A stretch of 64,000 nucleotides of DNA from an uncultured Bacilli bacterium (GTDB lineage Bacteria; Bacillota_I; Bacilli_A; RF39; UBA660), in contig CAKPEJ010000003.1 in NCBI GenBank assembly GCA_934149325.1, positions 11,142 through 75,141 of the forward strand, in the 5' to 3' direction. A model generated the notes under the pieces. That model was not told the origin of the DNA. It saw nothing but the letters and a program-made list of their open reading frames with translations, and did not search any database. The position numbers and the translations under genes are program-made. This document shows positions 1-64,000 of the stretch, piece after piece. Position 1 is the stretch's first letter; each line of letters opens with the position of its first letter.

Positions 1-764
1 AAGTTGATATTACGGGTATAGATACATCAAAAATAGATGTTTTAACTAATGAAGAAATGGTAGAATTATTTAAAAAGAAAAATGATGGTGATGAGTTAGC
101 TAGAAAAAAACTTGTTGAAGGAAATCTAAGATTAATACTTAGTATTTTACAAAAATTTACCAATAGAGTAGATAATATGGATGATTTATTTCAAGTAGGT
201 TCAATAGGACTTGTAAAAGCTATTGATAATTTTGATTTATCATATAATGTAAAATTTTCTACATATGCTGTTCCAATGATAATAGGAGAAATAAGAAGAT
301 ATTTAAGAGATAATAGTACTATAAGAATATCCAGAAGTGTTAAGGATATAGCATATAAAACGTTAAAATTAAAAGAAGAAATTATTATGTCTACAGGTAA
401 GGAACCAACAATTGAAGAAATATCAAAAATACTTGAAATAGATGAAATAGATATAATATGTGCACTAGAAGCAACAAAAGGAACTGTAAGCATATTTGAA
501 CCAATTTATAATGATGGTGGTGAAACAATTTATTTACTTGATCAAATTGTTAATCCTAATGAATCAAGTAATAATTGGAATAATAAATTAATGCTTGAAA
601 ATGCGATTGATAATTTAAAAGATAAAGAAAAATATATATTACTTCAAAGATATATACAAGGAAAAACCCAAATGGAAATAAGTGATGAGCTTGGAATTAG
701 TCAAGCGCAGGTTTCTAGAATAGAAAAAAATGCAATAAATCATGTCAAAAAATTAACTAGATAA
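1..764 (+). CDS. sigG: Sporulation sigma factor SigG (5'-partial; frame open to window edge)
   Basis: Near-identical blocks to B. subtilis SigG: GIDTSKIDVLTNEEM, DDLFQVGSIGLVKAIDNFDLSYNVKFSTYAVPMIIGEIRRYLRDN, SIFEPIYNDGGETIY, ISQAQVSRIEK. No stop upstream of ORF 57 in the same frame. Confidence 0.9.
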   Translation, partial: VDITGIDTSKIDVLTNEEMVELFKKKNDGDELARKKLVEGNLRLILSILQKFTNRVDNMDDLFQVGSIGLVKAIDNFDLSYNVKFSTYAVPMIIGEIRRYLRDNSTIRISRSVKDIAYKTLKLKEEIIMSTGKEPTIEEISKILEIDEIDIICALEATKGTVSIFEPIYNDGGETIYLLDQIVNPNESSNNWNNKLMLENAIDNLKDKEKYILLQRYIQGKTQMEISDELGISQAQVSRIEKNAINHVKKLTR

Positions 765-780
765 AAATTATAATTTATTT

Positions 781-808
781 ACCGATGAAATAAATCATCG
801 GTTTTTTA
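781..808 (+). terminator. Rho-independent terminator after sigG
   Basis: Stem accgatga..tcatcggt followed by a T-run. Confidence 0.6.
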
Positions 809-883
809 TATGCTTTTTGAAAATTTGACTATACTTAAGTGATGTGATAGAATATGTGACGTTTGTGAAAAAGGGGGGTTTTT

Positions 884-1753
884 ATGTTTGAAAGTAAGAG
901 TTTTAATAATGTAAAAATTAATAATTTAAATGGTATTAAAAGAAAATTAACATTTGGTACTTTTTTTATTACAACAAGCTTATTATTATCTTTAGCGGGA
1001 ACAAATAAAGTATATGCAGAAAATGTTATGGTAGATATGCCAAGTTTTAATTCTTTAAAATCTACTTCAGAAAAAGCAAGAGATGTTTTAGAAGATGTAA
1101 AAGAAGAATATAATAGTAATAAAAAATTAGAAATGAAATATAATACACTTTTTAGTTATGTAGATAGATATTCTACTATATATAATTTAAATTCATATAA
1201 AGTTGAATATATAATTGGTGATAATACTAATATTATTTCTGATGATATTATTAACAAAACCGATAAAGAAATAGAAATAATGGCTCTAAAAATTGTAAAA
1301 GATATTAAACGTAATCCCGATGATTATGGTATAGAAAAGGGACAATTAGAAGAACTTAGATATACAAAAGATTTAAGTATAAGAGAAATTGTAAAATATT
1401 ATTCAGATTTATTTGATATAGATAGTAATTTAGTATTTGCAATTGAATGTTTTGAATCTGGATATTATGAAAGTGATATGGTAAAAGCTTATAATAATCC
1501 TGGGTCTCTTAGAGGTAATGGAGATTTTTATAAATATGATAATATAGAACAAGGTATAATATCTCATGTTTTAACATTAAAAGAATATTATATAGATAAA
1601 GGATTAGATACACCAGATAAAATGCAAAGTATATATTGTCCTGATGGATCTAATTGGGCAGAAAATGTTAATATTATATATAATGACATAAATAATAATG
1701 AAGAATGCATTAAAATATATGATGAAAAAGAGTTTGCAAAAGGAGTGAAGTAA
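884..1753 (+). CDS. Secreted protein with divergent GH73-like (glucosaminidase) motif
   Basis: N-terminal signal peptide. FAIECFESGYYES...NNPGSLRGNG resembles the ESGWG...NNLFGIK glucosaminidase motifs. Weak call. Confidence 0.35.
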   Translation: MFESKSFNNVKINNLNGIKRKLTFGTFFITTSLLLSLAGTNKVYAENVMVDMPSFNSLKSTSEKARDVLEDVKEEYNSNKKLEMKYNTLFSYVDRYSTIYNLNSYKVEYIIGDNTNIISDDIINKTDKEIEIMALKIVKDIKRNPDDYGIEKGQLEELRYTKDLSIREIVKYYSDLFDIDSNLVFAIECFESGYYESDMVKAYNNPGSLRGNGDFYKYDNIEQGIISHVLTLKEYYIDKGLDTPDKMQSIYCPDGSNWAENVNIIYNDINNNEECIKIYDEKEFAKGVK

Positions 1754-1754
1754 A

Positions 1755-2699
1755 ATGAAAGAAATAAACAGAGCAACAATAATAAAAAATCCAAGTTTTG
1801 TTGATAGAGGTGCATATGATGAACAAAAATGTTATGATATAGGTGTAAAGATTATATCTAATAAAGAAAAATCATATGATGAAATATTATCTTTATTAAA
1901 ACCTTTTAGTATAAGGGATAGTTTTACATTAAAAAATGTATTAGAAAGATTAAGAGAATATAACTTTACTTTTGGTAAGGCTTCAACAATAATAATTAAA
2001 CATAAATATAATTTAAAACATAATATAATTGATGAAGAAACTTCAAAAGAATTTGCTAAGATAGGTAATATAAAGCAAGAAAAATATGTAGTTAAAGATA
2101 AAAAACCAAGTTCCATAAATTTATACAAATTAAATAAAAATAATGTTTCATTAGAAGAAAGAGTAAAAATGGCCAAAGAATTTTCAGAAATGTTAATGAA
2201 TGGAAATACAAAAGAGGAAATTTCTCAAAAATATGATGTTTCTTTGTCATTAATTGATCACTATCTTTCTGTATATTTACCAAAAAGTCCTAAAGAATAT
2301 GCAAAATATAAAATTTTTAAGCATAAAATAGATGTTATATCTTCAAAAGAGGTAGATCAATATATTGAAGTTTTAATTTATTTTATAAAAAATCTTTTAG
2401 AAACTGAAAAGAAATTGATGGAATCAAAAGCAACTTCAAATAATAAAAGAGAAGTTAATATGCAAATTTCAAGAATTGTTAAACAAAGAGAGATGTATCA
2501 AAAAGCTTTAAGTGTTTTAGAAAGTAAGAATCAAGTAAAATCAAGTGAATTAATATTAGATGATGATTATATAAAGGATTTTTGTATGAATTATTCTAAT
2601 TCATTAAAGACATATAATTTATTAAAATCAAATAATGTATCTGATAATACACAAAAGAAAATAAATGAAGAGTATAAAAAGTTAGTATATGTTAAATAA
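1755..2699 (+). CDS. Hypothetical protein
   Basis: 314-aa ORF immediately following the previous gene; no recognisable motif. Confidence 0.3.
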   Translation: MKEINRATIIKNPSFVDRGAYDEQKCYDIGVKIISNKEKSYDEILSLLKPFSIRDSFTLKNVLERLREYNFTFGKASTIIIKHKYNLKHNIIDEETSKEFAKIGNIKQEKYVVKDKKPSSINLYKLNKNNVSLEERVKMAKEFSEMLMNGNTKEEISQKYDVSLSLIDHYLSVYLPKSPKEYAKYKIFKHKIDVISSKEVDQYIEVLIYFIKNLLETEKKLMESKATSNNKREVNMQISRIVKQREMYQKALSVLESKNQVKSSELILDDDYIKDFCMNYSNSLKTYNLLKSNNVSDNTQKKINEEYKKLVYVK

Positions 2700-2764
2700 A
2701 AAGTATTTAGATTTTATTCTAAATATTTTTTTTATCTTTGAATAAAATAGAGTGAGGTGTTTTA

Positions 2765-2998
2765 ATGAGATTATCAGAAATTCAAGATATGGATGTTATT
2801 AATTTAGTTACAGGAATAAAAATAGGTAATATTATAGATGTTAAAGTAGATAATGAAACTGGTAAAATAGATTCTTTAATAGTTGAAAGAAAAAGAGTAT
2901 CTAAATTCTTTTCTAGTGGTGAAGAAATAGAAATAAAATGGAATCAAATAAATAAGATAGGAGAAGATGTAATTTTAGTTGAAACAATTATAAAATAG
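2765..2998 (+). CDS. ylmC: YlmC/YmxH-family PRC-barrel sporulation protein
   Basis: 77 aa. MRLSEI...VINLVTGIKIGNIIDV...ETGKIDSLIV matches YlmC/YmxH. Confidence 0.75.
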   Translation: MRLSEIQDMDVINLVTGIKIGNIIDVKVDNETGKIDSLIVERKRVSKFFSSGEEIEIKWNQINKIGEDVILVETIIK

Positions 2999-3023
2999 TG
3001 TATAATTAAGATAAGGAGGATGT

Positions 3024-4013
3024 ATGGAAAAAACAAAAAAGAGATTATTTTATTCTGCATTAATCGCACTTATTTATATTATCATTATAAATGGCTATGC
3101 AATTTATAAAAATCAATTTATAACAAGTAATGTAATAGAAAATATAAGTAATATTATTTTATTAATTTTATCAATATTTGGTATAGTATATTTCTTTATT
3201 CTTTCCTGTAGTAAATTATCTTTAAATGAACATAGAAAAATGATAATGTTTATATCTATAATATTTTTTATTTTAGATATTATATCTGGAGTTTTAGGGT
3301 TTATATCTTATAATGATTTAGATGGAGTAAAAAAAGAAAAGAGAGAATTACCAAAATTAGAAGATGTAAAAGGTTATAATAAATATATTTATTTACTAGC
3401 ACTTATTATATGCTTATTTATTTTATTTGTATTATCAGATTATTTAAAGGGAATTATAGGTTTTATTACGGTATATTTATCAATATTAATTATAATGATA
3501 TTTGTATTTAGAAAACAACTTTTAAGGGATTTTAAGGTGTTTAAAGAGTATTTTAAAGAATATAATATATTAGTTTTAAAAACATGGGGAAAAGCTTTAT
3601 TAATAATTGTAATAATTAATTTAATAATAAGTATCACAACAGGAATAGATAATGCGACTAATCAAGAGTCGTTAGAATTGTTATTTAAAAAAATGCCAAT
3701 ACTTGTAGCAATATTATCTATGTTTTACGCTCCAATTGCAGAAGAATTAATGTTTAGAGGAGTATTTAGAAAATTCTTAAAAAATAAGTGGTTATTTATT
3801 TTAATAAGTGGATATACATTTGGAATAATACATGTTATAGATGATTTTCAATCATATTCCGAATTACTATATATTTTCGTTTATGGTACTTTAGGATGTT
3901 TCTTAGCATCACTTTATTATAAAACTAATAATATTTGTACTAATATGTATTTTCATTTTCTTCAAAATACTTTATCTGTAATAGGAATGATATTATTATA
4001 TTTTATAGGTTAA
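3024..4013 (+). CDS. CPBP-family (CAAX/Abi) intramembrane metalloprotease
   Basis: Polytopic membrane protein with the FYAPIAEELMFRG motif (EExxxR) and downstream HxxxD/H. Confidence 0.7.
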   Translation: MEKTKKRLFYSALIALIYIIIINGYAIYKNQFITSNVIENISNIILLILSIFGIVYFFILSCSKLSLNEHRKMIMFISIIFFILDIISGVLGFISYNDLDGVKKEKRELPKLEDVKGYNKYIYLLALIICLFILFVLSDYLKGIIGFITVYLSILIIMIFVFRKQLLRDFKVFKEYFKEYNILVLKTWGKALLIIVIINLIISITTGIDNATNQESLELLFKKMPILVAILSMFYAPIAEELMFRGVFRKFLKNKWLFILISGYTFGIIHVIDDFQSYSELLYIFVYGTLGCFLASLYYKTNNICTNMYFHFLQNTLSVIGMILLYFIG

Positions 4014-4021
4014 AAAAAAGG

Positions 4022-4900
4022 CTATTTATATAGCTCTTTTTTTATTTTATCTCTATTTTCATTCATTATTGTAATATAATTTTTACCGTTCTTTTTATCA
4101 TCATCACTAATATTATTTAATGTATTTAATTCAACTATTTGTATACTTGGATATGCCTTTTTAATATTTTCTATATATTTATTATCTGTTTTTATATTGT
4201 TTGGTGTATAAATATATTTTATATTTCCTGATTCAATTAATTTTATTATATCATTATATGTTTTATCAGTAAGAGTTTCATCATCAAGTGAATATACACT
4301 AAGACCATATTTTTCTAAAAATTTAAAACTATCACTAGTAACAACAATACCTTTATATTTTGCATTTTCTATATCTTCTTTTATATCAGCATCTAATCTT
4401 GATAAGTCTAATTTTAATTTTTCATAATTTTCATCAATTTCTTTTTTTAGATAAGTACTTGTAATATATTCTTTTAATCCTGATTTAACATTTTGTGCGA
4501 TTGTCAATACATTTGATGGATTCATCCAAATTTCATCAACATCATATGTATATTCAATTCTTGCAGTGGCATCTATAATTTTTAAATTTTTATTTTTATT
4601 AATCATATCTACAATATAATCTTTTTCATTTGTAAGACCATTATATACAATTAAATCACTTTGTCCATAATCACTAATTTGTTTTTTTGTAAATTTGTAT
4701 TCATAAGGATTACTACCAGCAGGATACATACTGTTAACTTTAGCATTTCCTTTATATAAAGCTTCAGTAGTGTATTGAATAGGGTATAAACTTGTATAAA
4801 CTGTTATATCATCCATTGAATCTTTATTTATTCCTTCGCATCCAGAACATATGAATATAAGTAAAGCAATACTTAATAATTTAATTTTCTTTTTCATTTT
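4022..4900 (-). CDS. Lipoprotein, ZnuA/TroA-like metal ABC substrate-binding fold
   Basis: Lipobox FICSGC. Start chosen at MKKKIKLL with RBS GGGAGG. Architecture is ZnuA-like, but the usual HxWLDP metal motif is replaced (DEIWMNP). Confidence 0.5.
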   Translation of the reverse strand, partial: KMKKKIKLLSIALLIFICSGCEGINKDSMDDITVYTSLYPIQYTTEALYKGNAKVNSMYPAGSNPYEYKFTKKQISDYGQSDLIVYNGLTNEKDYIVDMINKNKNLKIIDATARIEYTYDVDEIWMNPSNVLTIAQNVKSGLKEYITSTYLKKEIDENYEKLKLDLSRLDADIKEDIENAKYKGIVVTSDSFKFLEKYGLSVYSLDDETLTDKTYNDIIKLIESGNIKYIYTPNNIKTDNKYIENIKKAYPSIQIVELNTLNNISDDDKKNGKNYITIMNENRDKIKKELYK

Positions 4901-5120
4901 TCCTCCCACAATCACATTCTAAAGGATCATATCCAATTTTACCGAATGGATTACATTTTAATATTCTTTTTATAGTTAATTTAGTTCCTTTAAAAAATCC
5001 ATATTTCATATATGCTTGTTTTGAGTATTCAGAACATGTTGGATAAAATCTACATGAATTATGAAAATTTCCAGGAATTCTTTGATAAATATTTATTAAA
5101 AATATCATGAGATGTTTCAT
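4881..5120 (-). CDS. yidD: Membrane protein insertion efficiency factor YidD
   Basis: CRFYPTCSEY...RILKCNPFGKIGYDP signature. Confidence 0.8.
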   Translation of the reverse strand: MKHLMIFLINIYQRIPGNFHNSCRFYPTCSEYSKQAYMKYGFFKGTKLTIKRILKCNPFGKIGYDPLECDCGRKNEKEN

Positions 5121-5216
5121 TATTTATCACCTTTATAATTTTACCATAAATTTTTAATTTAGAATAGATGTAATTATTATAACTTTAATTTTATTAACAT
5201 TTGTGCTATAATTTCT

Positions 5217-5891
5217 TTGGTGATTTATATGGATTTAGAAAAAAAATATGATATAGATTTTAAAGAACCTTTATTGGTTAGAGCATTTACTCATTCATCT
5301 TATGTTAATGAAACAAAAAAAGGTGAAGATTATGAAAGATTAGAATTTTTAGGTGATAAAATACTTGATTTTATAGTTAGTGAATATTTATATGTAAATA
5401 ATCATTTTAGTGAAGGAGAAATGACTAAATTAAGAGCAAGTTATGTATGTGAAAATGCTCTTTATGAATATTCTACTAAACTAGGATTAAATGAAAAATT
5501 AAGATTAGGTAAGGGTGAAGAAGCAACAGGTGGTAGATATAGAAAAGCTGTAGTTGCAGATATATTTGAAGCATTCTTAGCTGCAACGTATTTAATTTAT
5601 GGACTTGAAAAAGCTAAAGAAATAGTTTATGACGTAGTTATTCCATATATAGAAGATGGAGTTAATTTATTTTTAAATGATTATAAATCTTTACTTCAAG
5701 AATTAGTACAAACTGATAAAAAAAGTACAGAGTATGTAGTAGTAGATGAAGAAGGTCCAGCACATAATAGAATATTTACAGTGGTTGTAAAAGTTGATGG
5801 TGTGATTCTCGGAAAGGGAAGTGCAACTTCTAAAAAAGAAGCAGAACAACAAGCTGCAAAAGATGCACTTAGTAAGCAAGCAAAAGCATAA
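5217..5891 (+). CDS. rnc: Ribonuclease III
   Basis: RNase III signature ERLEFLGDKILD plus a C-terminal dsRBD (GPAHNRIFTVVV...KKEAEQQAAKDAL). Confidence 0.85.
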   Translation: MVIYMDLEKKYDIDFKEPLLVRAFTHSSYVNETKKGEDYERLEFLGDKILDFIVSEYLYVNNHFSEGEMTKLRASYVCENALYEYSTKLGLNEKLRLGKGEEATGGRYRKAVVADIFEAFLAATYLIYGLEKAKEIVYDVVIPYIEDGVNLFLNDYKSLLQELVQTDKKSTEYVVVDEEGPAHNRIFTVVVKVDGVILGKGSATSKKEAEQQAAKDALSKQAKA

Positions 5892-5997
5892 GTATCGTTT
5901 GATACTTTTTTCATTTACACTGAAAAATAAAATAATATTTGTTTTTTACGTAAAATGTGTTATAATATCAAAGGCTAAAAAACGAGGAGTGAAAAAT

Positions 5998-7809
5998 ATG
6001 AAAAAAAGAAATATAGCAATAATTGCGCACGTTGACCATGGTAAAACAACACTTGTAGATCAATTATTAAAACAATCAGGAACTTTTAGAGACAATGAAG
6101 AAGTATCTGAAAGAGTAATGGATTCAAATGATATAGAAAGAGAAAGAGGTATAACAATACTTGCTAAACCAACAGCTATTAATTATAAAGATTATAGAAT
6201 AAATATATTAGATACACCTGGACATGCTGATTTTGGTGGAGAAGTAGAACGTATAATGCATATGGTAGATGGTGTATTACTTGTTGTTGATGCTTATGAA
6301 GGAACAATGCCACAAACTAAGTTTGTACTTAAAAAAGCATTAGAAGCAGGGCTAAAACCAATAGTTGTAATAAATAAAATAGATAAACCAACAGCAAGAC
6401 CTGAAGGTGTTATAGATGAATTACTTGATTTATTTATAGAACTTGGTGCTGATGAAGAACAATTAGAATTCCCAGTAGTTTATACTTCTGCAATTAATGG
6501 TACATCTAGTTTAGAATCTGATTTATCTACTCAACAGCATACTATGGATCCATTATTTAATTTGATTATAGATAATATTCCAGAACCTATAGAAGATATA
6601 ACAAGTCCACTACAATTCCAACCAGCATTACTTGATTATAATGACTATGTAGGTAGAATAGGTATTGGTAGAATAACTCGTGGTAAGATGAAATTAAATG
6701 AAATGGTATCATGTGTTAGATTAGATGGAAGCATAAAGAAGTTTAGAATACAAAAAATGTATGGTTATTTAGGTCTTAAAAGAATAGAAATTAATGAAGC
6801 AGAAGCAGGAGATATAGTTGCAATCGCAGGGTTACCTGATTTAGAAGTTGGAGAAACAGTTTGTACAGAAGGAAAAGAGGAAGCTTTAACTCCACTTAGA
6901 ATTGATGAACCAACTCTTCAAATGACATTTGGTGTTAATACATCTCCATTTGTTGGAAAAGAAGGTAAATTTGTAACAGCAAGTAAAATTGAAGAAAGAC
7001 TTAGAAAACAAGCAGAAAGTGATGTATCATTAAAAATTGAAACTAATGATGCTGAAAGCTGGATAGTATCAGGTAGAGGAGAACTTCACTTATCAATATT
7101 AATTGAAAATATGAGAAGAGAAGGATATGAACTTCAAGTATCAAAACCAGAAGTAATATTAAAGGAAATAGATGGTCAAATATGTGAACCATATGAAGAT
7201 GTTCAAATAGAAGTTCCAGAAGAAAATGTTGGTCCTGTAATAGAAGCTCTTGGTATGAGAGGCGGAACTATGGAAAACATGACTAATTTACCAGGTATAG
7301 TAAGACTTAATTATATCGTTCCATCAAGAGGTTTAATTGGATTTACAACAGATTTTATGACAATGACAAAGGGATTTGGTATTTTAAATCATACATTTAG
7401 AGAATATTTACCAAAAGTAGAAGCAGATGTTGGAGAAAGAAAACTTGGTGTATTAGTTTCAATGGAAAATGGTAAAACAACAGCGTATGCTTTAGGTGCT
7501 CTAGAAGATAGAGGTGTTATGTTTGTTGATCCTGGTGTTGAAGTATATGAAGGTATGATTGTTGGAGAAAACAATAGAGAAAATGACCTTGCTGTTAATG
7601 TTGTTAAAGGTAAAAACTTAACAAATACAAGAAGTTCTGGTAAAGATCATACTGTTGTTCTTAAGAAGACAAGACCAATAACATTAGAATATGCACTTGA
7701 ATATATAAATTCTGATGAATATGTAGAAGTTACACCAATAAACTTTAGAATGAGAAAGAAAATTTTAAATACAGAAGAAAGAAAGAAATTTGATGCTAGA
7801 AATAGATAA
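5998..7809 (+). CDS. typA: Translational GTPase TypA/BipA
   Basis: [36 protein letters not shown]. The true start is MKKRNIAI at 5998; the track ORF from 5821 is an upstream in-frame extension. An extended -10 (tgttataat) lies upstream. Confidence 0.9.
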
Positions 7810-7866
7810 ATTTCTTTTTTTATTTTTTTAAATATGTTATTATATAAAAGTAGAGGAAGTGTTAAA

Positions 7867-8253
7867 ATGAAAAAATTAATAAGTCAGATATTAAAATTTG
7901 GATTTGTAGGAGCAGCAGCATTTGTTATAGATTATGGATTAATGGTTCTTTTAACAGAAGTATTTAATGTATACTCTTTAATTTCAGCCGCAATATCTTT
8001 TACTGTATCAGTTATATTTAATTATGTCGCAAGTGTAAAATGGGTTTTTGAAGTAGATGAAGAAAAAAATAGTAAACAAAAGCAATTCATTGTATTTGTA
8101 ATATTAAGTGTAATTGGTCTTATAATTAATGAATTAATTATGTGGATAATGGATAGTAAATTTGGTATTCATTATATGATTTCAAAATTAGTCGCAACAT
8201 TTGTTGTTATGGTATGGAACTTTATTACTAGAAAGATTTTCTTAGAAAAATGA
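7867..8253 (+). CDS. GtrA-family membrane protein
   Basis: FGFVGAAAFVIDYGLMVLL and four TM segments. RBS GAGGAAG 7 nt upstream of the ATG at 7867. Confidence 0.65.
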   Translation: MKKLISQILKFGFVGAAAFVIDYGLMVLLTEVFNVYSLISAAISFTVSVIFNYVASVKWVFEVDEEKNSKQKQFIVFVILSVIGLIINELIMWIMDSKFGIHYMISKLVATFVVMVWNFITRKIFLEK

Positions 8254-9332
8254 GTGTAAAAAGTGCTTATATTCATATACCATTTTGTAAGACAATATGT
8301 TCATATTGTGACTTTTGCAAATTTTTATATAATGAAAAATGGGTATATTCTTATTTAGATGCATTATCATTTGAAATAGAAAATAATTATAACAAAGATA
8401 AGTTAGATACTATATATGTAGGTGGTGGGACACCATCTTCTTTAAATATAAAAGAATTAAAGAAGTTATTTAATATATTGAAAAACTTTAATTTAGAAGA
8501 AGATTATGAATTTACTATTGAATGTAATATAGAAGATATTACAAAAGAAAAATTAGAATTATTTAAAAAAAATAAAGTTAATAGAATTAGTATAGGTATT
8601 CAAACATTTAATAAAAAATTTCTCAAACAAATAAATAGAAATAAAAATGTAGATGTAGTTAAAAATATAAACCTTGTAAAAAAATATTTTGATAATATAA
8701 ATGTAGATTTAATGTATGCATTTGAAAATGAAACTCTTTCTGATTTAAAAAAAGATATAGATGAATTTTTAAAACTTAATATTAATCATATATCATGTTA
8801 CTCATTAATAATAGAGAAGAATACTAAATTTTATAATGATGATGTTCATAATATAGATGAAGATTTAGATTATGAAATGTATAAATTAATTACAGATACA
8901 TTAAAAAAGAATGGTTTTATTCATTATGAAATAAGTAATTATTCAAAAGATGGTTATAAGTCAAGACATAATTTAACATATTGGAATAATAATCAATATT
9001 ATGGATTTGGAGTTTCTGCTTCTGGATATATAGATAATAAGAGATATACTAATACAAAAAATATAGTAAAATATAATATGTTTGAAAATAAAAAAGAAGA
9101 AGAAATTTTAAAAGAAGAAGATAAAATGATGTATGAAATGATTTTAAATCTTAGAAAGATGGAAGGGGTAAATAAAAAGTCTTTTTATGATAAATATAAT
9201 AAAAATATAGAAGATGTATTTGATATAAAAAAATTACTGCTTGATAAATATTTGATAGATGATGGAGATAAAATATATATAAATGAAAAATATTTATACA
9301 TATCAAATGAGATATTGATTAATTTTATATAA
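8250..9332 (+). CDS. hemW: Radical SAM heme chaperone HemW (HemN-like)
   Basis: AYIHIPFCKTICSYCDF CxxxCxxC motif and a C-terminal HemN_C-like region. Confidence 0.85.
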   Translation: MSVKSAYIHIPFCKTICSYCDFCKFLYNEKWVYSYLDALSFEIENNYNKDKLDTIYVGGGTPSSLNIKELKKLFNILKNFNLEEDYEFTIECNIEDITKEKLELFKKNKVNRISIGIQTFNKKFLKQINRNKNVDVVKNINLVKKYFDNINVDLMYAFENETLSDLKKDIDEFLKLNINHISCYSLIIEKNTKFYNDDVHNIDEDLDYEMYKLITDTLKKNGFIHYEISNYSKDGYKSRHNLTYWNNNQYYGFGVSASGYIDNKRYTNTKNIVKYNMFENKKEEEILKEEDKMMYEMILNLRKMEGVNKKSFYDKYNKNIEDVFDIKKLLLDKYLIDDGDKIYINEKYLYISNEILINFI

Positions 9333-9361
9333 ATGGTGTATAATAAAGGAAAAGAATAGAG

Positions 9362-9694
9362 GTGGAAAATTTGAAAGAAGAAAATATGATTGATATAAAT
9401 AGTATTTTAAATAATGATGATTTTGCACCTGTAAAGGAAATAGAAGATATAAAGCCTATAAAAGAAGAAAAGCTTGAAGAAAATTTAAAAAAAGAAGATA
9501 TAATAAGTATCGATGAAATAGTTGAAGAAAGTAAAATAAATGAAGAAGAAAAATTAAAAAGAATAAAAGAAATGGAAAGTGATAAAAAAATAGAAAGGGT
9601 TCAGATTGGATTAATCTTATTTTTAGTTGTTGTAGGAACTTTAGTATATTTTTTTGGATATGATTTATTTGAACCATATATAAAGATAGATTAA
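9362..9694 (+). CDS. Hypothetical acidic protein with C-terminal TM anchor
   Basis: E/K-rich N-terminus; single C-terminal hydrophobic segment. Confidence 0.3.
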   Translation: MENLKEENMIDINSILNNDDFAPVKEIEDIKPIKEEKLEENLKKEDIISIDEIVEESKINEEEKLKRIKEMESDKKIERVQIGLILFLVVVGTLVYFFGYDLFEPYIKID

Positions 9695-9705
9695 TGTAAA
9701 GAATA

Positions 9706-9737
9706 ATGTAAATTATTCTTTTTTTTTGTAATTTTTT
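9706..9737 (+). terminator. Rho-independent terminator
   Basis: Stem aagaataat/attattctt followed by T9. Confidence 0.6.
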
Positions 9738-9757
9738 TAGAAATAATCTTTTTTGTA

Positions 9758-9822
9758 TTGCAAAAAAATATAGGAAATAATATAATAATGGTAACCAGTG
9801 GGAAAAAGTGGTTGAATGTGGG
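9758..9822 (+). promoter_or_regulatory. mraZ promoter (TTGCAA-N17-TATAAT) followed by three MraZ-box-like GTGGG/GTGGT repeats at 10-bp phasing
   Basis: -35 at 9758-9763 and -10 at 9781-9786. GTGGG at 9798, GTGGT at 9808, GTGGG at 9818, each separated by 5 nt. Confidence 0.55.
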
Positions 9823-9831
9823 GGATGAAAA

Positions 9832-10260
9832 ATGTTTATGGGAGAGTTTCATCATAATATTGATGAAAAAGGTAGACTAATTATTCCATCAAAATTTAGG
9901 TATGAGTTAGGTGAAAAGTTTATAGTTACAAGAGGACTTGAAAACTGTTTATTTGTTTATCCTATGAATGATTGGAATAATATAATAAACAAATTAAAAG
10001 AACTTCCATTTACAAGTAAAGATGCTCGTACATTCATGCGTATGTTTTTATCAGGGGCCACTGAGTGTGAAATAGATCGTAACGGTAGAATCAATATATC
10101 ATCACCACTTATTAATTATGCTTCTTTAGAAAAAGAATGTGTAATAATAGGTGTTAATGACAGACTTGAAATATGGTCAAATGATAAGTTTGATGAATTC
10201 TTTAATACAAATATAGATAATTTTAGTGATATAGCGGAGAACTTATTTAATGCATGTTAG
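9832..10260 (+). CDS. mraZ: Transcriptional regulator MraZ
   Basis: [23 protein letters not shown]; duplicated MraZ domain. Confidence 0.9.
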
Positions 10261-11164
10261 TGTTTTATTAAATGAATCTATAGATGGATTAAATATTAAA
10301 GAAGATGGAATATATGTTGATTGTACGTTAGGATATGCTGGACACAGCTCACAAATACTAAAAAGAATAAAAAAGGGAAAATTATTCGCCTTTGATCAAG
10401 ATGGGGAAGCTATCAATTATAGTAAAAAGATTCTTGATCAAATTAATGGTAATTACGAAATTATTAATAGTAATTTTGTTAATATAAAATCTGAATTAAA
10501 TAAAAGGGGTATCTATAAAGTAGATGGTATTTTATTTGATTTAGGTGTATCAAGTCCACAACTTGATGAAGATTATAGAGGATTTAGTTATCATATGGAT
10601 GCTAAACTTGATATGAGAATGAATCAAAATCAAAAATTTAGTGCGTATGAACTTGTAAATGAATATTCACTTGATTCTCTTACAGAGATATTTTCAAAGT
10701 ATGGGGAAGAAAAATATTCAAGAAGTATTGCAAATGGGATAGTAAAAGCAAGGGAAAATAAAAAAATAGAAACAACTTTAGAACTTGTAGAAATAATAAA
10801 AAATAATGTTCCAGAAAAATATAAAAGAAATTCTCATCCGGCTAGAAAAGTTTTTCAAGCTATAAGAATAGAAGTAAATAAAGAACTTGATGTTTTAGAA
10901 AAAGCATTAAATGATGCAATAGAATTATTAAATCCTACTGGTAGAATATGTGTAATAACATTTCATTCACTAGAAGATAGAATATGTAAAAATAAATTTA
11001 AAAAATTAAGTGAAGTAGATAAAATGGTTAAAGGACTACCTATTATTCCAGATGAATATAAACCAGTTTTAAAAATAATAGGTAAATATAAACCAAGTAA
11101 AAAAGAATTAGAAGAAAATAATAGATCAAGAAGCTCAATATTAAGAGTAGCGGAAAAATTATAG
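10250..11164 (+). CDS. rsmH: 16S rRNA (cytosine1402-N4)-methyltransferase RsmH
   Basis: HVSVLL...[12 protein letters not shown]...[11 protein letters not shown]. Confidence 0.9.
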
Positions 11165-11179
11165 GAAAGAGATGATATT

Positions 11180-11485
11180 ATGAAAAAAAAGAATAAAAAG
11201 GAAAATACAATAAAATTTATTAACTTTGAAAAGAAATTTGAAATAATAGGTGCTTGTGTACTTATGATGATTTGGGTAATAAGTTTCTTTGCAAAAATAT
11301 CTCTTTCATCAATAAATGTAGAAGTAGAAAGATTAAGTAAAGAAGTTAAAGAACAGAATAAAACAAATCAAAGTTTGGCGATGAAAATTAACGAACTTGC
11401 ATCTTTAGAAAATATTCAATCAGTTGCAAATTCTGAAGGTTTAGCTTATAATAATGGTAATATAATAGTTGTGAACGAGCGATAG
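11180..11485 (+). CDS. ftsL: Cell division protein FtsL-like
   Basis: 101 aa, single TM plus coiled coil, positioned between rsmH and a PBP. Confidence 0.55.
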   Translation: MKKKNKKENTIKFINFEKKFEIIGACVLMMIWVISFFAKISLSSINVEVERLSKEVKEQNKTNQSLAMKINELASLENIQSVANSEGLAYNNGNIIVVNER

Positions 11486-11501
11486 AAGAGGAAGTGCTAA
11501 A

Positions 11502-13643
11502 ATGAAAAAAGAAAAAATAGTGAGTAAAATCCATATAAGTAGATTTGTATTCATATTTGGTCTTTTTTTCTTTTTGGTAATTATTGGAAGATTAATATAT
11601 TTAAATTTATCAGATAATATTGATGGTATTAATCTTCAGGAGTTTGCTAAAAATAGAAATACCACAAAACAAACATTATATGCAACAAGAGGAAGTATTT
11701 ATGATAAAAATGGTGAAACACTTGCTCAAACAATAGATTCTTATACAGTAATAGCGTATTTAGATAAAAGTAGAAGTAAAAATTCAAAAAAACCACTACA
11801 CGTTGTTGATAAAAGAAAAACAGCTCAAAAACTTGCTCCTATATTAAATATGACTGAAGAAAATATATTTAATTTACTTGATCAAAAAGGTTTATACCAA
11901 GTAGAACTTGGACCTGGTGGTAAAGGTCTTACTGAACTTCAAAAAGAACAAATAGAAAAATTAAAATTACCTGGAATAGATTTTATAAGTTCTACAAAAA
12001 GATATTATCCAAATCTTGATTTTGCTTCATATACTTTAGGATATGTAAAAACTAGTGAAGATGGTAAAATGGTTGGAGAAATGGGAATAGAAGCAAAATA
12101 TAACGAAGAGTTAACAGGTACTAACGGTTCTTTAGAATATCAAAAAGATGCTAATGGATATAAGTTAATTAATAGTCCGGAAATAAAAATAGATAAATTA
12201 GATGGTGTTAATATTTATTTGACACTTGATAGTAATATTCAGTTAATGGCAGAAAGAGCATTAAATAAAGCTTTTGAAGATTCAAAGGCAAAAAGTGCAT
12301 TATTAGTAGTAGCAGAAGCAAAAACTGGTAAAATAGTTGCATCTACTTCAAAACCTAGTTTTGACCCTAATATAAAAAATATTCAAAGTTATCTTGATCC
12401 ACTTTTGTCAGTCGCATTTGAACCAGGTTCAACAATGAAAACATATACATATATGACTACTATAGAAAAAGGTAATTACAATGGCGAAGATAAATATATG
12501 TCAGGAACAATGGATCTTAGTGGATATAGAATAAAAGATTGGAATAACTATGGTTGGGGTGAAATAACATATGATTATGGTTATATGCAGTCGTCAAATA
12601 TAGGTGTTGCAAATCTAATGCAAAAGTATATTACAAAAGAAGAATTACTTTCAATGTATAAAAAATTAGGTTTTGGATCAAAAACAGGAATTGAACTTCC
12701 TAATGAAACTACTGGAGAAATTTCATTTAAATATGACATAGAGGTTGCCAATGCATCATTTGGTCAAGGTATAAAAACTACACCAATTCAACATATTAAA
12801 GCTTTAACATCAATTTCAAATGATGGATATTTATTAAATCCTACAATAGTAGATAAAATAGTAGATTCAAATACTGGAGAAATTTTATATCAGTCAAAGA
12901 AACAAAAAGGTACAAAGTTAATAAAGAAAACAACAGTTGATAAATTAAAAGAATTAATGAATTCTGTTGTTAATAATCCAGAAGGTACAGGGGCAGGATA
13001 TCATTTAGATGGATATGATATTATTGGTAAAACAGGAACAGCACAGGTATATAATGAAAAAACTGGATCATATTATCCATCAGCAGTCGCATCTATAAAA
13101 TCTTTTGAAGGAATGTATCCTAAGGATAATCCAAAATACATATTTTATATAGCTGTAGAAAATGCTCAAGGTAATCCAATGCAAGAAACAATAAAATCTT
13201 TAGTTCAAGATATAGAAACATATTATAATTTATCTAATAATGGAACAAGTTCTAATAATATATATAAAATGGATAACTTTATAAATAAAAAAATAGACTT
13301 CGCAAAAGGAAGATTAGATGCTAATTCTATTACTTATGAAGTTATTGGTGATGGTGATAAAATAATAAATCAATATCCAAGTTCTGGTAAATCAGTTAAT
13401 GGTAAAGTAATATTAGTAACTAATAACAATAATAGAGTTATACCAAACATAACAGGATATTCAAGTAAAGAAGTTACAATCTTATGTGATATGTTAAATA
13501 TACCACTAGAAAAAACAGGTAATGGCTATGTTGCTAGTTATAATGTAGAAATGAATGAAGATGGAAGTATATTAAAAGTAAGTGTAATACTTGATCAAAA
13601 ATATAAAGATGTATTAGAGGTAGCTAATGAAAATTCTCAGTGA
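11502..13643 (+). CDS. Class B penicillin-binding protein (FtsI/SpoVD family) with C-terminal PASTA region
   Basis: N-terminal TM, dimerisation domain, STMK, SSN and KTGTA motifs, then a C-terminal PASTA-like extension. Confidence 0.85.
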   Translation: MKKEKIVSKIHISRFVFIFGLFFFLVIIGRLIYLNLSDNIDGINLQEFAKNRNTTKQTLYATRGSIYDKNGETLAQTIDSYTVIAYLDKSRSKNSKKPLHVVDKRKTAQKLAPILNMTEENIFNLLDQKGLYQVELGPGGKGLTELQKEQIEKLKLPGIDFISSTKRYYPNLDFASYTLGYVKTSEDGKMVGEMGIEAKYNEELTGTNGSLEYQKDANGYKLINSPEIKIDKLDGVNIYLTLDSNIQLMAERALNKAFEDSKAKSALLVVAEAKTGKIVASTSKPSFDPNIKNIQSYLDPLLSVAFEPGSTMKTYTYMTTIEKGNYNGEDKYMSGTMDLSGYRIKDWNNYGWGEITYDYGYMQSSNIGVANLMQKYITKEELLSMYKKLGFGSKTGIELPNETTGEISFKYDIEVANASFGQGIKTTPIQHIKALTSISNDGYLLNPTIVDKIVDSNTGEILYQSKKQKGTKLIKKTTVDKLKELMNSVVNNPEGTGAGYHLDGYDIIGKTGTAQVYNEKTGSYYPSAVASIKSFEGMYPKDNPKYIFYIAVENAQGNPMQETIKSLVQDIETYYNLSNNGTSSNNIYKMDNFINKKIDFAKGRLDANSITYEVIGDGDKIINQYPSSGKSVNGKVILVTNNNNRVIPNITGYSSKEVTILCDMLNIPLEKTGNGYVASYNVEMNEDGSILKVSVILDQKYKDVLEVANENSQ

Positions 13644-14118
13644 TAAAAGAAATATTATAATAATTCTTCTTATGTTTTCTATAATAGCTATGTCTATAGG
13701 TTATTTAAATTTATCTTCAGTTATTGGAATAGAAAGTCCAAAAGGAGAAAATCAAAAATTATGGGATATAAAAATAACTGATTTTAAAAAAATAAATTCT
13801 AGTGGTAATGTAAGAGAAGTACTAGAACCATCACATACAAATGAAACAGCAACATTTAATGTTGAATTTTCTGAAAATAAATCATATATTGAGTATATTA
13901 TTAAGATAAAAAATAGTGGAAGTATAGATGCTAAACTAAAAAGTATAGATTCAAGTTTTAAGGAAAATAATATAAATGTTCAAATAACTGATTTATATGT
14001 AGGGAGTACTTTAAAATCAGGCGAAGAAGTAAGCGCTATTGTTAAAGTTAGTTATGATAAATATGAAGAAGTAAAAAAGTGTATTGGAACAATAATTTTT
14101 AATTATGTACAAGCATAA
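13627..14118 (+). CDS. Secreted protein with SipW-cognate-like signal peptide (TasA/camelysin-like, divergent)
   Basis: N-terminal IIAMSIGYLNLSS hydrophobic segment similar to the two downstream paralogues. Confidence 0.4.
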   Translation: MKILSDKRNIIIILLMFSIIAMSIGYLNLSSVIGIESPKGENQKLWDIKITDFKKINSSGNVREVLEPSHTNETATFNVEFSENKSYIEYIIKIKNSGSIDAKLKSIDSSFKENNINVQITDLYVGSTLKSGEEVSAIVKVSYDKYEEVKKCIGTIIFNYVQA

Positions 14119-14127
14119 TGTAAAAAA

Positions 14128-14156
14128 ATGTATACTTTTAATGAATATAGTGACAA
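14128..14156 (+). promoter_or_regulatory. Promoter GTGACA-N17-TATAAT for the 14208 gene
   Basis: gtgacaataaaaaaaagctatgctataat. Confidence 0.5.
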
Positions 14157-14207
14157 TAAAAAAAAGCTATGCTATAATTAATTTATAAAATAAGGAGGAA
14201 ACAAGAA

Positions 14208-14714
14208 ATGAAAGACAAAAAAAATATATTAATAGGAGCATTACTATTTGCTGTAGTAGCTATGTCAGTAGGTTATGCAGCATTTGCAACAACTTTAAAT
14301 ATTAATGGTACTGCAACAATCGCAGGTGAATGGGATGTTGAAATTACAGGTATAACATCAGCATTTACAGGAAGTGCTGAAGATAAAACAGCACCAACGT
14401 TTACAGCAACAACTGCAACATTTGACGCAAAATTAATTGCGCCTGGTGATACAGCAACTTATACTGTAACTGTAGAAAATAAAGGAAGTATTGATGCATC
14501 TTTAGATTCAATTACTTTAACACCACAAGCTGATGGTTCAGATGCAATTATTTATACTGTTAAATCTCAACCAAATAAAAGTGATGTTTTAGCTGCTGGT
14601 GATACTACAACTGTGGTTATTGAAGCAAAATATGACCCAACAGTAACAACTGTTCCTGAAGTAAAAACAAAAACATTTACTGGCGTTCTTGAATATGTAC
14701 AAGCAAAAAAATAA
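14208..14714 (+). CDS. TasA/camelysin-like secreted protein with SipW-cognate-type signal peptide
   Basis: AMSVGYAAFATTLNINGTATIAG matches the TasA-type pattern (A-x-F ... N-x-x-G-T-x-x-I). It has its own promoter and terminator, as expected for a major subunit. Confidence 0.5.
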   Translation: MKDKKNILIGALLFAVVAMSVGYAAFATTLNINGTATIAGEWDVEITGITSAFTGSAEDKTAPTFTATTATFDAKLIAPGDTATYTVTVENKGSIDASLDSITLTPQADGSDAIIYTVKSQPNKSDVLAAGDTTTVVIEAKYDPTVTTVPEVKTKTFTGVLEYVQAKK

Positions 14715-14715
14715 A

Positions 14716-14752
14716 TCAAAAGTGAAGTGATGTTAATCACTCCTTTTTTTTA
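14716..14752 (+). terminator. Rho-independent terminator
   Basis: agtgatgttaatcact stem followed by T8. Confidence 0.6.
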
Positions 14753-14763
14753 GGAGGGGTATT

Positions 14764-15909
14764 TTGAATAGATTAAAAGTTAGAAGATTAAAAAATAAAT
14801 TTTCAAATAATAAAATTAAAATAATCCTTATTGTTTTGACAATATTTGTGTTTATGTTGGGGTCAGCATATGCTCTTTTAAATCAAAATTTTAAAATATC
14901 TGGAACAACTACTATTGGTGATGAAAGTATAAAATGTGATATAAATGTAGTTGGTTCTCTTTCAGTCGCATCTACATGGGCAGATAATGAAATAATTGAT
15001 TTAACAATTACTAATAATACAGGGGAAACTATAAATGGGTTTATTATAAAAATGAAGGTTCCTCTTGATACTAAAATAAAAGCTTATGATGGTTTTGAAT
15101 CAAATGGAGAAGAATATATAACTCCAAATGCAGATGGTATAGTAACGTTAGAAACATTAGAAGTAAGTGGAATGGAATGGTTTTATATGTTTCAACCAGG
15201 AGATAAAAAAATACAACTACATTTAACAATTCCAGGTATAACAACGGGTAATCCAATACTTCCTGAATGGATTACATTTAATGGTTGTAAAGTATATGGT
15301 TCTGGAACTATTACGCCTGATCCAGATGTTCCTTTGACAGGTCTTGAAATAAGTCCTAAAGAATATACAATGACAGTAGGTGAAACAGCACCATTAAATG
15401 TTATAAAAACTCCAAGTAATGCTGATGCAGATATTAAATGGTCAAGTAGTGATAATTCAGTTGTATCTGTTTCATCTTCTGGGCAAATAACTGCTTTAAA
15501 AGAAGGAACAGCTATAATTACAGCAAAAAGTGGTAATATATCAGCTACATCAACAATAACTGTAAATGCAAATATTAATCCACCAACTACTGATGGTGTT
15601 GAATTTGTATATTCTATGCCTAATACTTGGGGAGACGTAAATAATGGATATTCTGCTGATTTTACAATAAAAATAACAAATAATACCGATAATAATATTA
15701 ATTCAATAAAATTTACGTTAGGTATGCCAAGTGGTATGAAATATACAATATGGACTGGTAATACTAGCATAGATGGTAATGACTTTACTTATTCTTATAC
15801 GTTAAATAAAGGAGAATCAGTTACAATTTATGGACAATTTAAAATGCCAGCAGGATATGAAATTAATGATTATAAAAATCCAAATATAACAAATATAATA
15901 GTAAATTAA
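14764..15909 (+). CDS. SipW-cognate signal peptide protein with Big_2 (bacterial Ig-like) domain
   Basis: GSAYALLNQNFKISGTTTIG is close to the TasA consensus NNTFAAGTLDL. Big_2-like segment: ISPKEYTMTVGETAPLNVIKTPSNADADIKWSSSDNSVVSVSSSGQITALKEGTAIITA. Confidence 0.5.
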   Translation: MNRLKVRRLKNKFSNNKIKIILIVLTIFVFMLGSAYALLNQNFKISGTTTIGDESIKCDINVVGSLSVASTWADNEIIDLTITNNTGETINGFIIKMKVPLDTKIKAYDGFESNGEEYITPNADGIVTLETLEVSGMEWFYMFQPGDKKIQLHLTIPGITTGNPILPEWITFNGCKVYGSGTITPDPDVPLTGLEISPKEYTMTVGETAPLNVIKTPSNADADIKWSSSDNSVVSVSSSGQITALKEGTAIITAKSGNISATSTITVNANINPPTTDGVEFVYSMPNTWGDVNNGYSADFTIKITNNTDNNINSIKFTLGMPSGMKYTIWTGNTSIDGNDFTYSYTLNKGESVTIYGQFKMPAGYEINDYKNPNITNIIVN

Positions 15910-15918
15910 GGAGTAAAT

Positions 15919-17091
15919 ATGAAAAGGGTTAAATTTAATATATTTCATTTAGTTATATTACTATATTTAATATTTTCTATTTTTATAAATAAATTAATAG
16001 ATTTAAAAACATATAATTTGATTATAAATCCAATTTTCTGGTTAATTATTTCTATTTCAATTTATATAAGAACAGGAAATAATCATGGAAGATTTTCAAA
16101 ATTAAATGAAAACGAAAAAACAATTTTAATAACAACTTTATTTTACCTAATAATAAACTTTATGAGTGGACTTATTTTTGGTTATACAAGTAATCCATAT
16201 TCAAATAAAGTAATTCCATTTTTAACAAACTTTTGGCAAATAGTAATAGTTATAATGGGAATAGAATATACAAGAAGTTATGTAATTAATGAAAATAAAA
16301 ATAATAAACTTTTTGTTATTCTATTTACTATTATATTTATCTTATTAGAAATAAATTTTTCTAAACTATTTTCTAGTATAAATGATAGAGAAGAATTATT
16401 TAAATATGTATCATCAACTTTGTTACCTCTTGTTTTTGGTAATATACTTTATACATATTTAACTATAAAAGGGTCTTATAAACTTGTATATATTTATAGA
16501 GTTATAGTGGAAGTAACATTTTTAATAGTTCCAATATTACCAAATTTTGATTGGTTTATGATTGGTATTAGAGGTATAATTGTTCCTGCTATTATTTATT
16601 TAGTATTAAAATATACATCAAATTATAAAGCTGTTAGAGCTAGATCTAATGGTAGAAAAAAACAAAATCCACTTATATATGTTCCAGTATTTTCTATAAT
16701 CTTGATTTTTGTATTATTTATGGCTGGAATATTCATTTATGAACCTATAGCGGTATTATCTAATAGTATGAATCCTGTTTTTTATAGGGGAGATGTGGTA
16801 ATATATCGTAAAGTTGACAATAATAAATTGAAAAATATTAAAAAGTATAATATAATTATTTATAGTAAGGATGGACAGGCTGTTGTTCATAGAGTAGTAG
16901 ACAAATATATAAAAGATGGTGAAACATATTTTATAACTAAGGGTGACGCTAATATATCTAATGATTTAAATCCTGTAAGTGAAAGTCAGGTAATAGGGGT
17001 ATATCAGTTATCTATTAAATACATTGGTTATCCATCTGTTTGGTTAAATCAAATATTTAATTATGAAAAACCTAATGTAGAAATAAAGTAA
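15919..17091 (+). CDS. sipW: SipW-type (ER/archaeal-type) signal peptidase I domain fused to an N-terminal ~270-aa polytopic membrane domain
   Basis: C-terminal region has AVLSNSMNPVFYRGDVVIY (SxSMxP Ser box), VVHRVV (His box) and FITKGDANISND (box E). The N-terminal ~270 aa form multiple TM helices of unknown function. Confidence 0.7.
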   Translation: MKRVKFNIFHLVILLYLIFSIFINKLIDLKTYNLIINPIFWLIISISIYIRTGNNHGRFSKLNENEKTILITTLFYLIINFMSGLIFGYTSNPYSNKVIPFLTNFWQIVIVIMGIEYTRSYVINENKNNKLFVILFTIIFILLEINFSKLFSSINDREELFKYVSSTLLPLVFGNILYTYLTIKGSYKLVYIYRVIVEVTFLIVPILPNFDWFMIGIRGIIVPAIIYLVLKYTSNYKAVRARSNGRKKQNPLIYVPVFSIILIFVLFMAGIFIYEPIAVLSNSMNPVFYRGDVVIYRKVDNNKLKNIKKYNIIIYSKDGQAVVHRVVDKYIKDGETYFITKGDANISNDLNPVSESQVIGVYQLSIKYIGYPSVWLNQIFNYEKPNVEIK

Positions 17092-17102
17092 AGGTGATAT
17101 GA

Positions 17103-18158
17103 GTGAGTAAGCAAAGTAGTGCAAAAAAAAGACTTATATTGAAAACTTGGGTTAGAGTAGTATTATTTATTACTCTAAGTTTTTTGCTTGCTTTATCAAT
17201 TTTTGTCGTATATAAAGGAAAAAATCCATCAAAAGATAATATTGATTCATATAATTATAGAACAAATTCAAATATAGATTATAAAGTTTATTTATTTGAA
17301 AATAATTTCTATGAAGAAAAATATTTGGGAATGAATAAGCAATATACAAGTGCACTTATAGATTATGTAGATATAGATTTTGATTATTTATTTAATGGTT
17401 CTGGAAAAGCAAATATAAATTATACATATGATATAACCGCAACTATAATTGGTGAATATGAAAATACAAGTAATGGTAAAGATGAAATATGGAAAAAGAA
17501 ATATACATTACTTGAAAAACAAAATAAAAATGTTTTAGATACAACTTCATTTGATATTCATCAAAATGTAAAAATTAAATATGGTACATATAATAATATA
17601 GTTAATGATTTTAAAACAAGATTTAAACTTGCGATAGATGCATATTTAAATGTAAAATTAACAGTAAAATATGATAGTAATATAATTAATACAAAATCAG
17701 ATGTAAAAGATACAGATGTACTTGAAATAAATATACCACTTAATTCTAGTACTATAAAAATTACGCCTAATTATACAAAAGCAACTAGTAAAAAGTTATC
17801 AAAAGATGATACTATAATTGAAGATCCTGTAACTATTAGAACAGGATATACTATGCTTACAATTACAATAATAATGTTTGTGTTGTTAATTCCAAAATTA
17901 TTTACTTCACATAAAAGTTATTATTTAAAACAACTAAATAAAATAATGAAAAATTATAGTGAAATAATAGTTGAAGTAACAACACCACTTAATTTTGATA
18001 ATTTAATTACTTTGGATATTAAAACATTTGATGATATGGTTGATATAGAAGAAGAGATTAAGTCACCAATATTATATTATGAAATAGAAGAAAATAAAGA
18101 ATCTTGGTTTATAATTGTTACTGAAAAATATATGTATAGATATATATTAAAGAAATAA
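17103..18158 (+). CDS. Hypothetical bitopic membrane protein
   Basis: TM at residues ~20-40 and ~245-265; no recognisable motifs; sits in the same gene string as sipW. Confidence 0.3.
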   Translation: MSKQSSAKKRLILKTWVRVVLFITLSFLLALSIFVVYKGKNPSKDNIDSYNYRTNSNIDYKVYLFENNFYEEKYLGMNKQYTSALIDYVDIDFDYLFNGSGKANINYTYDITATIIGEYENTSNGKDEIWKKKYTLLEKQNKNVLDTTSFDIHQNVKIKYGTYNNIVNDFKTRFKLAIDAYLNVKLTVKYDSNIINTKSDVKDTDVLEINIPLNSSTIKITPNYTKATSKKLSKDDTIIEDPVTIRTGYTMLTITIIMFVLLIPKLFTSHKSYYLKQLNKIMKNYSEIIVEVTTPLNFDNLITLDIKTFDDMVDIEEEIKSPILYYEIEENKESWFIIVTEKYMYRYILKK

Positions 18159-18258
18159 GAAATTATTTCTTTTTTTTGTAAATTTACTATCAAGTGTAAA
18201 TTTACTTTAATAATTATATATGCTATAATTAAACTCGCACAAAGAGGGTGTTAGGATT

Positions 18259-18753
18259 GTGTGTTATTTAGATGGAGAATATAATCAAATTGTTTATGAT
18301 ATACTTAATAACGAAGAATTTAAAAAATTAAAAAATATTGAACATCATGGTATGACTAGATATGATCATTCACTTAGAGTTTCATATTATTCATATGTTC
18401 TTGCTAAAAAGATAGGTCTTGATTATGTATTAGTTTCAAGAGCAGGATTGCTTCATGATTTCTTTTTTAGTGAAGATGATAGAACAAAAAAAGATAGATT
18501 AGTATCAACATTTGTTCATCCTAAATTTGCGGTTGAAAATTCACTAAAATACTTTTCAATAACAGAAAAAGAAAAAAATATAATAGAATCTCATATGTTT
18601 CCTTTATATAAGACTTTACCTAAATATAGTGAAAGTTGGCTTGTTAGTATAGTTGATAAAGTAGTAGCGACATATGAATTTAGTCAAAAATTTAAATTTA
18701 AACTTGATTATGCAACTAATTTAATGATTTTGTTTATTATAAGCAAACTTTAA
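18259..18753 (+). CDS. HD-domain phosphohydrolase
   Basis: HHGMTRYDHSLRVSYYSY...LLHDFF HD motif. Confidence 0.65.
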   Translation: MCYLDGEYNQIVYDILNNEEFKKLKNIEHHGMTRYDHSLRVSYYSYVLAKKIGLDYVLVSRAGLLHDFFFSEDDRTKKDRLVSTFVHPKFAVENSLKYFSITEKEKNIIESHMFPLYKTLPKYSESWLVSIVDKVVATYEFSQKFKFKLDYATNLMILFIISKL

Positions 18754-18764
18754 ATTAGTTTTTT

Positions 18765-18812
18765 TATTTATCAAATATAGGACACCAATACCAAAAGCTG
18801 TTGTTGCTAACT
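18765..18812 (+). other. Putative attL-type site of a large serine recombinase (inverted relative to attR)
   Basis: In gene orientation: B arm ...GCAACAACAGC, core TTTTGG, P' arm TATTGGTGTCCTATATTTGATA. The P' arm is the inverted counterpart of the P arm at 29776-29792. Confidence 0.6.
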
Positions 18813-20007
18813 CAACTGGTCCAACTTTATCTAAATCAAATAAAATACCTGTTGCTTCACCATTTAAATCTATTCCAGTTTTTTTACCAAATCCAAATTT
18901 ATTTATATAACTAAATAATTTTTCTTTTCCAAGTCTTTGACCTAATGCAACAAATCCAGGGTTACATGAATTTTCAACAACTTGAAGAAAAGTTTGAGAT
19001 CCATGACCACCACTTTTCCAACATTTTATTTTTGCATTCGCAACTCTTACACTACCACCATCATAAAAATGTTCTTCAGTTAAATTAACAAGATTTTCTT
19101 CTAAAGATGATGCAAGAGTAATTATTTTGAATGTTGATCCTGGTTCATAATTCATCCAAATAGGTAAATTCCTATTAATTTCTTCTAATGAGTATTTTTG
19201 ATAATTCGCAGGATCAAAATTAGGTCTTGAACTCATCGCTAGTATTTCACCAGAGTTAGGATCCATCGCAATCGCAAGTGCATGTTCAGGATTATATTTA
19301 GTAACTACATTATCAAGTTCTCTTTCAACAGATAATTGTATATCATTATTTATTGTTAACTCTATATTAATTCCATCAGCTGGTTCTTCATATATTTCAT
19401 TTAGTTTTAATTTATTACCCTTAGCGTCTGAAAAATATTTTATAGATCCATAAGCACCTGTCAAATATTTATTATATTGTAATTCAAGTCCTGATAATCC
19501 TTGATTGTCTATTCCTACATATCCTAAAACATGTGATAGGTTTTTGTCATAAACATAATTTCTTTTTGATTCTTTTACTAAATAAACTCCATCTATTTTT
19601 AAAGCATTTATCTTATCTGCAACTTCAAAAGGTAATCTTCTTCCTTCTGGATGTACTCTTTCTATAGATGTCTTTTTATTTACGTGTTTACTCATTTCTT
19701 CTTCATCAATATTTAATATTTCAGCAAGTTTCTTTGTTGCAGTTTTTTTATCCTTTATTTGATTTGGTATTAAAACTAAACTTGTAGTTGTAACATTATT
19801 CGCAAGAACAGTTAAATTTCTGTCGTAAATAATACCTCTATTTCCTTCAATAGGTAAGTTTCTACTCCATAAATCATTTGAGAGAGTTGTAAGTTTTTTA
19901 TATTCAATTACTTGTATATATAAAACTTTTAATAATACTATTACAAACAACATAATTACTATTACAAAAAATAATCTAATTTTTAAATGAATATCTTTAA
20001 CAAACAC
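18786..20007 (-). pseudogene. Class B PBP (PBP2/SpoVD-like), 5' segment of a gene split by an 11-kb invertible segment
   Basis: N-terminal TM, dimerisation domain, STFK and SCN motifs. The homology ends at ...ELATTAFG and then runs into unrelated codons (IGVLYLINKK*). The missing KTG-containing remainder lies at 29782-30489 on the other strand. Confidence 0.8.
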
Positions 20008-20116
20008 ATGTCCACCTCTAATAAAATATATGTAATTATAATTCTGATATGAAAATAAAAAAATCTTTACTTGAAGGCGTTTTTATGTATAATAATATGT
20101 TAGGTGAGGATTATAT

Positions 20117-21115
20117 ATGAAAATAGAAATGATGGAATACTTATCAAATAAAATAAGTGATGTTAATATACAAAAAAAGGTTATAGAAGTTTTAGATGGA
20201 ATGAATTTTTTAGAAACAAAAGAAATTGTTAATGCATTAGAAGAATGTGATTTTAATGAATATGCGATTGATTTAGTTATTAATGAAAATGTATTAAAAA
20301 CAAGAACAGTAGAAGAACAAATAAGATTAATAGAAGTTTTAAAAGACAGTAATTATAACTATAATGTATATAATATATATAATATAATAACAAATCCTTA
20401 TGTATTAAAAAATAGAACAGTAGAAGATCAAATAAGATTAATAGAAGTTTTAAAAGAAAATGATTATAATGAAGATGTTTATGAAATAATAACAAATCCT
20501 TATGTATTAAAAAATAGAACAGTAGAAGATCAAATAAGATTAATAGAAGTTTTAAAGAATAGCGATTATAACTATGATGTTTATGAAATAATAGTAGATT
20601 TACAATTATTAAAAAATAGAACGATAGAAGAACAAATAAAACTAATTGAAGTATTAAAAGAATGTGATTTTGAAGATAGAGTATGGAGAGTAGCAGTATC
20701 TTCAAATGTATTAGAAAATAGAACGATAGAAGAACAAATAAAACTAATTGAAGTATTAAAAGAATGTGATTTTGAAGATAGAGTATGGAGAGTAGCAGTA
20801 TCTTCAAATGTATTAGAAAATAGAACGATAGAAGACCAAATAAAACTAATAGAAGTTTTAAAGAATAGTGATTATAATAAGAATGTTTATGAAATAATAA
20901 TAGATTCAGAAATTTTAAAAAACAGAACAATGGAAGAACAAATAAAGATGATTGAGTTATTGAAAATACAAAAGGTATATCATGATGAAAATATTAATAA
21001 TATATTACCATTAAAAGATTTTAAAAGTGATTTAAAAGAATTAAAGAGTAAAATGGGAGAAGATGTTGATATAAAAAGTGATACAATGGTAAAAGTGTAT
21101 AATCCAAAAGAGTAA
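20117..21115 (+). CDS. Tandem-repeat protein (~40-aa repeats NRT[IV]E[ED]QI[RK]LIEVLK...)
   Basis: Seven or eight repeats. Two adjacent 60-nt-periodic blocks (20641-20760 region) are identical at the nucleotide level. Confidence 0.4.
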   Translation: MKIEMMEYLSNKISDVNIQKKVIEVLDGMNFLETKEIVNALEECDFNEYAIDLVINENVLKTRTVEEQIRLIEVLKDSNYNYNVYNIYNIITNPYVLKNRTVEDQIRLIEVLKENDYNEDVYEIITNPYVLKNRTVEDQIRLIEVLKNSDYNYDVYEIIVDLQLLKNRTIEEQIKLIEVLKECDFEDRVWRVAVSSNVLENRTIEEQIKLIEVLKECDFEDRVWRVAVSSNVLENRTIEDQIKLIEVLKNSDYNKNVYEIIIDSEILKNRTMEEQIKMIELLKIQKVYHDENINNILPLKDFKSDLKELKSKMGEDVDIKSDTMVKVYNPKE

Positions 21116-21222
21116 GCAATTAACTTACTTTTTTTACATTAAAATTAACATTTTTTGTTATTCTATTTACATTTTTACTTATTTTGTTATATAATAATTT
21201 AGTCGAAAGAGGAGTGAATAAA

Positions 21223-22635
21223 ATGCAAAAGACAAAAATGATTTGTGGAATAGGACCAGCAACACAAGACTGGGAAGTATTTAAAAAATTAGTAGAAAAT
21301 GGAATGAATGTTGTTCGTGTTAATTTTTCTCATGCTACTGATGAAGAAAGAAGAATTGATGAAGAATTAGCAATAAGAGCAAGAAAAGAATTAGGTAAGA
21401 ATGTAGCAATTTTATTTGATACAAAAGGACCAGATTTAAGAACTTGTGAATTTGAAAACAATGAAATTGAATTTGTTGAAGGAAATACTATTAGAATTGT
21501 TAGAGAATCAGTTATAGGTAACAAGGAAAGAATTAGTTTTAATTTTCCTCAAGTAATTGATAATTTAAAAGTTGGAACAATGATATTATTAAATGATGGA
21601 TTTGTAAGACTTGAAGTTATTTCAGTTGAAGAAGATGGAGTTACTTGTAAAATATTAGATAGTGCAAATTTAATAAGTAGACGTGGAACTAATATTCCAG
21701 GTGTAGACTTAAATATACCATTTATATCAGAAGCAGATGAAGCTGATATTAAATATGCTTGTGAACATGATGGAGATTATCTTGGAATATCATTTGTTTC
21801 AAGTGCTGATGATGTAAGAGCAGCTAGAAAATTACTTGAAAAATATGGTAAACCAGATATGCAAATTTTATCTAAAATTGAAACTGCAAAAGCAATTGAA
21901 AATATAGATGAAATTATAGATGAAACAGATGGTATTATAGTAGCTAGAGGTGACTTAAGTGTTGAAGTACCATTTATAGAAGTACCAGTTTTACAAAAAG
22001 AAATTTTAAGAAAATGTCGTGAAAAAGGAAAAATTTGTATTGTAGCTACTGAAATGCTTAAGAGTATGTGTAAAAATTCAAGACCTACAAAGGCTGAATT
22101 AACAGATGTTTCAACAGCTGTATTTGATGGAGCAGATGCTGTATGGTTAAGTGATGAAACTACAATTGGTGCTCATCCAGATTTAGCTTCTCAATATTTA
22201 GGAGAAATTTGTGGAGTTGCAGAAAAACATTATAATGAATATGCTACAAGATATAATGTGGAAACTACACATGATGTACACGATATAATTGCTCAAGGTG
22301 TTACAAAAGCAGCTGATGATTTAGATGTTAAATTAATAGTTGCATCTACAATGAGTGGATTTACAGCACAAAAAATTAGTAATTTAAAACCAGATGCATT
22401 TATTTTAGCACCAGTACCAAATGAAAAAATCGCAAGAAGATTAGTTCTTAATTGGGGAGTATATCCAGTTGTTGTTCCTGAGTATACATCTACTGATGAA
22501 GTAGTTTCAATTGGTCTTGAAAAAGCAAAAGAATTTATGGATTTAAAACAAGGAGATAAAGTAATTATAACTGGAGGTTTCCCTAATACAGGAGACAAAG
22601 TTACAAACTTTATGAAAATAGAAGAAATAAAATAA
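21223..22635 (+). CDS. pyk: Pyruvate kinase
   Basis: MQKTKMICGIGPA, NFSHA, TKGPDLR, MVARGDLSVE. RBS AGAGGAG. Confidence 0.9.
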   Translation: MQKTKMICGIGPATQDWEVFKKLVENGMNVVRVNFSHATDEERRIDEELAIRARKELGKNVAILFDTKGPDLRTCEFENNEIEFVEGNTIRIVRESVIGNKERISFNFPQVIDNLKVGTMILLNDGFVRLEVISVEEDGVTCKILDSANLISRRGTNIPGVDLNIPFISEADEADIKYACEHDGDYLGISFVSSADDVRAARKLLEKYGKPDMQILSKIETAKAIENIDEIIDETDGIIVARGDLSVEVPFIEVPVLQKEILRKCREKGKICIVATEMLKSMCKNSRPTKAELTDVSTAVFDGADAVWLSDETTIGAHPDLASQYLGEICGVAEKHYNEYATRYNVETTHDVHDIIAQGVTKAADDLDVKLIVASTMSGFTAQKISNLKPDAFILAPVPNEKIARRLVLNWGVYPVVVPEYTSTDEVVSIGLEKAKEFMDLKQGDKVIITGGFPNTGDKVTNFMKIEEIK

Positions 22636-22737
22636 TATTTTAATAGGCACTTTAAAAAGTGTCTATTTTTTCTTGACTTAAGATATATAAGTGGTATAAT
22701 TGTTTTTGTTAGTTACCTAACAAAATAGAGGGATGTT

Positions 22738-23175
22738 ATGAAAAAGTTAATAGGGTATGAAATAAAAAACTTAAATAATATGATAGAAAGAAAAATAATA
22801 AATGTTCATAAGCCATTAAAAAGTGAATGTATTATAACACCAATACAGGTAAAAATAATAGAATATATTATGGAGAATAATAGTAATACAGTCTATCAAA
22901 GGGATGTAGAAAAATATTTAAATTTAAGAAGATCTACTATTTCTGGTATTTTGCAAACAATGGAGAAGAACAATATTATTATAAGAGTTAATTCAAAGGT
23001 TGATGCAAGAAGTAAAGAGATAAAATTAACTGATAGATGCTTATCAAAGGTTAATTTTTTAAAGGGAAAAACAATTGATTTTGAAAATAAAATTAAGTGT
23101 GGTATTTCAAATGAAGAATTAGATGTCTTTTTTTCTGTTATAGATAAGATAAAAAATAATGTTGAAAAATTATAG
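22738..23175 (+). CDS. MarR-family transcriptional regulator
   Basis: 145 aa with a winged-HTH pattern (ITPIQVKIIEYI...RDVEKYLNLRRSTISGILQTMEKNNII); TTGACT-N16-TATAAT promoter upstream. Confidence 0.7.
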   Translation: MKKLIGYEIKNLNNMIERKIINVHKPLKSECIITPIQVKIIEYIMENNSNTVYQRDVEKYLNLRRSTISGILQTMEKNNIIIRVNSKVDARSKEIKLTDRCLSKVNFLKGKTIDFENKIKCGISNEELDVFFSVIDKIKNNVEKL

Positions 23176-23202
23176 GTAACTATGTAATGAAAGGATGATA
23201 AT

Positions 23203-24966
23203 ATGTTAAAGTTATTTAAAAATTTTAATAAAAAAGATTATGGTGTAATATTATTATCTTTAATTTTAATTGTTATTCAAGTTTGGTTAGAATTAAAGAT
23301 GCCAGATTATATGTCTGAGATAACTGTTTTAGTTCAAACTGAAGGAAGTAAAATGAAGGATATATTGATGAATGGTGGATATATGCTTTTATGTGCTTTT
23401 GGAAGTTTAATTTCATCAGTTTTTGTTGGATATTTAGCTGCAAAACTTTCTTCTGTTTTTTCTATGAAAACAAGAAAAAAATTATTTAACAAAGTTGAAG
23501 ATTTAAGTACAAGTGAAGTTAAGAATTTTTCATGTAGTAGTTTAATTACTAGGACTACAAATGATATAACACAAATAGAAATGCTTATAGCTATGGGACT
23601 TCAATTAATGATTAAGGCCCCAATAACAGCAGTTTGGGCAGTTTCTAAAATAGTTAATAAAAATTTCGAATGGAGTGTTATTACAGGAGTTGCAGTACTA
23701 ATATTATTAACAGTAATAGGAATATTAACTTTAATAGTTATACCTAAGTTTAAAGTTGTTCAAAAACTTACTGATAAATTAAATAGTGTTACTAGAGAAA
23801 ATTTAACAGGTATAAGAGTGGTTAGAGCTTTTAATGCAGAAAAATATCAAGAAGATAAGTTTGAAGATGTAAATAACAAACTTACAAATCAACAACTATT
23901 TAACCAAAGAACATTTTCTATAATGTCACCAACAATGTATTTAGTTATGAATTTTTTAACACTATCTATTTATTTTGTAGGTGCTTATTTAATAAAAGAT
24001 TCTTTATTAGTTGATAAGTTATCTTTATTTGGAGATATGGTTGTATTTTCATCTTATGCAATGCAAGTTATAATGTCATTTTTAATGCTTGCGATGATAT
24101 TTATGATGCTTCCAAGGGCATCAGTTTCAGCAAAACGTATTAATGAAGTATTAGATACAGATATAAGTGTAAAAGATGGCACTTTAGATAATCCTAAAAC
24201 TGATGAAGTTGGAACTGTTGAATTTAAAAATGTATCATTTAAATATCCAGATGCTGAAGAATATTTAATAAATAATATTTCATTTAAAGCAGAAAAGGGA
24301 GAGGTAGTTGCATTTATTGGATCAACTGGTTCGGGAAAATCAACTTTAATAAATTTAATCCCAAGATTTTATGATGCGACTGATGGTGAGATATTAGTTG
24401 ATGGAATAAATGTAAAGGATTATAAATTTGAAAGTTTATATAACAAATTAGGTTGTGTTCCACAAAAGGCCGTTATGTTTGATGGAACTGTTAATTATAA
24501 TGTTTCTTATGGCGATAATGGTAAAGGTAAAAAAAGTGAAAAGACAATAAAAGAGGCAATAGAAGTTGCTCAAGGAACAGAATTTGTTCTTAAAATGGAT
24601 AATAAATATAGTTCACATATTTCACAAGGTGGAAGTAATATATCAGGTGGACAAAAACAAAGACTTGCAATCGCAAGAGCAATTGCGCGTAATCCAGAAA
24701 TATATATATTTGATGATTCTTTTTCTGCTCTTGACTACAAGACTGATTCAGTATTAAGAAAAGAATTAAAAAAATATACAAAGAATGCTACTACATTGAT
24801 TGTAGCGCAAAGAATAGGTACTATAATGAATGCAGATAAGATTATTGTACTTGATAATGGTGAGTGTGTTGGAATGGGAACACATAAAGAATTACTTAAA
24901 AATTGTGAAGTTTATAAGCAAATAGCTTTATCACAATTGTCAAAGGAGGAACTTGAAAATGAATAG
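23203..24966 (+). CDS. ABC exporter, fused permease-ATPase (half of a heterodimeric multidrug-type exporter)
   Basis: Six TM segments plus Walker A GSTGSGKST, signature LSGGQKQR and Walker B IYIFDDSFSALD. Confidence 0.85.
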   Translation: MLKLFKNFNKKDYGVILLSLILIVIQVWLELKMPDYMSEITVLVQTEGSKMKDILMNGGYMLLCAFGSLISSVFVGYLAAKLSSVFSMKTRKKLFNKVEDLSTSEVKNFSCSSLITRTTNDITQIEMLIAMGLQLMIKAPITAVWAVSKIVNKNFEWSVITGVAVLILLTVIGILTLIVIPKFKVVQKLTDKLNSVTRENLTGIRVVRAFNAEKYQEDKFEDVNNKLTNQQLFNQRTFSIMSPTMYLVMNFLTLSIYFVGAYLIKDSLLVDKLSLFGDMVVFSSYAMQVIMSFLMLAMIFMMLPRASVSAKRINEVLDTDISVKDGTLDNPKTDEVGTVEFKNVSFKYPDAEEYLINNISFKAEKGEVVAFIGSTGSGKSTLINLIPRFYDATDGEILVDGINVKDYKFESLYNKLGCVPQKAVMFDGTVNYNVSYGDNGKGKKSEKTIKEAIEVAQGTEFVLKMDNKYSSHISQGGSNISGGQKQRLAIARAIARNPEIYIFDDSFSALDYKTDSVLRKELKKYTKNATTLIVAQRIGTIMNADKIIVLDNGECVGMGTHKELLKNCEVYKQIALSQLSKEELENE

Positions 24967-27280
24967 AAAAGAAAATACTCCTAAAAAAATGAATCATGGA
25001 CCAAATATACAGATAGAAAAAGCAAAAGATTTTAAAGGTTCTATAAAAAGATTATTTAATGAACTTGATGGATTCAAATCTTTAATATTAGTTGCATTTA
25101 TTTTAGCTTGTGCTGGAAGTATTTTATCAATATTAGCGCCAGATAAATTATCAAGTTTAACAAATGAAATAAGTAAAGGACTTGTAATAGATACAAAGAA
25201 TTTTAAATTAATAACTAAAAATGTTACAAATAGCCTAACTGAAGAAAATTTAGGAAAGGTTATGCCATATATTATAAATATAGATGAAAATTCTGTGTTA
25301 AAAGTTATGACTTCCACTGATATATCAGATTCTGATAAAGAAAAGTTTAAAAATATATTGTCTGATAAAGATAATATGCAAAAAAATATTTCAAATTTAT
25401 CTGATGATGTATTAAATGTATTATTAGAAGATTCTAAATATAATGATATAACTATAACAAAGAGCGATAAAAAAGAATTTTTAAAGAATATTAATAATAA
25501 AGAAAATATTTCTTTTCCAAATTCTATAGCAAAGATAATATTTAAACCTTTTAAAGTTGATAATGAAACTATATCAGAGTTAGATCAAGAAAAATTTTTA
25601 AGTATATCAAGTAAGATGGATAAAAAGTCTTCATCAAAAGAGTTATATTCATCAATTGATAAAATGCATAAAAGTATAAAAAAAGTAGTAGAACCAACAA
25701 TGAATATGAAAAAAATAAAGAAGATAGGTATATTACTTTCATCATTTTATATTCTTAGTGCAATATTTACATTTGTTCAATCTTTAATAATGGCAACAGT
25801 TTCAAATAAATTTGCTAAAAAGTTAAGAAGCAATATATCAAATAAGATAAATAAGATGCCACTTAAATATTTTGATAAACATCAATCAGGAGATATATTA
25901 TCGAGAGTTACAAATGATGTTGATACAATTGCTCAAACAATGAATCAATCATTAGGAACATTAGTAAGTTCTATAACATTATTTTTAGGTACAATTATTA
26001 TGATGTTTTATACAAATTATATAATGGCTATAACAGCAATTGTATCAAGTTTATTAGGATTTATGTTTATGTTTTCTGTACTTGCAAAAAGTCAAAAATA
26101 CTTTACCATGAAACAAACTGAACTTGGTAATTTAAATGGTCATATTGAAGAAGTTTATTCTGGACTTAATGTTGTAAAAGTTTATAATGGGAAAAAAGAA
26201 TCTAATGAAAAATTTGATAAATATAATAAAAGAGTATATGAAGCAAATAGAAAAAGTCAATTTTTATCAGGTTTAATGATGCCTATGATGGGATTTATTG
26301 GTAATTTTAGTTATGTTATGGTATGTCTAGTAGGTGCTCTTCTTACAATGAATGATGTTATAAGTTTTGGTGTAATAGTAGCATTTATAGTTTATGTAAG
26401 ATTATTTACATCACCACTTTCTCAAATTGCGCAAGCTATGAATTCTCTTCAATCAACTGCAGCAGCATCTGAAAGAGTATTTGAATTTGTTGATGAAGAA
26501 GAAATGAGTAATGAGAAAAAAATAAAAAAATATTTAAATAAAGATAAAGTAAAAGGTAAAATTGAATTTGATCATGTTATGTTTAAATATGATGGAAACG
26601 AAAATCCTACAATAAAAGATTTTAATGCAAAAATAAAACCTGGACAAAAAGTTGCTATAGTAGGTCCAACTGGTGCTGGTAAGACTACAATGGTTAATTT
26701 ACTTATGAAGTTTTATGAAATAAATTCTGGAGATATAAGAATTGATGATGTTTCTACTAAAGAATTATCAAGGAAAAATATTCACGAATTATTTACAATG
26801 GTACTTCAAGATACTTGGTTATTTGAAGGAACAATAAAAGAAAATATTATATATAATAGAAAGAATGTAACTGACGAGAAAGTAAAAGAAGTATGCAAAA
26901 TAGTAGGACTTGATCATTTTATTAGAACTATGCCAAAAGGATATAATTCTTTTGTATCTGATAATGACAGTGTTTCAGCAGGACAAAGACAATTACTAAC
27001 AATCGCAAGAAGTATGATTAATGATTCACCATTTTTAATACTTGATGAAGCAACAAGTAATGTTGACACAAGAACAGAAGAACTTGTTCAAAAGGCAATG
27101 GATAAATTAACAGAAGGAAAAACTTCATTTATAATTGCTCATAGACTTTCAACTATAAAAAATGCTGATTTAATTCTTGTTATGAAAGATGGAAATATAA
27201 TAGAACAAGGATCACATAATGAGTTAATGAAAAAGAAAGGTTTTTATTCTGAATTATATAATTCGCAATTTGAAAAATAA
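24959..27280 (+). CDS. ABC exporter, fused permease-ATPase with ~190-aa extracytoplasmic insert between TM1 and TM2
   Basis: Walker A GPTGAGKTT, signature VSAGQRQL and Walker B ILDEATSNVD. A long hydrophilic insert sits after TM1. Confidence 0.85.
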   Translation: MNRKENTPKKMNHGPNIQIEKAKDFKGSIKRLFNELDGFKSLILVAFILACAGSILSILAPDKLSSLTNEISKGLVIDTKNFKLITKNVTNSLTEENLGKVMPYIINIDENSVLKVMTSTDISDSDKEKFKNILSDKDNMQKNISNLSDDVLNVLLEDSKYNDITITKSDKKEFLKNINNKENISFPNSIAKIIFKPFKVDNETISELDQEKFLSISSKMDKKSSSKELYSSIDKMHKSIKKVVEPTMNMKKIKKIGILLSSFYILSAIFTFVQSLIMATVSNKFAKKLRSNISNKINKMPLKYFDKHQSGDILSRVTNDVDTIAQTMNQSLGTLVSSITLFLGTIIMMFYTNYIMAITAIVSSLLGFMFMFSVLAKSQKYFTMKQTELGNLNGHIEEVYSGLNVVKVYNGKKESNEKFDKYNKRVYEANRKSQFLSGLMMPMMGFIGNFSYVMVCLVGALLTMNDVISFGVIVAFIVYVRLFTSPLSQIAQAMNSLQSTAAASERVFEFVDEEEMSNEKKIKKYLNKDKVKGKIEFDHVMFKYDGNENPTIKDFNAKIKPGQKVAIVGPTGAGKTTMVNLLMKFYEINSGDIRIDDVSTKELSRKNIHELFTMVLQDTWLFEGTIKENIIYNRKNVTDEKVKEVCKIVGLDHFIRTMPKGYNSFVSDNDSVSAGQRQLLTIARSMINDSPFLILDEATSNVDTRTEELVQKAMDKLTEGKTSFIIAHRLSTIKNADLILVMKDGNIIEQGSHNELMKKKGFYSELYNSQFEK

Positions 27281-27282
27281 TG

Positions 27283-27312
27283 AATATGCAAATGCATATT
27301 CTTTTTTTTATT
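27283..27312 (+). terminator. Rho-independent terminator after the ABC operon
   Basis: gaatatgcaaatgcatattc stem followed by a T-run. Confidence 0.6.
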
Positions 27313-27340
27313 TAATATATTGTATAAGAAAGGAAATTTT

Positions 27341-27481
27341 ATGGACAAGTATAATTATGAATACAGTATATTAAAATATAGATTATTACTTAATAAAAGA
27401 TTATATGAAGAGAAGGTTATTGATATAGAAACTTATCAAAAAATGGAAGATTATTTAATAAAAAAATTAAATAGAGGGTGA
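27341..27481 (+). CDS. Small ORF (46 aa) immediately upstream of and overlapping the recombinase gene
   Basis: MDKYNYEYSILKYRLLLNKRLYEEKVIDIETYQKMEDYLIKKLNRG; RBS AAGGAAA. Not in the supplied ORF track because it is under 60 aa. Confidence 0.3.
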   Translation: MDKYNYEYSILKYRLLLNKRLYEEKVIDIETYQKMEDYLIKKLNRG

Positions 27482-29043
27482 TACTTATTAATATTGTAAA
27501 AATAAGAAATGAAATAAAAAATGGTAAAAATTTATGTGATATGAATTTAAGAGTTGTGTATTATGCAAGGGTATCAACAGACAAAGATGAACAAATAAAT
27601 TCTTTGGAAAATCAGAAAAATTACTTTGAAGAATTAATTAATGAAGAAAAAAACTGGATATTATCTGGTTCATATATAGACGAAGGAATATCTGGTACTA
27701 GTGTAAAAAAAAGAGAAAGTTTTTTAAAAATGATAAGTGATGCAAAAAAAGGTAAGTTTGATATGATACTTACAAAAGAAGTATCTCGTTTTGCTCGTAA
27801 TACTATTGATTCAATTAAATATACTCAGTATTTACTTGAAAAAGGTGTTATAGTAAATTTTATAAATGATAACATTAATACAGTTTTTTCAGATTCAGAA
27901 TTTAGGTTAACACTAATGTCTAGTTTAGCGCAAGATGAGGTTAGAAAATTAAGTGAAAGAGTTAAATTTGGATTTAAGAGAAGTATAAAAGATGGAAGAG
28001 TATTAGGTGGAGGAAATATAACTGGATATGATAAAAGAAATGGAAAATTGTATATAAATGAAAAAGAAGCAAAAATGATAAGGATGTTATTTGATTTATA
28101 TGTATCAAATGGATATGGGTTTAAGAAAATATCTAAAATATTATTTAGTCATGGTTATAAAAATACTAAAGGAGAAATGTATTCAGAAAGAGTTCTTTCA
28201 AGAATGATTACAAACCCAAAATATAAAGGATACTATTGCGCAAATAAAAGCTATATTGAAAATTATAGAACTCATAAAAAAATACTGAAACCTAAAAGTG
28301 AATGGATAATGTATAAGGATGAAAATATACCAGTTATAATAGATGAAAAAATATTTGATGAAGCAAATAGAATATATAATGAAAAAAGAAAAGTGAGTAA
28401 AAGAAATTTATATAATATTGAAAAAATATATGCAGGAAAATTAATATGCAATTGTCATAATAAAAATTTTTCTATTATTTCATCAGGTAATAGAAAAAAT
28501 AAGCCAGTATGGGTTTGTCAAGAATATATAAAAGACGGTGTGAAAGGTTGTTTAAGTCCAATACTAGAAGAAGAAAAATTAAATGATATATTTAAAAAAG
28601 TAATAAAAGAAAATTTCTTTTTAGATGATAAATTAACTCAAAACATATTAAACGATTATGTAAAAATAATAAATTTTGATAATAAAAAAGAAGAATTGAT
28701 AAAAGTAAAAAATAAAATAATTTTATCAAAAGAGAAAATATTAGAATTATTTATGGAAGATATAATAACAAAAGATGAGTATAAGATTAAAAATGATAGT
28801 TATAATAAAGAGTTAGAAAATATAAATGAAAAATTAAAAAGTATAGATAAATATGATAATAAGAATGATATAAAAAAATTAGAAAATAAAATTCAAAAGT
28901 TTTTGAATATAGATAATTCATATAAAGACTTATTTAAAATATTAGTAGATAAAGTTATAGTTGAAAAATGTGATGGGGATAGAAATAATATAAAGTTAAA
29001 TATTTATTTTAATTCAAATAAAATTATAGGCATAAAGTATTAA
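27478..29043 (+). CDS. Large serine recombinase (SpoIVCA/phiC31-integrase family)
   Basis: N-terminal resolvase catalytic domain with the serine motif (VVYYARVSTDKDEQ...SLENQ...GYIDEGISG...SRFARN), then recombinase and zinc-ribbon/coiled-coil domains (CNC...C). 521 aa. Possible true start at MNLRVVYYAR. Confidence 0.9.
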   Translation: MILINIVKIRNEIKNGKNLCDMNLRVVYYARVSTDKDEQINSLENQKNYFEELINEEKNWILSGSYIDEGISGTSVKKRESFLKMISDAKKGKFDMILTKEVSRFARNTIDSIKYTQYLLEKGVIVNFINDNINTVFSDSEFRLTLMSSLAQDEVRKLSERVKFGFKRSIKDGRVLGGGNITGYDKRNGKLYINEKEAKMIRMLFDLYVSNGYGFKKISKILFSHGYKNTKGEMYSERVLSRMITNPKYKGYYCANKSYIENYRTHKKILKPKSEWIMYKDENIPVIIDEKIFDEANRIYNEKRKVSKRNLYNIEKIYAGKLICNCHNKNFSIISSGNRKNKPVWVCQEYIKDGVKGCLSPILEEEKLNDIFKKVIKENFFLDDKLTQNILNDYVKIINFDNKKEELIKVKNKIILSKEKILELFMEDIITKDEYKIKNDSYNKELENINEKLKSIDKYDNKNDIKKLENKIQKFLNIDNSYKDLFKILVDKVIVEKCDGDRNNIKLNIYFNSNKIIGIKY

Positions 29044-29117
29044 ATTATGTCTTTTTTATTGATAAATATTTTTATAAATGATAAAATATTTACTCGTGAA
29101 TAGATGTAGGTGAAAAA

Positions 29118-29774
29118 ATGGAAAAAGTAGTAAAAAGTGATTTAAGTAATGTATATAAAGAAGTTAAAGATAGTTTATTTGAATGTAAAATAATGAATGA
29201 GAATATAAGAAATGCAAAATATCACCATAATGCTAAATTTTTTCAAGGTCCATCTATAATAAAATCAGGAATTTTATCATTAGATGAACAAAGAAAATTA
29301 GAAGGAAGAAAAATTACTGAAAGAGAAAAAAATATTTTAAGTGATGAATGTTATGTTAATGGTAGTGAATATATATCTATTTCTAGTGGTGATATTGATT
29401 ATGAATATATATCAGAAAAAGAATTTATATATAATTCTACTTTACCTAACTTTTTGGATATATTAATTTCAAATGATATATCAGCTATGAGAAATAGTAT
29501 TAATTATGCTAATGAATATTTAGTTTATAAGAGAATATCTCCTAAAAAAATAGAGTCAATAGATACGAGAATTTTAGCCTTGTCAAATCTTTCTACTATG
29601 AATGAAGAAGAAAAAATTAATGAAATAATTAAGAATTTTAATTATATAAGATTAATTTCAAAAGAAATATTAAAACGCAATAGGGAAATTTTATTACGTG
29701 AAGTTAGTGATGATGAAATAAATTTAGATGTAGAAAAGTTAACTAAAATGCCTAAATTAATATTAGAAAAATAA
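29118..29774 (+). CDS. Hypothetical protein adjacent to attR (candidate accessory/directionality factor)
   Basis: 218 aa, no recognisable motifs. The stop codon abuts the attR P arm. Confidence 0.3.
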   Translation: MEKVVKSDLSNVYKEVKDSLFECKIMNENIRNAKYHHNAKFFQGPSIIKSGILSLDEQRKLEGRKITEREKNILSDECYVNGSEYISISSGDIDYEYISEKEFIYNSTLPNFLDILISNDISAMRNSINYANEYLVYKRISPKKIESIDTRILALSNLSTMNEEEKINEIIKNFNYIRLISKEILKRNREILLREVSDDEINLDVEKLTKMPKLILEK

Positions 29775-29815
29775 TATCAAATATAGGATACCTTTTGGCC
29801 AAGGAGTTAGTGTTA
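29770..29815 (+). other. Putative attR-type site of a large serine recombinase
   Basis: P arm ATCAAATATAGGATACC, core TTTTGG, then B' arm CCAAGGAGTT that continues the PBP reading frame (FGQGVSVTP). TTGGCCAA is an 8-bp palindrome. Confidence 0.6.
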
Positions 29816-30489
29816 CACCTATACAGCAAATAACAGCAGTTTCAGCAGCAATAAATGGTGGAAAGTTATATAAACCATATGTTGTAAAAAGTATGCTTGA
29901 GCCAGAAACAAATACTCCTATAAAAACAAATAAAAAGAAACTTGTTAGAAGGGTAATTAGTAAAGATACTAGTAAAAAAGTTGCAATGGCACTTGAAAGT
30001 GTTGTAACTAATGGAACTGGTAGAAATGCATTTATTGATGGATACAGGGTAGGTGGTAAAACAGGTACTGCACAAAAAGTAAAAGATGGAAAATATATGG
30101 CAGGAAATTATATTGTTTCTTTTATTGGCTTTCTTCCAGCAGATGATCCTAAAATAGTAGTATATGTTGCAATTGATAATCCTAAGGGAGTAGTTCAATA
30201 TGGTGGAACAGTTGCAGCACCAGTTGCAAGAGCAATATTAGAAGATTCAATAACAGCTTTAAATATAAAAAAGAGAAAAGATGCAAGTGAAAAAAATTAT
30301 CAATTTTGGGAGAAAAAATATGTAGAAGTACCAAATTTAATAGGTCAGAACTATGATAAGATAAAATTTAATTTAGGTAGTTTTGATGTTCAATATTCTG
30401 GAAGTGGAAATAATATTATATATCAATCACCTAAAGCAGGAGAAAGAGTACTTGAAGGAAGTAAAATTAGAATACTTCTTGGCAATTAA
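29782..30489 (+). pseudogene. Class B PBP, 3' segment (transpeptidase C-terminal part with KTG motif) of the split gene
   Basis: Frame is open from 29767 with no start codon. ...FGQGVSVTPIQQITAVSA...GYRVGGKTGTAQKV... continues exactly where the minus-strand 5' segment stops (…ATTAFG). Confidence 0.8.
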
Positions 30490-30585
30490 TTGTATAAATT
30501 TGTAAATTATAAAAAAGAGTTAATTATTTTTATAATAATTATGATATACTTATAAAAGTAAAAAATAAAAAAAGGAAGTGTAATA

Positions 30586-31578
30586 ATGTATATTTTAGCT
30601 AAGTCAGTTTTAGCCTTAATGATAGGTTTTATAGCATCTGTTTTACTAGGTCTTATCCTAGTACCATTACTTAAAAAAATTAAAGCAGATCAAACAACAA
30701 GTAGATTTGTAAAAGCTCATAAAGGAAAAAGTGGAACACCAACGATGGGTGGACTTATATTTACTTTATCAACTATAATTACTATATTTGCTTTATATAT
30801 TACTAACAAACTAAAAATATCTAGTAATTTAATCATTATCTTATTTGTATTTTTTGGTTATGGTCTTATAGGATTTGTTGATGATTTCTTAAAAATAAAG
30901 TATCAAAGTAATGAAAAAGGCTTAACAAGAATGCAAAAATTTATTGCTCAAACATTATTAGCAATTGTATTTTTCTATATTTATATAAGAAATGGATCAA
31001 ATCCTATAATAGAGATATATGCATTAAATTTAGAGATTAATTTAGGATTTATGTATGGTTTCTTTATCTTGTTTATGTTAGTTGGAACAAGTAATGCTGT
31101 AAATTTAACAGATGGACTTGATGGACTTGCTGCAGGGTTATCAGCTATTGCATTTTTAGTATATGGTATGATTGCATGGAACTCAGGATGGCTTTCAGGA
31201 TATGATGATGTAGCGGTATTTTGTTTTATATTAGTAGGTGGATTACTTGGATTTTTAGTATTTAATGCTCATCCTGCTAAAGTGTTTATGGGAGACACAG
31301 GATCTTTAGCATTAGGTGGAACACTTGCAACACTTGCAATTCTTACACATCGTGAAGTTTCTTTAATTGTTATTGGTGGTGTATTTGTTTTAGAAACATT
31401 ATCAGTTATTTTACAAATAGCATCAGTAAAATTAAGAGGTAAAAAAATCTTTCCAATGACTCCAATTCATCATTCTTTTGAAAAATGGGGATGGAAAGAA
31501 CCAGATATCGTCAGATTATTTTATGTAATAGGATTTATACTAGGTGCAGGAGCACTAGTATATGGTGTTTGGATTTAA
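30586..31578 (+). CDS. mraY: Phospho-N-acetylmuramoyl-pentapeptide transferase MraY
   Basis: NAVNLTDGLDGLA, MGDTGSLALGG. Confidence 0.9.
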   Translation: MYILAKSVLALMIGFIASVLLGLILVPLLKKIKADQTTSRFVKAHKGKSGTPTMGGLIFTLSTIITIFALYITNKLKISSNLIIILFVFFGYGLIGFVDDFLKIKYQSNEKGLTRMQKFIAQTLLAIVFFYIYIRNGSNPIIEIYALNLEINLGFMYGFFILFMLVGTSNAVNLTDGLDGLAAGLSAIAFLVYGMIAWNSGWLSGYDDVAVFCFILVGGLLGFLVFNAHPAKVFMGDTGSLALGGTLATLAILTHREVSLIVIGGVFVLETLSVILQIASVKLRGKKIFPMTPIHHSFEKWGWKEPDIVRLFYVIGFILGAGALVYGVWI

Positions 31579-32666
31579 TGAAAAAATTCGATTATAAATT
31601 ATTTGTACTCGTAGTATTATTATCAATATTTGGAATAGTTATGATTTTTTCTTCATCAGCTATATGGGCTGAATATAAATTTGACGATAAATATAGATTT
31701 TTAAAACTACAGAGCCTATTTTTTATAATTGGTATAATAGCAACAATCATAATATCAAAAGTAGATTATAAGAACTATTTAAAGAAAGCAAATGTTATAT
31801 TACTAGTTTGCTTTCTTTTATTAATTTTAGTATTAATACCTGGTATAGGAACACTTAGAAATGGTTCTAGAAGTTGGTTTGGAATAGGTGGACTTGGTGT
31901 TCAACCTAGTGAATTTATGAAACTTGGTATAATAATATTTGCAAGTAAATATTTAAGTAATTATCCAAAAGATATTAAAGATATAAAAAAAGGTGTATTT
32001 CCTATATTATTTTTAACCTTTTTAGTATTTGGACTTATAATGCTTCAACCGGATCTTGGAACAGGAGCAATAATATTAGTAACTGTAATTGGTTTGTTAT
32101 TTGTATCTGGTGTTGATATGACTTTCTTTGCAAGGATAATAGGTCTTGGATTGATAGGTTTATCAGCTCTTATAATAGCAGCACCATATAGAATAAAAAG
32201 AATAGTAGCATTTTTAAATCCATGGAGTGATCCACTTGGTTCAGGATTTCAATCTATTCAATCATTATATGCAATAGGTCCAGGAGGGCTCTTAGGAATG
32301 GGATTATTTAATTCTGTACAAAAGCATTTTTATCTTCCAGAACCACAAACAGATTTTATATTTTCAATAATTAGCGAGGAACTTGGTATTCTTGGTATAG
32401 TATTAGTTGCTACGTTGTTTATAAGTATAATATATAGATGTTTAAAAATATCCATTAACTGTAATGATTTGTTTGGAAAATATTTAGCATTTGGTATAAC
32501 ATTTCAATTAACATTTCAAACTCTTTTAAACTTAGCAGTAGTAGTTGGTTTAGTACCAATAACTGGCGTCACACTTCCATTTTTAAGCTATGGGGGATCA
32601 AGTCTTATAATTACATTGTGTAGTATAGGAATAATTTTAAATATAAGTAGACATCAAAATAAATGA
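31578..32666 (+). CDS. ftsW: FtsW/SpoVE-family lipid II flippase/peptidoglycan glycosyltransferase
   Basis: Start MKKFDYKLF overlaps the mraY stop (ATGA). SEDS-family polytopic protein (…PEPQTDFIFS…). Confidence 0.85.
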   Translation: MKKFDYKLFVLVVLLSIFGIVMIFSSSAIWAEYKFDDKYRFLKLQSLFFIIGIIATIIISKVDYKNYLKKANVILLVCFLLLILVLIPGIGTLRNGSRSWFGIGGLGVQPSEFMKLGIIIFASKYLSNYPKDIKDIKKGVFPILFLTFLVFGLIMLQPDLGTGAIILVTVIGLLFVSGVDMTFFARIIGLGLIGLSALIIAAPYRIKRIVAFLNPWSDPLGSGFQSIQSLYAIGPGGLLGMGLFNSVQKHFYLPEPQTDFIFSIISEELGILGIVLVATLFISIIYRCLKISINCNDLFGKYLAFGITFQLTFQTLLNLAVVVGLVPITGVTLPFLSYGGSSLIITLCSIGIILNISRHQNK

Positions 32667-32711
32667 TTTATAAAAATTGCAAAGATATAAAAAATATGTT
32701 ATTATGTATGT

Positions 32712-32821
32712 AGCAAGAAATCTTGCATAAAATAAAAAAGGGAACATTCAATTTCGCAAGTGAATGTCATCCTTAATTGAAATGGTATGACACTCTACGT
32801 ATGAAGAGTGTCTATTTTTTT
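32712..32821 (+). ncRNA. Candidate antisense (antitoxin-like) sRNA, unit 1
   Basis: Promoter TTGCAA(32677)-N17-TATTAT(32700). Hairpins gcaagaaatcttgc and acattcaa..ttgaatgt. Terminator gacactct..agagtgtc followed by T8. Confidence 0.45.
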
Positions 32822-32904
32822 ATTGCTAGTACCAGTAAGGTAGATAGTAGTAAAATTATAGAAATGTACTTAAGAACTTTTAAGATAAAAGTTTTAGTTT
32901 TCAT
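32812..32904 (-). CDS. Type I toxin-like small hydrophobic peptide (30 aa) MKTKTFILKVLKYISIILLLSTLLVLAIKK
   Basis: RBS AGGAGG. Own promoter TTGCAC-N17-TACAAT on the minus strand (32968-32996). The 5' UTR carries CCTCCT, which can pair with the SD. The 3' end overlaps the convergent sRNA. Confidence 0.45.
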   Translation of the reverse strand: MKTKTFILKVLKYISIILLLSTLLVLAIKK

Positions 32905-33078
32905 TATTCTACCTCCTTTCTTATAAAGAATAGGAGGACGACACTCACATTAAATGTTCCTGTAAACATTGTAGCAAACAAATGTTTAATGTGCAATTAG
33001 TTTAATAAAAATTCATAAATAAAAATGATGTAATTTATAAAAATTGCAAAGAAATAAAAAATATGTTATTATGTATGT

Positions 33079-33194
33079 AGCAAGAAATCTTGCATAAAAT
33101 AAAAAAGGGAACATTCAATTTGCTAAGTTGAATGTCTACCAAAATGTTTTTTGAAGGCACTTATCTTTGCAAGAGATGAGTGCCATTTTTATTT
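33079..33194 (+). ncRNA. Candidate antisense sRNA, unit 2
   Basis: Promoter TTGCAA(33044)-N17-TATTAT(33067). Terminator ggcacttatct..agatgagtgcc followed by a T-run. Confidence 0.45.
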
Positions 33195-33204
33195 ATAGGT
33201 AATA

Positions 33205-33288
33205 CTACTTCAATACTATGAAGAGTAAAGCTATTAATAAGATGATAACAGTGAGTAAGATAGAAATTAAAAAATCTTTCTTAGACAT
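33205..33288 (-). CDS. Type I toxin-like small hydrophobic peptide (27 aa) MSKKDFLISILLTVIILLIALLFIVLK
   Basis: RBS GAGGAGG. Minus-strand promoter TTGCAC-N17-TATAAT (33356-33384). Confidence 0.45.
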   Translation of the reverse strand: MSKKDFLISILLTVIILLIALLFIVLK

Positions 33289-33466
33289 ATATCAATAACC
33301 TCCTCTCTATAAAGAGTAAGAGGTAGACACTCAACAATTAAATGTTCCTGTAAATATTATAGCAAACAAATGTTTAGTGTGCAATTAGTTTAATAAAAAT
33401 TCATAAATAAAAATGATGTGATTTATAAAAATTGCAAAGAAATAAAAAATATGTTATTATGTATGT

Positions 33467-33582
33467 GGCAAGAAACCTTGCATAAAATAAAAAAGGGAAC
33501 ATTCAATTTGCTAAGTTGAATGTCTACCAAAATGTTTTTTGAAGGCACTTATCTTTGCAAGAGATGAGTGCCATTTTTATTT
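33467..33582 (+). ncRNA. Candidate antisense sRNA, unit 3 (identical to unit 2)
   Basis: Promoter TTGCAA(33432)-N17-TATTAT. Confidence 0.45.
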
Positions 33583-33592
33583 ATAGGTAATA

Positions 33593-33676
33593 CTACTTCA
33601 ATACTATGAAGAGTAAAGCTATTAATAAGATGATAACAGTGAGTAAGATAGAAATTAAAAAATCTTTCTTAGACAT
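33593..33676 (-). CDS. Type I toxin-like small hydrophobic peptide (27 aa), unit 3 copy
   Basis: Identical to the 33205-33288 ORF. Confidence 0.45.
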   Translation of the reverse strand: MSKKDFLISILLTVIILLIALLFIVLK

Positions 33677-33854
33677 ATATCAATAACCTCCTCTCTATAA
33701 AGAGTAAGAGGTAGACACTCAACAATTAAATGTTCCTGTAAATATTATAGCAAACAAATGTTTAGTGTGCAATTAGTTTAATAAAAATTCATAAATAAAA
33801 ATGATGTGATTTATAAAAATTGCAAAGAAATAAAAAATATGTTATTATGTATGT

Positions 33855-33960
33855 GGCAAGAAACCTTGCATAAAATAAAAAAGGGAACATTCAATTTTGC
33901 AAGTGAATGTCGTCTCATAAGTTGGGAGACACTCTACATATGCAGAGTGTTTATTTTTTT
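33855..33960 (+). ncRNA. Orphan sRNA copy (unit 4, unit-1-type) without a cognate peptide gene
   Basis: Promoter TTGCAA(33820)-N17-TATTAT(33843). Terminator acactct..agagtgt followed by T8. Overlaps the spurious track ORF 33806-34000. Confidence 0.4.
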
Positions 33961-34018
33961 ATTTATAGACGATACTGTTTTTTATATAATTATAACGTGA
34001 TATAAGGGAGGTTTTAAA

Positions 34019-34606
34019 ATGTTAGATACAGAATTACAACAATTAAGAGATAAATATAATTCATTAATAGAAGAAAAAGAAAGATTGATTGATTTATCTA
34101 ATAAAATAAAAGAACTAAAAAAGTTACCTGTTATACAGGAATATTTAGAATCTACAAAAGAGTATAAACAAATTAGGTCTAAAGATTATACGAATGATGG
34201 ATTAGAAAATCAACCTAATTCATATTTTGTAAGAAATGCTTTTAGCCATTTAGATATTACTCCTAGAAATGACTATTTTGTTTATATGGGAACTTATAGA
34301 CATACAACTGAAGTTGATATTGAACATGGAGCAAATGATATTGAAGTAAGTCGAAATGACAAAAGCGCTGATTATGTTATTTATTATAATTTGGAAGCTA
34401 GAACTCATAGTATTGATTCAAGTGTTATTATTCCTTATTCTGAAGCTGATAAATTTGAGTCAACTCATAAAATTATATTTCCAAAAAATACATTATTTAA
34501 AGAAAAGTATTTTTATGATTTACAAGACGAATACTATGAAACAGCAATCTTAGAATCTCAAGAAGAAGCTATTAATAAAATTAATAAATTAGTAAGAAAA
34601 GAATAG
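34019..34606 (+). CDS. Hypothetical protein (N-terminal coiled coil)
   Basis: RBS GGGAGG; no recognisable motifs. Confidence 0.3.
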   Translation: MLDTELQQLRDKYNSLIEEKERLIDLSNKIKELKKLPVIQEYLESTKEYKQIRSKDYTNDGLENQPNSYFVRNAFSHLDITPRNDYFVYMGTYRHTTEVDIEHGANDIEVSRNDKSADYVIYYNLEARTHSIDSSVIIPYSEADKFESTHKIIFPKNTLFKEKYFYDLQDEYYETAILESQEEAINKINKLVRKE

Positions 34607-34737
34607 ATTTATTCTTTTTTTTGTAAATGAATTAATTATTTTAAATGGACTGAATAATATTAAATATATTAAAAAAAATTTATAATATAAAAAAGTTTGA
34701 TATAATTATTATAGTTATTATCATAAGGAGGTATTGA

Positions 34738-34892
34738 TAATAATGAGCGCCAGACCATTTAATTGGTGACGAGGTTGATAGATAATCGAAAATTCGGCGG
34801 ATTCTATCACGGGTAAGTACTCGTTAGATATATAACAAAAAATAAAATCAAAATTATAACAAAGTATATATCAAACAAAAAAAGAAAGAGGT
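34738..34892 (+). ncRNA. glmS ribozyme (GlcN6P-sensing riboswitch) in the glmS 5' UTR
   Basis: AGCGCCAGACC...GGTGACGAGG...ATAATCGAAAATTCGGCGGATTC...CACGGG matches the conserved glmS ribozyme core (AGCGCC cleavage-site region; GACGAGG; UCGAAUUUUCGGCGGAU). Confidence 0.8.
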
Positions 34893-34899
34893 ATAAATT

Positions 34900-36717
34900 A
34901 TGTGTGGAATTGTTGGATACATAGGAAAGAATGAAAAGGGAAAAGATGTAGTTATAAAAGGTCTTGAAAGATTAGAGTACAGAGGTTATGATTCGGCAGG
35001 TATTGCGTTTGAAAAAAATAACGAAGTAATCGTTCAAAAAGAAAAAGGAAAAATTGAAAACTTAAAAAAGAAGATAGATTTTAATGATAAAACTAATGTA
35101 GCTATTGGACATACAAGATGGGCAACTCATGGTGAAGCTAATAAAAAGAATTCTCATCCTCATAAATTTGGTAAAATAACCATTGTTCATAATGGAATAA
35201 TAGAAAATTATATAGAGCTTAAAGAAAAACTAAAGGAATATGGGTATGAATTAAAATCAGATACTGATACTGAAGTTGCAGCAGCACTTTTAAATCATTT
35301 ATATAAAATTACTGGAAATATATATGCATCTATTACTTTATTTAAAGAATATGTTAAAGGTTCATATGCAATAGGAGTACTTTGTGATGATGATTTAAGT
35401 AAACTATATGCAATTAAAAAAAATAGTCCGTTAATAATAGGTGTAGGAGTGGGTGAAAATCATATAGCATCAGATGTACCAGCTATTTTAGATTTTACTA
35501 ATAAGTATATAATTTTAGAAGATGGTGAATTTGCTATAATTGAATCAGACAGAATAAAAGTATATGATAAAGAAAATGTTCTTACTACTAAAAATGTTAA
35601 AGAATTTGACGGAGTAAGTAATGATATAGAAAAAAATGGTTATGAAAAGTATATGGAGAAAGAAATTCACGAACAACCAGAAGTATTTAAAAAGATGATG
35701 ACTGAATATATAGACAGAGAAGAAAATGATATTAAAAATGGTCTTATAGATTTATCAAAATATAAAAATATTACAATTGTTGCATGTGGAAGTGCAATGC
35801 ATGCAGGTTTAGTTGGAAAAAATTTAATAGAAAAATATGGTGATATACCAGTAAATGTTGAAATTGCGAGTGAATTTAGATATAAAAAATTATTTATAGA
35901 TAAAGATACATTAGTTATTGCAGTATCACAATCAGGTGAAACAGCTGATACATTAGAAGCTGTTAAAATAGCAAACGAAAAAGGTTGTGATACTTTAGGA
36001 ATTGTTAATGTTAAAGAAAGTTCAATTGCTAGGGAAACATCAAAGGTATTATATACAAAAGCAGGAATAGAGGTAGCAGTTGCAACAACAAAAGCATACT
36101 CTGCTCAGGTTACATTGCTTTCATTTTTAGCATATAGCCTTGCAAAGAAAAGTAATGATAAAGAGGTATTGAATCAAATTAATACATTTTTAAGTGATTT
36201 AAATAAATTACCGGTTCAAATGAGAGAAATACTAAATAATAAGGAAGAGTATAAAGAATTAGCAAATTCTATTTATAATAATGAAAATATATTTTTTGTA
36301 GGTCGCGGTATAGATGAAGCATTATGTATGGAAGGTTCTTTAAAATTAAAGGAAATATCATATATTCATAGTGAAGCTTATCCTGCTGGAGAATTAAAAC
36401 ATGGTACAATTTCTCTAATAGATAAAGATACTCCAGTTGTAGGAATAGTAACTGATGAAAAAATTGCTGATAAAACAATTAGTAATTTAAAGGAAGTAAA
36501 ATCAAGAGGAGCAAATGTAATTTATTTAACTACAGAAAATTTAAATAAAAATGGAGATTTTTATGATAAAAAGATAATAATTCCAGATACCAATTCTTTA
36601 CTTCAACCACTTTTAACTATATTACCACTTCAACTTGTAGCTTATTACGTCGCTAAAAATAGAAATTGTGATATAGATAAACCTAAAAATCTTGCAAAAT
36701 CAGTAACTGTTGAATAA
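34900..36717 (+). CDS. glmS: Glutamine--fructose-6-phosphate aminotransferase
   Basis: MCGIVGYIG N-terminal nucleophile; two SIS domains; 605 aa. Confidence 0.95.
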   Translation: MCGIVGYIGKNEKGKDVVIKGLERLEYRGYDSAGIAFEKNNEVIVQKEKGKIENLKKKIDFNDKTNVAIGHTRWATHGEANKKNSHPHKFGKITIVHNGIIENYIELKEKLKEYGYELKSDTDTEVAAALLNHLYKITGNIYASITLFKEYVKGSYAIGVLCDDDLSKLYAIKKNSPLIIGVGVGENHIASDVPAILDFTNKYIILEDGEFAIIESDRIKVYDKENVLTTKNVKEFDGVSNDIEKNGYEKYMEKEIHEQPEVFKKMMTEYIDREENDIKNGLIDLSKYKNITIVACGSAMHAGLVGKNLIEKYGDIPVNVEIASEFRYKKLFIDKDTLVIAVSQSGETADTLEAVKIANEKGCDTLGIVNVKESSIARETSKVLYTKAGIEVAVATTKAYSAQVTLLSFLAYSLAKKSNDKEVLNQINTFLSDLNKLPVQMREILNNKEEYKELANSIYNNENIFFVGRGIDEALCMEGSLKLKEISYIHSEAYPAGELKHGTISLIDKDTPVVGIVTDEKIADKTISNLKEVKSRGANVIYLTTENLNKNGDFYDKKIIIPDTNSLLQPLLTILPLQLVAYYVAKNRNCDIDKPKNLAKSVTVE

Positions 36718-36771
36718 AAATATGTAAATAATCTACATATTTTTTTCTTTATGGTATAATAATTATAGGAG

Positions 36772-37995
36772 TTGAAGTTAATGAATAAAGTTGCAATTGT
36801 AGGTGCAGGAGCATCAGGTTTAGTAGCGGCAATATATGCTAAAAATAGTAATAATGATGTATATATTTTAGAAAAAAACGAAGAGTGTGGTAAAAAAATA
36901 TTAGTAACAGGAAATGGGAGATGTAATTATTTTAATGATGATCAAGATTTAAAGCATTATTATTCTAAAATAAATCTAGATGGTTTAATAAATAAGAAGA
37001 ATTTAGATGAAGTAGAAAAATTTTTCCTATCAATTGGTATTGTTCCTAAAATAAAAAATGGCTATTACTATCCATATTCAAACCAAGCAAGTTCTATTAA
37101 AAAGGCTTTAGAAAATGAGGTTAAAAGATTAAATATAAAAATTATTAATAATTTTGAAGCTATTAATATTAAAAAAATAAATAATGAATTTTTGATTTAT
37201 TCAAATAATGAAGTTTTAAAGTTTGATAAAGTAATTTTATCTACTGGATCAAAAGCATATCCTAAAACAGGTTCAGTAGGTGATGGATACATCTTTGCTA
37301 AAAATTTTGGTCATAATATAATAGATGTTTTACCATCATTAACTCAATTAAGAAGTAATAAAAAATATTTTAAGAAATTAAGTGGAATTAGATGTGATGC
37401 TAATTTAAAATTATATGAGAATGGAAATTTTATTAAAGAAGAAGATGGAGAACTTCAATTAACTAATTATGGTATAAGTGGAATATGTACATTTAATTTA
37501 AGTGGTTTTGTATCAAGAGGATTATCAGAAGGAAAAAAAGAGGAAATAATTATTAATTTTATTCCTATGTTAAAGGCAGAAAATATTTCTGATGTAATAG
37601 ATTATTTAGATAATAGAAATAAAATACTAAAAAATAGAAAATTGGATGATCTTTTTATAGGTTTGTTAAATGATAAACTTATTTATTGCTTATTAGAAAT
37701 ATCAGATATTGATAAAAATAAATATTTTAATGATTTAAGTGATTATGAAAAAAGAAAATTATCAGAAAATTTATGTTTTTTCAAAGTTAATATTGATGAA
37801 ACTAATTCTTTTGATAGTGCACAAGTTTGTACAGGTGGGATAGATTTAAAAGAGGTAAATTTAAATAGTATGGAATCTAAAATAGTAAGTGGTTTATATT
37901 TTTCAGGTGAAATACTTGATGTAGATGGTGAATGTGGTGGATATAATCTTACATTTGCTTGGGTAACGGGCATGGTTGCTGGTAAAAATGTGTAG
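36772..37995 (+). CDS. HI0933-family FAD flavoprotein (BaiN/aminoacetone-oxidase-like)
   Basis: VAIVGAGASGLVAAI Rossmann motif and a C-terminal GECGGYNLTFAWVTG region. Confidence 0.7.
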   Translation: MKLMNKVAIVGAGASGLVAAIYAKNSNNDVYILEKNEECGKKILVTGNGRCNYFNDDQDLKHYYSKINLDGLINKKNLDEVEKFFLSIGIVPKIKNGYYYPYSNQASSIKKALENEVKRLNIKIINNFEAINIKKINNEFLIYSNNEVLKFDKVILSTGSKAYPKTGSVGDGYIFAKNFGHNIIDVLPSLTQLRSNKKYFKKLSGIRCDANLKLYENGNFIKEEDGELQLTNYGISGICTFNLSGFVSRGLSEGKKEEIIINFIPMLKAENISDVIDYLDNRNKILKNRKLDDLFIGLLNDKLIYCLLEISDIDKNKYFNDLSDYEKRKLSENLCFFKVNIDETNSFDSAQVCTGGIDLKEVNLNSMESKIVSGLYFSGEILDVDGECGGYNLTFAWVTGMVAGKNV

Positions 37996-38003
37996 GTGAA
38001 GTT

Positions 38004-39578
38004 ATGGTTAGAATAAGAGAATTAAATATATCTATAGATGATGATTCTATGGATAAAATAAAAGAAAAAATAATAAAAAAATATAAATTAAATAAAGATG
38101 ATATAAAAAATATAAAAATTGTAAAGAAATCTATTGATGCTAGAAGAAAAAATAACGTTCATTATGTTTATGAACTTGATATATCTTTAGAAAATGAAGA
38201 TAAAATATTAAAATATGGTAATGCAATTTTATCACCAAATGAAGATTTTGTTTTTAATATAACAGGAAAAGAAAAAATGAAGAATAGAATTATAATAGTT
38301 GGTTCTGGTCCTGCAGGGTTATTTTGTGCATATATTCTTGCAGAAAATGGATATAAACCTCTTGTTATAGAAAGGGGAGAAAAAGTAGAAGACAGAGTTA
38401 AAACTGTTAATAAGTTTTTTTCATCTGGTATTCTTTCATTTTCTTCCAATGTTCAATTTGGTGAAGGTGGAGCAGGTACTTTTTCTGATGGTAAATTAAA
38501 TACATTAGTAAAAGATAAAGAGTTTATTGGAAAAAAAGTATTTGAAATTTTTGTAAAAAATGGTGCGCCTAGTGAAATAATGTATGAAAATAATCCACAT
38601 ATTGGAACTGATATATTAGTTGATGTAGTAAAAAATATAAGAAATGATATTATAAGTATGGGTGGTGAATTTTCATATAATTCATGTTTAACTGATTTAA
38701 TTATAGAAGACAATAAATTAAAACAAATAGTGATAAATAATTCTGATATTATAGAGTGTGATAATTTAATTTTGGCAATAGGTCATAGTGCAAGAGATAC
38801 ATTTAAAATGCTTTATGAAAAAGGAATAAGTATGAGTCCAAAAAGTTTTGCGGTTGGTATTAGAATTCAACATCCACAAGAATTTATTAATAAAAACCAA
38901 TATGGAGAATTCTATAAAAAATTACCTCCAGCCAATTATAAATTAACATATAAATCAAAAAGTGGGAGAGGTGTATATTCTTTTTGCATGTGTCCTGGTG
39001 GATATGTTGTAAATTCTTCGTCAGAAGAAGGAAGATTAGTTATTAATGGTATGAGTAATTACAAAAGAGATAGTATAAATGCAAATAGTGCATTAGTAGT
39101 AACGGTTAGTGAAACTGATTTTGGTTTTCATCCATTAGATGGTTTAAAATTTCAGCAAACTCTTGAAGAAGCAGCTTTTAAATGTGGAAAAGGTAAAATA
39201 CCTACACAATTACTTTCTGACTTTTATGAAAATAAAATAAGTGATAAGATAAAAAGCGTTAATCCTGTATTTAAAGGAGATTATAATTTTTCAAATATAA
39301 ATGATATATTACCAAAATATATTTGTAATGATTTAAAAGAAGCAATAAAATATTTTGATACAAAAATAAAAGGTTATAATATGAATGATGCAATTATTTC
39401 TGCTGTAGAAAGTAGAACATCATCTCCTATTAGAATAAAAAGAGATGAATTATATATGTCTAATATAAAAGGAATATATCCAATAGGTGAAGGTGCTGGA
39501 TATTCAGGTGGTATTACAACATCTTCAATGGATGGGGTAAGAATGGCTAAATGTATCGCAAAAATATATAGGTGCTAA
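38004..39578 (+). CDS. FAD-dependent protein (COG2509-like NAD(FAD)-utilising dehydrogenase)
   Basis: IIIVGSGPAGLFCAY dinucleotide-binding motif; ~520 aa. Confidence 0.6.
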   Translation: MVRIRELNISIDDDSMDKIKEKIIKKYKLNKDDIKNIKIVKKSIDARRKNNVHYVYELDISLENEDKILKYGNAILSPNEDFVFNITGKEKMKNRIIIVGSGPAGLFCAYILAENGYKPLVIERGEKVEDRVKTVNKFFSSGILSFSSNVQFGEGGAGTFSDGKLNTLVKDKEFIGKKVFEIFVKNGAPSEIMYENNPHIGTDILVDVVKNIRNDIISMGGEFSYNSCLTDLIIEDNKLKQIVINNSDIIECDNLILAIGHSARDTFKMLYEKGISMSPKSFAVGIRIQHPQEFINKNQYGEFYKKLPPANYKLTYKSKSGRGVYSFCMCPGGYVVNSSSEEGRLVINGMSNYKRDSINANSALVVTVSETDFGFHPLDGLKFQQTLEEAAFKCGKGKIPTQLLSDFYENKISDKIKSVNPVFKGDYNFSNINDILPKYICNDLKEAIKYFDTKIKGYNMNDAIISAVESRTSSPIRIKRDELYMSNIKGIYPIGEGAGYSGGITTSSMDGVRMAKCIAKIYRC

Positions 39579-39579
39579 T

Positions 39580-39846
39580 ATGAATCAAGATAAAATTAAT
39601 AAAATATTTGATAATGTTCAAAGTATAGGACATTTAATAATCAATTTTGTATTTGCTTTATTTTTAATTATAGTAATAATACTTTCAAAAAATATTTTGT
39701 TTTTTATATTATTATTTCCACTTGTTTTAGTAATTGTTTTTAACGTAGTTAAATTCTTTATTAGAGATAATAAAATTATAGATGTTTTATATGATATATT
39801 ATTATTTATAATTTTTTTGGAAATTTTGTTATATATAATAAAATAA
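39580..39846 (+). CDS. Small membrane protein, hypothetical
   Basis: 88 aa with two or three TM segments. Confidence 0.25.
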   Translation: MNQDKINKIFDNVQSIGHLIINFVFALFLIIVIILSKNILFFILLFPLVLVIVFNVVKFFIRDNKIIDVLYDILLFIIFLEILLYIIK

Positions 39847-39859
39847 AAAGATGAATAAA

Positions 39860-40492
39860 TCATCTTGTAAGAAGTGTAATTAAATTACCTTCTTTTTTTA
39901 TAACTTTTTCTTCTTTTAATTGTTTTAATTCTCTCATCATTGCACTTCTATCTACACCTAAATAATCTGCAAGATCAGTAAGAGAAAATGGAATAGTGAA
40001 TGTTTTATTTAAATTTTTAATAGCCATATTGTTAAAAAATAGTAATATTTTTTCTCTAGTTGTTCTTTTTGATAATAACTCTAAGTGAGAATTTAATTCA
40101 GATATTTTATTTAAAATTAAATTAGGAAGCATATATATTAATTCATCATGAAATGGACATTTATTTCTGCATTTTTCATAAAAATTATTATAATCAAAAA
40201 ATAAAACTTTACAATCATCTTTAGCTATAACAAATAGTTCATTATTGTTATTTATATGATAAAAAATTTCTCCAAATAAAGAGTTTTTAGTAAATTGTTC
40301 TACTATTGTTTTATTACCATTTAAATCATATCTTATAAGATCTGCTTTGCCATTAATTAATATACAAAGTCTTGATCTATTTACTAGGTATGTTGTTATT
40401 GTTTCATTTTTTTTAAATATTTTTATTTGTGTTTTAATACAACTTTTTTCAAAATTATGTATAAAAGTGTCAATATTAAAATCTTTATTCAT
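39860..40492 (-). CDS. Crp/Fnr-family transcriptional regulator
   Basis: cNMP-binding-like beta-roll followed by a C-terminal HTH (SLTDLADYLGVDRSAMMRELKQL). Confidence 0.75.
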   Translation of the reverse strand: MNKDFNIDTFIHNFEKSCIKTQIKIFKKNETITTYLVNRSRLCILINGKADLIRYDLNGNKTIVEQFTKNSLFGEIFYHINNNNELFVIAKDDCKVLFFDYNNFYEKCRNKCPFHDELIYMLPNLILNKISELNSHLELLSKRTTREKILLFFNNMAIKNLNKTFTIPFSLTDLADYLGVDRSAMMRELKQLKEEKVIKKEGNLITLLTR

Positions 40493-40635
40493 ACGCTTTC
40501 TCCTTTGTTTTAATTAAGTATAAAACACCTTAAAAAAATTTTCAACCAAAAAACGACAAAATGTTGCATTTGCAACAGCTATTTATTCTCTTTGGGGTTA
40601 TAATCAAATCGTAACATAGAGTAGGAGGAAGTAAA

Positions 40636-42762
40636 ATGAAGGTTATAAAAAGAGATGGTAGAGCAGTTGATTTTGATAGAGAAAAAATTCAAATTGCTAT
40701 TGAAAAAGCTAATAAAGAAGTTAAGAAAAATGAAAGAGCAACTAAAGAAGAGATAAAAGAAATAATAAATTATATTCAAGAACTTAACAAGAAAAGAATG
40801 CTTGTTGAGGATATACAAGATATAATTGAACAAAAATTAATGGAAATTGGAAAATATGAACTTGCTAAAAAATATATTGTATATAGATATACAAGAGCAC
40901 TTGTAAGAAAACAAAATACAACGGATGAATCAATATTAGGATTAATAAGAAATGAAAATAAAGAACTTGCAGAAGAAAATTCTAATAAAAATACAGTACT
41001 TGCATCAACTCAAAGAGATTATATAGCTGGTGAAGTATCTAGAGATTTAACAAGAAGAATGTTATTACCAGAGAAAATAACAAAAGCAAATGAAGAAGGT
41101 GTGTTACACTTCCATGATGCAGATTATTTCGTACAACCAATATTTAATTGTTGTTTAATTAATATTGGTGACATGCTTGATAATGGAACAGTAATGAATG
41201 GAAAAATGATAGAAAGTCCTAAGTCATTCCAAGTAGCATGTACAGTTACAACTCAAATAATAGCTGCAGTTGCATCAAATCAATATGGTGGACAATCTGT
41301 TGATATGAAACATCTAGGAAAATATTTAAGAAAAAGTTATGATAAATTTAAAAAAGAACTTAATAAAAAATATAAAGGAAAATTAGATGATAAAATAATA
41401 GAAGATATAGTTGATACTAGATTAAGATCAGAACTAAAAGCTGGTGTACAAACTATTCAATATCAAATAAATACATTAATGACAACAAATGGACAATCTC
41501 CTTTTGTAACATTATTTTTACATATTGAAGATGATGACGAGTACAAAAAAGAAAATGCAATGATAATAGAAGAAATTTTGACTCAAAGATTAGAAGGAAT
41601 TAAAAATGAACAAGGTGTATATGTAACGCCAGCATTTCCAAAACTTGTTTATGTATTAGATGAATGTAATAATTTAACAGGTGGAGAATATGATTATTTA
41701 ACAGAACTTGCTGTAAAATGTTCTGCTAAAAGAATGTACCCAGATTATATTTCAGCTAAAAAGATGAGAGAAAACTATGAAGGTAATGTATTTAGTCCAA
41801 TGGGATGCAGAAGTTTCTTATCACCATGGAAAGATGAAAATGGAAAATATAAATTTGAAGGAAGATTTAATCAAGGTGTAGTAAGTATAAATTTACCACA
41901 AGTAGCTATAGTTGCTGATGGAGATGAGAAAAAATTCTGGAAAGAATTAGATGAAAGACTAGAATTATGTTTTGAAGCTTTAATGTGTAGACACTATGCT
42001 TTAAAGGGTACATTATCAGATATTAGTCCAATACATTGGCAGTATGGAGCAATCTCAAGACTTAAAAAAGGTGAAACAATAGATAGTTTATTATATGGTG
42101 GATATTCAACTATATCATTAGGCTATATTGGTATATATGAAATGACTAAACTTATGACAGGTGTAAGTCATACAGAAAAAGAAGGTCACGATTTTGCTAT
42201 TAAAGTAATGAAATATTTAAAAGATAAAACTGCTGAGTGGAAAAAGCAAACAAATATTGGCTTTGCTTTATATGGAACTCCAGCAGAGAGTTTATGTTAT
42301 AAATTTGCTAAAATCGATAAAGAAAGATTTGGCACAATTAAAGATGTAACTGATAAAGGTTATTATACAAATTCATACCATGTTGATGTTAGAGAAAAAA
42401 TTGATGCATTTAGTAAATTTAAATTCGAAAGTGAATTTCAAAATTTATCTACAGGTGGAGCTATTTCATATGTTGAAATTCCTAATATGCAAAAGAATTT
42501 AGATGCATTAAGAGAATTAGTAAAATATATTTATGATAATATACAATATGCTGAGTTTAATACAAAATCTGATTATTGTCATGAATGTGGTTTCGATGGT
42601 GAAATAATCGTAAATGACGATAATGAATGGGAATGCCCTAATTGTCACAATAAAGATCATAATAAGTTAACTGTAGTTAGAAGAACTTGTGGATATTTAG
42701 GTGAAAATTTCTGGAATGTTGGTAAGACAAAAGAAATAAAAAGTAGAAAGTTACATTTATAG
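40636..42762 (+). CDS. nrdD: Anaerobic ribonucleoside-triphosphate reductase
   Basis: N-terminal ATP-cone (KVIKRDGRAVDFDREKI); C-terminal zinc ribbon CHECG...CPNC; glycyl radical motif RTCGYLG. Confidence 0.9.
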   Translation: MKVIKRDGRAVDFDREKIQIAIEKANKEVKKNERATKEEIKEIINYIQELNKKRMLVEDIQDIIEQKLMEIGKYELAKKYIVYRYTRALVRKQNTTDESILGLIRNENKELAEENSNKNTVLASTQRDYIAGEVSRDLTRRMLLPEKITKANEEGVLHFHDADYFVQPIFNCCLINIGDMLDNGTVMNGKMIESPKSFQVACTVTTQIIAAVASNQYGGQSVDMKHLGKYLRKSYDKFKKELNKKYKGKLDDKIIEDIVDTRLRSELKAGVQTIQYQINTLMTTNGQSPFVTLFLHIEDDDEYKKENAMIIEEILTQRLEGIKNEQGVYVTPAFPKLVYVLDECNNLTGGEYDYLTELAVKCSAKRMYPDYISAKKMRENYEGNVFSPMGCRSFLSPWKDENGKYKFEGRFNQGVVSINLPQVAIVADGDEKKFWKELDERLELCFEALMCRHYALKGTLSDISPIHWQYGAISRLKKGETIDSLLYGGYSTISLGYIGIYEMTKLMTGVSHTEKEGHDFAIKVMKYLKDKTAEWKKQTNIGFALYGTPAESLCYKFAKIDKERFGTIKDVTDKGYYTNSYHVDVREKIDAFSKFKFESEFQNLSTGGAISYVEIPNMQKNLDALRELVKYIYDNIQYAEFNTKSDYCHECGFDGEIIVNDDNEWECPNCHNKDHNKLTVVRRTCGYLGENFWNVGKTKEIKSRKLHL

Positions 42763-42816
42763 ACATAATTAAAAAAATATGATATATTTATTTTATAAAT
42801 TTTATAGGAGGATTTT

Positions 42817-43038
42817 ATGGAAAATAACGTATCAGAAAAAGATTGGTTAGTTACATTATTACTTTGTTTATTTTTAGGATATTTAGGTGTACATAGATTT
42901 TATGTAAATAAAGTAGGAACTGGACTAGGACAATTATTTACATGGGGTGGCTGTGGTATTTGGGCTCTTGTTGATCTTATCATGATTATCACAGGTAACT
43001 TTGAAGATTCAGAGGGTAAAAAGATTGTTTCAAAATAA
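42817..43038 (+). CDS. TM2-domain protein
   Basis: LCLFLGYLGVHRFYVNKVGTGLGQLFTWGGCGIWALVDLI. Confidence 0.6.
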   Translation: MENNVSEKDWLVTLLLCLFLGYLGVHRFYVNKVGTGLGQLFTWGGCGIWALVDLIMIITGNFEDSEGKKIVSK

Positions 43039-43354
43039 TAAGAAACAAAAAGTAATTATCACTAGTATACTAGTGGTAATTACCTATATATTTTTAATTT
43101 GCTTTCTTGGAATTTTAATAAAAAGTAAACATACAATATGTTTATTTAAATTAATATTTCATGTTGAATGCCCTGGATGTGGTATGACAAGAGCATTTTA
43201 CAATTTTTTAATATTTAATTTTAAGGAAGGAATTAAATATAATAATAAGATTATAATTGTGTATCCATTAATTTGGGGAATATACATAAATTATATATAT
43301 AAAAACAAATATTTATTTAAAGGAGAAAAATATGGCAACAAAAAAAACAAATGA
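43001..43354 (+). CDS. DUF2752-like membrane protein
   Basis: HVECPGCGMTRAF motif. Confidence 0.5.
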   Translation: MKIQRVKRLFQNNKKQKVIITSILVVITYIFLICFLGILIKSKHTICLFKLIFHVECPGCGMTRAFYNFLIFNFKEGIKYNNKIIIVYPLIWGIYINYIYKNKYLFKGEKYGNKKNK

Positions 43355-43811
43355 AGAAGAAACTAAAAAAACTACTGTAAAGAAAAGTACTGAAACAAAG
43401 AAAGATACAAAAAAAGTAGAAGAAGTAAAGGAAACAAAAAAGGAAGAAAAGAAGGAAGAAACTGTTAAAACAATTTCAGGTTTATCAGAAAAAGGAGAAG
43501 TTGTTTTAGTATATTTACTTCCAATAGTTGGATTTGTATTTGCTTTAATGAAAGATAAAAAAGTATCAGAATTTATGAGATTTCATTATAATCAAGCAGG
43601 AGCTTTATGGCTTACTAGTATGATTATTTCAATAGGATTTGGAATACTTGGAAGATTTATACCTTTTTCAGGATTAATTAGTTCAACATTATCAATAGTT
43701 TTATTTGTGTTTGATATTATAGCACTTGTTAAAGCTTATAGTGATGATGAAAAATATGAAATACCTGTTGTTTATGACTTTTCAAAAACACTTTTTAAAA
43801 CAGAAGAATAA
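43332..43811 (+). CDS. Membrane protein with K/E-rich N-terminal tail (DUF4870-like)
   Basis: Low-complexity KKTTVKKSTETKK tail followed by four TM segments. Confidence 0.3.
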   Translation: MATKKTNEEETKKTTVKKSTETKKDTKKVEEVKETKKEEKKEETVKTISGLSEKGEVVLVYLLPIVGFVFALMKDKKVSEFMRFHYNQAGALWLTSMIISIGFGILGRFIPFSGLISSTLSIVLFVFDIIALVKAYSDDEKYEIPVVYDFSKTLFKTEE

Positions 43812-43875
43812 TATCTTCTGTTTTTTTTGTATTAAAAATAAAATTATTATGATATAATTATTATAGGTGAGGAGT

Positions 43876-44952
43876 ATGAAAGTTATTGTATCAGCAGGTG
43901 GAACTGGAGGACATATATATCCAGCACTTGCAATAATAGATAAAATAAAGAAAGAAAATCCAAATAGTGAATTTTTATATATAGGAACAACAAATAGGAT
44001 GGAGAAAGACATAATTCCAGAAAAAGGTATACCTTATTTTGGTATAGAAATTTATGGTATAAAAAGAAGTCTTAGTTTAAGTAATATAAAATCAGTAACA
44101 AAATTTTTGACATCAATAAAAAAATGTAAAAAAGAAATTAAAAAGTTTAAACCAGATATAGTAATTGGTGCAGGCGGGTATGTTACAGCACCTGTTATAT
44201 ATGCTGCTAAAAAATGTAAATGTAAAACTTTAGTTCATGAACAAAATAGTATTTTAGGTTTATCAAATAAAATACTTTTAAAATATACAGATACTTTATG
44301 TACATCTTTTGAAAAAATGACACCATCAGGGGTTAATTACGTTTATACAGGTAATCCATGTACAGAAAGTGCTATAGAAACTAAAGCTTATAAAAAAGAG
44401 GATTTTGGTCTTGATAAAAATAAAAAAACGGTATTAATTGTAATGGGTTCATTAGGTTCATCAACAGTTAATAAAGTTCTTTTAGATTCATTAAATGAAT
44501 TTTATTCTAAGGATTATCAAGTGTTAATTGTTACAGGAAAAAATTATTATGAGGAATATAAAAAAGTAATAAAAAATAAAAATGTTATTATAAAGCCATA
44601 TATTGATGGACTTGTAGGAGCAATAAAATTTTCTGATGTTTTAGTTACAAGAGCAGGCGCAACAACTTTAGCGGAAATATTAGGTGTTAAAATTCCATCA
44701 ATATTAATTCCAAGTCCATATGTTACAGAAAATCATCAATATAAGAATGCTATGAGTTTGGTATCTAAAAATGCAGCATTATTAATAGAAGAAAAAAACT
44801 TGAGTGTAGAAAAGCTTATAAAACAAATTGATTATTTGATGGATGATAAAAATAAATATAAAGAAATAAAAAATAATTTAGGAAAAATTAGAGTACAAAA
44901 TAGTTTAGATAGAATTTATGATGAAATAGTAAAATTAACAGATAAGAAATAG
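43876..44952 (+). CDS. murG: Undecaprenyldiphospho-muramoylpentapeptide beta-N-acetylglucosaminyltransferase MurG
   Basis: MKVIVSAGGTGGHIYPALAI. RBS GGTGAGGAG. Confidence 0.9.
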   Translation: MKVIVSAGGTGGHIYPALAIIDKIKKENPNSEFLYIGTTNRMEKDIIPEKGIPYFGIEIYGIKRSLSLSNIKSVTKFLTSIKKCKKEIKKFKPDIVIGAGGYVTAPVIYAAKKCKCKTLVHEQNSILGLSNKILLKYTDTLCTSFEKMTPSGVNYVYTGNPCTESAIETKAYKKEDFGLDKNKKTVLIVMGSLGSSTVNKVLLDSLNEFYSKDYQVLIVTGKNYYEEYKKVIKNKNVIIKPYIDGLVGAIKFSDVLVTRAGATTLAEILGVKIPSILIPSPYVTENHQYKNAMSLVSKNAALLIEEKNLSVEKLIKQIDYLMDDKNKYKEIKNNLGKIRVQNSLDRIYDEIVKLTDKK

Positions 44953-44976
44953 TAAAAAAGTATAAGGAGTGGTAGG

Positions 44977-45651
44977 ATGAAAAGAAAAGTAAAAAAGAAA
45001 AAAATAAAAATAAAAAACGTAATTTTATTCCTTTTTATATTGGCTTTAATTGTAATTGCTATATTTTTCTTTTCATGTATACCAGTAAAAGGATACTACA
45101 TAAAAGGAAATTCATATTATACTGATGATGAAATTTTAAAAATGACTGAACTTGATAAATATCCTTCTTTTTTATTTACTAATTCTTACGATGTAAGTAA
45201 AAAAATTAAGAATAATAAACTAATAGAAAAAATAAAAATAAAAAAGAATTTATTTTTAGAGTTTGATGTTATTGTTTATGAAAAGAAAATGCTTTTTTAT
45301 GATATGAAAATTAACAAAACAATATTAGATGATGGACAAGCTATTGATATAAAAAATGAAAATATTCCGTCATTAATAAATGAAGTACCAGATAAAAAAG
45401 TATATAGTAAATTTTTGAAAAAAATGAAACTTATAAATAGTGATACAATGGGAATTATATCTGAAATAAAATATGATCCAAATGATATAGATAAAGAAAG
45501 ATTTTTAGTTTCAATGAATGATGGAAATTATGTATATTTAACTCTTAGTAAATTTTCTAAAATTAATGATTATTTAAAGATATCAAAAACATTACAAGGT
45601 AAAAATGGTATTTTATATTTAGATTATGGAAATTATTTCCTTTCTAAGTAA
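44977..45651 (+). CDS. ftsQ: Cell division protein FtsQ/DivIB (POTRA)
   Basis: K-rich N-terminus, one TM, then a POTRA-like region; positioned between murG and ftsA. Confidence 0.6.
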   Translation: MKRKVKKKKIKIKNVILFLFILALIVIAIFFFSCIPVKGYYIKGNSYYTDDEILKMTELDKYPSFLFTNSYDVSKKIKNNKLIEKIKIKKNLFLEFDVIVYEKKMLFYDMKINKTILDDGQAIDIKNENIPSLINEVPDKKVYSKFLKKMKLINSDTMGIISEIKYDPNDIDKERFLVSMNDGNYVYLTLSKFSKINDYLKISKTLQGKNGILYLDYGNYFLSK

Positions 45652-45713
45652 AATATCTTTTTTTTTTCAAAAATTTATAGTATAATATTTAATAACAATA
45701 GAGGAGGATTAAT

Positions 45714-46973
45714 ATGAAGAATATATTTTCATGTGTTGATATAGGGTCAAGTGCTATTAAAATTATAGTTAGTGAATATTTTGAGAAGAAATTAAATGTA
45801 CTTGCTTCTACATCATATCCAACTTCCTCAATAAAAAAAGGTGTAGTAGTTGATGATGATTTATTTGAAAAAGATATTAAATCTGCATTTAATGAAGTAA
45901 ATAAATCTTTGGGAGTAAAAGTTGATAAAGTTATTACAAGTATTCCAATATATGATGCTGAGTATACTTTAGTAGATGGGTATACAACTATAACAAATGA
46001 TGATTATATTATAAATGGAAATGATATGGTGAATGCTCTTCAAGCATCAATATATAATAAACTTGATAAGTCAAGAGAACTTGTTACAATTGTACCAATA
46101 AGATATACATTAGATGATAATGAGAAAATGGTTGTAAAAGAACCAAATGGACTTCAAGCAAAAAAGTTAAAGGCATATGCAATGATGGTTACTGTACCAA
46201 AGAAGAATATTTATAAATTAATAACAATATTAGAAAAAATTGGAGTTGAAGTTGTAGATATATTATTTGGTTCATTAGGTGATTATACAATTTTTAAAGA
46301 AAGTTATTTTGATGATGAAACTGTAGGAGTAATAAATATAGGTGCCGATAAAACTGAACTTACAACTTTTAACAAAGGTGTTATAACAAATTCTACAATA
46401 CTTCAAGATGGTTCTAGAGATATTGATAGAGAAATATCTTATGTTTATAATATAAAAATGTCTCAGGCAAAGAGAATAAAGGAAATATTTTCTTTAGCAA
46501 ATAAAGAATATGCAAGTCAAAGTGAACTTTATGAAATTACAAATAAATCAGGAATAAAAACAAAAATTAATCAATATGAGGTAAGTGAAATTGTTGAAAA
46601 TAAACTTATAGAATTAATACAAAATTCTAAAAAAGAGTTAAATCACTTAACAAAAAAGGAAATTCGTTATATAATAGTTACAGGAGGAATAAGCAATATT
46701 CCTGGATTTGATATAATATGTAAAGATATATTAAAAGATCAAGTAATAACAAAGAAATTAAATATTATAGGTATTAGAGATAATTCATATTCTTCATGTA
46801 TTGGTATGATTGGTTATTTTATAAATAAATTAAGAATCAGAGGAAAAGCATATACTATGTTTGATGAAGAAAAACAAATTGAACTTATAGATGGAAGAAG
46901 AAATGAAGAATTTTCAAATACATCAGTTTTTGGTAAAGTATTTGATTATTTAGTTGGCAATAAGGAGGATTAA
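45714..46973 (+). CDS. ftsA: Cell division protein FtsA
   Basis: Actin-fold protein; [12 protein letters not shown]; [11 protein letters not shown]. Confidence 0.85.
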
Positions 46974-46974
46974 T

Positions 46975-48033
46975 ATGACATTAGAAATGGATCAATTAGC
47001 AAAAATAAAGGTAATAGGTGTTGGTGGCGGTGGTTGTAACGCTGTAAATAGAATGATAGAATCCGGTATAAAGGGAGTAGAATTTATAGTAGCTAATACA
47101 GATTTACAAGTTTTAAATACATCAAAAGCAGGAATTAAAATCCAATTAGGAAGTACAGGTCTTGGTGCAGGAGCTGATCCAGAGGTTGGAAGAGCAGCTG
47201 CTATGGAAACAAAGGAAAGCATAACTGAAGTTTTAAAAGGTGCCGATATGGTATTTGTTACTTGTGGAATGGGAGGAGGAACTGGTACAGGAGCTGCTCC
47301 AATAGTTGCAGAAATTGCTCAAAGTTTAGGTGCTCTTACTGTAGGTATTGTTACAAAACCATTCTCATTTGAAGGTAAAAAAAGATCAGAACATGCTGAA
47401 ATAGGACTTGAAAATTTAAGAGAACATGTTGATACTTTAATTATTATTCCAAATGATAGATTAAGAGATATTATTGATAAATCAACTCCAATGCTTGATG
47501 CATTTAAAGAGGTTGATAATGTACTTAGATTAGGTGTTCAATCTGTATCAGATTTAATAGCAGTAACTGGACTTGTAAACCTAGATTTTGCTGATGTAAA
47601 AACAGTTATGGAAAATAAAGGAGATGCACTTATTGGTATAGGTGTTGCAACTGGAGAAAATAGAGCAATAGAAGCTGCAAGACAATCTGTTAATAGTCCA
47701 TTACTTGAAAGAGATATAAAAGGTGCTACAGATGCAATTATAAATATAACAGGTGGATCAAATTTAAGCTTATTTGAAGTAGAAGATGCTGTTCAAGTAA
47801 TAAGAGAAGCAGCTGCTACAGATATAAATACAATATTTGGTGCTGTAATAAATGAGGCTTTAAGTGATGAAATTGTTGTTACTGTAATTGCTACAGGTTT
47901 TGATAAAGTAGGAGATCCAATTAGTGAACCTTCAATGACAACTCAAATAATCGATATGATAGATGATTCTGATGATTCTGATGATGATTTATATGATATT
48001 CCAGATTTTCTAAAAAATAGAAGAAGTTTATAA
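46975..48033 (+). CDS. ftsZ: Cell division protein FtsZ
   Basis: [36 protein letters not shown]. Start at MTLEMDQ with RBS AAGGAGG. Acidic C-terminal tail DIPDFLK. Confidence 0.95.
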
Positions 48034-48086
48034 TTAACTTCTTTTTTTCTATAAAAAAGTTATTCATGTAAATTTGAATAACTTTT

Positions 48087-48410
48087 TTAAATAAAGAAAT
48101 TTGGGCCTTCATTATCGAAACTTATATTTTCAGTTTCGTTTGTTTCATAATTTTGAACTTCGTTAGAACTTGTTTCAGTATTATTTGTATTTGATTTACC
48201 AAATTCACTTGCAATTTTAAACATAGTTTTTGCATTATTTACTATAGGTTTTACTTGATATACTAGAGGTATTGCTTGATTAACAATATTTAATGTTTTT
48301 TGAGTGTTTGATAGTAAATTTGCCCAATTTATACCAGTTTTAGCAATAGCACCAGTACTTGCTGCACCAGCTGCTCTAAATGGTACAAATGCTTGATAAG
48401 GATTAAACAA
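48087..48410 (-). CDS. Hypothetical protein (TTG start after a strong AGGAGG RBS)
   Basis: (M)FNPYQAFVPFRAAGAASTGAIAKTGINW... with a low-complexity N/T/E-rich C-terminus. The track ORF is extended 5' to 48494. Confidence 0.35.
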   Translation of the reverse strand: MFNPYQAFVPFRAAGAASTGAIAKTGINWANLLSNTQKTLNIVNQAIPLVYQVKPIVNNAKTMFKIASEFGKSNTNNTETSSNEVQNYETNETENISFDNEGPNFFI

Positions 48411-48534
48411 TTTAATTACCTCCTTTTTAATATTATATGAATATTTAGTACTTTTGTTTAAATATATTTTTAATTTACATCTCATATCATACATGATATA
48501 ATAAAAATATATAAATAGAATAAAGAGGGATTTT

Positions 48535-49341
48535 ATGATTAATATTTTTATATATTTTTTAATTTTTTTTATAGGAATATTATTTGGAAATATGTTTAAT
48601 ATGTTTGGAAATGTTTTATCTAATAAACATAATAAAAATTATATATATACAAATTGTAAGAACTGTAATTATAAACTTAAATTTACAGATATATCACTTA
48701 TATCTTATATATTTAATTTAGGAAGATGTAAAAATTGTAAAAAGAAAATTTCATTTTTTCCGTCTTTTATTGAAATAATGACAGGTTTATTATTTTTGAT
48801 TTGTTATATTAAATATAATAATTCAGAAGAACAAATATTATATTTAATATATTCTTTATCATTTATTTCATCACTTATTATGATTATTGTAAGTGATATT
48901 AAGTATATGATAATACCTGATCAAATTATAATTGTTTTTACTATTATTATGTCTATAATAAAATTATTAATTGGTTATTCTAATGAAGAAATTAAAACTA
49001 TATTAGATTTAGGATATGAAATTTTATTTCTATTTTATGACGGATTTTTTATGTTTTTAATAATGTATGGATTAAAATCTCTTGGCGATTTTTTATGTAA
49101 AAGAGATTCCATGGGTGGAGGAGATGTAAAACTTATGTTTTATATTTCATTAGTTCTTGGATGGAGAATATCTATAGTAATTCTATTTTTAGCAGCATTT
49201 ATAGCTCTTCCTGTTTCAATAGTAAAAATGATTAGAAAAAAAGAAGTAATGCTTCCATTTGGACCATATATAGCAATTTCAACTTTGATTATATTCCTTT
49301 TTAAAATAGATTTTAATACAGTATTAGATTATATACTTTAA
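48535..49341 (+). CDS. pilD: Type IV prepilin peptidase (A24 family)
   Basis: N-terminal CxxC...CxxC zinc knuckle (CKNCNYK...CKNCKKKI) and polytopic A24 core (…GGGDVKLM…). Confidence 0.8.
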   Translation: MINIFIYFLIFFIGILFGNMFNMFGNVLSNKHNKNYIYTNCKNCNYKLKFTDISLISYIFNLGRCKNCKKKISFFPSFIEIMTGLLFLICYIKYNNSEEQILYLIYSLSFISSLIMIIVSDIKYMIIPDQIIIVFTIIMSIIKLLIGYSNEEIKTILDLGYEILFLFYDGFFMFLIMYGLKSLGDFLCKRDSMGGGDVKLMFYISLVLGWRISIVILFLAAFIALPVSIVKMIRKKEVMLPFGPYIAISTLIIFLFKIDFNTVLDYIL

Positions 49342-50221
49342 ATAAGAAAATAAATATGATAATTGATATAAATACATTAAGTATTCTATATAAAAGATAC
49401 TTAGTGTATTTTATTTTTGGATTGATACTAATCATTTGCATATGTATACTAAAGCTTCCAAAGGTAATAATGATAAGAATAAATATACATTTTAGAAAAT
49501 AAGAAATTTTTAGAGAACAAATTAGGTTAATCCCTGCAGAAAATTCAAAAATACCAATAATAAAATAATTAGTAATTGGGTTAAATATTAATATATTTTT
49601 TAGTAAAGAAATTAATATTGAAAAAAATAATATATTTGAAAAAATATTGATTAGTGTTAAAGAAGTATCTTTAAGTGATGAAAAATATATTTCAAAAAAA
49701 TCTTTATTAACTTTATTTTCTTTTTCTGTTACACAATATAATTTTTTTCTTCTTATAATTATTCCAAGTATTATACTTGAAATAATATGTGATAAATAGA
49801 TAATTAAGGCAAGATATATATTTTTTAAATAAATCCCACCAACTGTGCAGATTAAGAAAAGTGGATTTACATGATTTGAAAATAATATTATTTTATTTAA
49901 ATTTGGATTATCGATAAGCATTTTAGAATTATTTGGATAACCTGATAAAATTGATAAAAGAAAAATAGATGATTCTTTATCATTTATCTTAAATAGTTTA
50001 GAGATAGAATATATAATGAATTTTGGAATATATTTTTCAAAATTTAATTCTATTAATATTTTAGAAATAAGAATAGATGAAAACATTGTAGGCATAAGTG
50101 AATATAGACATATTTTTAAAGTATAAGAAAATTCATCTATAACATTTTTAGAATTAAAAAGCACATAGATTTCAAGAAAAATAAAAAAGAGTATTAATAT
50201 AAATTTAATATATTTTTTCAT
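49313..50221 (-). CDS. Polytopic membrane protein (nucleoside-recognition/Gate-domain-like, YlbJ/SpmA-like?)
   Basis: Eight or more TM segments; weak resemblance to spore-maturation/nucleoside-recognition membrane proteins. Confidence 0.3.
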   Translation of the reverse strand: MKKYIKFILILFFIFLEIYVLFNSKNVIDEFSYTLKICLYSLMPTMFSSILISKILIELNFEKYIPKFIIYSISKLFKINDKESSIFLLSILSGYPNNSKMLIDNPNLNKIILFSNHVNPLFLICTVGGIYLKNIYLALIIYLSHIISSIILGIIIRRKKLYCVTEKENKVNKDFFEIYFSSLKDTSLTLINIFSNILFFSILISLLKNILIFNPITNYFIIGIFEFSAGINLICSLKISYFLKCIFILIIITFGSFSIHMQMISINPKIKYTKYLLYRILNVFISIIIFIFLFKVYNLILY

Positions 50222-50312
50222 ACTTTATATATATGTAAAATAATATGAATATTGACAATATTTTGTTTTTGTATATAATATTATTTGAAATTTTTATGAG
50301 GGGTGATTAACC

Positions 50313-50522
50313 ATGAGAAAAGCAATGTTAAAAGAGTTATTAAAATCTAAATTATCAATAGGTTTAGTTGGTAAGATGTTAGAACTTGATGAAAAAGAAA
50401 TTAAAAATTTAGAAAAAGTAAATGATAGAGAAGATTTAATTAATTTAATTGATAACTCAAGTAAAAAAAAGAATGAAAAAGAAAAAAGTTATTCTTTAAA
50501 TGATAATAAATTTTATATGTAG
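50313..50522 (+). CDS. Small hypothetical protein
   Basis: 69-aa ORF; weak support. Confidence 0.2.
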   Translation: MRKAMLKELLKSKLSIGLVGKMLELDEKEIKNLEKVNDREDLINLIDNSSKKKNEKEKSYSLNDNKFYM

Positions 50523-50607
50523 TAAGTAATAAAATGAATATTTTCGTATTCATTTTTTTCTTTGTTTTTAAGGAAAAAAATGGTATAATGTATAAGCAGG
50601 TGGTAAT

Positions 50608-53151
50608 ATGAATAGACAAGATGTAGATAGAAATAAAATAACTCCTATGATGAAGCAATATTTAGAAATAAAAGATGAAAATCTAGATAATATACTATTT
50701 TTTAGACTAGGTGATTTTTATGAAATGTTTTTTGAAGATGCTATTTTAGCATCTCATGAACTTGAACTTACTTTGACAGGAAAAAGTTGTGGTTTAGATG
50801 AGAGAGTTCCTATGTGTGGAATACCTTATCATTCAGCAAGTATTTATATAGATAAATTAGTTGAAAAAGGTTTTAAAGTTGCAATATGTGAACAAGTAGA
50901 AGATCCAAAAAATGCAAAAGGAATTGTAAAAAGAGATATAGTACAAATAATTTCATCAGGAACTAAAATGAATAGTGAATTTATTGATGAGGGAAGCAAT
51001 AATTATATTGGAAATATTTTAGATTTTAAATATTGCTATGTAGTAAGTTATGCAGATATAACTACTGGTGAATTTAATACATTTTTAATAGATCATGATG
51101 ATAGTGCTTTACTATCTGAAATTATAACTAGAAATATAAGAGAAATTGTAATTAAAAGTGATTTTGATAAAATTATATTAGATAGTTTAAAAAGACATTA
51201 TAATATTACAATTTCGATTTATAATAACGAAAATGTTAATAATGAATATGAACATATATATGAAAATATTAATGATGATAGATTATTAAAATCTATAAAG
51301 CATTTATTATCATATTTAGAAAATACTCAAAAAAGAAGTTTATCTCATTTACAAGAAGTACAAATAGTAGATCAAAATTCATTTATGAAAATGGATATAA
51401 ATACAAAAAGGAATCTTGAACTTACAGAAAATATTAGAACAAAAGAAAAAAAATATTCTTTGTTATGGCTTTTAGATAAAACTAAGACTGCAATGGGAAG
51501 TAGAAAATTAAAAAATTATATTCTTAATCCTCTTGTAAATAAAGAAAAAATAGAATATAGATATAATGTAGTTGAAACGCTTATTAATGAATTTATCTTA
51601 AAAGAAGAACTAAGAGAATTATTAAATAGTGTATATGATCTTGAAAGATTATCAGGTAGAATAGCATTTGGTACTGCGAATGCCAGAGATTTGCTTCAAT
51701 TAAAGACATCTTTAGAAGTATTACCAGATATTAATAAGATATTAAAAAATATAAAATATAAAGAAATAAACGAATTTAAAGATTTACATGATTTACTTGA
51801 AAAATCTATATATGAAGATGCTCCTATTACTTTAAAAGAAGGATATTTAATTAAAGATGGATATAATAGTGAACTTGATGAACTTAAATTGTCTAGAAAA
51901 GGTAATAAAGATTTTGTATCAAAATTAGAACAAGAAGAAAGAGAAAGAACAGGTATTAAAACTTTAAAAGTAGGATACAATAGAATTTTTGGATATTATA
52001 TAGAAGTCAGTAAAGGTGCTCTAAAAGATATAAAAGAAGAGTATGGATATCAAAGAAAGCAAACTTTAGCAAATTGTGAAAGATTTATAACACCTTTATT
52101 AAAAGAAAAAGAATCTTTAATATTAGGTGCTGAAGAAAAAATAATATCATTAGAATATGAACTTTTTGTTGATATTAGAAATATAGTAAAAACATATATT
52201 CCTGCATTACAAGATTTAGCACATATTTTATCAGAAATAGATGTTTTAGCGTCTTTTGCAGTTGTTGCTGAAGAAAATAATTATGTAAGACCTAAATTAA
52301 ATAATGAACATGTAATTGATATAAAGGATGGAAGACATCCAGTAATTGAAAAAGTACTTGAAAATACAGAATTTGTAAGTAATGATATTGTGTTTGATAA
52401 AGATACTAGTGTTATTTTAATAACAGGACCTAATATGGCAGGTAAGTCAACATATATGAGACAAATGGCAATAATATCAATTATGGCTCAAATAGGATCA
52501 TTTGTTCCAGCATCAAGTGCTAATTTACCAATATTTGATCAAATATTTACAAGAATAGGTGCGAGTGATGATTTGGTTTCTGGTGAATCAACATTTATGG
52601 TTGAAATGATGGAAGCAAATAAAGCAATAACAAATGCAACAGAAAATAGTTTAATATTATTTGATGAACTAGGTAGAGGAACAGCAACATATGATGGCAT
52701 GAGTCTTGCGGGTGCAATAATAGAATATATTCATGATAAAATAGGTGCAAAAACATTCTTTTCAACTCATTATCATGAACTTACAGAACTTGAAAAAAAT
52801 CATAAACATTTAAAAAATGTACATGTAAGTGCACTAGAAGAAAATGGAAAAATAACTTTCCTTCATAAAATAAAAGAAAGTAGTATTGATAAAAGTTATG
52901 GTATACATGTTGCATCTTTAGCAAAGTTACCAAGTGATTTAATAAAAAGAGCAAATGAACTTTTAGAAAGTTATGAAAATAAAAGCTCAAAAGTAGTTCC
53001 TAGTGCTACTCAAATGTCAATGAATTTTGATGAAGAAAAAAAAGAAAATAAAGCAATAGAAAAATTAAAAGAAATAAATCCATTAGAATTAACTCCAATG
53101 GAGGCAATAAATACATTATATGAAATTAAAAAATTAAGTGAGGAAAGATAA
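50608..53151 (+). CDS. mutS: DNA mismatch repair protein MutS
   Basis: TPMMKQYLEIK, Walker A GPNMAGKST, STFMVEM, DELGRGT. Confidence 0.9.
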   Translation: MNRQDVDRNKITPMMKQYLEIKDENLDNILFFRLGDFYEMFFEDAILASHELELTLTGKSCGLDERVPMCGIPYHSASIYIDKLVEKGFKVAICEQVEDPKNAKGIVKRDIVQIISSGTKMNSEFIDEGSNNYIGNILDFKYCYVVSYADITTGEFNTFLIDHDDSALLSEIITRNIREIVIKSDFDKIILDSLKRHYNITISIYNNENVNNEYEHIYENINDDRLLKSIKHLLSYLENTQKRSLSHLQEVQIVDQNSFMKMDINTKRNLELTENIRTKEKKYSLLWLLDKTKTAMGSRKLKNYILNPLVNKEKIEYRYNVVETLINEFILKEELRELLNSVYDLERLSGRIAFGTANARDLLQLKTSLEVLPDINKILKNIKYKEINEFKDLHDLLEKSIYEDAPITLKEGYLIKDGYNSELDELKLSRKGNKDFVSKLEQEERERTGIKTLKVGYNRIFGYYIEVSKGALKDIKEEYGYQRKQTLANCERFITPLLKEKESLILGAEEKIISLEYELFVDIRNIVKTYIPALQDLAHILSEIDVLASFAVVAEENNYVRPKLNNEHVIDIKDGRHPVIEKVLENTEFVSNDIVFDKDTSVILITGPNMAGKSTYMRQMAIISIMAQIGSFVPASSANLPIFDQIFTRIGASDDLVSGESTFMVEMMEANKAITNATENSLILFDELGRGTATYDGMSLAGAIIEYIHDKIGAKTFFSTHYHELTELEKNHKHLKNVHVSALEENGKITFLHKIKESSIDKSYGIHVASLAKLPSDLIKRANELLESYENKSSKVVPSATQMSMNFDEEKKENKAIEKLKEINPLELTPMEAINTLYEIKKLSEER

Positions 53152-53775
53152 ATGAAAGTATCAGTATCAATATTAAAAGAAAAAGAAAATTATTTAGATG
53201 TAATAGAAAAATTAAACAATTCAAAAGCTGATTATATACATATAGATGTACTAGATAATACTTTTATTAAAACTTCATCTTTTGATATAGATGATTTTAA
53301 AAATATAAAATTTAATAAAAAATTAGATATTCATTTAATGAGTAGTAATTTAGAAAAACAAATAAATGACTTTAGTCTTTTAAATCCAGAATATATATCA
53401 ATCCATGAAGAAGTAGGAGATACTTTAAAATACTTAAATAAAATAAAAAATAAAGGAATAAAAGCAGGTATTGTTATTAATCCAGAAACGGATATAGAAA
53501 AAGTATATCCTTATTTAGAAATAGTAGATTTAATATTAATTATGAGTGTTAATCCTGGAAAGGGTGGACAAGAATTTATGACTTCTGTTATAGGTAAGAT
53601 GCAAGAATTAAAAGAAATACAAGATAGATATAATTATGTTATTGAAGTTGATGGTGGAATAAATAATGATACTATAAAATATGTAAGTAATTATGTAGAT
53701 ATAGCTGTTTCAGGTAGTTATATTACAGATAGTATTGATTATGATAAAAATATTGAAAATTTAAAAAGAGAGTAA
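53152..53775 (+). CDS. rpe: Ribulose-phosphate 3-epimerase family
   Basis: SILKEK...DYIHIDVLDNTF, ILIMSVNPGKGGQEF, IEVDGGIN. Confidence 0.75.
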   Translation: MKVSVSILKEKENYLDVIEKLNNSKADYIHIDVLDNTFIKTSSFDIDDFKNIKFNKKLDIHLMSSNLEKQINDFSLLNPEYISIHEEVGDTLKYLNKIKNKGIKAGIVINPETDIEKVYPYLEIVDLILIMSVNPGKGGQEFMTSVIGKMQELKEIQDRYNYVIEVDGGINNDTIKYVSNYVDIAVSGSYITDSIDYDKNIENLKRE

Positions 53776-53927
53776 ATTCTCTTTTTTTTTTGTGAATTTT
53801 ATTAAGCTGTATAAATCTTATTAATTTTTTACGCTAATTTTACATTTATGATGATAAAAGAATTTGTATTGATTTAAATAGATAAAAATATTTGTTATAA
53901 TTTTACTAGATAATAAGGAGTGGTAGT

Positions 53928-55895
53928 ATGAAGAAAAAGACTAGTTATTTATTAATCATATTTTTATCTTTTATGTTTATTAGTAATGTACATGCTAATA
54001 CAAGTTTTAAAACGTGCTCAACTAGTGAACCATCTTATTTTAGAAAAACACCAGGTGGCTCAGTAGTAACAGATGTTGATAAGCATAGTGTTTTATTATC
54101 AACTGATACAAGAGTTGAAGTTGTTGAAGAAACAAATGGTTATAAAAAGGTAAAAGGTAATTATTATTCTAACAATTATGTTGGTTGGATTTCTAATAGT
54201 TATTTAAAAGATTGTAAAACATATACAACTGACGATAATTATGGTAATAGTTTAAGAAGTGAAGGTTTTCCAGAAAGCTATATTTTACCACTTCAAAAGT
54301 TACATGCTATTCATCCTAATTGGATATTTAAATCTTCAAAAAACGGTAATGGATTAGATTTTAATTCAGTTATAAATGGTGAATATAATCCAGTAAATAA
54401 GAATTTAATTGATAGTCCATATGATACTTTAAGGGCAAAAGACGGTGCTGCATATAATAACGGAGTTTATACACAATTTGAACCTGGTTGGTATGGAGCA
54501 AGCAAGCAAACAATAAGTTTTTATATTGATCCAAGAAACTGGATAAATGAATATACTATTTATATGTTTGAACAACAATCATATAATTCTACTACTCATA
54601 CTGAAGCTGCAGTTAATAGTATAACATCAGGAACTTATTTAAATGATTATTCAAAATATTTTGTAGAAGCAGGTAAAAAGTATAATGTTAGTCCAGTAGC
54701 ACTTGCTGTAAGAGCAATACAAGAACAAGGTGTATCTGGTTCAACAATATCAAAAATGAATTATAATGGAACTATATATTATAATTTCTTTAATATAAAT
54801 GCACAAGGATCAACAAAAGATAAAATATATAATAATGCACTTCAAACAGCTATAAAAAATAATTGGACAAGTCCAGAAGCTTGTATAAATGCTGGAGCTA
54901 GTTTATTTGCTGGTAATTATATTAAGTATGGTCAAGATACAAATTATTATCAAAAATTTAATACTATTAATAATGAAGCATTATATGTTAATCAATATAT
55001 GGCAAATGTTAGAGTACTTCCATCTGAAAGTTATAAAACTCGTTCTAGTTATAAAAAAGCAAATAAAATTGAGTCAAATATTACATTTAAAATACCTGTT
55101 TATAATAATATGCCAGATTCAACTACATTAGGAATAAATGGTAATGGAGATAATACTTTAAAATCATTATCTGTAAGTAATTGTTCATTTAATTTCTATT
55201 CGTCAGTTGTTAATTATTCATGCTCAGTTCCAAGTAATGTAAATAAAGTTACAGTAAAAGCTGAAAAAGCTGGTTCATCATCAAGTGTAACAGGAGTAGG
55301 TGATTATAATTTAACAGGAAATACTACAATTATTAAAGTTGTTGTAACAGCAGAAAATGGTGATACAAAAACATATACTGTAACAATTAATAAATCAAAT
55401 ACTACAAATGGTAGCCAAAATAGTGGTAATAATAATCAAAATAATGGTGGAAATAATTTTGAATCACCAGCATCTATTATTAGTGGTATAGGATTAGATA
55501 ATAGAAATAACTTTATATATGGTATTGCTTTAGGTAACAGTAGAGATTCATTTATATCAAATATTAAAAATAGATATTCTACATCTAATATTTCAATAGT
55601 AAATAAATATAATTCAGGTGTAAATAATGGAAGTATTTCAACAGGTGATAAAGTTACAATAACAAATGGATCAAATTCTCAAGTATTTACTGTAGTAATA
55701 AATGGAGATCCAAGTGGTGATGGAAGTGTTGATATATCAGATTTAGCAATGGTAAAAGCAAAAATGTTAAATAAGGTTAATTTAAGTGTTGCAGAGTTTG
55801 ATGCTGCTGATGTAAATAATGATGGTAAAGTTGATATATCAGATTTAGCAATGGTAAAAGCTCATATGCTTGGGAAAATAAAGATAACTAAATAG
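53928..55895 (+). CDS. Secreted multidomain protein: SH3b + GH73-like glucosaminidase + cadherin-like domain + type I dockerin
   Basis: Signal peptide. SH3b region (VEVVEETNGYKKVKGNYYSNNYVGWISNSYL). GH73-like motifs (AVRAIQEQGVSGS...YNFFNINAQG). C-terminal dockerin duplication DGSVDISDLAMVKAKML / DGKVDISDLAMVKAHML. Confidence 0.5.
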   Translation: MKKKTSYLLIIFLSFMFISNVHANTSFKTCSTSEPSYFRKTPGGSVVTDVDKHSVLLSTDTRVEVVEETNGYKKVKGNYYSNNYVGWISNSYLKDCKTYTTDDNYGNSLRSEGFPESYILPLQKLHAIHPNWIFKSSKNGNGLDFNSVINGEYNPVNKNLIDSPYDTLRAKDGAAYNNGVYTQFEPGWYGASKQTISFYIDPRNWINEYTIYMFEQQSYNSTTHTEAAVNSITSGTYLNDYSKYFVEAGKKYNVSPVALAVRAIQEQGVSGSTISKMNYNGTIYYNFFNINAQGSTKDKIYNNALQTAIKNNWTSPEACINAGASLFAGNYIKYGQDTNYYQKFNTINNEALYVNQYMANVRVLPSESYKTRSSYKKANKIESNITFKIPVYNNMPDSTTLGINGNGDNTLKSLSVSNCSFNFYSSVVNYSCSVPSNVNKVTVKAEKAGSSSSVTGVGDYNLTGNTTIIKVVVTAENGDTKTYTVTINKSNTTNGSQNSGNNNQNNGGNNFESPASIISGIGLDNRNNFIYGIALGNSRDSFISNIKNRYSTSNISIVNKYNSGVNNGSISTGDKVTITNGSNSQVFTVVINGDPSGDGSVDISDLAMVKAKMLNKVNLSVAEFDAADVNNDGKVDISDLAMVKAHMLGKIKITK

Positions 55896-55907
55896 GAGGA
55901 ATAAATT

Positions 55908-57218
55908 ATGAAAAAAAGATATTTAATATTTCTTCTTACTATATTACTTATACCAAGAGTAGCATTAGCTGCTCCTTCTGCATCATTATCATGTAGATCA
56001 GCAGGTACAGTTACAGTAGGAAGTACAATAAGTGTAACCATATCAGGTAGTGTAAGTGAAGAAGTAATGTGGGACGTAACAGCCTATTCAAATGATGAGT
56101 CAAAATTAAAAATAGCAAGTGATTCAAGGTATATATCAGATTCATTTTCTTCATCTATGAGTAAAACATTTAAATTTAGAGCAACAGATGTTGGTACTGT
56201 AACCGTATCATCTAATGCATCTGTTTCAAATTATAGTGGACAAAAAGGAAATAGTTCTACTAGTTGTTCAATAAAAGTAGTTGAAAAAAAAGAAGAAAAA
56301 CCAAAAAGTTCTGATAATAGTTTAAAATCTTTAGAGATAGAAGGAACAAAGTTTGATTTTAATAAAGATACTTTAGAATATAATGTAGAAGTGTTAAGTG
56401 ATGAAAAAACAAAAATAAATGTAAAAGCAGAAGTAAATGATAAAACTGCTAAAATATCTGGAACAGGAGAAAAAGAAGTTGATCTTGGAATAAATAAAAT
56501 AGAAGTAAATGTAACAGCGGAAAATGGAAGTGTTAGAACTTATGTATTAAATGTAACTGTTTCAGAAAAAAATCCAATTATTGTTAAAATTGATGGAAAA
56601 AAGTATAAAATTTTAAGAAAAATAGATGGAATTGATATGCCAGACGGTTATGAAAAAAAATCTATTAAAATAAAGAATAAAGATGTAGAAGTTTATTATA
56701 GTTCAAAGACTAAATATACTTTAGTTGCATTAACAAATGATAATGTAACTAGTTTATTTATTTATAAAAATAATAAATATACTAGATATAGTGAACTTAC
56801 AAATAGTTCTCTTAGATTATTAGTACAAAAACCAAATAATAAAGATATTCCATATAAGTATAAAAAATGTACATTTAATATAGATAATAATATTGTAGAT
56901 GGATATGAACTTAGTTCTGATTCTAGATTTAAATTAGTGTATGCACTTAATTTAGATACAAATGAAAAATCATTTTACTTATATGATTTAGATGAAAAAA
57001 CTTTTCAAAGATTTTATGATGAACAAGTATTAATATATATTGAATTAGTAAAAAAATTTAAAGTAGGTATAGTTATTTTAGGTGGTTTATTTGCAGTATT
57101 ATTAATGACTATTGTATGTTTATTCAGTGTTAATCATAAAACTAAAAAAAGAATTAATAATTATTCTTTTAATGAGCAAAAAATTAATAAAAAAGAAAAA
57201 AACATTTTAGATGAATAA
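55908..57218 (+). CDS. Secreted cadherin-like-domain protein with C-terminal TM anchor
   Basis: Signal peptide; cadherin-like beta-sandwich signature (LKSLEIEGTKFDFNKDTLEYNVEV...TYVLNVTV); C-terminal hydrophobic helix followed by a basic tail. Confidence 0.4.
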   Translation: MKKRYLIFLLTILLIPRVALAAPSASLSCRSAGTVTVGSTISVTISGSVSEEVMWDVTAYSNDESKLKIASDSRYISDSFSSSMSKTFKFRATDVGTVTVSSNASVSNYSGQKGNSSTSCSIKVVEKKEEKPKSSDNSLKSLEIEGTKFDFNKDTLEYNVEVLSDEKTKINVKAEVNDKTAKISGTGEKEVDLGINKIEVNVTAENGSVRTYVLNVTVSEKNPIIVKIDGKKYKILRKIDGIDMPDGYEKKSIKIKNKDVEVYYSSKTKYTLVALTNDNVTSLFIYKNNKYTRYSELTNSSLRLLVQKPNNKDIPYKYKKCTFNIDNNIVDGYELSSDSRFKLVYALNLDTNEKSFYLYDLDEKTFQRFYDEQVLIYIELVKKFKVGIVILGGLFAVLLMTIVCLFSVNHKTKKRINNYSFNEQKINKKEKNILDE

Positions 57219-57333
57219 AATGTTTTTTTTAGGTTAACATATTAATACATGATAGTTTATATGTTAAAAAAGGTAATATGCGGGATGCTATTACTTTTTT
57301 TATGAAAAATAAAAAATGATATTTAATCATTTA

Positions 57334-57507
57334 TTATTTATTCATTATCTTATTTAAAGTTCTTGCTTCTCTTACTGTTGTCTTAAACTTAACACCATTT
57401 ATAGTTACATATTGACAGTTTAAATTTTGTCTTCTATTTTGTTTGTTATTAGCGTGTGATACGTTTTTTGCTTTATTAAATCTTTTACTAGTTACTATTT
57501 TTGACAT
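57334..57507 (-). CDS. rpmB: 50S ribosomal protein L28
   Basis: SKRFNKAKNVSHANNKQNRRQNLN...TINGVKFKTTVREARTL matches L28 (…GNNRSHAMN…NLQKV…VSARAL). Start MSKIVT after RBS GGAGGTGG; the track ORF is extended to 57522. Confidence 0.8.
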   Translation of the reverse strand: MSKIVTSKRFNKAKNVSHANNKQNRRQNLNCQYVTINGVKFKTTVREARTLNKIMNK

Positions 57508-57630
57508 GTTTTCCACCTCCAATAAATCTCTGCTTTATAACTTTATCATATTATTTAACTTTAGTCAATTAATATTGTTTTAAAATCGTCAAAAATGTAG
57601 TAAAATGTATATAGTTAAGGAGGGATAATT

Positions 57631-60510
57631 ATGAATTACATACCATTAAAGATAAAAACTAATTATTCTCTTCTAAATAGTCTTATAGATATAGAAAAGT
57701 TAGTTACAGTTTCAAAAGAAAGAAATATTAACATTTTAGGTATATGTGATGATAATATGTTTGGTGTAATGGACTTTTATACTATATGTAAAAAAAATAA
57801 TATAAAACCTATTATTGGACTTGAAGTAATAGTAGATGATAATAAAATATTATTGTATTGTAAAAATTATAACGGATATAAAAATTTATGTTATATATCA
57901 AGTAATGAAAAAACTATTGATTTGATAAAAAATAATTGTTCTGATTTACTATGTATTATTCCTTATGAATCAATAAATGCTTATGATACTTACAAAGAAT
58001 ATTTTAACGATATATACGTTAGTTATAAATCTATATCTGAAAGAAATAATATAAATAATAAAAAATGTATTTATTTAAATGATATTAGATGTTTAAAAAA
58101 AGAAGATACAAAATATTTAAAATATGCTTATATGATTAAAAATGGTGAAAAGATAAAAGAGAGTAATGAGTATGATTTTTCTACTAATTACTTTGATTTA
58201 AATGTAGAAATAGAAAAAAATGATTTAATTAATTATAAAATTATTAATGAATTATGTAATGTAGAAATAGAAAAACAAAATGATTTATTACCAAAGTATA
58301 GTTCTGAAATAGATTTTGATGAAAAAAAATATTTATATAGTTTATGTAAAAAAGGATTATTAAAACGATTTAATAATAATGTTCCTATAAAATACGTAAA
58401 AAGATTAAATTATGAACTTGGTGTAATTAATAAAATGGGTTTTTCTAATTATTTTTTAGTAGTATGGGATTTTGTCAAATATGCAAAAAATAATGATATT
58501 TTAGTAGGCCCTGGTAGAGGGAGCGCTGCAGGCTCTTTAGTTAGTTATTCATTGGGTATAACAGATGTTGATCCTATAAAATATAATTTATTCTTTGAAA
58601 GATTTTTGAATCCAGAAAGAGTTACAATGCCTGATATTGATATTGATATTGAATCAGAAAAAAGAGAAGAAGTAATTGAATATGTTAGAAAAAAATATGG
58701 CTATGATAAAGTTGCAAATATAATAACTTTTGGTACAATGAAAGCTAAACAAGTTTTAAGAGATGTTGCAAGGTTATTTGATTATGATATAGATTCTTTT
58801 ATAAAATTGTTTGATTCAAATCTATCTTTAGAAGAAAATAGAAAAAATAATGATATAAATAATAGATTATTAAGTGATACATTTTTATCTAGAATTTATG
58901 ATATATCAATTCATTTAGAAGGCTTAAAACGTCATGCTTCAATAAATGCTGCTGGAGTCGTAATTTCATGTAAAGAACTTGATAAATATATTCCTATATA
59001 TAATCAAAGTATGGTAAACGTTACAGGTTATACAATAGATCATTTAGAAAATTTAGGTTTCTTAAAAATAGATTTCTTAGCTCTTGAAAATTTATCGTTA
59101 TTAAGTAGTCTAAAGAATGAAATAAAAACTATAGATTTATCTAATATTCCTCTTGATGATGAAAAAACATTTAAAATATTTAAAGATGCTAATACAGATG
59201 GAATATTTCAATTCGAAAGTTTTGGAATAAAACAAGTTTTAAGAAAATTTAATGTATCGTCTTTTGAAGATATTATTGCATTATTAGCTTTATATAGACC
59301 TGGTCCTATGGAAAATATAGATTTATATATAAATAGAAAAGAAGGAAAAGAAAAAATACAATATTTACATGACGATTTAAAAGAAATATTAGAAAGTACT
59401 TATGGAATAATTATATATCAAGAACAAATAATGCAAATAGCAACTAAGTTTTCATCTTTTACATTAGGTGAAGCAGATTTACTTAGAAGAGCTATGAGTA
59501 AGAAGAAAAAACAGCTAATGGATACTTTAAAGATAAAGTTTATTAGTGGAGCAATAAATAATGGTTATAGCAAGGAAGTGGCAATTAAAATATATGATTT
59601 AATTTATAAATTTGCTAATTATGGTTTTAACAAATCCCATTCTGTTTGTTATGCTCTTATTTCTTATAAACTTGCATATATAAAAGCAAATTATTTACCT
59701 TATTTTATGTGTCATTTACTTTCTATGGTAAATGGAAATGAAAATAAGATTAGAAATTATATTTTAGAATGTAAAAGAAATAATATAGAGATATTAAAAC
59801 CGGATATAAATAAAAGTTCAAATAATTTTAAAATAGAAAATAATTCTATAATTTATTCATTATCTTCTATAAAAGGAATAGGAAATATTATTACTAATAG
59901 TATTATAAAAGAAAGAAATGAAAATGGTAATTTTACTGATTTCTTTAACTTTGTTCATAGATGTAAAGAAAATATAAATGTAAAAGTATTAGAAATATTA
60001 ATAAATGCAGGAGCGTTTGATTATCTTTCATATAATCATAAAACACTTATTAATAATATTGATTCTGCTATGAATTATGCAGAGTTAATCAATGATTTAG
60101 ATGAATCATTAGTAGAAAAACCAGAAATAGAAGTTACTGAAGAATATTCAAAGAATGAACTAATTGAAAAAGAGTATGAAGTTTTTGGTTTTTATTTAAC
60201 TAATCATCCAGTACAAGGAAAAAGAAAAAATAATCTTAATTTAAATTATATTAAATCATATTTTAATAAAAATATTGACTTATATTTATTAATAGATGGA
60301 AAAAGAGAAATAACTACTAAAAAAGGTGATAAAATGGCCTTTTTAACAGGTAGTGATGAATTTAATAAAGTTGATATAGTTATTTTTCCTAGAACATATG
60401 AAAAGTGTTATATGGTTAAAAGAGGAGATATAGTTTTTATTAATGGTAAAGTTGAAAAGAATAATAATGAGTATCAAATAATAGTAAATAATCTTAGTAT
60501 ACTAGATTAA
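57631..60510 (+). CDS. dnaE: DNA polymerase III alpha subunit (DnaE-type), compact 959-aa form
   Basis: N-terminal PHP domain; catalytic core GFSNYFLVVWDFVKYA...GPGRGSAAGSLVSYSLGITDVDP...MPDIDID; C-terminal OB fold. Confidence 0.85.
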   Translation: MNYIPLKIKTNYSLLNSLIDIEKLVTVSKERNINILGICDDNMFGVMDFYTICKKNNIKPIIGLEVIVDDNKILLYCKNYNGYKNLCYISSNEKTIDLIKNNCSDLLCIIPYESINAYDTYKEYFNDIYVSYKSISERNNINNKKCIYLNDIRCLKKEDTKYLKYAYMIKNGEKIKESNEYDFSTNYFDLNVEIEKNDLINYKIINELCNVEIEKQNDLLPKYSSEIDFDEKKYLYSLCKKGLLKRFNNNVPIKYVKRLNYELGVINKMGFSNYFLVVWDFVKYAKNNDILVGPGRGSAAGSLVSYSLGITDVDPIKYNLFFERFLNPERVTMPDIDIDIESEKREEVIEYVRKKYGYDKVANIITFGTMKAKQVLRDVARLFDYDIDSFIKLFDSNLSLEENRKNNDINNRLLSDTFLSRIYDISIHLEGLKRHASINAAGVVISCKELDKYIPIYNQSMVNVTGYTIDHLENLGFLKIDFLALENLSLLSSLKNEIKTIDLSNIPLDDEKTFKIFKDANTDGIFQFESFGIKQVLRKFNVSSFEDIIALLALYRPGPMENIDLYINRKEGKEKIQYLHDDLKEILESTYGIIIYQEQIMQIATKFSSFTLGEADLLRRAMSKKKKQLMDTLKIKFISGAINNGYSKEVAIKIYDLIYKFANYGFNKSHSVCYALISYKLAYIKANYLPYFMCHLLSMVNGNENKIRNYILECKRNNIEILKPDINKSSNNFKIENNSIIYSLSSIKGIGNIITNSIIKERNENGNFTDFFNFVHRCKENINVKVLEILINAGAFDYLSYNHKTLINNIDSAMNYAELINDLDESLVEKPEIEVTEEYSKNELIEKEYEVFGFYLTNHPVQGKRKNNLNLNYIKSYFNKNIDLYLLIDGKREITTKKGDKMAFLTGSDEFNKVDIVIFPRTYEKCYMVKRGDIVFINGKVEKNNNEYQIIVNNLSILD

Positions 60511-60544
60511 TTTAAATGAAAATAAACGTTGACATTATGTGGTA

Positions 60545-60668
60545 TTTTGTGGTAAAATCTTAATGTTTGTAAAGCCTTCTTATGGCTCTACAACCGCACT
60601 GATAAGGTTATAAGTTATTTTTAACACCTTTAAAGGCGAGTCTTAGAATATTTATAAAGGAGGTAACT
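60545..60668 (+). promoter_or_regulatory. Promoter TTGACA-N17-TAAAAT plus structured ribosomal-protein L21 leader upstream of rplU
   Basis: ttgacattatgtggtattttgtggtaaaat, then a ~100-nt leader with several stems, ahead of rplU-prp-rpmA. Confidence 0.5.
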
Positions 60669-60671
60669 AAA

Positions 60672-60968
60672 GTGAAAGCAATAATTGAAACAGGTGGAAA
60701 ACAATATCGTGTTCAAGAAGGAACTGAAATTTATGTTGAAAAACTAAATGGAGAAGAAGGTTCAAAAGTAACTTTTGATAAAGTTGTTTATGCTGATGGA
60801 AGAATGGGTATGCCTTATTTAACTGATGTTAAAGTTGTTGGTGAAATAGTTAAACAAGGAAAACAAAGAAAAATTAGAATTTTCAAATATAATGCTAAGA
60901 AAAATTATCATAAAACTCAAGGTCATAGACAACCATACACAAAAGTTGTTATTAAATCTATTAAATAA
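60672..60968 (+). CDS. rplU: 50S ribosomal protein L21
   Basis: [17 protein letters not shown]...[26 protein letters not shown]. Confidence 0.9.
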
Positions 60969-60970
60969 TT

Positions 60971-61273
60971 ATGATTAAAGTAAATTTAAAAGAAAAGGAT
61001 AAAATTGTTATAACTGGTCATGCTGGTTATGATGATTATGGTAAAGATATAGTTTGTGCATCAGTAAGCTCTATAGTTATTACAACTATAAATGCAATTA
61101 TAGATATTGATGATACTGCTATAGAATATGAAGATTTAGATAATAAACTAGTTATTAAGATTTTAAAAGAAAATGATATTGTAAATAAATTGATAAATAA
61201 TATGATTTCTCTTTTAGGACAATTAGAAAATGACTATAAAGAATGTATAAAAATTATAAGGAGGAACGTTTGA
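60971..61273 (+). CDS. prp: Ribosomal-processing cysteine protease Prp
   Basis: [21 protein letters not shown]; positioned between rplU and rpmA. Confidence 0.8.
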
Positions 61274-61274
61274 C

Positions 61275-61562
61275 ATGATAAAAATGATTTTAAATATACA
61301 AAAGTTTGCCCATGTTAAAGCACAAGGTTCTACTCATAATGGACGTGATAGTGCTGGTAGAAGATTAGGTGCAAAAGCAGCTGATGGTGAACTTATAAAT
61401 GCTGGTTCAATAATTTATCGTCAAAGAGGAACTAAAATTTATCCAGGTAAAAATGTTGGTATGGGTGTAGATCATACTTTATATGCTAAAGTTACTGGAT
61501 ATGTTAAATTTGAACGTAAAGGTAGAGATAAAAAACAAGTTAGTGTTTATGAAGAAAAATAA
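61275..61562 (+). CDS. rpmA: 50S ribosomal protein L27 (with N-terminal Prp-cleaved extension)
   Basis: [28 protein letters not shown]...[22 protein letters not shown]. Confidence 0.9.
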
Positions 61563-61635
61563 TATCATCTTAGGATGATATTTTTTTATTAAAATATAAT
61601 TATGATATGTTATAATGATTTCAAGGAGGTGTTTT

Positions 61636-62223
61636 ATGAAAGCAGAAAAAGTTGATGAGGTATATAGGAAATTAAGCCTTTGCGAAGAAAAACCAAAGAT
61701 TGGTGAATATTTTGGAGTTATTGAAGTAGTTAATTACGTTGTCCCATATTATTCTGACAAAAAATCATGCACTTATGGTATTGATTTCTTTGAAGAAGAT
61801 CAAGAATACGACATATTACTATTTAAAAAAATTGGTGAAGAAACTATTATAGAAGTATCAACAGGTATTCCATTTTTACTTAATCCAGATTATCAGGAAT
61901 ATCCTTACATTGGTGCATTAGAACATAATAAATATTTTCAAGAAAAATTTTTAAAATATAAAAAAGTTGGATTATCTATAATTAGTGATGATTATTTAAA
62001 AGTTAATGATGAATTTAAATTGTTATATTTTAAAGAGATGAATCAGGATTCAAAAGAAAAATTAAAAAATTATGCCAAAATAGCGCACGAAGAATTTGAC
62101 GATGCCTTCACTGAGATTATAAACAAAACTCAAGCTATTGCTTCAGTAGATAATGCAATGTATGATATGGAAAAAAAGTGTAAGGTTAAAGCATTAACAA
62201 AACCAAATGATGATCAAAAGTAA
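61636..62223 (+). CDS. Hypothetical protein
   Basis: Start MKAEKVDE after RBS AAGGAGG; no recognisable motifs. Confidence 0.3.
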   Translation: MKAEKVDEVYRKLSLCEEKPKIGEYFGVIEVVNYVVPYYSDKKSCTYGIDFFEEDQEYDILLFKKIGEETIIEVSTGIPFLLNPDYQEYPYIGALEHNKYFQEKFLKYKKVGLSIISDDYLKVNDEFKLLYFKEMNQDSKEKLKNYAKIAHEEFDDAFTEIINKTQAIASVDNAMYDMEKKCKVKALTKPNDDQK

Positions 62224-62287
62224 TCATCATTTTTTTACTAGTTTTTTTCTTAAATTTATGGTAAAATTTTCTTCAGAGGTGAAATTT

Positions 62288-62926
62288 ATGCGTTATAATG
62301 TTGTAAAGAATGCTAGTAGTATATTAGATACAAGTAAATATTTAATAAAAAATCCTGAAAATTATAAGGGAAAATGGAAAGAAGTTTTTTGTAATAACAA
62401 TCCTATTTGTATAGAATTAGGAATGGGAAGAGGTAGTTTTATTATTGAAATGGCTAAGAAACATCCTAATATTAATTATATAGGTATTGAGCTTGATAGA
62501 TCACAAACTGCAACTGCAATTAATAATATTAGAGGTAATGAACTAAAAAATTTAAGAATGATATGTTCTGATGCAAGAAATATAATAGACTTTTTTGGAA
62601 AAGAAATTGATACTATTTATTTAACATTTTCAGAACCATGGCCAAAAAAACAAGATGAAAAGAAGAGATTTACTCATGAAAGTTATTTAAGACTTTATGA
62701 TAGAGTTTTTAAGAAAAATAAACATATTGTTTTAAAGACAGATAATAAAATATTATTTTCATCAGCTTTAGAAAGTTTAAGTTCTTATTGGTATATTTTT
62801 GATAAGGTAAGTTTAGATTTACACAATGATGAAAGAAATATAGAAAATGTTATGACAGATTTTGAAAAGCAATATTTTAAAGAAAAAAGACCAATATTTT
62901 ATGTTGATGCAAGTTTTGAAAATTAA
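62288..62926 (+). CDS. trmB: tRNA (guanine46-N7)-methyltransferase TrmB
   Basis: [30 protein letters not shown]. Confidence 0.85.
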
Positions 62927-62946
62927 TAAGGAAAGGAGGACTTTTG

Positions 62947-64000
62947 ATGTTTGTAGATGAAGTTGTTATAAATGTTAAAGCCGGTGATGGTGGAGACGGT
63001 TGTACTGGCTTTAGAAGAGAAAAATATATTCCAATGGGTGGACCTGCTGGAGGAAATGGTGGAAGAGGAGCAAGTATTATATTTAAAGTTGATTTAGGAT
63101 TAAAAACGCTTCTTGATTTAAAATATAAAAAACTTATTAAAGCTCCAAAAGGTGCAAATGGACTAGGAAGTAATAAGAATGGTAAAAATGCTGAAGATAT
63201 AATTATAAAGGTTCCACAAGGTACTACTATAAAAGATGCAGATACTAATTTAATAATAGCAGATTTAACTAAAAAGAATGATGAAGTAGTAGTTGCAAAA
63301 GGTGGTAGAGGTGGAAGAGGTAATACTGCTTTCGCAACTCATAATAATCCTGCTCCTAATTTTTCTGAAAATGGTGAACCAGGTGAAGAGAGAAAATTAA
63401 AAGTAGAACTTAAACTTTTAGCAGATGTTGGTTTTGTTGGAATGCCTAGTGTAGGTAAAAGTACACTTTTATCTAAAATATCAGCATCAAAACCTAAGAT
63501 AGCAGCATATCATTTTACAACATTGACTCCAAATTTAGGAGTTGTAAAAACAATTGATGGAAGAGTTTTTGTTGCAGCTGACCTTCCTGGACTTATAGAA
63601 GGTGCGTCTCTAGGACAAGGGTTAGGTGATCAATTTTTAAAACATATAGAGAGAACTAGAGTAATTGCGCATATTATTGATATGAGTGGTTTAGAAGGTA
63701 GAAATCCTTATGATGATTATGTAAAAATAAATAAAGAATTAGAAGATTTTAATCCTAAAATTTTAAAAAAACCACAAATTATAATTGCTAATAAAATGGA
63801 TCTTTCTTCATCAAAAGAAAATTTAATAGAATTTAAAGAAAAAGTAAAGTTACCAGTTTATGAAATATCTGCTTTAAATAATGAAGGTATTGATAACGTA
63901 TTAATCAAAATAGCAGATATATTAGATAGTGAAGAAGAAAATAATGTATATGAAGAAGATGAATTTGAAAGTCATGTTCTATACAAATTTGAAAAGGAAC
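62947..64000 (+). CDS. obg: GTPase Obg (3'-partial; runs off the window)
   Basis: [49 protein letters not shown]; G domain GMPSVGKST...[10 protein letters not shown]. Confidence 0.85.

Follow-up and report, generated by a model that had tools for sequence, protein, structure and literature searches.

Layout of the locus and its neighbourhood

The window, i.e., the whole stretch of 64,000 nucleotides analysed here, comes from an uncultured Bacilli bacterium, and its ORF listing shows five co-directional ORFs between positions 13627 and 18158, all on the + strand (p1 to p5). The first, p1 (13627-14118; 163 aa), encodes a putative AbpX-like minor subunit paralogous to the product of p2 (14208-14714; 168 aa), the candidate major fibre subunit; p3 (14764-15909; 381 aa), which starts with TTG, encodes a candidate tip or nucleator, p4 (15919-17091; 390 aa) a dedicated signal peptidase I, and p5 (17103-18158; 351 aa), with a GTG start, a DUF5305 membrane protein. 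These five genes had been outlined in a first-pass annotation, and the N-terminal motifs quoted there for three of them were found as written. The start of p1 overlaps the stop of an upstream pbp2x-like gene by 17 nt, an overlap also present in L001.

The spacer between p1 and p2 holds a sigma-70-type promoter-like sequence (14150-14178, + strand; GTGACA, a 17-nt spacer and a TG-extended TATAAT, TGnTATAAT) and the p2 ribosome-binding site AAGGAGG (14192-14198, + strand), and p2 is followed on the same strand by a terminator-like element (14726-14751) made of a weak 6-bp hairpin (14726-14741) and a U8 tract (14744-14751). The gene had been credited with a strong promoter and a terminator of its own. 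The promoter match is good (11 of 12 consensus positions), but it is a consensus match only, of a type not enriched in the region relative to shuffled AT-rich sequence, and the terminator comes down to the hairpin (MFE -11.8 kcal/mol, z -1.25) and its U8, which probably attenuate transcription past p2. No Rfam element was detected in 9000-31000.

The suggestion that the module is inserted between the two PBP genes of the dcw cluster holds loosely, and for this lineage only: the proposed comparison with other loci showed such a position to be rare, dcw or PBP genes being adjacent in only one of 80, that of a single relative. The supposed second PBP gene had to be corrected, as the downstream feature, at 18721-20007 on the strand opposite to the module, is only the N-terminal two-thirds of spoVD. 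Since the C-terminal third lies at approximately 29799-30489, where it adjoins mraY, about 12 kb of other genes part the module from mraY. The gene is split by an 11-kb inversion carrying a serine recombinase; neither the spoVD junction nor the sequence common to both orientations had an exact match in the JGI metagenomes, and the absence of even the common sequence indicates that the organism is absent from that collection.

In about 74 of 80 species-level gut genomes the order pilin-peptidase-DUF5305 is found again; the p5-type gene lies immediately 3' of the peptidase gene in about 76 of 80 loci, and at least ten other loci have a p3-like gene placed between pilin and peptidase. Relatives of the peptidase numbered 204 in species-representative genomes, and homologs of p2 214 in metagenomes. 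An HD protein encoded downstream was considered as a further component and excluded because it is not conserved, being present in one of the 80 loci and there far from the module.

The secreted proteins and their affiliation

A signal anchor and an N-terminal strand motif are common to p1, p2 and p3, in agreement with the earlier description of three consecutive secreted proteins sharing a hydrophobic segment and a motif behind it; p1 and p2, both small beta-sandwich proteins, are paralogous over their full length (BLASTP E 2e-14, 29% identity), and p3 is related only by its N-terminal segment. In p2 the signal anchor spans residues 1-24, and cleavage is predicted at VGYA↓AF; residues 25-40 form an amphipathic candidate donor strand and residues 44-165 an eight-strand beta-sandwich; the AF2 monomer likewise shows an unstructured N-terminal extension and then the sandwich. 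Around the predicted site the sequence reads VGYA↓A-F-A-T-T-L-N-I-N-G-T-A-T-I, the pattern being set by F2, L6, I8, G10, A12 and I14 of the mature protein. Across 197 family members conservation is strongest at the even positions and at -3 to -1, and the signal anchors of the subunits are themselves unusually conserved (K5, N6, I9, L12, M19, Y23). Mature p2 has a pI of 4.32 and 12.5% D+E (family median pI 4.17). As for p1, it scores 22 bits with the iterated AbpX HMM, and its N-terminal motif is degenerate (GY-L↓NLSS), with Leu at position -1 where the family has Ala or Ser.

The third protein is built differently. Its N-terminus combines a signal anchor with a donor-strand-like segment (SAYA↓LLNQNFKISGTTTIG, predicted cleavage after SAYA(37)) and matches the pilin profile in 37 N-terminal columns only (hhalign, E 5e-5), no pilin-type acceptor body being present. 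Behind it follow an unassigned domain, the Big_2 Ig-like domain already recognised in the first annotation (residues 192-266; 53 bits in the Pfam search) and a CBM49/CBM2-like domain (281-354; CBM49 at 23.9 bits), the two non-Big_2 domains having no detectable paralogy to each other. Residues 188-352 match PDB 7quz, 'Beta-1,3-glucanase bglH' (E 1e-10).

Homology links the p2 family to AbpX, the protein that makes up the fibrils of Pyrodictium abyssi (hhalign 95%, E 2e-8; iterated HMM 56 bits). Direct similarity between p2 and AbpX is low (BLASTP E 0.97): a word-index search with the P. abyssi protein returned five close relatives only, the narrow HMM built from these five sequences scores p2 at just 7 bits, and only an exhaustive search with profiles, taken to a second iteration, detected p2. 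When PDB sequences were searched with p2 and the A1 family, by phmmer and by profile, the results contained neither TasA nor AbpX, whose entries 9SJ2 and 9RHP possibly lie outside the set searched. Foldseek matched the p2 model to PDB structures only weakly: Ig-like domains, pilins and TasA came up, at E 4.6e-3 for the best and 0.033 for TasA 8aur. Profile comparison identifies p2 as a divergent member of the AbpX clade of the TasA superfamily.

This outcome modifies the initial view of a TasA/camelysin-type module with SipW-cognate-type secreted proteins. The idea of a TasA-superfamily fibre with a dedicated ER/SipW-type peptidase is retained, but the family is that of AbpX, and the narrower assignment was abandoned: p1 to p3 gave no match to PF12389 (Peptidase_M73) at E<=0.1, and their N-terminal 60-68 residues none to TIGR04088 at E<=10, a search in which HMMER filters may drop very short weak matches. 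Seven of 53 relatives match PF12389 weakly (best E 3.4e-4).

The polytopic signal peptidase and the DUF5305 protein

The peptidase p4 carries the boxes SNSM, HRV and TKGDAN, and the catalytic Ser and His of its C-terminal domain, on whose presence the initial reading had been made to depend, are kept in the alignment: S283 and H324 are unchanged across 51 homologs, as are D343 and D349. It scores 89.1 bits with TIGR02228 (archaeal/ER-type SPase I, cut-off 51.85) and resembles SEC11A/C (Foldseek 3.3e-5, profile 3.2e-18). These similarities class p4 as an ER/archaeal-type Ser-His signal peptidase (S26B, Sec11-like) rather than a Ser-Lys one. Of the former SipW/ER label, the boxes and the ER type are upheld, while SipW proper was discarded, the score with the SipW equivalog NF046067 being 56.2 bits against a cut-off of 190.

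Ahead of a TM anchor and the catalytic domain lies an eight-helix polytopic N-domain (residues 1-245), the AF2 model (pLDDT 85.8) comprising nine long helices and a short C-terminal one. This region had been described as some 270 aa of multi-pass N-terminus of no recognisable family, and so it proved: the N-domain (roughly 250-270 aa) had no match in Pfam, NCBIfam or the PDB, nor was a Pfam family found in it in any of the 51 homologs. Its conserved residues are N104, E116xxR119 and E144, E116-x-x-R119 being an intramembrane motif common to the archaeal enzyme, and a CPBP or exosortase identity was rejected because no His or Cys is conserved. The signal peptidase encoded beside P. abyssi abpX is homologous to p4 from end to end, N-domain included (BLASTP 7e-16; hhalign 98.3%). 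The fusion, first regarded as non-standard, is a real architecture but one kept in hundreds of gut Bacillota, with a full-length homolog by abpX, and already reported.

The last gene encodes a DUF5305 protein (PF17231 at 56.5 bits, cut-off 29, profile positions 1-217 of 217). It had been listed as a further bitopic membrane protein; hydropathy gives two hydrophobic spans (19-37 and approximately 245-268), for a predicted order of TM, outside domain, TM and cytoplasmic tail. We consider p5 a candidate accessory subunit of the peptidase.

Proposed assembly, alternatives and known systems

The five genes are best read as an AbpX-type (TasA-superfamily) extracellular fibre operon, its subunits cut and assembled with its own peptidase, and we place the probability of this reading at roughly 0.78, because the donor-strand pattern, structure and acidity of p2, the peptidase, the DUF5305 protein and the synteny all agree with AbpX loci. 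The three secreted proteins would enter the membrane via Sec and be held there by their conserved signal anchors; p4, helped by p5, would then cut p2 after VGYA(24) and p3 at its own predicted site, freeing the amphipathic N-terminal strand. Judging from homology, this strand would slot into a presumed open groove in the beta-sandwich of the following p2 subunit, yielding a chaperone-free, donor-strand-complemented polymer. With its donor strand, lack of an acceptor body, and Big_2 and CBM domains, p3 may, like TapA or TafC, act at the distal end as a cap or nucleator, forming a tip that binds glycans. Conversely, p1 has an acceptor body but Leu at -1 and might therefore stay uncleaved in the membrane as the cell-proximal base subunit, a tentative proposal drawn from one residue class in three lineages. 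The separate promoter of p2 and its weak terminator would give an excess of the major subunit, and assembly is probably not calcium-gated, unlike that of P. abyssi AbpX, since the acidic +4 residue is missing. A bolder and rather unlikely extension is that the N-domain of p4 could be the membrane assembly platform of the fibres rather than a passive anchor, a peptidase-polymerase coupling recognition and cleavage of the subunit anchor to strand insertion, with p1 as an uncleaved base co-translated with the division operon. If so, it would represent a new pilus-assembly pathway common to archaea and gut Bacillota, and fibre bases would be placed at division sites in this lineage.

The small proteins could instead be ordinary, non-polymerising surface beta-sandwich proteins, CARDB/DUF11-like adhesins or wall-associated proteins that p4, as a specialised or a housekeeping enzyme, merely matures, with no fibre involved. 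Curated libraries give p2 weak matches only (DUF7507, DUF11, HYDIN-Ig, CARDB; those in Pfam, to the generic beta-sandwich families DUF7507, DUF11 and CARDB, being sub-threshold), UniRef names AbpX itself a 'CARDB domain-containing protein', and Foldseek returned no significant fibre-subunit match. Simple secretion, however, does not explain why conservation is higher in the strand that follows the predicted cleavage site than in the body of the protein, and alternates along that strand, nor does it account for p3 keeping that segment on an unrelated body; moreover, p2 is homologous to AbpX, whose donor-strand fibril structure has been solved, and the strict link to a dedicated peptidase and DUF5305 recalls the Tat-fimbriae (Tafi), where fibres depend on the peptidase. 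We regard this alternative as improbable. A fibre of the same type might also be specific to sporulation or the spore surface, tied to the neighbouring spoVD and dcw genes, rather than a vegetative biofilm or adhesion fibre: the module sits between the pbp2x-like gene and the split spoVD, the peptidase-DUF5305 pair adjoins spoIVA in three CAG:710-like genomes, and TasA was first described as a spore-associated protein. Yet the adjacency to dcw or PBP genes is hardly ever repeated in the other loci, the translation of p1 is coupled to that of a vegetative division operon, and the p2 promoter is sigma-70-like rather than sigma-E/K-like, itself weak evidence, so that this possibility appears equally small.

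A type IV pilin-like, pseudopilin or sortase-dependent pilin identity of p1 to p3 is disfavoured and seems very remote. Superficially, the N-terminal hydrophobic helix looks like a class III signal peptide, and p1 weakly matches the archaeal pilin model UpsA (NF046073); but with 20.6 bits this match stays far under the cut-off of the model (130), and it covers the beta/C-terminal domain of p1 instead of its N-terminus. Nor is there a prepilin motif G↓F/L...E5; the protease encoded alongside is of the signal peptidase I type, and genes for a prepilin peptidase, an assembly ATPase or a sortase are missing from the locus, as are LPXTG motifs.

The AbpX-type fibre operon thus remains the preferred reading. 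So far, a hyperthermophilic archaeon is the only organism in which such fibres have been characterised, and their bacterial relatives are known from bioinformatics alone, whereas a divergent AbpX branch, probably calcium-independent and with a candidate glycan-binding tip in the present locus, is frequent among uncultured low-GC Bacilli from the guts of humans and animals. This points to a widespread, unstudied adhesion or biofilm organelle in gut commensals, and the compactness of a five-gene system leaves the roles of the polytopic signal peptidase and of DUF5305 open to genetic test.

Among known systems, SipA/LepA of Streptococcus pyogenes (PDB 4n31), the third-best Foldseek match of p4, has a signal-peptidase fold and is needed for pilus polymerisation, but it has no catalytic residues and acts on LPXTG pilins together with sortases, while p4 keeps Ser, His and Asp in a sortase-free locus. 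In Haloarcula hispanica, the Tafi genes tafA-G encode TafD, a dedicated SPase I, paired with the DUF5305 protein TafG, and several related subunits for which tip, adapter, core and anchor functions have been proposed, TafD being required for TafA processing and fibre formation (PMC11821415; PMC12337348); unlike here, the subunits are Tat substrates, and TafD has four TM helices and its catalytic domain at the N-terminus. In the tapA-sipW-tasA operon of Bacillus subtilis, too, fibre subunits have their own signal peptidase of the ER (Ser-His) type; the cleavage context is alike (TWA↓AF vs. GYA↓AF in p2), and fibres form by N-terminal donor-strand exchange, as those of p2 would by inference, the accessory protein TapA supplying the first strand. 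However, SipW lacks a polytopic domain, the jelly-roll protein TasA is larger, and no DUF5305 gene occurs in the operon.

The closest parallel is AbpX of P. abyssi, whose fibrils are donor-strand-complemented and whose system was first described in 2025-2026 (Nat Commun 2025, PMC12518558; bioRxiv 10.64898/2026.01.04.697558). According to the January 2026 preprint, AbpX loci comprise, besides major and minor subunits and a tip protein, an SPase I with ten TM helices and DUF5305, and bacterial loci of this type have an SLH/LPXTG anchor, a sortase, a histidine kinase or a c-di-GMP gene nearby (bioRxiv 10.64898/2026.01.04.697558), none of which lies near p2. At position +2 the p2 family has F (35/51) or L (16/51), whereas W occupies it in 144 of 145 AbpX-profile matches, and at +4 it has T (30), Q (15) or E (1) of 51, against D/E, which in AbpX coordinates calcium where the strand meets the groove, in 110 of 145; the bacterium concerned is an uncultured low-GC member of the gut Bacilli, its operon adjoins division genes, and the candidate tip protein p3 carries Big_2 and CBM-like domains. 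The likenesses nevertheless extend from the cleavage context (Y-A↓ and then an aromatic residue) and donor-strand register, the p2 series given above paralleling W2/L6/L8/A10/I12 of AbpX, to the unstructured extension before a beta-sandwich reported for AbpX, its acidity (pI 4.05, 14.7% D+E), a dedicated SPase I of approximately 380-390 aa with a homologous polytopic N-domain and about ten TM, and the DUF5305, minor subunit and tip genes (p5, p1 and p3). The kind of system is therefore already known, and this locus is a new, divergent member of it.

Family assignment of the secreted proteins

Five closely spaced plus-strand genes make up the module at positions 13627-18158 of the window: three that encode secreted proteins, p1 (13627-14118, 163 aa), p2 (14208-14714, 168 aa) and p3 (14764-15909, 381 aa, TTG start), followed by a signal peptidase, p4 (15919-17091, 390 aa), and a DUF5305 protein, p5 (17103-18158, 351 aa, GTG start). 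The first-pass annotation had assigned p1-p3 to the TasA/camelysin family with a SipW-cognate signal, which the HMM searches did not bear out: PF12389 matched none of the three, nor did TIGR04088, even at E ≤ 10. In curated libraries p2 gave sub-threshold matches alone (DUF7507, DUF11 and CARDB), sequence searches of the PDB returned nothing relevant to it, and none of its 214 metagenomic homologs is named.

A relationship was found instead with AbpX, the subunit of a calcium-stabilised fibril of the archaeon Pyrodictium abyssi assembled by donor-strand complementation (bioRxiv 10.64898/2026.01.04.697558). With the AbpX sequence from the supplement of that study and five database relatives as query, hhalign aligned the p2 and AbpX families over 148 columns (95.4% probability, E 1.7e-8), in a register that sets GLTYA↓QWSETLSLSATIS on the AbpX side against VGYA↓AFATTLNINGTATI on the p2 side. 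An exhaustive profile search retrieved 1441 AbpX relatives at E ≤ 1e-3, and an iterated HMM built from 151 of them matched p2 over its full length (56.1 bits, E 3.5e-10 in a search space of 1.84 billion sequences), p1 at 22 bits and p3 at 17 bits, the latter at the N-terminus only; in the reverse test, the p2-family HMM matched 135 of 154 AbpX-profile hits. Direct similarity between p2 and AbpX is weak (BLASTP E 0.97; 7 bits with a narrow AbpX HMM) and, judging from sequence comparison, the p2 family is a divergent branch relative to AbpX. The donor-strand residues at +2 and +4 of the predicted mature N-terminus are treated as characteristic of AbpX, an Asp or Glu at +4 being calcium-coordinating (bioRxiv 10.64898/2026.01.04.697558). 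Position +2 is F or L in the p2 family as opposed to W in 144 of 145 AbpX-profile hits, while +4 is T or Q, with D/E in 1 of 51 members against 110 of the 145 hits. The module is real and coherent: it is a bacterial, divergent representative of the AbpX branch, recently described within the TasA superfamily, and it defines no new category.

The N-terminal region is the most conserved part of p2. Across 197 family members, entropy was 0.52 bits at positions -3 to -1 of the predicted cleavage site, 1.39 bits over the sixteen residues after position -1 and 2.03 bits across the β-sandwich body, and the conserved strand positions were the even-numbered ones (L+6, I+8, G+10, A+12, I+14), a pattern that suits a strand with one buried face and not a disposable signal peptide. 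An alignment of 53 homologs gave the N-terminal consensus KKNILIGALL..VV.M.VGYAAFATTL.INGTA.I...WDVEI, with Y23, W42, F72, Y85, N91, G93, A97 and Q165 invariant. The AlphaFold2 model of p2 (pLDDT 91) comprises a transmembrane helix (4-24), an unstructured stretch (25-43) and an eight-strand sandwich (44-165); the mature protein stays acidic (pI 4.3). Proteins p1 and p2 are full-length paralogs (29% identity, BLASTP E 2e-14), whereas the similarity of p3 to the pilin profile is limited to 37 N-terminal columns (E 5e-5), which span the signal anchor and strand. These are followed in p3 by a domain with no assignment, a Big_2 domain (53 bits) and a CBM49/CBM2-like domain; residues 188-352 match PDB 7quz, annotated as 'Beta-1,3-glucanase bglH' (E 1e-10).

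Signal peptidase, DUF5305 partner and conserved gene order

The description of p4 as a SipW/ER-type peptidase holds in part. Its C-terminal 140 residues pass the archaeal-type signal peptidase I model TIGR02228 (89 bits, cut-off 52) but fail the SipW equivalog (56 bits, cut-off 190); S283, H324, D343 and D349 are invariant among 51 homologs, catalytic Ser and His included, and among solved structures human SEC11A and SEC11C come closest (Foldseek 3.3e-5; profile 3.2e-18). The N-terminal ~245 residues are modelled as eight long helices (pLDDT 85.8) with conserved polar residues N104, E116, R119 and E144, and searches with the 51 homologs found no Pfam or PDB counterpart for this polytopic domain. 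In P. abyssi, the product of the gene adjoining abpX (L085:6876-8018, 380 aa) can be aligned with p4 across 356 columns that take in the polytopic domain (BLASTP 7e-16; hhalign 98.3%), and it retains the E-x-x-R-S motif. The fusion also recurs beyond this genome in 676 homologs of ~385-390 aa, and species-representative genomes yielded 204 relatives, mostly from uncultured gut Bacilli, 'Tenericutes' and Clostridia. What was first supposed to be a non-standard architecture is thus the standard one of AbpX loci.

The last protein, p5, matches DUF5305 with 56.5 bits (cut-off 29). Pairing of such a protein with a dedicated signal peptidase is common to p4/p5, to haloarchaeal Tat-fimbriae, in which deletion of the TafD peptidase abolishes TafA processing and fibres (PMC11821415), and to the AbpX loci of archaea and bacteria, which also encode AbpX-like minor subunits and a tip protein; there the DUF5305 protein is an accessory, and the signal peptidase I has ten transmembrane helices (bioRxiv 10.64898/2026.01.04.697558).

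Gene order was compared in 80 species-representative loci. In ~74 of them the gene immediately 5' of the peptidase is p2-like (in three of the others the peptidase sits at a contig edge), and in ~76 the gene immediately 3' of it encodes a DUF5305 protein; at least ten carry a p3-like gene between pilin and peptidase. In three CAG:710-like genomes the peptidase-DUF5305 pair stands between der (EngA) and spoIVA with no adjacent pilin (L050 9971-12265, L063 9971-12261, L073 1836-4120), which means that the pair can occur without its presumed substrates or that these are encoded elsewhere. Other loci carry arrays of pilin paralogs, four in tandem in L065 (4969-7676), or 492-aa proteins in which a long extension follows an N-terminal pilin signal-and-strand motif (L020, 766-4895 and 9817-11295), which suggests extensive subunit diversification in some species.

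Proposed assembly and alternative readings

By analogy with TasA (TWA↓AF) and AbpX (TYA↓QW), p4, aided by p5, would cut p2 after VGYA and p3 after SAYA, once p1-p3 had been inserted into the membrane in a Sec-dependent manner through their conserved signal anchors. The freed amphipathic strand would then insert into the next p2 subunit, and, as +4 is not acidic, p2 assembly may not be gated by calcium. Having the strand but no acceptor body, p3 would sit at the distal end as a cap or nucleator and bind glycans. In p1 the acceptor body is present and Leu occupies position -1; it may remain a membrane-anchored base subunit, a reading held at slightly less than even odds and supported by similar variants in two comparison loci (L001, L006).

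It is possible that p1-p3 are surface proteins that do not polymerise, yet this would explain neither why the strand segment that follows the cleavage site is conserved nor its transfer onto p3. A role of the module specific to sporulation is likewise possible. Type IV pili and sortase-dependent pili were considered and rejected.

Division-cluster setting and the split spoVD gene

The start of p1 overlaps by 17 nt (13627-13643) the stop of a pbp2x-like gene (11502-13643), itself preceded by mraZ, rsmH and ftsL. Among the 80 loci, dcw genes adjoin the module only in L001, an Erysipelotrichaceae MAG, in which a p1-type gene overlaps the pbp2x-like stop by 8 nt (7445-7452); the two overlaps imply that a fibre subunit is translationally coupled to the mraZ-rsmH-ftsL-pbp operon. 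Downstream of the module, L001 carries neither a PBP gene nor mraY but unrelated genes. The dcw location is thus specific to this lineage. The arrangement of the window recurs in many independent gut metagenome assemblies. The G+C content of the p1-p5 region (~25%) matches its surroundings, leaving no compositional trace of recent import.

The promoter and terminator attributed to p2 are plausible but not strong. The best intergenic promoter match, which lies in the p1-p2 spacer (GTGACA, 17-nt spacer, TG-extended TATAAT, 14150-14178), is followed by an AAGGAGG site, but promoter-like matches in this AT-rich region show no excess over shuffled sequence, and the hairpin 3' of p2 (6 bp, then eight U) is weak (MFE -11.8 kcal/mol, z -1.25).

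Further downstream, a plus-strand gene (20117-21115) encodes a 332-aa protein of ~34-aa tandem repeats (...NRT(V/I)E(D/E)QI(R/K)LIEVLK...) with no family match. It varies greatly among strains of one species (loci L081, L082, L086 and L089 compared), as versions of 227, 264, 503 or 540 aa or as four tandem genes of 265-367 aa.

The 'second PBP' said to follow the module is a PBP-type gene, but not an intact one: it is spoVD, split by inversion of an 11-kb segment (18786-29799, junctions near 18791 and 29799). The N-terminal piece (405 codons) runs leftward on the minus strand from 20007 to 18791, and the C-terminal piece (230 codons, plus strand, 29799-30489) runs rightward and is followed directly by mraY and ftsW. 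Within the segment lie a large serine recombinase gene (27478-29043) and genes for pyruvate kinase, two ABC exporters and a MarR-type regulator. Inversion in silico joins the pieces into one reading frame of 635 aa, whose product scores above the SpoVD equivalog cut-off (743 bits against 688, model positions 4-636). Both junctions have the core CTTTTGG, their flanks outside the PBP sequence form an imperfect inverted-repeat pair, and the junction in inverted orientation would read ...GCTTTTGGCCAAGGAG...; the split form was the sole one in the 10 listed places from 23 metagenome contigs. The pattern resembles reconstitution of a gene by inversion; known sporulation intervening elements, by contrast, act by excision.

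Follow-up and report, generated by a model that had tools for sequence, protein, structure and literature searches.

A sporulation gene that lies on the chromosome in two pieces raises the question of whether it has been broken for good or can be put together again. This question is posed by the window analysed here, a stretch of 64 kb of DNA (25% G+C) from an uncultured gut Bacilli species, in which a PBP gene is interrupted at codon G406 and its two halves lie on opposite strands, 11 kb apart (Table 1). An initial annotation had described the gene as split into oppositely oriented halves whose joining would restore an intact PBP of about 635 aa, and the strands, coordinates, and domains of the two parts agree with that description. 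The transpeptidase domain is divided between the two parts: its first half, with the motifs STFK (residues 291-294) and SCN (residues 347-349), lies in the N-terminal part together with the membrane anchor and the PBP dimerisation domain, and its second half, with KTG (residues 493-495), is accompanied by a PASTA domain in the C-terminal part. One half of the gene covers positions 2-158 of the Pfam Transpeptidase family and the other half positions 156-299. Past the break, the reading frame of the N half continues for 22 further codons to a stop at 18721, and the C half has no in-frame ATG, GTG, or TTG before 29893. The last base of codon 404 and codons 405-406 correspond to a core shared by both junctions (18796-18791 at the left one). 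Merging the halves at this TTTTGG core yields 1908 nt in frame that encode 635 aa, and the rebuilt protein aligns with intact proteins of 635-636 aa at 81-82% identity and 100% coverage, gapless at the junction, with no residue missing and none duplicated, which bears out the proposed contiguity of the halves. STFK, SCN, and KTG are invariant in the alignment with these intact homologues.

Table 1. Positions of the genes, recombination sites, and predicted elements of the locus within the window.
Feature	Position	Strand	Remarks
attL-type site	18770..18807	-	Gene orientation: B arm GCAACAACAGC 18807-18797, core TTTTGG 18796-18791, P' arm TATTGGTGTCCTATATTTGAT 18790-18770
Predicted invertible segment	18793..29796		~11.0 kb between the central dinucleotides; from site geometry
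spoVD, N-terminal part	18797..20007	-	Codons 1-403 and first two bases of codon 404
Candidate sigma-E-like promoter of spoVD	20025..20052	-	TCATATC, 13-nt spacer, CATATATT
34-aa-repeat protein gene	20117-21115	+	Host gene in segment; repeat copy number differs between strains
Pyruvate kinase gene	21184/21223-22635	+	Host gene in segment
MarR regulator and two ABC exporter genes	22738..27280	+	Inside segment
46-aa ORF, candidate recombination directionality factor	27341..27481	+	4-nt overlap with LSR start
Large serine recombinase (LSR) gene	27478..29043	+	521 aa; PF00239, PF07508, PF13408
218-aa protein gene	29118..29774	+	ADP-ribosyltransferase fold (DarT/Tpt1-like)
attR-type site	29776..29808	+	P arm ATCAAATATAGGATACC 29776-29792, core TTTTGG 29793-29798, B' arm CCAAGGAGTT 29799-29808
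spoVD, C-terminal part	29799..30489 (stop)	+	Last base of codon G406 and codons 407-635
mraY and spoVE	30586..32666	+	Directly downstream of spoVD

The label first given to the gene, a dcw-cluster PBP, is correct in placing a PBP next to mraY but too general, since the gene is spoVD, which encodes a sporulation-specific class B PBP. On the NCBIfam model TIGR02214 spoVD, the rebuilt protein reaches 743 bits (cutoff 688); it combines SxxK, SxN, and KTG motifs with a PBP dimerisation domain and a C-terminal PASTA domain, and the gene has mraY and spoVE as neighbours (the latter with 453.5 bits on TIGR02615, cutoff 448.8). In B. subtilis, SpoVD is a mother-cell sporulation protein, so the interrupted gene is a target of the conventional kind for elements that intervene in sporulation genes.

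Similarity to intact spoVD stops at the attL-type site, 16 nt from which lies the stop codon of an HD gene, and both junctions are hybrids that consist of one gene arm and one element arm each, with the element arms being inverted copies of one another. The 17-nt non-gene arm ATCAAATATAGGAYACC has exactly two matches in the 64 kb, both at the junctions (average in shuffled sequences, 0.06). Serine integrases act on att sites of ~40-50 bp with imperfect inverted repeats about a non-palindromic central dinucleotide, attL and attR being hybrids of attP and attB halves, and the junctions are of this type; the likeness between the two sites comprises a core of 6-7 bp plus one arm each. The predicted crossover dinucleotide GG appears as CC at 18791-18792 on the plus strand in attL and lies at 29797-29798 in attR. 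The reciprocal site (attP), as rebuilt by reading the sequence, is an imperfect palindrome of 17 + 10 + 17 nt centred on GG, much like the near-palindromic attP that had been anticipated, and the attP rebuilt for a homologous element in the same spoVD codon (L023) is likewise symmetric about GG. The attL-type site is without variation in 20 conspecific loci; the P arm of attR occurs in three alleles among strains, the commonest of which (GGACACC) matches the P' arm perfectly in inverted orientation. The cores lie on opposite strands (CCAAAA at 18791-18796, TTTTGG at 29793-29798), and with attL and attR in this inverted orientation, recombination between them must invert ~11.0 kb rather than excise it. 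The geometry is therefore that of the inverted LSR half-sites proposed in the initial annotation, from which inversion and an intact gene had been predicted, except that the left junction had been placed wrongly at 18786; its core occupies 18791-18796 on the plus strand.

As in skin-like elements, a site-specific recombinase is encoded beside one of the junctions. The gene of the 521-aa LSR lies inside the segment, its end separated from the attR core by 750 bp (0.7 kb by the earlier estimate), and the product has the three domains Resolvase (PF00239, E = 3.5e-30), Recombinase (PF07508, E = 9e-16), and Zn_ribbon_recom (PF13408, E = 3e-6) and belongs to a PHROG integrase family (E = 6.5e-103). 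Residues Y29, R31, and S33, together with S103-R104-x-x-R107 (SRxxR), are invariant across 18 homologues, so that the catalytic serine is in place; the cysteines C324, C347, and C358 are also invariant in the homologue alignment, in which a K/E/L-rich, helical-looking stretch is seen at ~405-470 that may be the coiled-coil motif by which the zinc-ribbon domain of serine integrases governs directionality. All 15 listed variants in the 90% cluster (n=37) are full length. The best match in a cultured phage is at most 42% identical, and the protein is without a close characterised relative. Gene switching by inversion is familiar from Hin, Gin, and Cin, small serine invertases (~190 aa) that act on identical short inverted repeats with an enhancer and Fis, and from tyrosine-recombinase invertons (e.g., RecV in C. 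difficile), both of which act stochastically and in the germ line. The switching predicted here is alike in this respect, but a Hin/Gin-type invertase switch is ruled out by the size and integrase type of the LSR and by the non-identity of the two sites. The 46-aa ORF that precedes the LSR gene has no match in any of the family libraries. In 44 of 79 related loci, a homologue is encoded immediately 5' of the LSR gene and in the same direction, often with a CATA -10-like box, and this adjacency makes the 46-aa protein the best candidate for a recombination directionality factor.

The split layout is fixed in this species: every contig read at the attR or the attL side is in the split state, in strains that differ structurally elsewhere. 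An assembly chimera or a mis-join at a repeat, as might be suspected of a window taken from a single assembly whose junctions have a 17-nt repeat in common, is effectively refuted, since the same two junctions recur identically in many independent samples, on contigs of up to 359 kb, and in SPAdes-, MEGAHIT-, and Logan-type assemblies, and a repeat of 17 nt is too short for a consistent assembler error. The rejoined state was found in none of the contigs read at either junction. Nor did any of the collections searched contain a rejoined molecule: among 5.8 billion clusters the best intact SpoVD is 82% identical, and the best fragment that spans the junction is 84% identical. Pattern searches yielded no exact attP or attB site in the JGI metagenomes and no attP in IMG/VR, two collections in which the presence of the species has no positive control.

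The related loci show where such a layout could come from. Among 79 loci with LSRs that are 40-58% identical, spoVD fragments are present in 56, mostly directly beside the LSR gene, and the insertion points fall in the STFK, SCN, FGQG, and TPIQ codons, with some genes carrying several elements. These proportions and the four insertion sites in conserved motifs indicate an LSR clade that is specialised on spoVD. The related elements are small and lack phage genes (5.1 kb in L023, 3.7 kb in L024), and the direct, excisable layout of skin-like elements is present in all 22 related loci that show both sides, whereas the inverted layout is known from one species only (the contig from a sister species is too short to show either layout). 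In L001 and L120, the pyruvate kinase gene, on the minus strand, lies antiparallel and upstream of an intact spoVD on the plus strand, and DNA synteny with L001 shows spoVD-N and pyruvate kinase to be reversed here relative to mraY. The gene order in L024 (pbp1-TasA-SipW-DUF5305-spoVD-mraY) shows that the left flank consists of host DNA that has kept its native orientation, and taken with the arrangement in L001 and L120 it identifies the inverted block as that from spoVD-N to pyruvate kinase. Given this family context and the inverted sites, the window represents the inversion form of a widespread spoVD-interrupting family. The initial annotation had known of no earlier description of the arrangement, and no published description of spoVD-interrupting LSR elements or of this inversion was found; the case is not isolated, however, because interruption of spoVD is widespread in related gut Bacilli, and what is new is the inverted layout rather than the interruption as such.

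A single extra inversion, from pyruvate kinase to attL (~18770-22700), would convert the layout of the 22 relatives into the present one. It is therefore conceivable that a secondary inversion locked an excisable element in place, a frozen accident that would leave spoVD a pseudogene in a species that is non-sporulating or uses another PBP, as the restriction of the layout to one species and the lack of any rejoined copy might suggest. This explanation is improbable in view of the variation among conspecific strains, in which neither the spoVD halves nor the LSR gene contains a stop or an indel. In the N half, 17 polymorphic codons are synonymous and 4 are non-synonymous (pN/pS 0.06; P(neutral) = 7e-9); the corresponding counts are 7 and 2 in the C half (pN/pS 0.08; P(neutral) = 6e-4), which amounts to 24 against 6 for spoVD, and 23 and 19 in the LSR gene (pN/pS 0.18; P(neutral) = 8e-8), values on par with those of pbp1, mraY, and spoVE. 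Part of the loci were fetched by exact protein identity, which biases the non-synonymous counts downward, but loci fetched via other genes give the same picture. Both halves and the LSR gene are thus under purifying selection in strains that are all split, and since the inverted segment contains spoVD-N, the polymorphisms of that half can be older than the inversion only if inversion happens repeatedly. The att sites are conserved among strains, the window has an intact spoVE and an intact gene for a SigF/SigG-family sigma factor, and pbp1 obtains 332 bits on the SpoVD model, far under the cutoff of 688. These data argue that the split spoVD is still in use.

The likeness to skin/sigK and SPbeta/spsM drawn in the initial annotation is apt. 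In skin (SpoIVCA, interrupting sigK of B. subtilis) and skinCd (CD1231 with the directionality factor CD1234, in Clostridioides difficile), an LSR gene likewise lies beside a junction, a mother-cell gene is split within its coding sequence, the hybrid attL and attR sites have a short core in common, the split is retained in the germ line, and a directionality factor exerts control (PMC5025042). Their sites are direct and a circle leaves, however, whereas here the sites are inverted and nothing is lost; their target is sigK rather than spoVD, and host genes (pyruvate kinase, the repeat protein) lie inside the present segment. The same logic of gene reconstitution is at work in SPbeta (SprA-SprB) in spsM, vfbin in spoVFB, vrin in spoVR, and yin in yabG, which combine an LSR with a small directionality factor and mother-cell expression (PMC4191935, PMC5499854, PMC10747680), but all of these are excisions of prophage-derived elements, none is in spoVD, and none involves several independent elements per gene. 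Closer in size class to the relatives L023 and L024, which also lack phage genes, is gin in gerE of Bacillus cereus ATCC 10987 (GirC and GirX), a small, non-prophage element with a recombinase and an accessory factor (PMC5595907), although it too is excised, and from another gene. Engineered phiC31 and Bxb1 inversion latches use exactly the chemistry predicted here, attL x attR recombination with the factor and return by attP x attB with the integrase alone (PMC6511857); they are synthetic, whereas the present locus would be a version found in nature, placed on a chromosome to control a developmental gene.

The locus is thus probably a skin/SPbeta-type sporulation-gene-intervening element in spoVD, with its recombination sites inverted instead of direct. 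On this reading, the germ-line (vegetative) chromosome would carry spoVD split at G406, and one 11-kb segment would comprise the N part together with its own promoter as well as pyruvate kinase, the MarR-ABC module, and the recombinase module. Joint production of the LSR and its directionality factor would bring attL and attR into synapsis, and strand exchange at the central GG would flip the whole segment, leaving an intact spoVD directly upstream of mraY-spoVE and, where the HD gene and the 218-aa gene would then meet, the near-palindromic attP. Upstream of the N part, the CATATATT box of the candidate promoter is kept 5' of intact spoVD in L001, L120, and L118, and the TCATA -35 box in L001 and L120 only (GTTCTAA in L118); these boxes, which we take to be similar to the sigma-E consensus, are consensus matches in DNA of 25% G+C and as such suggest a sigma-E-like promoter. 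SpoVD is required by the mother cell alone, a cell whose chromosome is not passed on, and we infer that the flip would most likely take place there during sporulation, with the spore inheriting the split state. The conserved small ORF 5' of the LSR gene and the CATA-type -10 boxes give indirect hints of such timing and of control by a directionality factor. The reaction has precedents in the sporulation LSR CD1231, which flips plasmid DNA flanked by inverted sites (PMC5025042), and in phiC31 integrase, which in the presence of its directionality factor turns a segment over and back again (PMC6511857). As attP and attB would remain in cis after the flip and the LSR alone could reverse it, a stable ON state would need sustained activity of the directionality factor.

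The same reversibility could serve germ-line phase variation, with flips in vegetative cells producing ON and OFF sporulation lineages as bet-hedging instead of a terminal event. Unlike excision, inversion loses no DNA and is reversible in principle, LSRs recombine attP x attB alone and attL x attR with the factor (PMC5025042; PMC6511857), and selection on the halves and the LSR fits equally well. Such a scheme is nonetheless unlikely: every contig at either junction is OFF, which would make ON lineages very rare, the characterised elements of this kind all act in the mother cell (PMC4191935, PMC5025042), the related elements with direct layout are incapable of reversible switching, and the candidate promoter of spoVD is conserved and sigma-E-like. 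On balance, we lean towards a natural LSR inversion latch in development, in which the mother cell would rebuild spoVD by an 11-kb flip that includes housekeeping genes, as part of a clade-wide spoVD 'gene in pieces' with up to four motif codons and up to three independent LSR elements that would all recombine in one cell.

To our knowledge, the developmental gene reconstitutions described in endospore formers and heterocystous cyanobacteria all proceed by excision, and we know of none by inversion, so that this would be the first. If true, the recombinase/directionality-factor logic would have been kept after the element lost its ability to leave, host genes could become passengers of a switch, and the attL/attR to attP/attB latch of synthetic biology would exist in nature too. 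The spoVD-specialised clade is a source of orthogonal LSR/att pairs and of a candidate small directionality factor, and the split gene, probably functional where it is annotated as 'broken', could mark sporulation capacity in uncultured gut Bacilli. Among the passengers, the MarR-ABC genes are under purifying selection and are absent beside pyruvate kinase in L001, and they may be either element cargo or host genes; the 218-aa protein is probably cargo that lies outside the recombination machinery.

A penicillin-binding protein gene is present in the window as two halves on opposite strands, the N-terminal half (spoVD-N) and the C-terminal half (spoVD-C), as the initial annotation had claimed; its features stand, with positions that were off by a few bases. 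Joining the gene arms at the hexamer shared by the two junctions gives an in-frame gene of 1908 nt with a 635-aa product, which aligns with intact proteins of 635-636 aa at 81-82% identity and 100% coverage, the two halves abutting gaplessly at the junction (some of these intact matches bear the source name 'stage V sporulation protein D [Bacilli bacterium]'). The Pfam Transpeptidase model is covered at positions 2-158 by spoVD-N and at positions 156-299 by spoVD-C. Against the NCBIfam SpoVD equivalog TIGR02214 (cutoff 688), the rebuilt protein reaches 743 bits and its upstream paralogue pbp1 332 bits, and the gene 3' of mraY scores 453.5 bits on the SpoVE model (cutoff 448.8). From these equivalog scores and the mraY-spoVE neighbours, the interrupted gene is assigned by homology to spoVD, in its usual place.

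Positions of the split spoVD gene, the associated element and other features (window coordinates unless a locus is named)
Feature	Position	Strand or orientation	Remarks
pbp1	11502-13643		paralogue upstream of spoVD
TasA-like x2, Big_2, SipW-like signal peptidase, DUF5305 and HD-domain genes	13627-18753		in the dcw cluster, pbp1 to spoVD; first gene overlaps the pbp1 stop codon by 17 nt
attL	~18770-18807		hybrid site at spoVD-N
Core at attL	18791-18796	-	CCAAAA on the plus strand
spoVD-N ORF	20007-18721	-	class B PBP residues 1-405, to ...ELATTAFG, then 22 unrelated codons
Tandem-repeat gene	20117-21115		102-nt (34-aa) repeats
46-aa ORF	27341-27481	+	4-nt overlap with the recombinase start
Large serine recombinase (LSR)	27478-29043	+	521 aa; Resolvase, Recombinase and zinc-ribbon domains
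218-aa gene	29118-29774	+
attR	~29776-29808		hybrid site at spoVD-C
spoVD-C frame	~29782 to stop at 30489	+	...FGQGVSVTPIQ...; first in-frame start codon not before 29893
Core at attR	29793-29798	+	TTTTGG
Segment inverted by strand exchange	18793-29796		~11.0 kb
Position corresponding to the second element	29825		L103:2600-11863 and L105
Intergenic repeats downstream of spoVE	33033-33136; 33371-33524; 33759-33963		~100-160 nt, 83-96% identical
L001 block 1	up to pbp1	forward
L001 block 2	22635-21151	reversed	pyruvate kinase
L001 block 3	20066-18782	reversed	spoVD-N and 60 nt upstream
L001 block 4	from 29792	forward	spoVD-C onward
Example family loci	L023:5259-12335; L024:6937-12596
Sister-species contig	L132:1-2684		Logan SRR14289618
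Insertion in recombinase gene	L011:468-591		124 nt, in the 3' part; short contig
Truncated recombinase	L131:817-2199		460 aa, plus split mraY

Both junctions are hybrids, a spoVD arm on one side of the core meeting an element arm on the other, and the element arms are mutual inverted copies. The non-gene flank of each core is ATCAAATATAGGAYACC, a 17-mer that occurs exactly 2 times in the window versus a mean of 0.06 in shuffles. The predicted rejoined site, attB, is GCAACAACAGCTTTTGGCCAAGGAGTT, and the predicted reciprocal site, attP, is ATCAAATATAGGAYACCTTTTGGTATTGGTGTCCTATATTTGAT, which would be an imperfect palindrome of 17 + 10 + 17 nt with its centre on the core GG. At the related locus L023, where a recombinase 58% identical to that of the window accompanies an insertion at the same codon, the rebuilt attP is likewise centred on the GG of TTGG; among conspecific strains, the P arm of attR occurs as three alleles. 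The hybrid arms, shared core and palindromic rebuilt attP bear out the LSR-type half-site architecture that had been proposed, and the recombinase retains motifs invariant in serine recombinases (Y29/R31/S33 and S103-R104-x-x-R107), including the catalytic serine, S33, on which the initial annotation had made its reading depend. The protein matches a PHROG integrase family (E = 6.5e-103), and its characterised relatives are distant (<=42% identity to any phage record). With the cores on opposite strands, recombination between them can only invert the intervening segment, and excision is impossible.

Comparison with relatives indicates which block is inverted. L001 has an intact SpoVD (81% identical) and the gene order mraZ-rsmH-ftsL-pbp1, pyruvate kinase (minus strand), a 294-aa gene, spoVD (plus strand), mraY and spoVE, and its DNA matches the window in four blocks (table); L120 also has pyruvate kinase on the minus strand upstream of an intact spoVD. 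On this comparison, inversion would return all host genes to their ancestral orientation relative to one another: the left part would run from pbp1 to the HD gene (plus strand) and attP; the middle would carry, on the minus strand, the 218-aa gene, LSR, 46-aa ORF, ABC2, ABC1, MarR, pyruvate kinase and the repeat protein; and the right end would read spoVD (plus strand), mraY. The TasA/SipW/DUF5305 block at 13.6-18.2 kb is read as host DNA in its native orientation because L024 has pbp1-TasA-SipW-DUF5305-TasA-like-spoVD-mraY on one strand, and the same host order led to rejection of the TasA-SipW-DUF5305-HD block as the left half of a later-inverted 12-kb element. The history of the window could be the landing of an attP-bearing module upstream near attB followed by an LSR flip, or a standard insertion after which the pyruvate kinase-to-attL block was inverted; no inverted repeats able to mediate such a secondary inversion were found at the alternative breakpoints (18754-18770 compared with 22636-22737).

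A recombinase-alignment scan of one genome per species recovered at least 79 loci with recombinases 40-58% identical to the window LSR (e.g., L023, L024, L029, L066 and L071, from the L023-L101 set), the 80 loci listed coming from genomes other than the window species' own. Most of the listed loci come from MAGs labelled 'uncultured Bacilli bacterium', obtained from the guts of humans, rabbits, goats, chickens and mice. Among the matches listed, spoVD fragments are present in 56/79 loci; a typical locus has the C fragment 40-150 nt past the recombinase stop and the N fragment 3-6 kb upstream on the same strand, and all 22 listed loci with at least two fragments show direct orientation, with 0 inverted. 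The insertion points form four clusters on conserved motifs (~aa 296, STFK; 349, SCN; 405, FGQG; 415, TPIQ), and in several genomes a single spoVD is interrupted by a pair of elements; the number of recombinase genes per spoVD reaches three, as in L029. In uncultured gut Bacilli, spoVD is a hot spot of LSR insertion, a clade-wide pattern of 'spoVD in pieces' that goes beyond the initial annotation. The literature searched, on spoVD with recombinases, inversion, intervening elements, prophage or skin, contained no published spoVD interruption, and this target gene had not previously been reported for such elements. The window element is assigned to a known class, that of sporulation-gene-intervening LSR elements, although it is without direct repeats and excision, one defining feature of that class.

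Some strains of the window species (L103 and L105; Logan SRR29133850 and SRR29133670) carry a second element of >9 kb at codon 415 (Q415), 27 bp after the first core, with a P' arm identical to that of class-415 elements of L059 and L067; rebuilding spoVD in these strains would take one inversion and one excision. The genes of the second element include dCMP deaminase, GNAT acetyltransferases, NUDIX, radical SAM, dNK, PfkB and MazG. In a sister species (L132), the recombinase and the ADP-ribosyltransferase-fold gene are 54% and 53% identical to those of the window, and attR has the same TTTTGG core with a different P arm, followed by spoVD-C. The spoVD-C and mraY products of the sister species (L132 and L134, contigs too short to reach the spoVD-N half; runs SRR14289618 and SRR10988543 contain the species) have 90% amino-acid identity to the window. 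These differences at the same site suggest that elements have turned over, or diverged fast, at a single attB.

Junction contigs were obtained from Hadza, MERR22 and other gut metagenomes and from Logan assemblies. Sequencing runs containing the species include Logan ERR7746742, ERR7745963, ERR7738241, ERR7738242, SRR29134215 and SRR29133850 and those underlying ENA assemblies ERZ27287249, ERZ4567841 and ERZ28615265. The attR junction (218-aa gene, attR, spoVD-C, mraY) was found in 15/15, 14/14 and 24/24 contigs read for three protein variants, and the attL junction (HD gene, attL, spoVD-N on the minus strand) in 23/23 and 23/23 contigs read from exact-protein look-ups; the split layout is fixed in the species. 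The recurrence of the same junctions in independent assemblies excludes an assembly chimera, against which the initial annotation had cautioned and whose probability is now negligible. Around the HD gene, the LSR variants and the 218-aa gene, every context read was split and none showed the rejoined state. In the protein collection, the full-length rebuilt protein had no rejoined copy (best match 82% identical) and a 153-aa junction-spanning peptide had a best match 84% identical; JGI metagenomes had no exact match to the attP or attB pattern, and IMG/VR none to attP, though the species itself may be missing from these two collections. Contigs L011 and L131 have defective recombinase genes (table); since the essential mraY is affected too, the likeliest cause of these defects is error in assembly or sequencing, not decay. 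Depending on the strain, pyruvate kinase is separated from spoVD-N by 1-4 repeat-protein genes. The tandem-repeat gene is where many assemblies end, and its paralogues in conspecific strains have very different lengths (227-605 aa). Within the invertible segment, three loci (L014, L017 and L018) have an extra gene of 316-319 aa, matching nothing in Pfam, that separates pyruvate kinase from MarR.

A codon-by-codon comparison of 44 conspecific loci, 10 of them fetched by exact SpoVD-N identity so that non-synonymous counts are biased downward, gave 17 synonymous and 4 non-synonymous polymorphic codons in spoVD-N (pN/pS 0.06, P(neutral) 7e-9), 7 and 2 in spoVD-C (0.08, 6e-4) and 23 and 19 in LSR (0.18, 8e-8). 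Loci fetched via the HD gene or the recombinase agree (L111, 5 synonymous and 3 non-synonymous; L102, 7 and 2), reference genes are similar (pN/pS 0.03 for pbp1, 0.02 for mraY, 0.05 for spoVE), and there were 0 stops or indels in spoVD-N, spoVD-C and LSR among the conspecific loci compared. Because spoVD-N is inside the inverted segment, the layout can have spread only together with it, so that its polymorphisms arose while the gene was split, unless inversion is recurrent, in which case the system is active. This reasoning is the chief argument against a dead pseudogene, and the selection data contradict a frozen, dead rearrangement, an explanation that appears quite improbable.

Among the matches listed, a homologue of the 46-aa ORF lies immediately 5' of the recombinase, in the same orientation, in 44/79 loci (homologue profile), and a CATA-type -10-like box precedes many of these small ORFs; the 46-aa ORF has no family match in Pfam, PHROGs, NCBIfam or PADLOC. 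spoVD is preceded by TCATATC-N13-CATATATT; L001 and L120 keep both the -10 and the -35 box, and L118 keeps the -10 box. The boxes before spoVD and the small ORFs resemble mother-cell sigma-factor promoters; in DNA of 25% G+C, these candidate promoter boxes are hints only. On the basis of adjacency and of likeness to the small directionality factors SprB (PMC5499854), CD1234 (PMC5025042) and GirX (PMC5595907), the 46-aa protein is proposed as a candidate directionality factor. The 218-aa ORF was rejected as a recombination factor and is treated as cargo: a single-sequence structure prediction gave no usable model (pLDDT 41), and modelling with an alignment assigned the protein with confidence to an ADP-ribosyltransferase fold whose nearest matches are Tpt1/KptA and DarT; among the matches listed, the related LSR loci do not encode it, and L133 has a homologue beside a C39 bacteriocin ABC exporter without an LSR. 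Its unnamed family has ~160 representatives, with conserved residues H36-H37-N38, S87, N132-E133 and R194-E195, and no macro-domain partner adjoins the gene.

The best model, considered probable, is a mother-cell inversion by the LSR and a directionality factor that would rebuild spoVD while the forespore stays split. The sporulating mother cell would express both proteins, attL and attR would recombine at the central GG, and the 11-kb segment would flip, placing the spoVD promoter and N half ahead of the C half, with the split state retained in the forespore. The chemistry is supported by precedent: CD1231 of skinCd inverts plasmid DNA between inverted sites (PMC5025042), and, together with its directionality factor, phiC31 integrase switches a segment between its two orientations (PMC6511857). 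A weak point is that directionality-factor activity must persist, because attP and attB would remain in cis after the flip and would permit reversal. A reversible germ-line phase switch is compatible with the selection data but mismatched with the uniform OFF state of all contigs, and is regarded as unlikely. The inversion mechanism of the initial annotation is the best available, and evidence from synteny, from the recombinase family and from population genetics now backs it; the flip itself is predicted, the rejoined form not having been found.

Downstream of spoVE, three intergenic repeat copies (table) surfaced as secondary BLAST matches of conspecific contigs, and strain L102 is without part of this region.

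Follow-up and report, generated by a model that had tools for sequence, protein, structure and literature searches.

Between ftsW and glmS, the genome of an uncultured Bacilli bacterium (analysed here as a stretch of 64,000 nucleotides, referred to as the window) carries a tandem array of short repeated units, which raises the question of whether these units are functional genes and, if so, of which kind. The preliminary description of this DNA read them as type I toxin-antitoxin (TA) modules, each pairing a gene for a small hydrophobic peptide with a convergent gene for an antisense RNA. What is known of such systems stems mostly from a few cultured model species. Our analysis (combining repeat, folding and covariation analyses with a search of related genomes) leads us to consider it probable that these units are chromosomal type I TA-like modules of an undescribed family of uncultured gut Bacilli.

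The repeat structure itself is unambiguous. TRF returned for the window a tandem repeat of period 388 with 2.6 copies and 97% matches, and a repeat search of the window identified a 108-nt plus-strand module in four copies (spaced by 367, 388 and 388 bp), a 300-nt module in three copies and a 33-nt core with four occurrences (none expected by chance). Both agree with the four head-to-tail units of 367-388 bp originally described: the array spans positions 32664-33968 and comprises three complete units (367, 388 and 388 bp) followed by a fourth that holds a plus-strand RNA gene only (Table 1). Units 2 and 3, at first taken to be identical, in fact differ at 3 of 388 positions and are therefore distinct copies rather than the product of an assembly collapse. 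In independent metagenome assemblies of the same species the array has two to four full units and a terminal partial unit, so that its copy number is either polymorphic or sometimes collapsed. The order ftsW, array, glmS holds as described, but the array does not directly precede glmS, as a 195-aa ORF (34019-34606) and the glmS ribozyme (34735-34882) intervene. The contig of one family locus (L010) begins 392 nt upstream of the 195-aa gene, i.e. in the array region. A search for inverted repeats flanking a putative invertible PBP segment yielded none that were convincing.

Table 1. Features of the tandem array (positions are those of the window; transcript ends and start sites are putative).
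Feature	Position	Strand	Remarks
Unit 1, 367 bp, variant A	32664-33030		codes for a plus-strand RNA and a 30-aa peptide
Unit 2, 388 bp, variant B	33031-33418		codes for a plus-strand RNA and a 27-aa peptide
Unit 3, 388 bp, variant B	33419-33806		3 positions differ from unit 2
Unit 4, partial, variant A-like	33807-33968		solo plus-strand RNA gene, without peptide gene
Plus-strand promoter, unit 1	32677-32705	+	TTGCAA-N17-TATTAT, TG-extended
Plus-strand promoters, units 2-4	33044-33072, 33432-33460, 33820-33848	+	same form as unit 1
Plus-strand RNA 1, putative antitoxin, ~112 nt	32711-32822	+	101.9 bits; putative TSS
Plus-strand RNA 2, putative antitoxin	33078-33192	+	118.4 bits
Plus-strand RNA 3, putative antitoxin	33466-33580	+	118.4 bits
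Plus-strand RNA 4, solo copy	33854-33962	+	92.5 bits
Hairpin 2 of plus-strand RNA 1	32740-32772		on the minus strand, terminator hairpin of mRNA 1
Hairpin 2 equivalents	33107-33140, 33495-33528, 33875-33907		
U-run of mRNA 1 terminator	32739 down to 32730	-	
Peptide mRNA 1 promoter	32968-32996	-	TTGCAC-N17-TACAAT
Peptide mRNA 2 and 3 promoters	33356-33384, 33744-33772	-	TATAAT form
Peptide mRNA 1, ~232 nt	32731-32962	-	putative ends
Peptide mRNA 2, ~253 nt	33098-33350	-	putative ends
Peptide mRNA 3, same as mRNA 2	33486-33738	-	putative ends
5' box of mRNA 1, AGGAACAUUUAAUGUGAGUGUCGUCC	32937-32962	-	copy of plus-strand RNA hairpin 2
5' boxes of mRNAs 2 and 3	33323-33350, 33711-33738	-	
Anti-SD (CCUCCU) / SD (GGAGG) hairpin, mRNA 1	32913-32938	-	
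ORF A, 30 aa, MKTKTFILKVLKYISIILLLSTLLVLAIKK	32812-32904	-	
ORF B, 27 aa, MSKKDFLISILLTVIILLIALLFIVLK	33205-33288	-	
ORF B, second copy	33593-33676	-	identical peptide

The plus-strand RNAs (~115 nt), the putative antitoxins, are predicted to adopt three-hairpin folds (z-scores -4.4 to -5.5), the order in RNA 1 being hairpin 1, an A-rich linker, hairpin 2 and a terminator hairpin. The folding and the presence of four plus-strand terminators in the array (0.2 expected) agree with the ~110-nt RNA with two internal hairpins and a terminator that had been proposed, and the accompanying TTGCAA-N17-TATTAT promoters were found at all four sites, with an upstream TG. A simple scan detected 15 promoters vs 13.2 expected, i.e. 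no overall enrichment in this AT-rich region; the argument for these promoters rests on positional conservation across the family, where a promoter of the same form lies upstream of 127 of the 143 copies of the RNA. The family alignment provides further support for a structured RNA: 94.4% of its cells are compatible with pairing, as compared with 25-47% in slid controls, and compensatory changes affect 24 of the 29 pairs of the hairpins (none of 500 shuffles was as good). The common G·U pairs (GU 93, UG 98, UG 59) are compatible with the plus strand only, and the structure was assigned to that strand for this reason. Rfam covariance models gave no match within 32664-33968 either at E up to 1 or at the gathering threshold, the only Rfam matches in the window being the glmS ribozyme and the L21 leader.

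On the opposite strand, the promoters, the SD/anti-SD pair and the 27-30-aa single-TM ORF claimed in the preliminary description were all located and are conserved in the family, a minus-strand promoter of the same form being present in 87 of 99 family units. The peptides begin with a basic N-terminus, continue with 16-17 consecutive hydrophobic residues and end in K or KK; they are presumably membrane-toxic when made. The family ORFs (61 unique ORFs of 93 nt encoding 51 unique peptides of a fixed 30-aa length) display a coding signature, both in the codon-position entropy (0.64/0.39/0.81) and in the ratio of synonymous to nonsynonymous changes (0.44 in frame vs 0.19 and 0.08 in the other frames), and residues I17, L18, I28, K29 and K30 are invariant. 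Neither Pfam (hmmscan, E up to 10) nor NCBIfam assigned the peptides to a toxin family, scans of the peptides against PADLOC and PHROGs gave no meaningful matches, and an exact look-up of 10 representative family peptides, including both window variants, retrieved none among 15 billion predicted proteins. With transcript ends placed from consensus motifs, the mRNA and the antisense RNA overlap by ~92-95 nt, well within the 85-110 nt estimated earlier; the overlap, however, falls in the 3' UTR of the mRNA and not on the 3' end of the peptide gene as had been supposed; of the ORF itself it covers no more than ~11 nt in unit 1 and nothing in units 2 and 3.

A further feature of these mRNAs is the 5' box. 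[quoted passage not shown] Such a panhandle (at least 15 of the ~24 box nucleotides paired with the 3' UTR, typically 22-24) is present in the MFE structures of 96% of 81 family mRNAs, while a shuffled box has only about 5 nucleotides paired with the 3' UTR. The mean energy of box/3' UTR duplexes is -34 kcal/mol for cognate vs -26 kcal/mol for non-cognate combinations, and diverged subfamilies have changed the box and the 3' UTR jointly (-36 vs -17/-22 for L060 and -24 vs -10/-22 for L103). Helix II is 97.9% paired as compared with 93.5% with permuted partners. On the other hand, a box that copies a hairpin is partly complementary to the antisense RNA as well, and part of the covariation could thus reflect pairing in trans. 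From the raw MAFFT alignment of the mRNAs, RNAalifold retrieved nothing beyond the terminator and a long-range helix of 7 bp; it pairs the 5' heptamer elsewhere, with GACACUY just past the stop codon (an alternative register). To reveal the panhandle, each sequence had to be folded individually, as the alignment contains register shifts. Overall, the folding predicts that a 5'-3' helix closes the mRNA and that the 3' strand of this helix lies inside the antisense-complementary region.

When the 3' UTR was masked, the SD was predicted to be harder to open (7.3 instead of 5.1 kcal/mol, i.e. +2.2); the cost rose in 60 of 80 mRNAs and fell in 7 (Wilcoxon p = 6e-12). This shift is confined to the opening-energy measure, the mean per-nucleotide accessibility of the SD being nearly equal between the two states (0.23 vs 0.22). 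The possibility that the SD is concealed by the long-range helix (in the hok/aapA style) was not supported, since the mean SD accessibility is the same with or without the 3' UTR.

A search of related genomes, suggested in the preliminary description, found an exact 23-base motif at no fewer than 119 loci in MAGs of uncultured gut Bacilli representing about 100 species, and strains of the species studied here were recovered with the two to four full units mentioned above. Among the matches listed, all family loci share the convergent layout. All family hosts are MAGs, and most members were fetched by a pattern that fixes hairpin 2, which limits the variation observable there. Tandem or clustered copies (at least 2) occur in 18 other loci, and the locations are scattered and non-syntenic; when ftsW, glmS or the 195-aa gene were considered as possible conserved neighbours in other species, only L117 (glmS) and L019 proved to share any. 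For 33 of 132 RNA copies (~25%) a cognate ORF was not detected (a few of these are frameshifted or screen-missed ORFs), and a solo RNA copy upstream of glmS is found both here and at L117. A prophage or CRISPR-adjacent context, at which the preliminary description had hinted, was not supported: a motif scan of viral contigs and a blastn search with one unit against phage and plasmid collections gave no match, and a mobile-element or prophage context was dropped on these grounds. The array also lacks terminal inverted repeats and transposase genes.

How well does the type I TA reading account for these observations? The predicted products have the features of the class, namely a hydrophobic peptide of less than ~70 aa with a predicted TM segment and a putative antisense RNA gene with extended complementarity. 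The units are tandemly duplicated within one intergenic region, a trait considered characteristic of type I systems (Fozo et al. 2010, PMC2887945). The elements named in the preliminary description are conserved in at least 100 species, which supports the architecture it proposed, and the same reading also fits the coding signature, the hairpin covariation, the tandem copies and the loss of the ORF with retention of the RNA. Overall, the family is probably an undescribed one of the known type I TA kind.

The strong conservation of the peptide over about 100 species at a fixed length would fit a specific membrane partner equally well as a pore or lesion former, and the peptide matches no toxin family. 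One could thus argue for a gene of a small membrane protein under ordinary cis-antisense tuning, with the peptide being a beneficial or neutral component or a regulator. We regard this as unlikely in view of the variable number of tandem copies, the scattered, non-syntenic loci, the three layers of repression (SD hairpin, predicted panhandle and antisense RNA) and the repeated loss or frameshifting of the ORF while the RNA was kept, all of which are usual in type I TA loci and uncommon among small housekeeping proteins (PMC2887945). Still less probable is that the plus-strand RNA is the main product, a trans-acting or structural sRNA whose solo copies are functional, and the peptide mRNA its target or a passenger. 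The RNA is indeed better conserved than the ORF (as seen from the exact 23-base motif) and often stands alone, but hairpin 2, its most conserved segment, is triply constrained by the peptide mRNA (as terminator, as partner of the box and as antisense target), and there is neither another evident conserved target nor a match to an Rfam family. Finally, a non-functional repeat or assembly artefact (a miniature mobile element or a collapsed or expanded repeat), which the variation of copy number between short-read assemblies and the contig starting in the array region might suggest, has a very low probability given the sequence differences between units 1, 2/3 and 4 (as well as between 2 and 3), the selection revealed by the coding signature and RNA covariation, and the lack of terminal inverted repeats, transposase genes and viral, phage or plasmid matches.

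Within the type I TA reading, sequence and folding suggest the following mode of control. As sequence and folding show, the SD is kept in the local anti-SD hairpin. The first ~25 nt of the mRNA, which are a loop-less copy of antisense hairpin 2, would base-pair with the two arms of the terminator of the same mRNA to form the predicted panhandle, as the covariation also indicates. The antisense RNA, which is fully complementary to the terminal ~92-95 nt of this transcript (3' UTR and terminator), would bind the 3' UTR, probably by an initial loop-to-loop contact, and displace the 5' box. The released CUACC could then extend the anti-SD helix, and the longer helix would block translation more tightly. 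At the same time the long duplex and the unprotected ends would offer substrates for RNase III and exonucleases, whose attack would lead to mRNA decay. Solo antisense copies such as unit 4 may provide an extra dose of antitoxin or be relics left after the loss of a toxin gene; the predicted duplex of RNA 4 with the 3' UTR of the unit 1 mRNA has an energy of -98 kcal/mol vs -143 kcal/mol for the cognate RNA.

[quoted passage not shown] If true, strand displacement by the antisense RNA would flip a three-state switch (panhandle, tightened SD hairpin and post-stop pairing) and uncap both mRNA ends for RNases, while the members of an array and solo antitoxins sharing the hairpin 2 core would be expected to engage in graded cross-talk. 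Such a mode of regulation would be without a described precedent among Gram-positive type I systems.

A family present in about 100 or more uncultured species from the animal and human gut has been invisible to gene callers and is absent from Rfam, Pfam and NCBIfam; the covariance model and the peptide profile now provided allow such loci to be annotated. The array is also of practical concern: it varies between strains, and short-read assemblies break or collapse at this repeat beside ftsW and glmS. Dual control of the SR4/bsrG type, until now known chiefly from a single system, becomes testable across the whole family, whose natural variants offer ready covariation evidence for a 5'-3' panhandle of the mRNA coupled to a 3'-overlapping antisense RNA.

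Among known systems, the Gram-positive layout with a 3' overlap is catalogued in the T1TAdb paper (PMC8594479), and to this extent the original likening of the array to txpA/ratA and bsrG/SR4 stands. With txpA/RatA of B. subtilis the array shares the convergent genes, the 3' overlap, the location on a Firmicute chromosome and a (putative) single-TM toxin. The likeness does not extend to the ORF, which a RatA-type antisense RNA overlaps (PMC8594479) whereas that of the array reaches it by no more than the ~11 nt given above; neither its RNA matches Rfam nor its peptides Pfam. As in hok/Sok and aapA/IsoA, a long-distance 5'-3' interaction with covariation is accompanied by local SD-sequestering hairpins (PMC6733600), both of them predicted here. 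However, the antisense RNA of the array covers the 3' UTR, and with it the 3' partner of the long-range helix, and not the 5' or translation-initiation part of the mRNA; in addition, the SD is predicted to be sequestered by a local structure rather than by the long-distance pairing.

Fst/RNA II (par of pAD1) and SprA1/SprA1as are likewise Gram-positive and convergent, with a 3' overlap that spares the ORF (PMC8594479), a short hydrophobic toxin and repeated elements that the antisense RNA has in common with the 5' part of the mRNA. In these systems the productive interaction takes place outside the overlap, at the 5' region of the mRNA (PMC8594479). [quoted passage not shown] The peptides gave no match to Fst_toxin of Pfam (hmmscan, E up to 10).

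The system bsrG/SR4 from the SPβ prophage of B. subtilis differs from the array in several respects. There is no sequence homology, the peptides have 27-30 aa instead of 38 aa, and no Rfam or Pfam matches were obtained; the array is chromosomal, multi-copy and tandem and lies outside a prophage, and the overlap of its RNAs hardly extends into the ORF. In the array the long-range helix takes its 3' strand from the terminator hairpin, whereas this strand lies upstream of the terminator in bsrG, where helix P1 joins nt 1-35 with nt 232-262 of the mRNA (PMC3834814). On the other hand, the two systems agree in the convergent arrangement of their genes and in the complementarity of the antisense RNA to the 3' portion of the toxin mRNA, and in both (here by prediction) a 5'-3' helix closes this mRNA while the SD is held in a short helix. 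SR4 binding lengthens the SD helix of bsrG from 4 to 8 bp and, in addition, promotes decay of the mRNA (PMC3834814); the predicted increase in the SD-opening cost described above parallels this lengthening. Overall, the predicted 5'-3' helix of the mRNA makes bsrG/SR4 the closest working analogue of the array.

The spacer between ftsW (PF01098) on the left and, on the right, a 195-aa ORF of unknown function followed by the glmS ribozyme (68.8 bits) and glmS contains a head-to-tail repeat with a period of 388, 2.6 copies and 97% matches (TRF). A repeat search of the window resolved it into a 108-nt module present four times, at spacings of 367, 388 and 388 bp, and a 300-nt module present three times; four occurrences of a 33-nt core were counted where chance predicts none. 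Together with the unit alignment, these analyses confirmed the three complete units and one partial unit of the preliminary description, unit 4 being a plus-strand module alone. Units 2 and 3, previously called identical, in fact differ at 3 of 388 positions. Two conserved blocks were apparent in the unit alignment, one comprising the plus-strand promoter and ~65 nt at the 5' end of the plus-strand RNA (the putative antisense antitoxin), the other the minus-strand promoter and its 5' UTR; the variable block between them holds the peptide ORF and the plus-strand terminator. Consensus scans recovered the reported plus-strand promoters (TTGCAA-N17-TATTAT, with an upstream TG) and terminators (4 versus 0.2 expected) in all four plus-strand modules, as well as three minus-strand promoters (TGCACA-N16-TA(C/T)AAT), and the minus-strand ORFs of 30, 27 and 27 aa match those first described. 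Hairpin 1, hairpin 2 and a terminator hairpin make up the fold of the plus-strand RNAs of the window (z-scores -4.4 to -5.5). The only plausible terminator of the convergent peptide mRNA is the minus-strand complement of hairpin 2, which is followed by UUUUUUAUUUU, and the overlap of the two RNAs is ~92-95 nt with transcript ends as inferred. A search of the window with a covariance model of the plus-strand RNA (R1) found only the four copies of the array.

Coordinates of the array, of neighboring features in the window and of related loci (L-numbers) from other assemblies
Feature	Sequence	Positions	Strand
Tandem array	window	32664-33968	
Peptide mRNA 5' part scored by R1	window	33265-33386	-
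Peptide mRNA 5' part scored by R1	window	33653-33774	-
195-aa ORF	window	34019-34606	+
N-terminal PBP half	window	18721-20007	-
Large serine recombinase	window	27478-29043	+
218-aa ORF	window	29118-29774	+
C-terminal PBP half	window	29893-30489	+
Putative invertible segment	window	~18.7-29.8 kb	
Solo plus-strand RNA copy	L117	5165-5290	+
glmS	L117	5647-7458	
Diverged subfamily	L103	40-748	
Diverged subfamily	L084	5732-5852	
Diverged subfamily	L060	6778-6903	
Diverged subfamily	L104	1782-2355	
Diverged subfamily	L040	2457-2581	

Many contigs from human-gut metagenomes encode the 195-aa protein, and the array at this locus is polymorphic: the ftsW-to-ORF spacer of ten contigs holds 2, 3 or 4 full units, with a solo plus-strand RNA copy always last. 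The peptides are conserved among these same-species contigs, with a third variant (MKTKTFIIKVLKFITIILFLLIIMIVVIKK) in two of them (L006 and L008) and read-through or frameshifted versions on two contigs; one contig (L010) begins in the array region, 392 nt before the 195-aa gene. Neither Pfam nor PADLOC matches the 195-aa ORF itself, which lies between the array and the ribozyme and has a strong SD, and PHROGs gave no credible match; many human-gut assemblies carry an identical copy (81 index blocks), but the related loci examined lack it.

To the left of the array, a penicillin-binding protein (PBP) gene is split into two oppositely oriented halves ~10 kb apart, an N-terminal one (PBP_dimer and transpeptidase profile positions 2-161) and a C-terminal one (transpeptidase positions 192-299 plus PASTA) that lies shortly before mraY and ftsW. 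Since an inversion of roughly 18.7-29.8 kb would restore an intact PBP gene in dcw-cluster order, and a large serine recombinase adjoins the C-terminal half, this arrangement may represent a recombinase-driven gene switch; no clear boundary repeats were found for the putative invertible segment. The recombinase, the C-terminal fragment and a 218-aa ORF between them (no match in Pfam, PADLOC or PHROGs) recur in 8 of 10 same-species contigs, with a variant left flank in L007, and all nine contigs reaching that far conserve the 218-aa ORF together with the recombinase.

A search of a species-representative genome collection for the exact hairpin 2 motif (AAAAGGGAACATTCA-N8-14-TGAATGTC) matched at least 119 stretches. 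Among the matches listed, all are in MAGs (from rabbit, ruminant, mouse, chicken and human guts), labeled Bacilli, Tenericutes/Mycoplasmatota, Erysipelotrichaceae, Ca. Ventrenecus, CAG:582 or CAG:594, the few further labels probably reflecting mis-binning; every such locus has the same plus-strand RNA, and the convergent mRNA recurs in most of them, its parts being a -10 box, a 5' box (AGGGAAUAUCAGUUGUUGAGUGUCUACC), an anti-SD, AGAGAGGAGGUUUGAUAAAnAUG and a 30-aa ORF whose stop codon falls within the A-run of the plus-strand terminator. On the retrieved loci R1 detected at least 144 plus-strand RNA copies, diverged neighbors included, with 2-3 copies in at least 18 loci (mostly 300-590 nt apart). 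Copies occur on different contigs in several MAGs, and no conservation of gene neighborhood was seen across the family loci examined. A cognate ORF was not detected for 33 of 132 RNA copies, a few of the 33 being frameshifted or screen-missed ORFs. One copy without a detected ORF, in a rabbit-gut MAG (L117), lies ~350 nt upstream of glmS (GlmS 76% identical; the 195-aa gene is absent there), and the glmS-proximal solo copy may therefore predate the array. Diverged subfamilies beside canonical copies differ in hairpin 2 (GGAAUACCUAGU..., GGGAAUACUUAAC..., GGAUACAUUUGAU...) and in their peptides (e.g. MKKTEKYLCAIIILLIIVILIILIKIVPIV, MSKKDFLILSLILIIFLLIALLFTFVI), which would make them useful material for specificity and cross-talk tests.

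The peptide ORF behaves as a gene of fixed length (61 unique 93-nt ORFs, 51 unique peptides), with entropies of 0.64/0.39/0.81 at the three codon positions of the unique ORFs and a synonymous/nonsynonymous ratio of codon differences of 0.44 in frame versus 0.19 and 0.08 out of frame. Its profile, M-K-[TK]-[KR]-T-F-I-I-K-V-L-[KR]-x-I-x-I-I-L-x-L-L-[IT]-x-[ML]-[IV]-x-V-I-K-K, combines a basic N-terminal third, 16-17 hydrophobic residues and a terminal KK. The UTRs surrounding the 27-aa B class (M[SG]KKDFLI...LK) are homologous to those of the A class, and intermediates between the classes exist (e.g. MKRKDLLISFLILIIILQIVSVMMLAIKK). In a model-based alignment of 120 plus-strand RNA copies, base pairing holds in 94.4% of cells, and compensatory changes were seen at 24 of the 29 pairs; none of 500 shuffles reached any of the measures, and slid controls gave 25-47% pairing. 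Many of the pairs are G·U, which would be C·A on the opposite strand, and this pattern indicates that selection on the hairpins acts at the level of the plus-strand RNA.

The peptide mRNA begins with ~25 nt (the 5' box) that repeat antisense hairpin 2 without its loop, which makes them complementary to the terminator region of the same mRNA. MFE folding of window mRNAs 1 and 2 yields the resulting predicted panhandle, and in 96% of 81 family mRNAs at least 15 (typically 22-24) of the ~24 box nucleotides pair with the 3' UTR, versus ~5 when the box is shuffled. Diverged subfamilies have box and terminator altered jointly (e.g. GUACUUGCC and UUAGGUACUAUUC, each with its own terminator), helix II carries double compensatory changes at six positions, and box/3' UTR duplexes average -34 kcal/mol for cognate versus -26 for non-cognate pairs, the difference being large for diverged subfamilies. 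The box might instead co-vary through trans pairing with the antisense RNA; the CUA that is unpaired within hairpin 2 co-varies too, which favors cis pairing with the exact complement. RNAalifold proposed an alternative register, the heptamer GAGUGUC with GACACUY just past the stop codon, supported by compensatory changes in three loci, and this register and the panhandle may be alternative states. R1 also scored the 5' parts of two window peptide mRNAs at 25 bits (E 0.058), an independent sign of a sequence module in common with the antisense RNA.

All modeled states leave the SD mostly paired. Masking the 3' UTR, as a mimic of the antisense duplex, raised the predicted SD-opening cost from 5.1 to 7.3 kcal/mol (up in 60 of 80 mRNAs, down in 7; p 6e-12), because the released CUACC lengthens the anti-SD helix. 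Antisense binding to the 3' UTR would thus free CUACC, extend the anti-SD helix and make the SD harder to open.

Overall, as far as sequence analysis reaches, these data support the type I TA reading proposed initially: the locus is a polymorphic array whose units belong to a widespread type I TA-like family not described before. The array RNAs match no Rfam family, the peptides have no membership in Pfam, NCBIfam, PADLOC or PHROGs, and exact look-up of ten representatives (window variants included) found none among 15 billion predicted proteins. The suggested mobile-element or prophage context was not borne out, as searches of viral, phage and plasmid collections turned up no DNA resembling a unit. 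Tandem repetition and toxin loss with the antitoxin kept fit type I loci (PMC2887945), and the layout is of the Gram-positive type, in which a partly overlapping antisense RNA is placed on the 3' side (PMC8594479). The ORF lies almost wholly outside the overlap, which is also true of Fst/RNA II and SprA1/SprA1as (PMC8594479); what sets the present family apart from them is that the element common to the mRNA and the antisense RNA has the same sense in each. The predicted long-distance mRNA interaction resembles those of hok and aapA, whose antisense RNAs, unlike the one described here, act at the 5' end (PMC6733600). By analogy, the working logic seems closest to bsrG/SR4, where helix P1 of bsrG mRNA pairs nt 1-35 with nt 232-262 and SR4 binding was experimentally found to extend the SD helix from 4 to 8 bp, besides promoting decay (PMC3834814); the predicted SD-opening shift agrees with this lengthening. 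What our model would add is a sequence, common to the mRNA 5' end and the antitoxin, that competes for the mRNA terminator.
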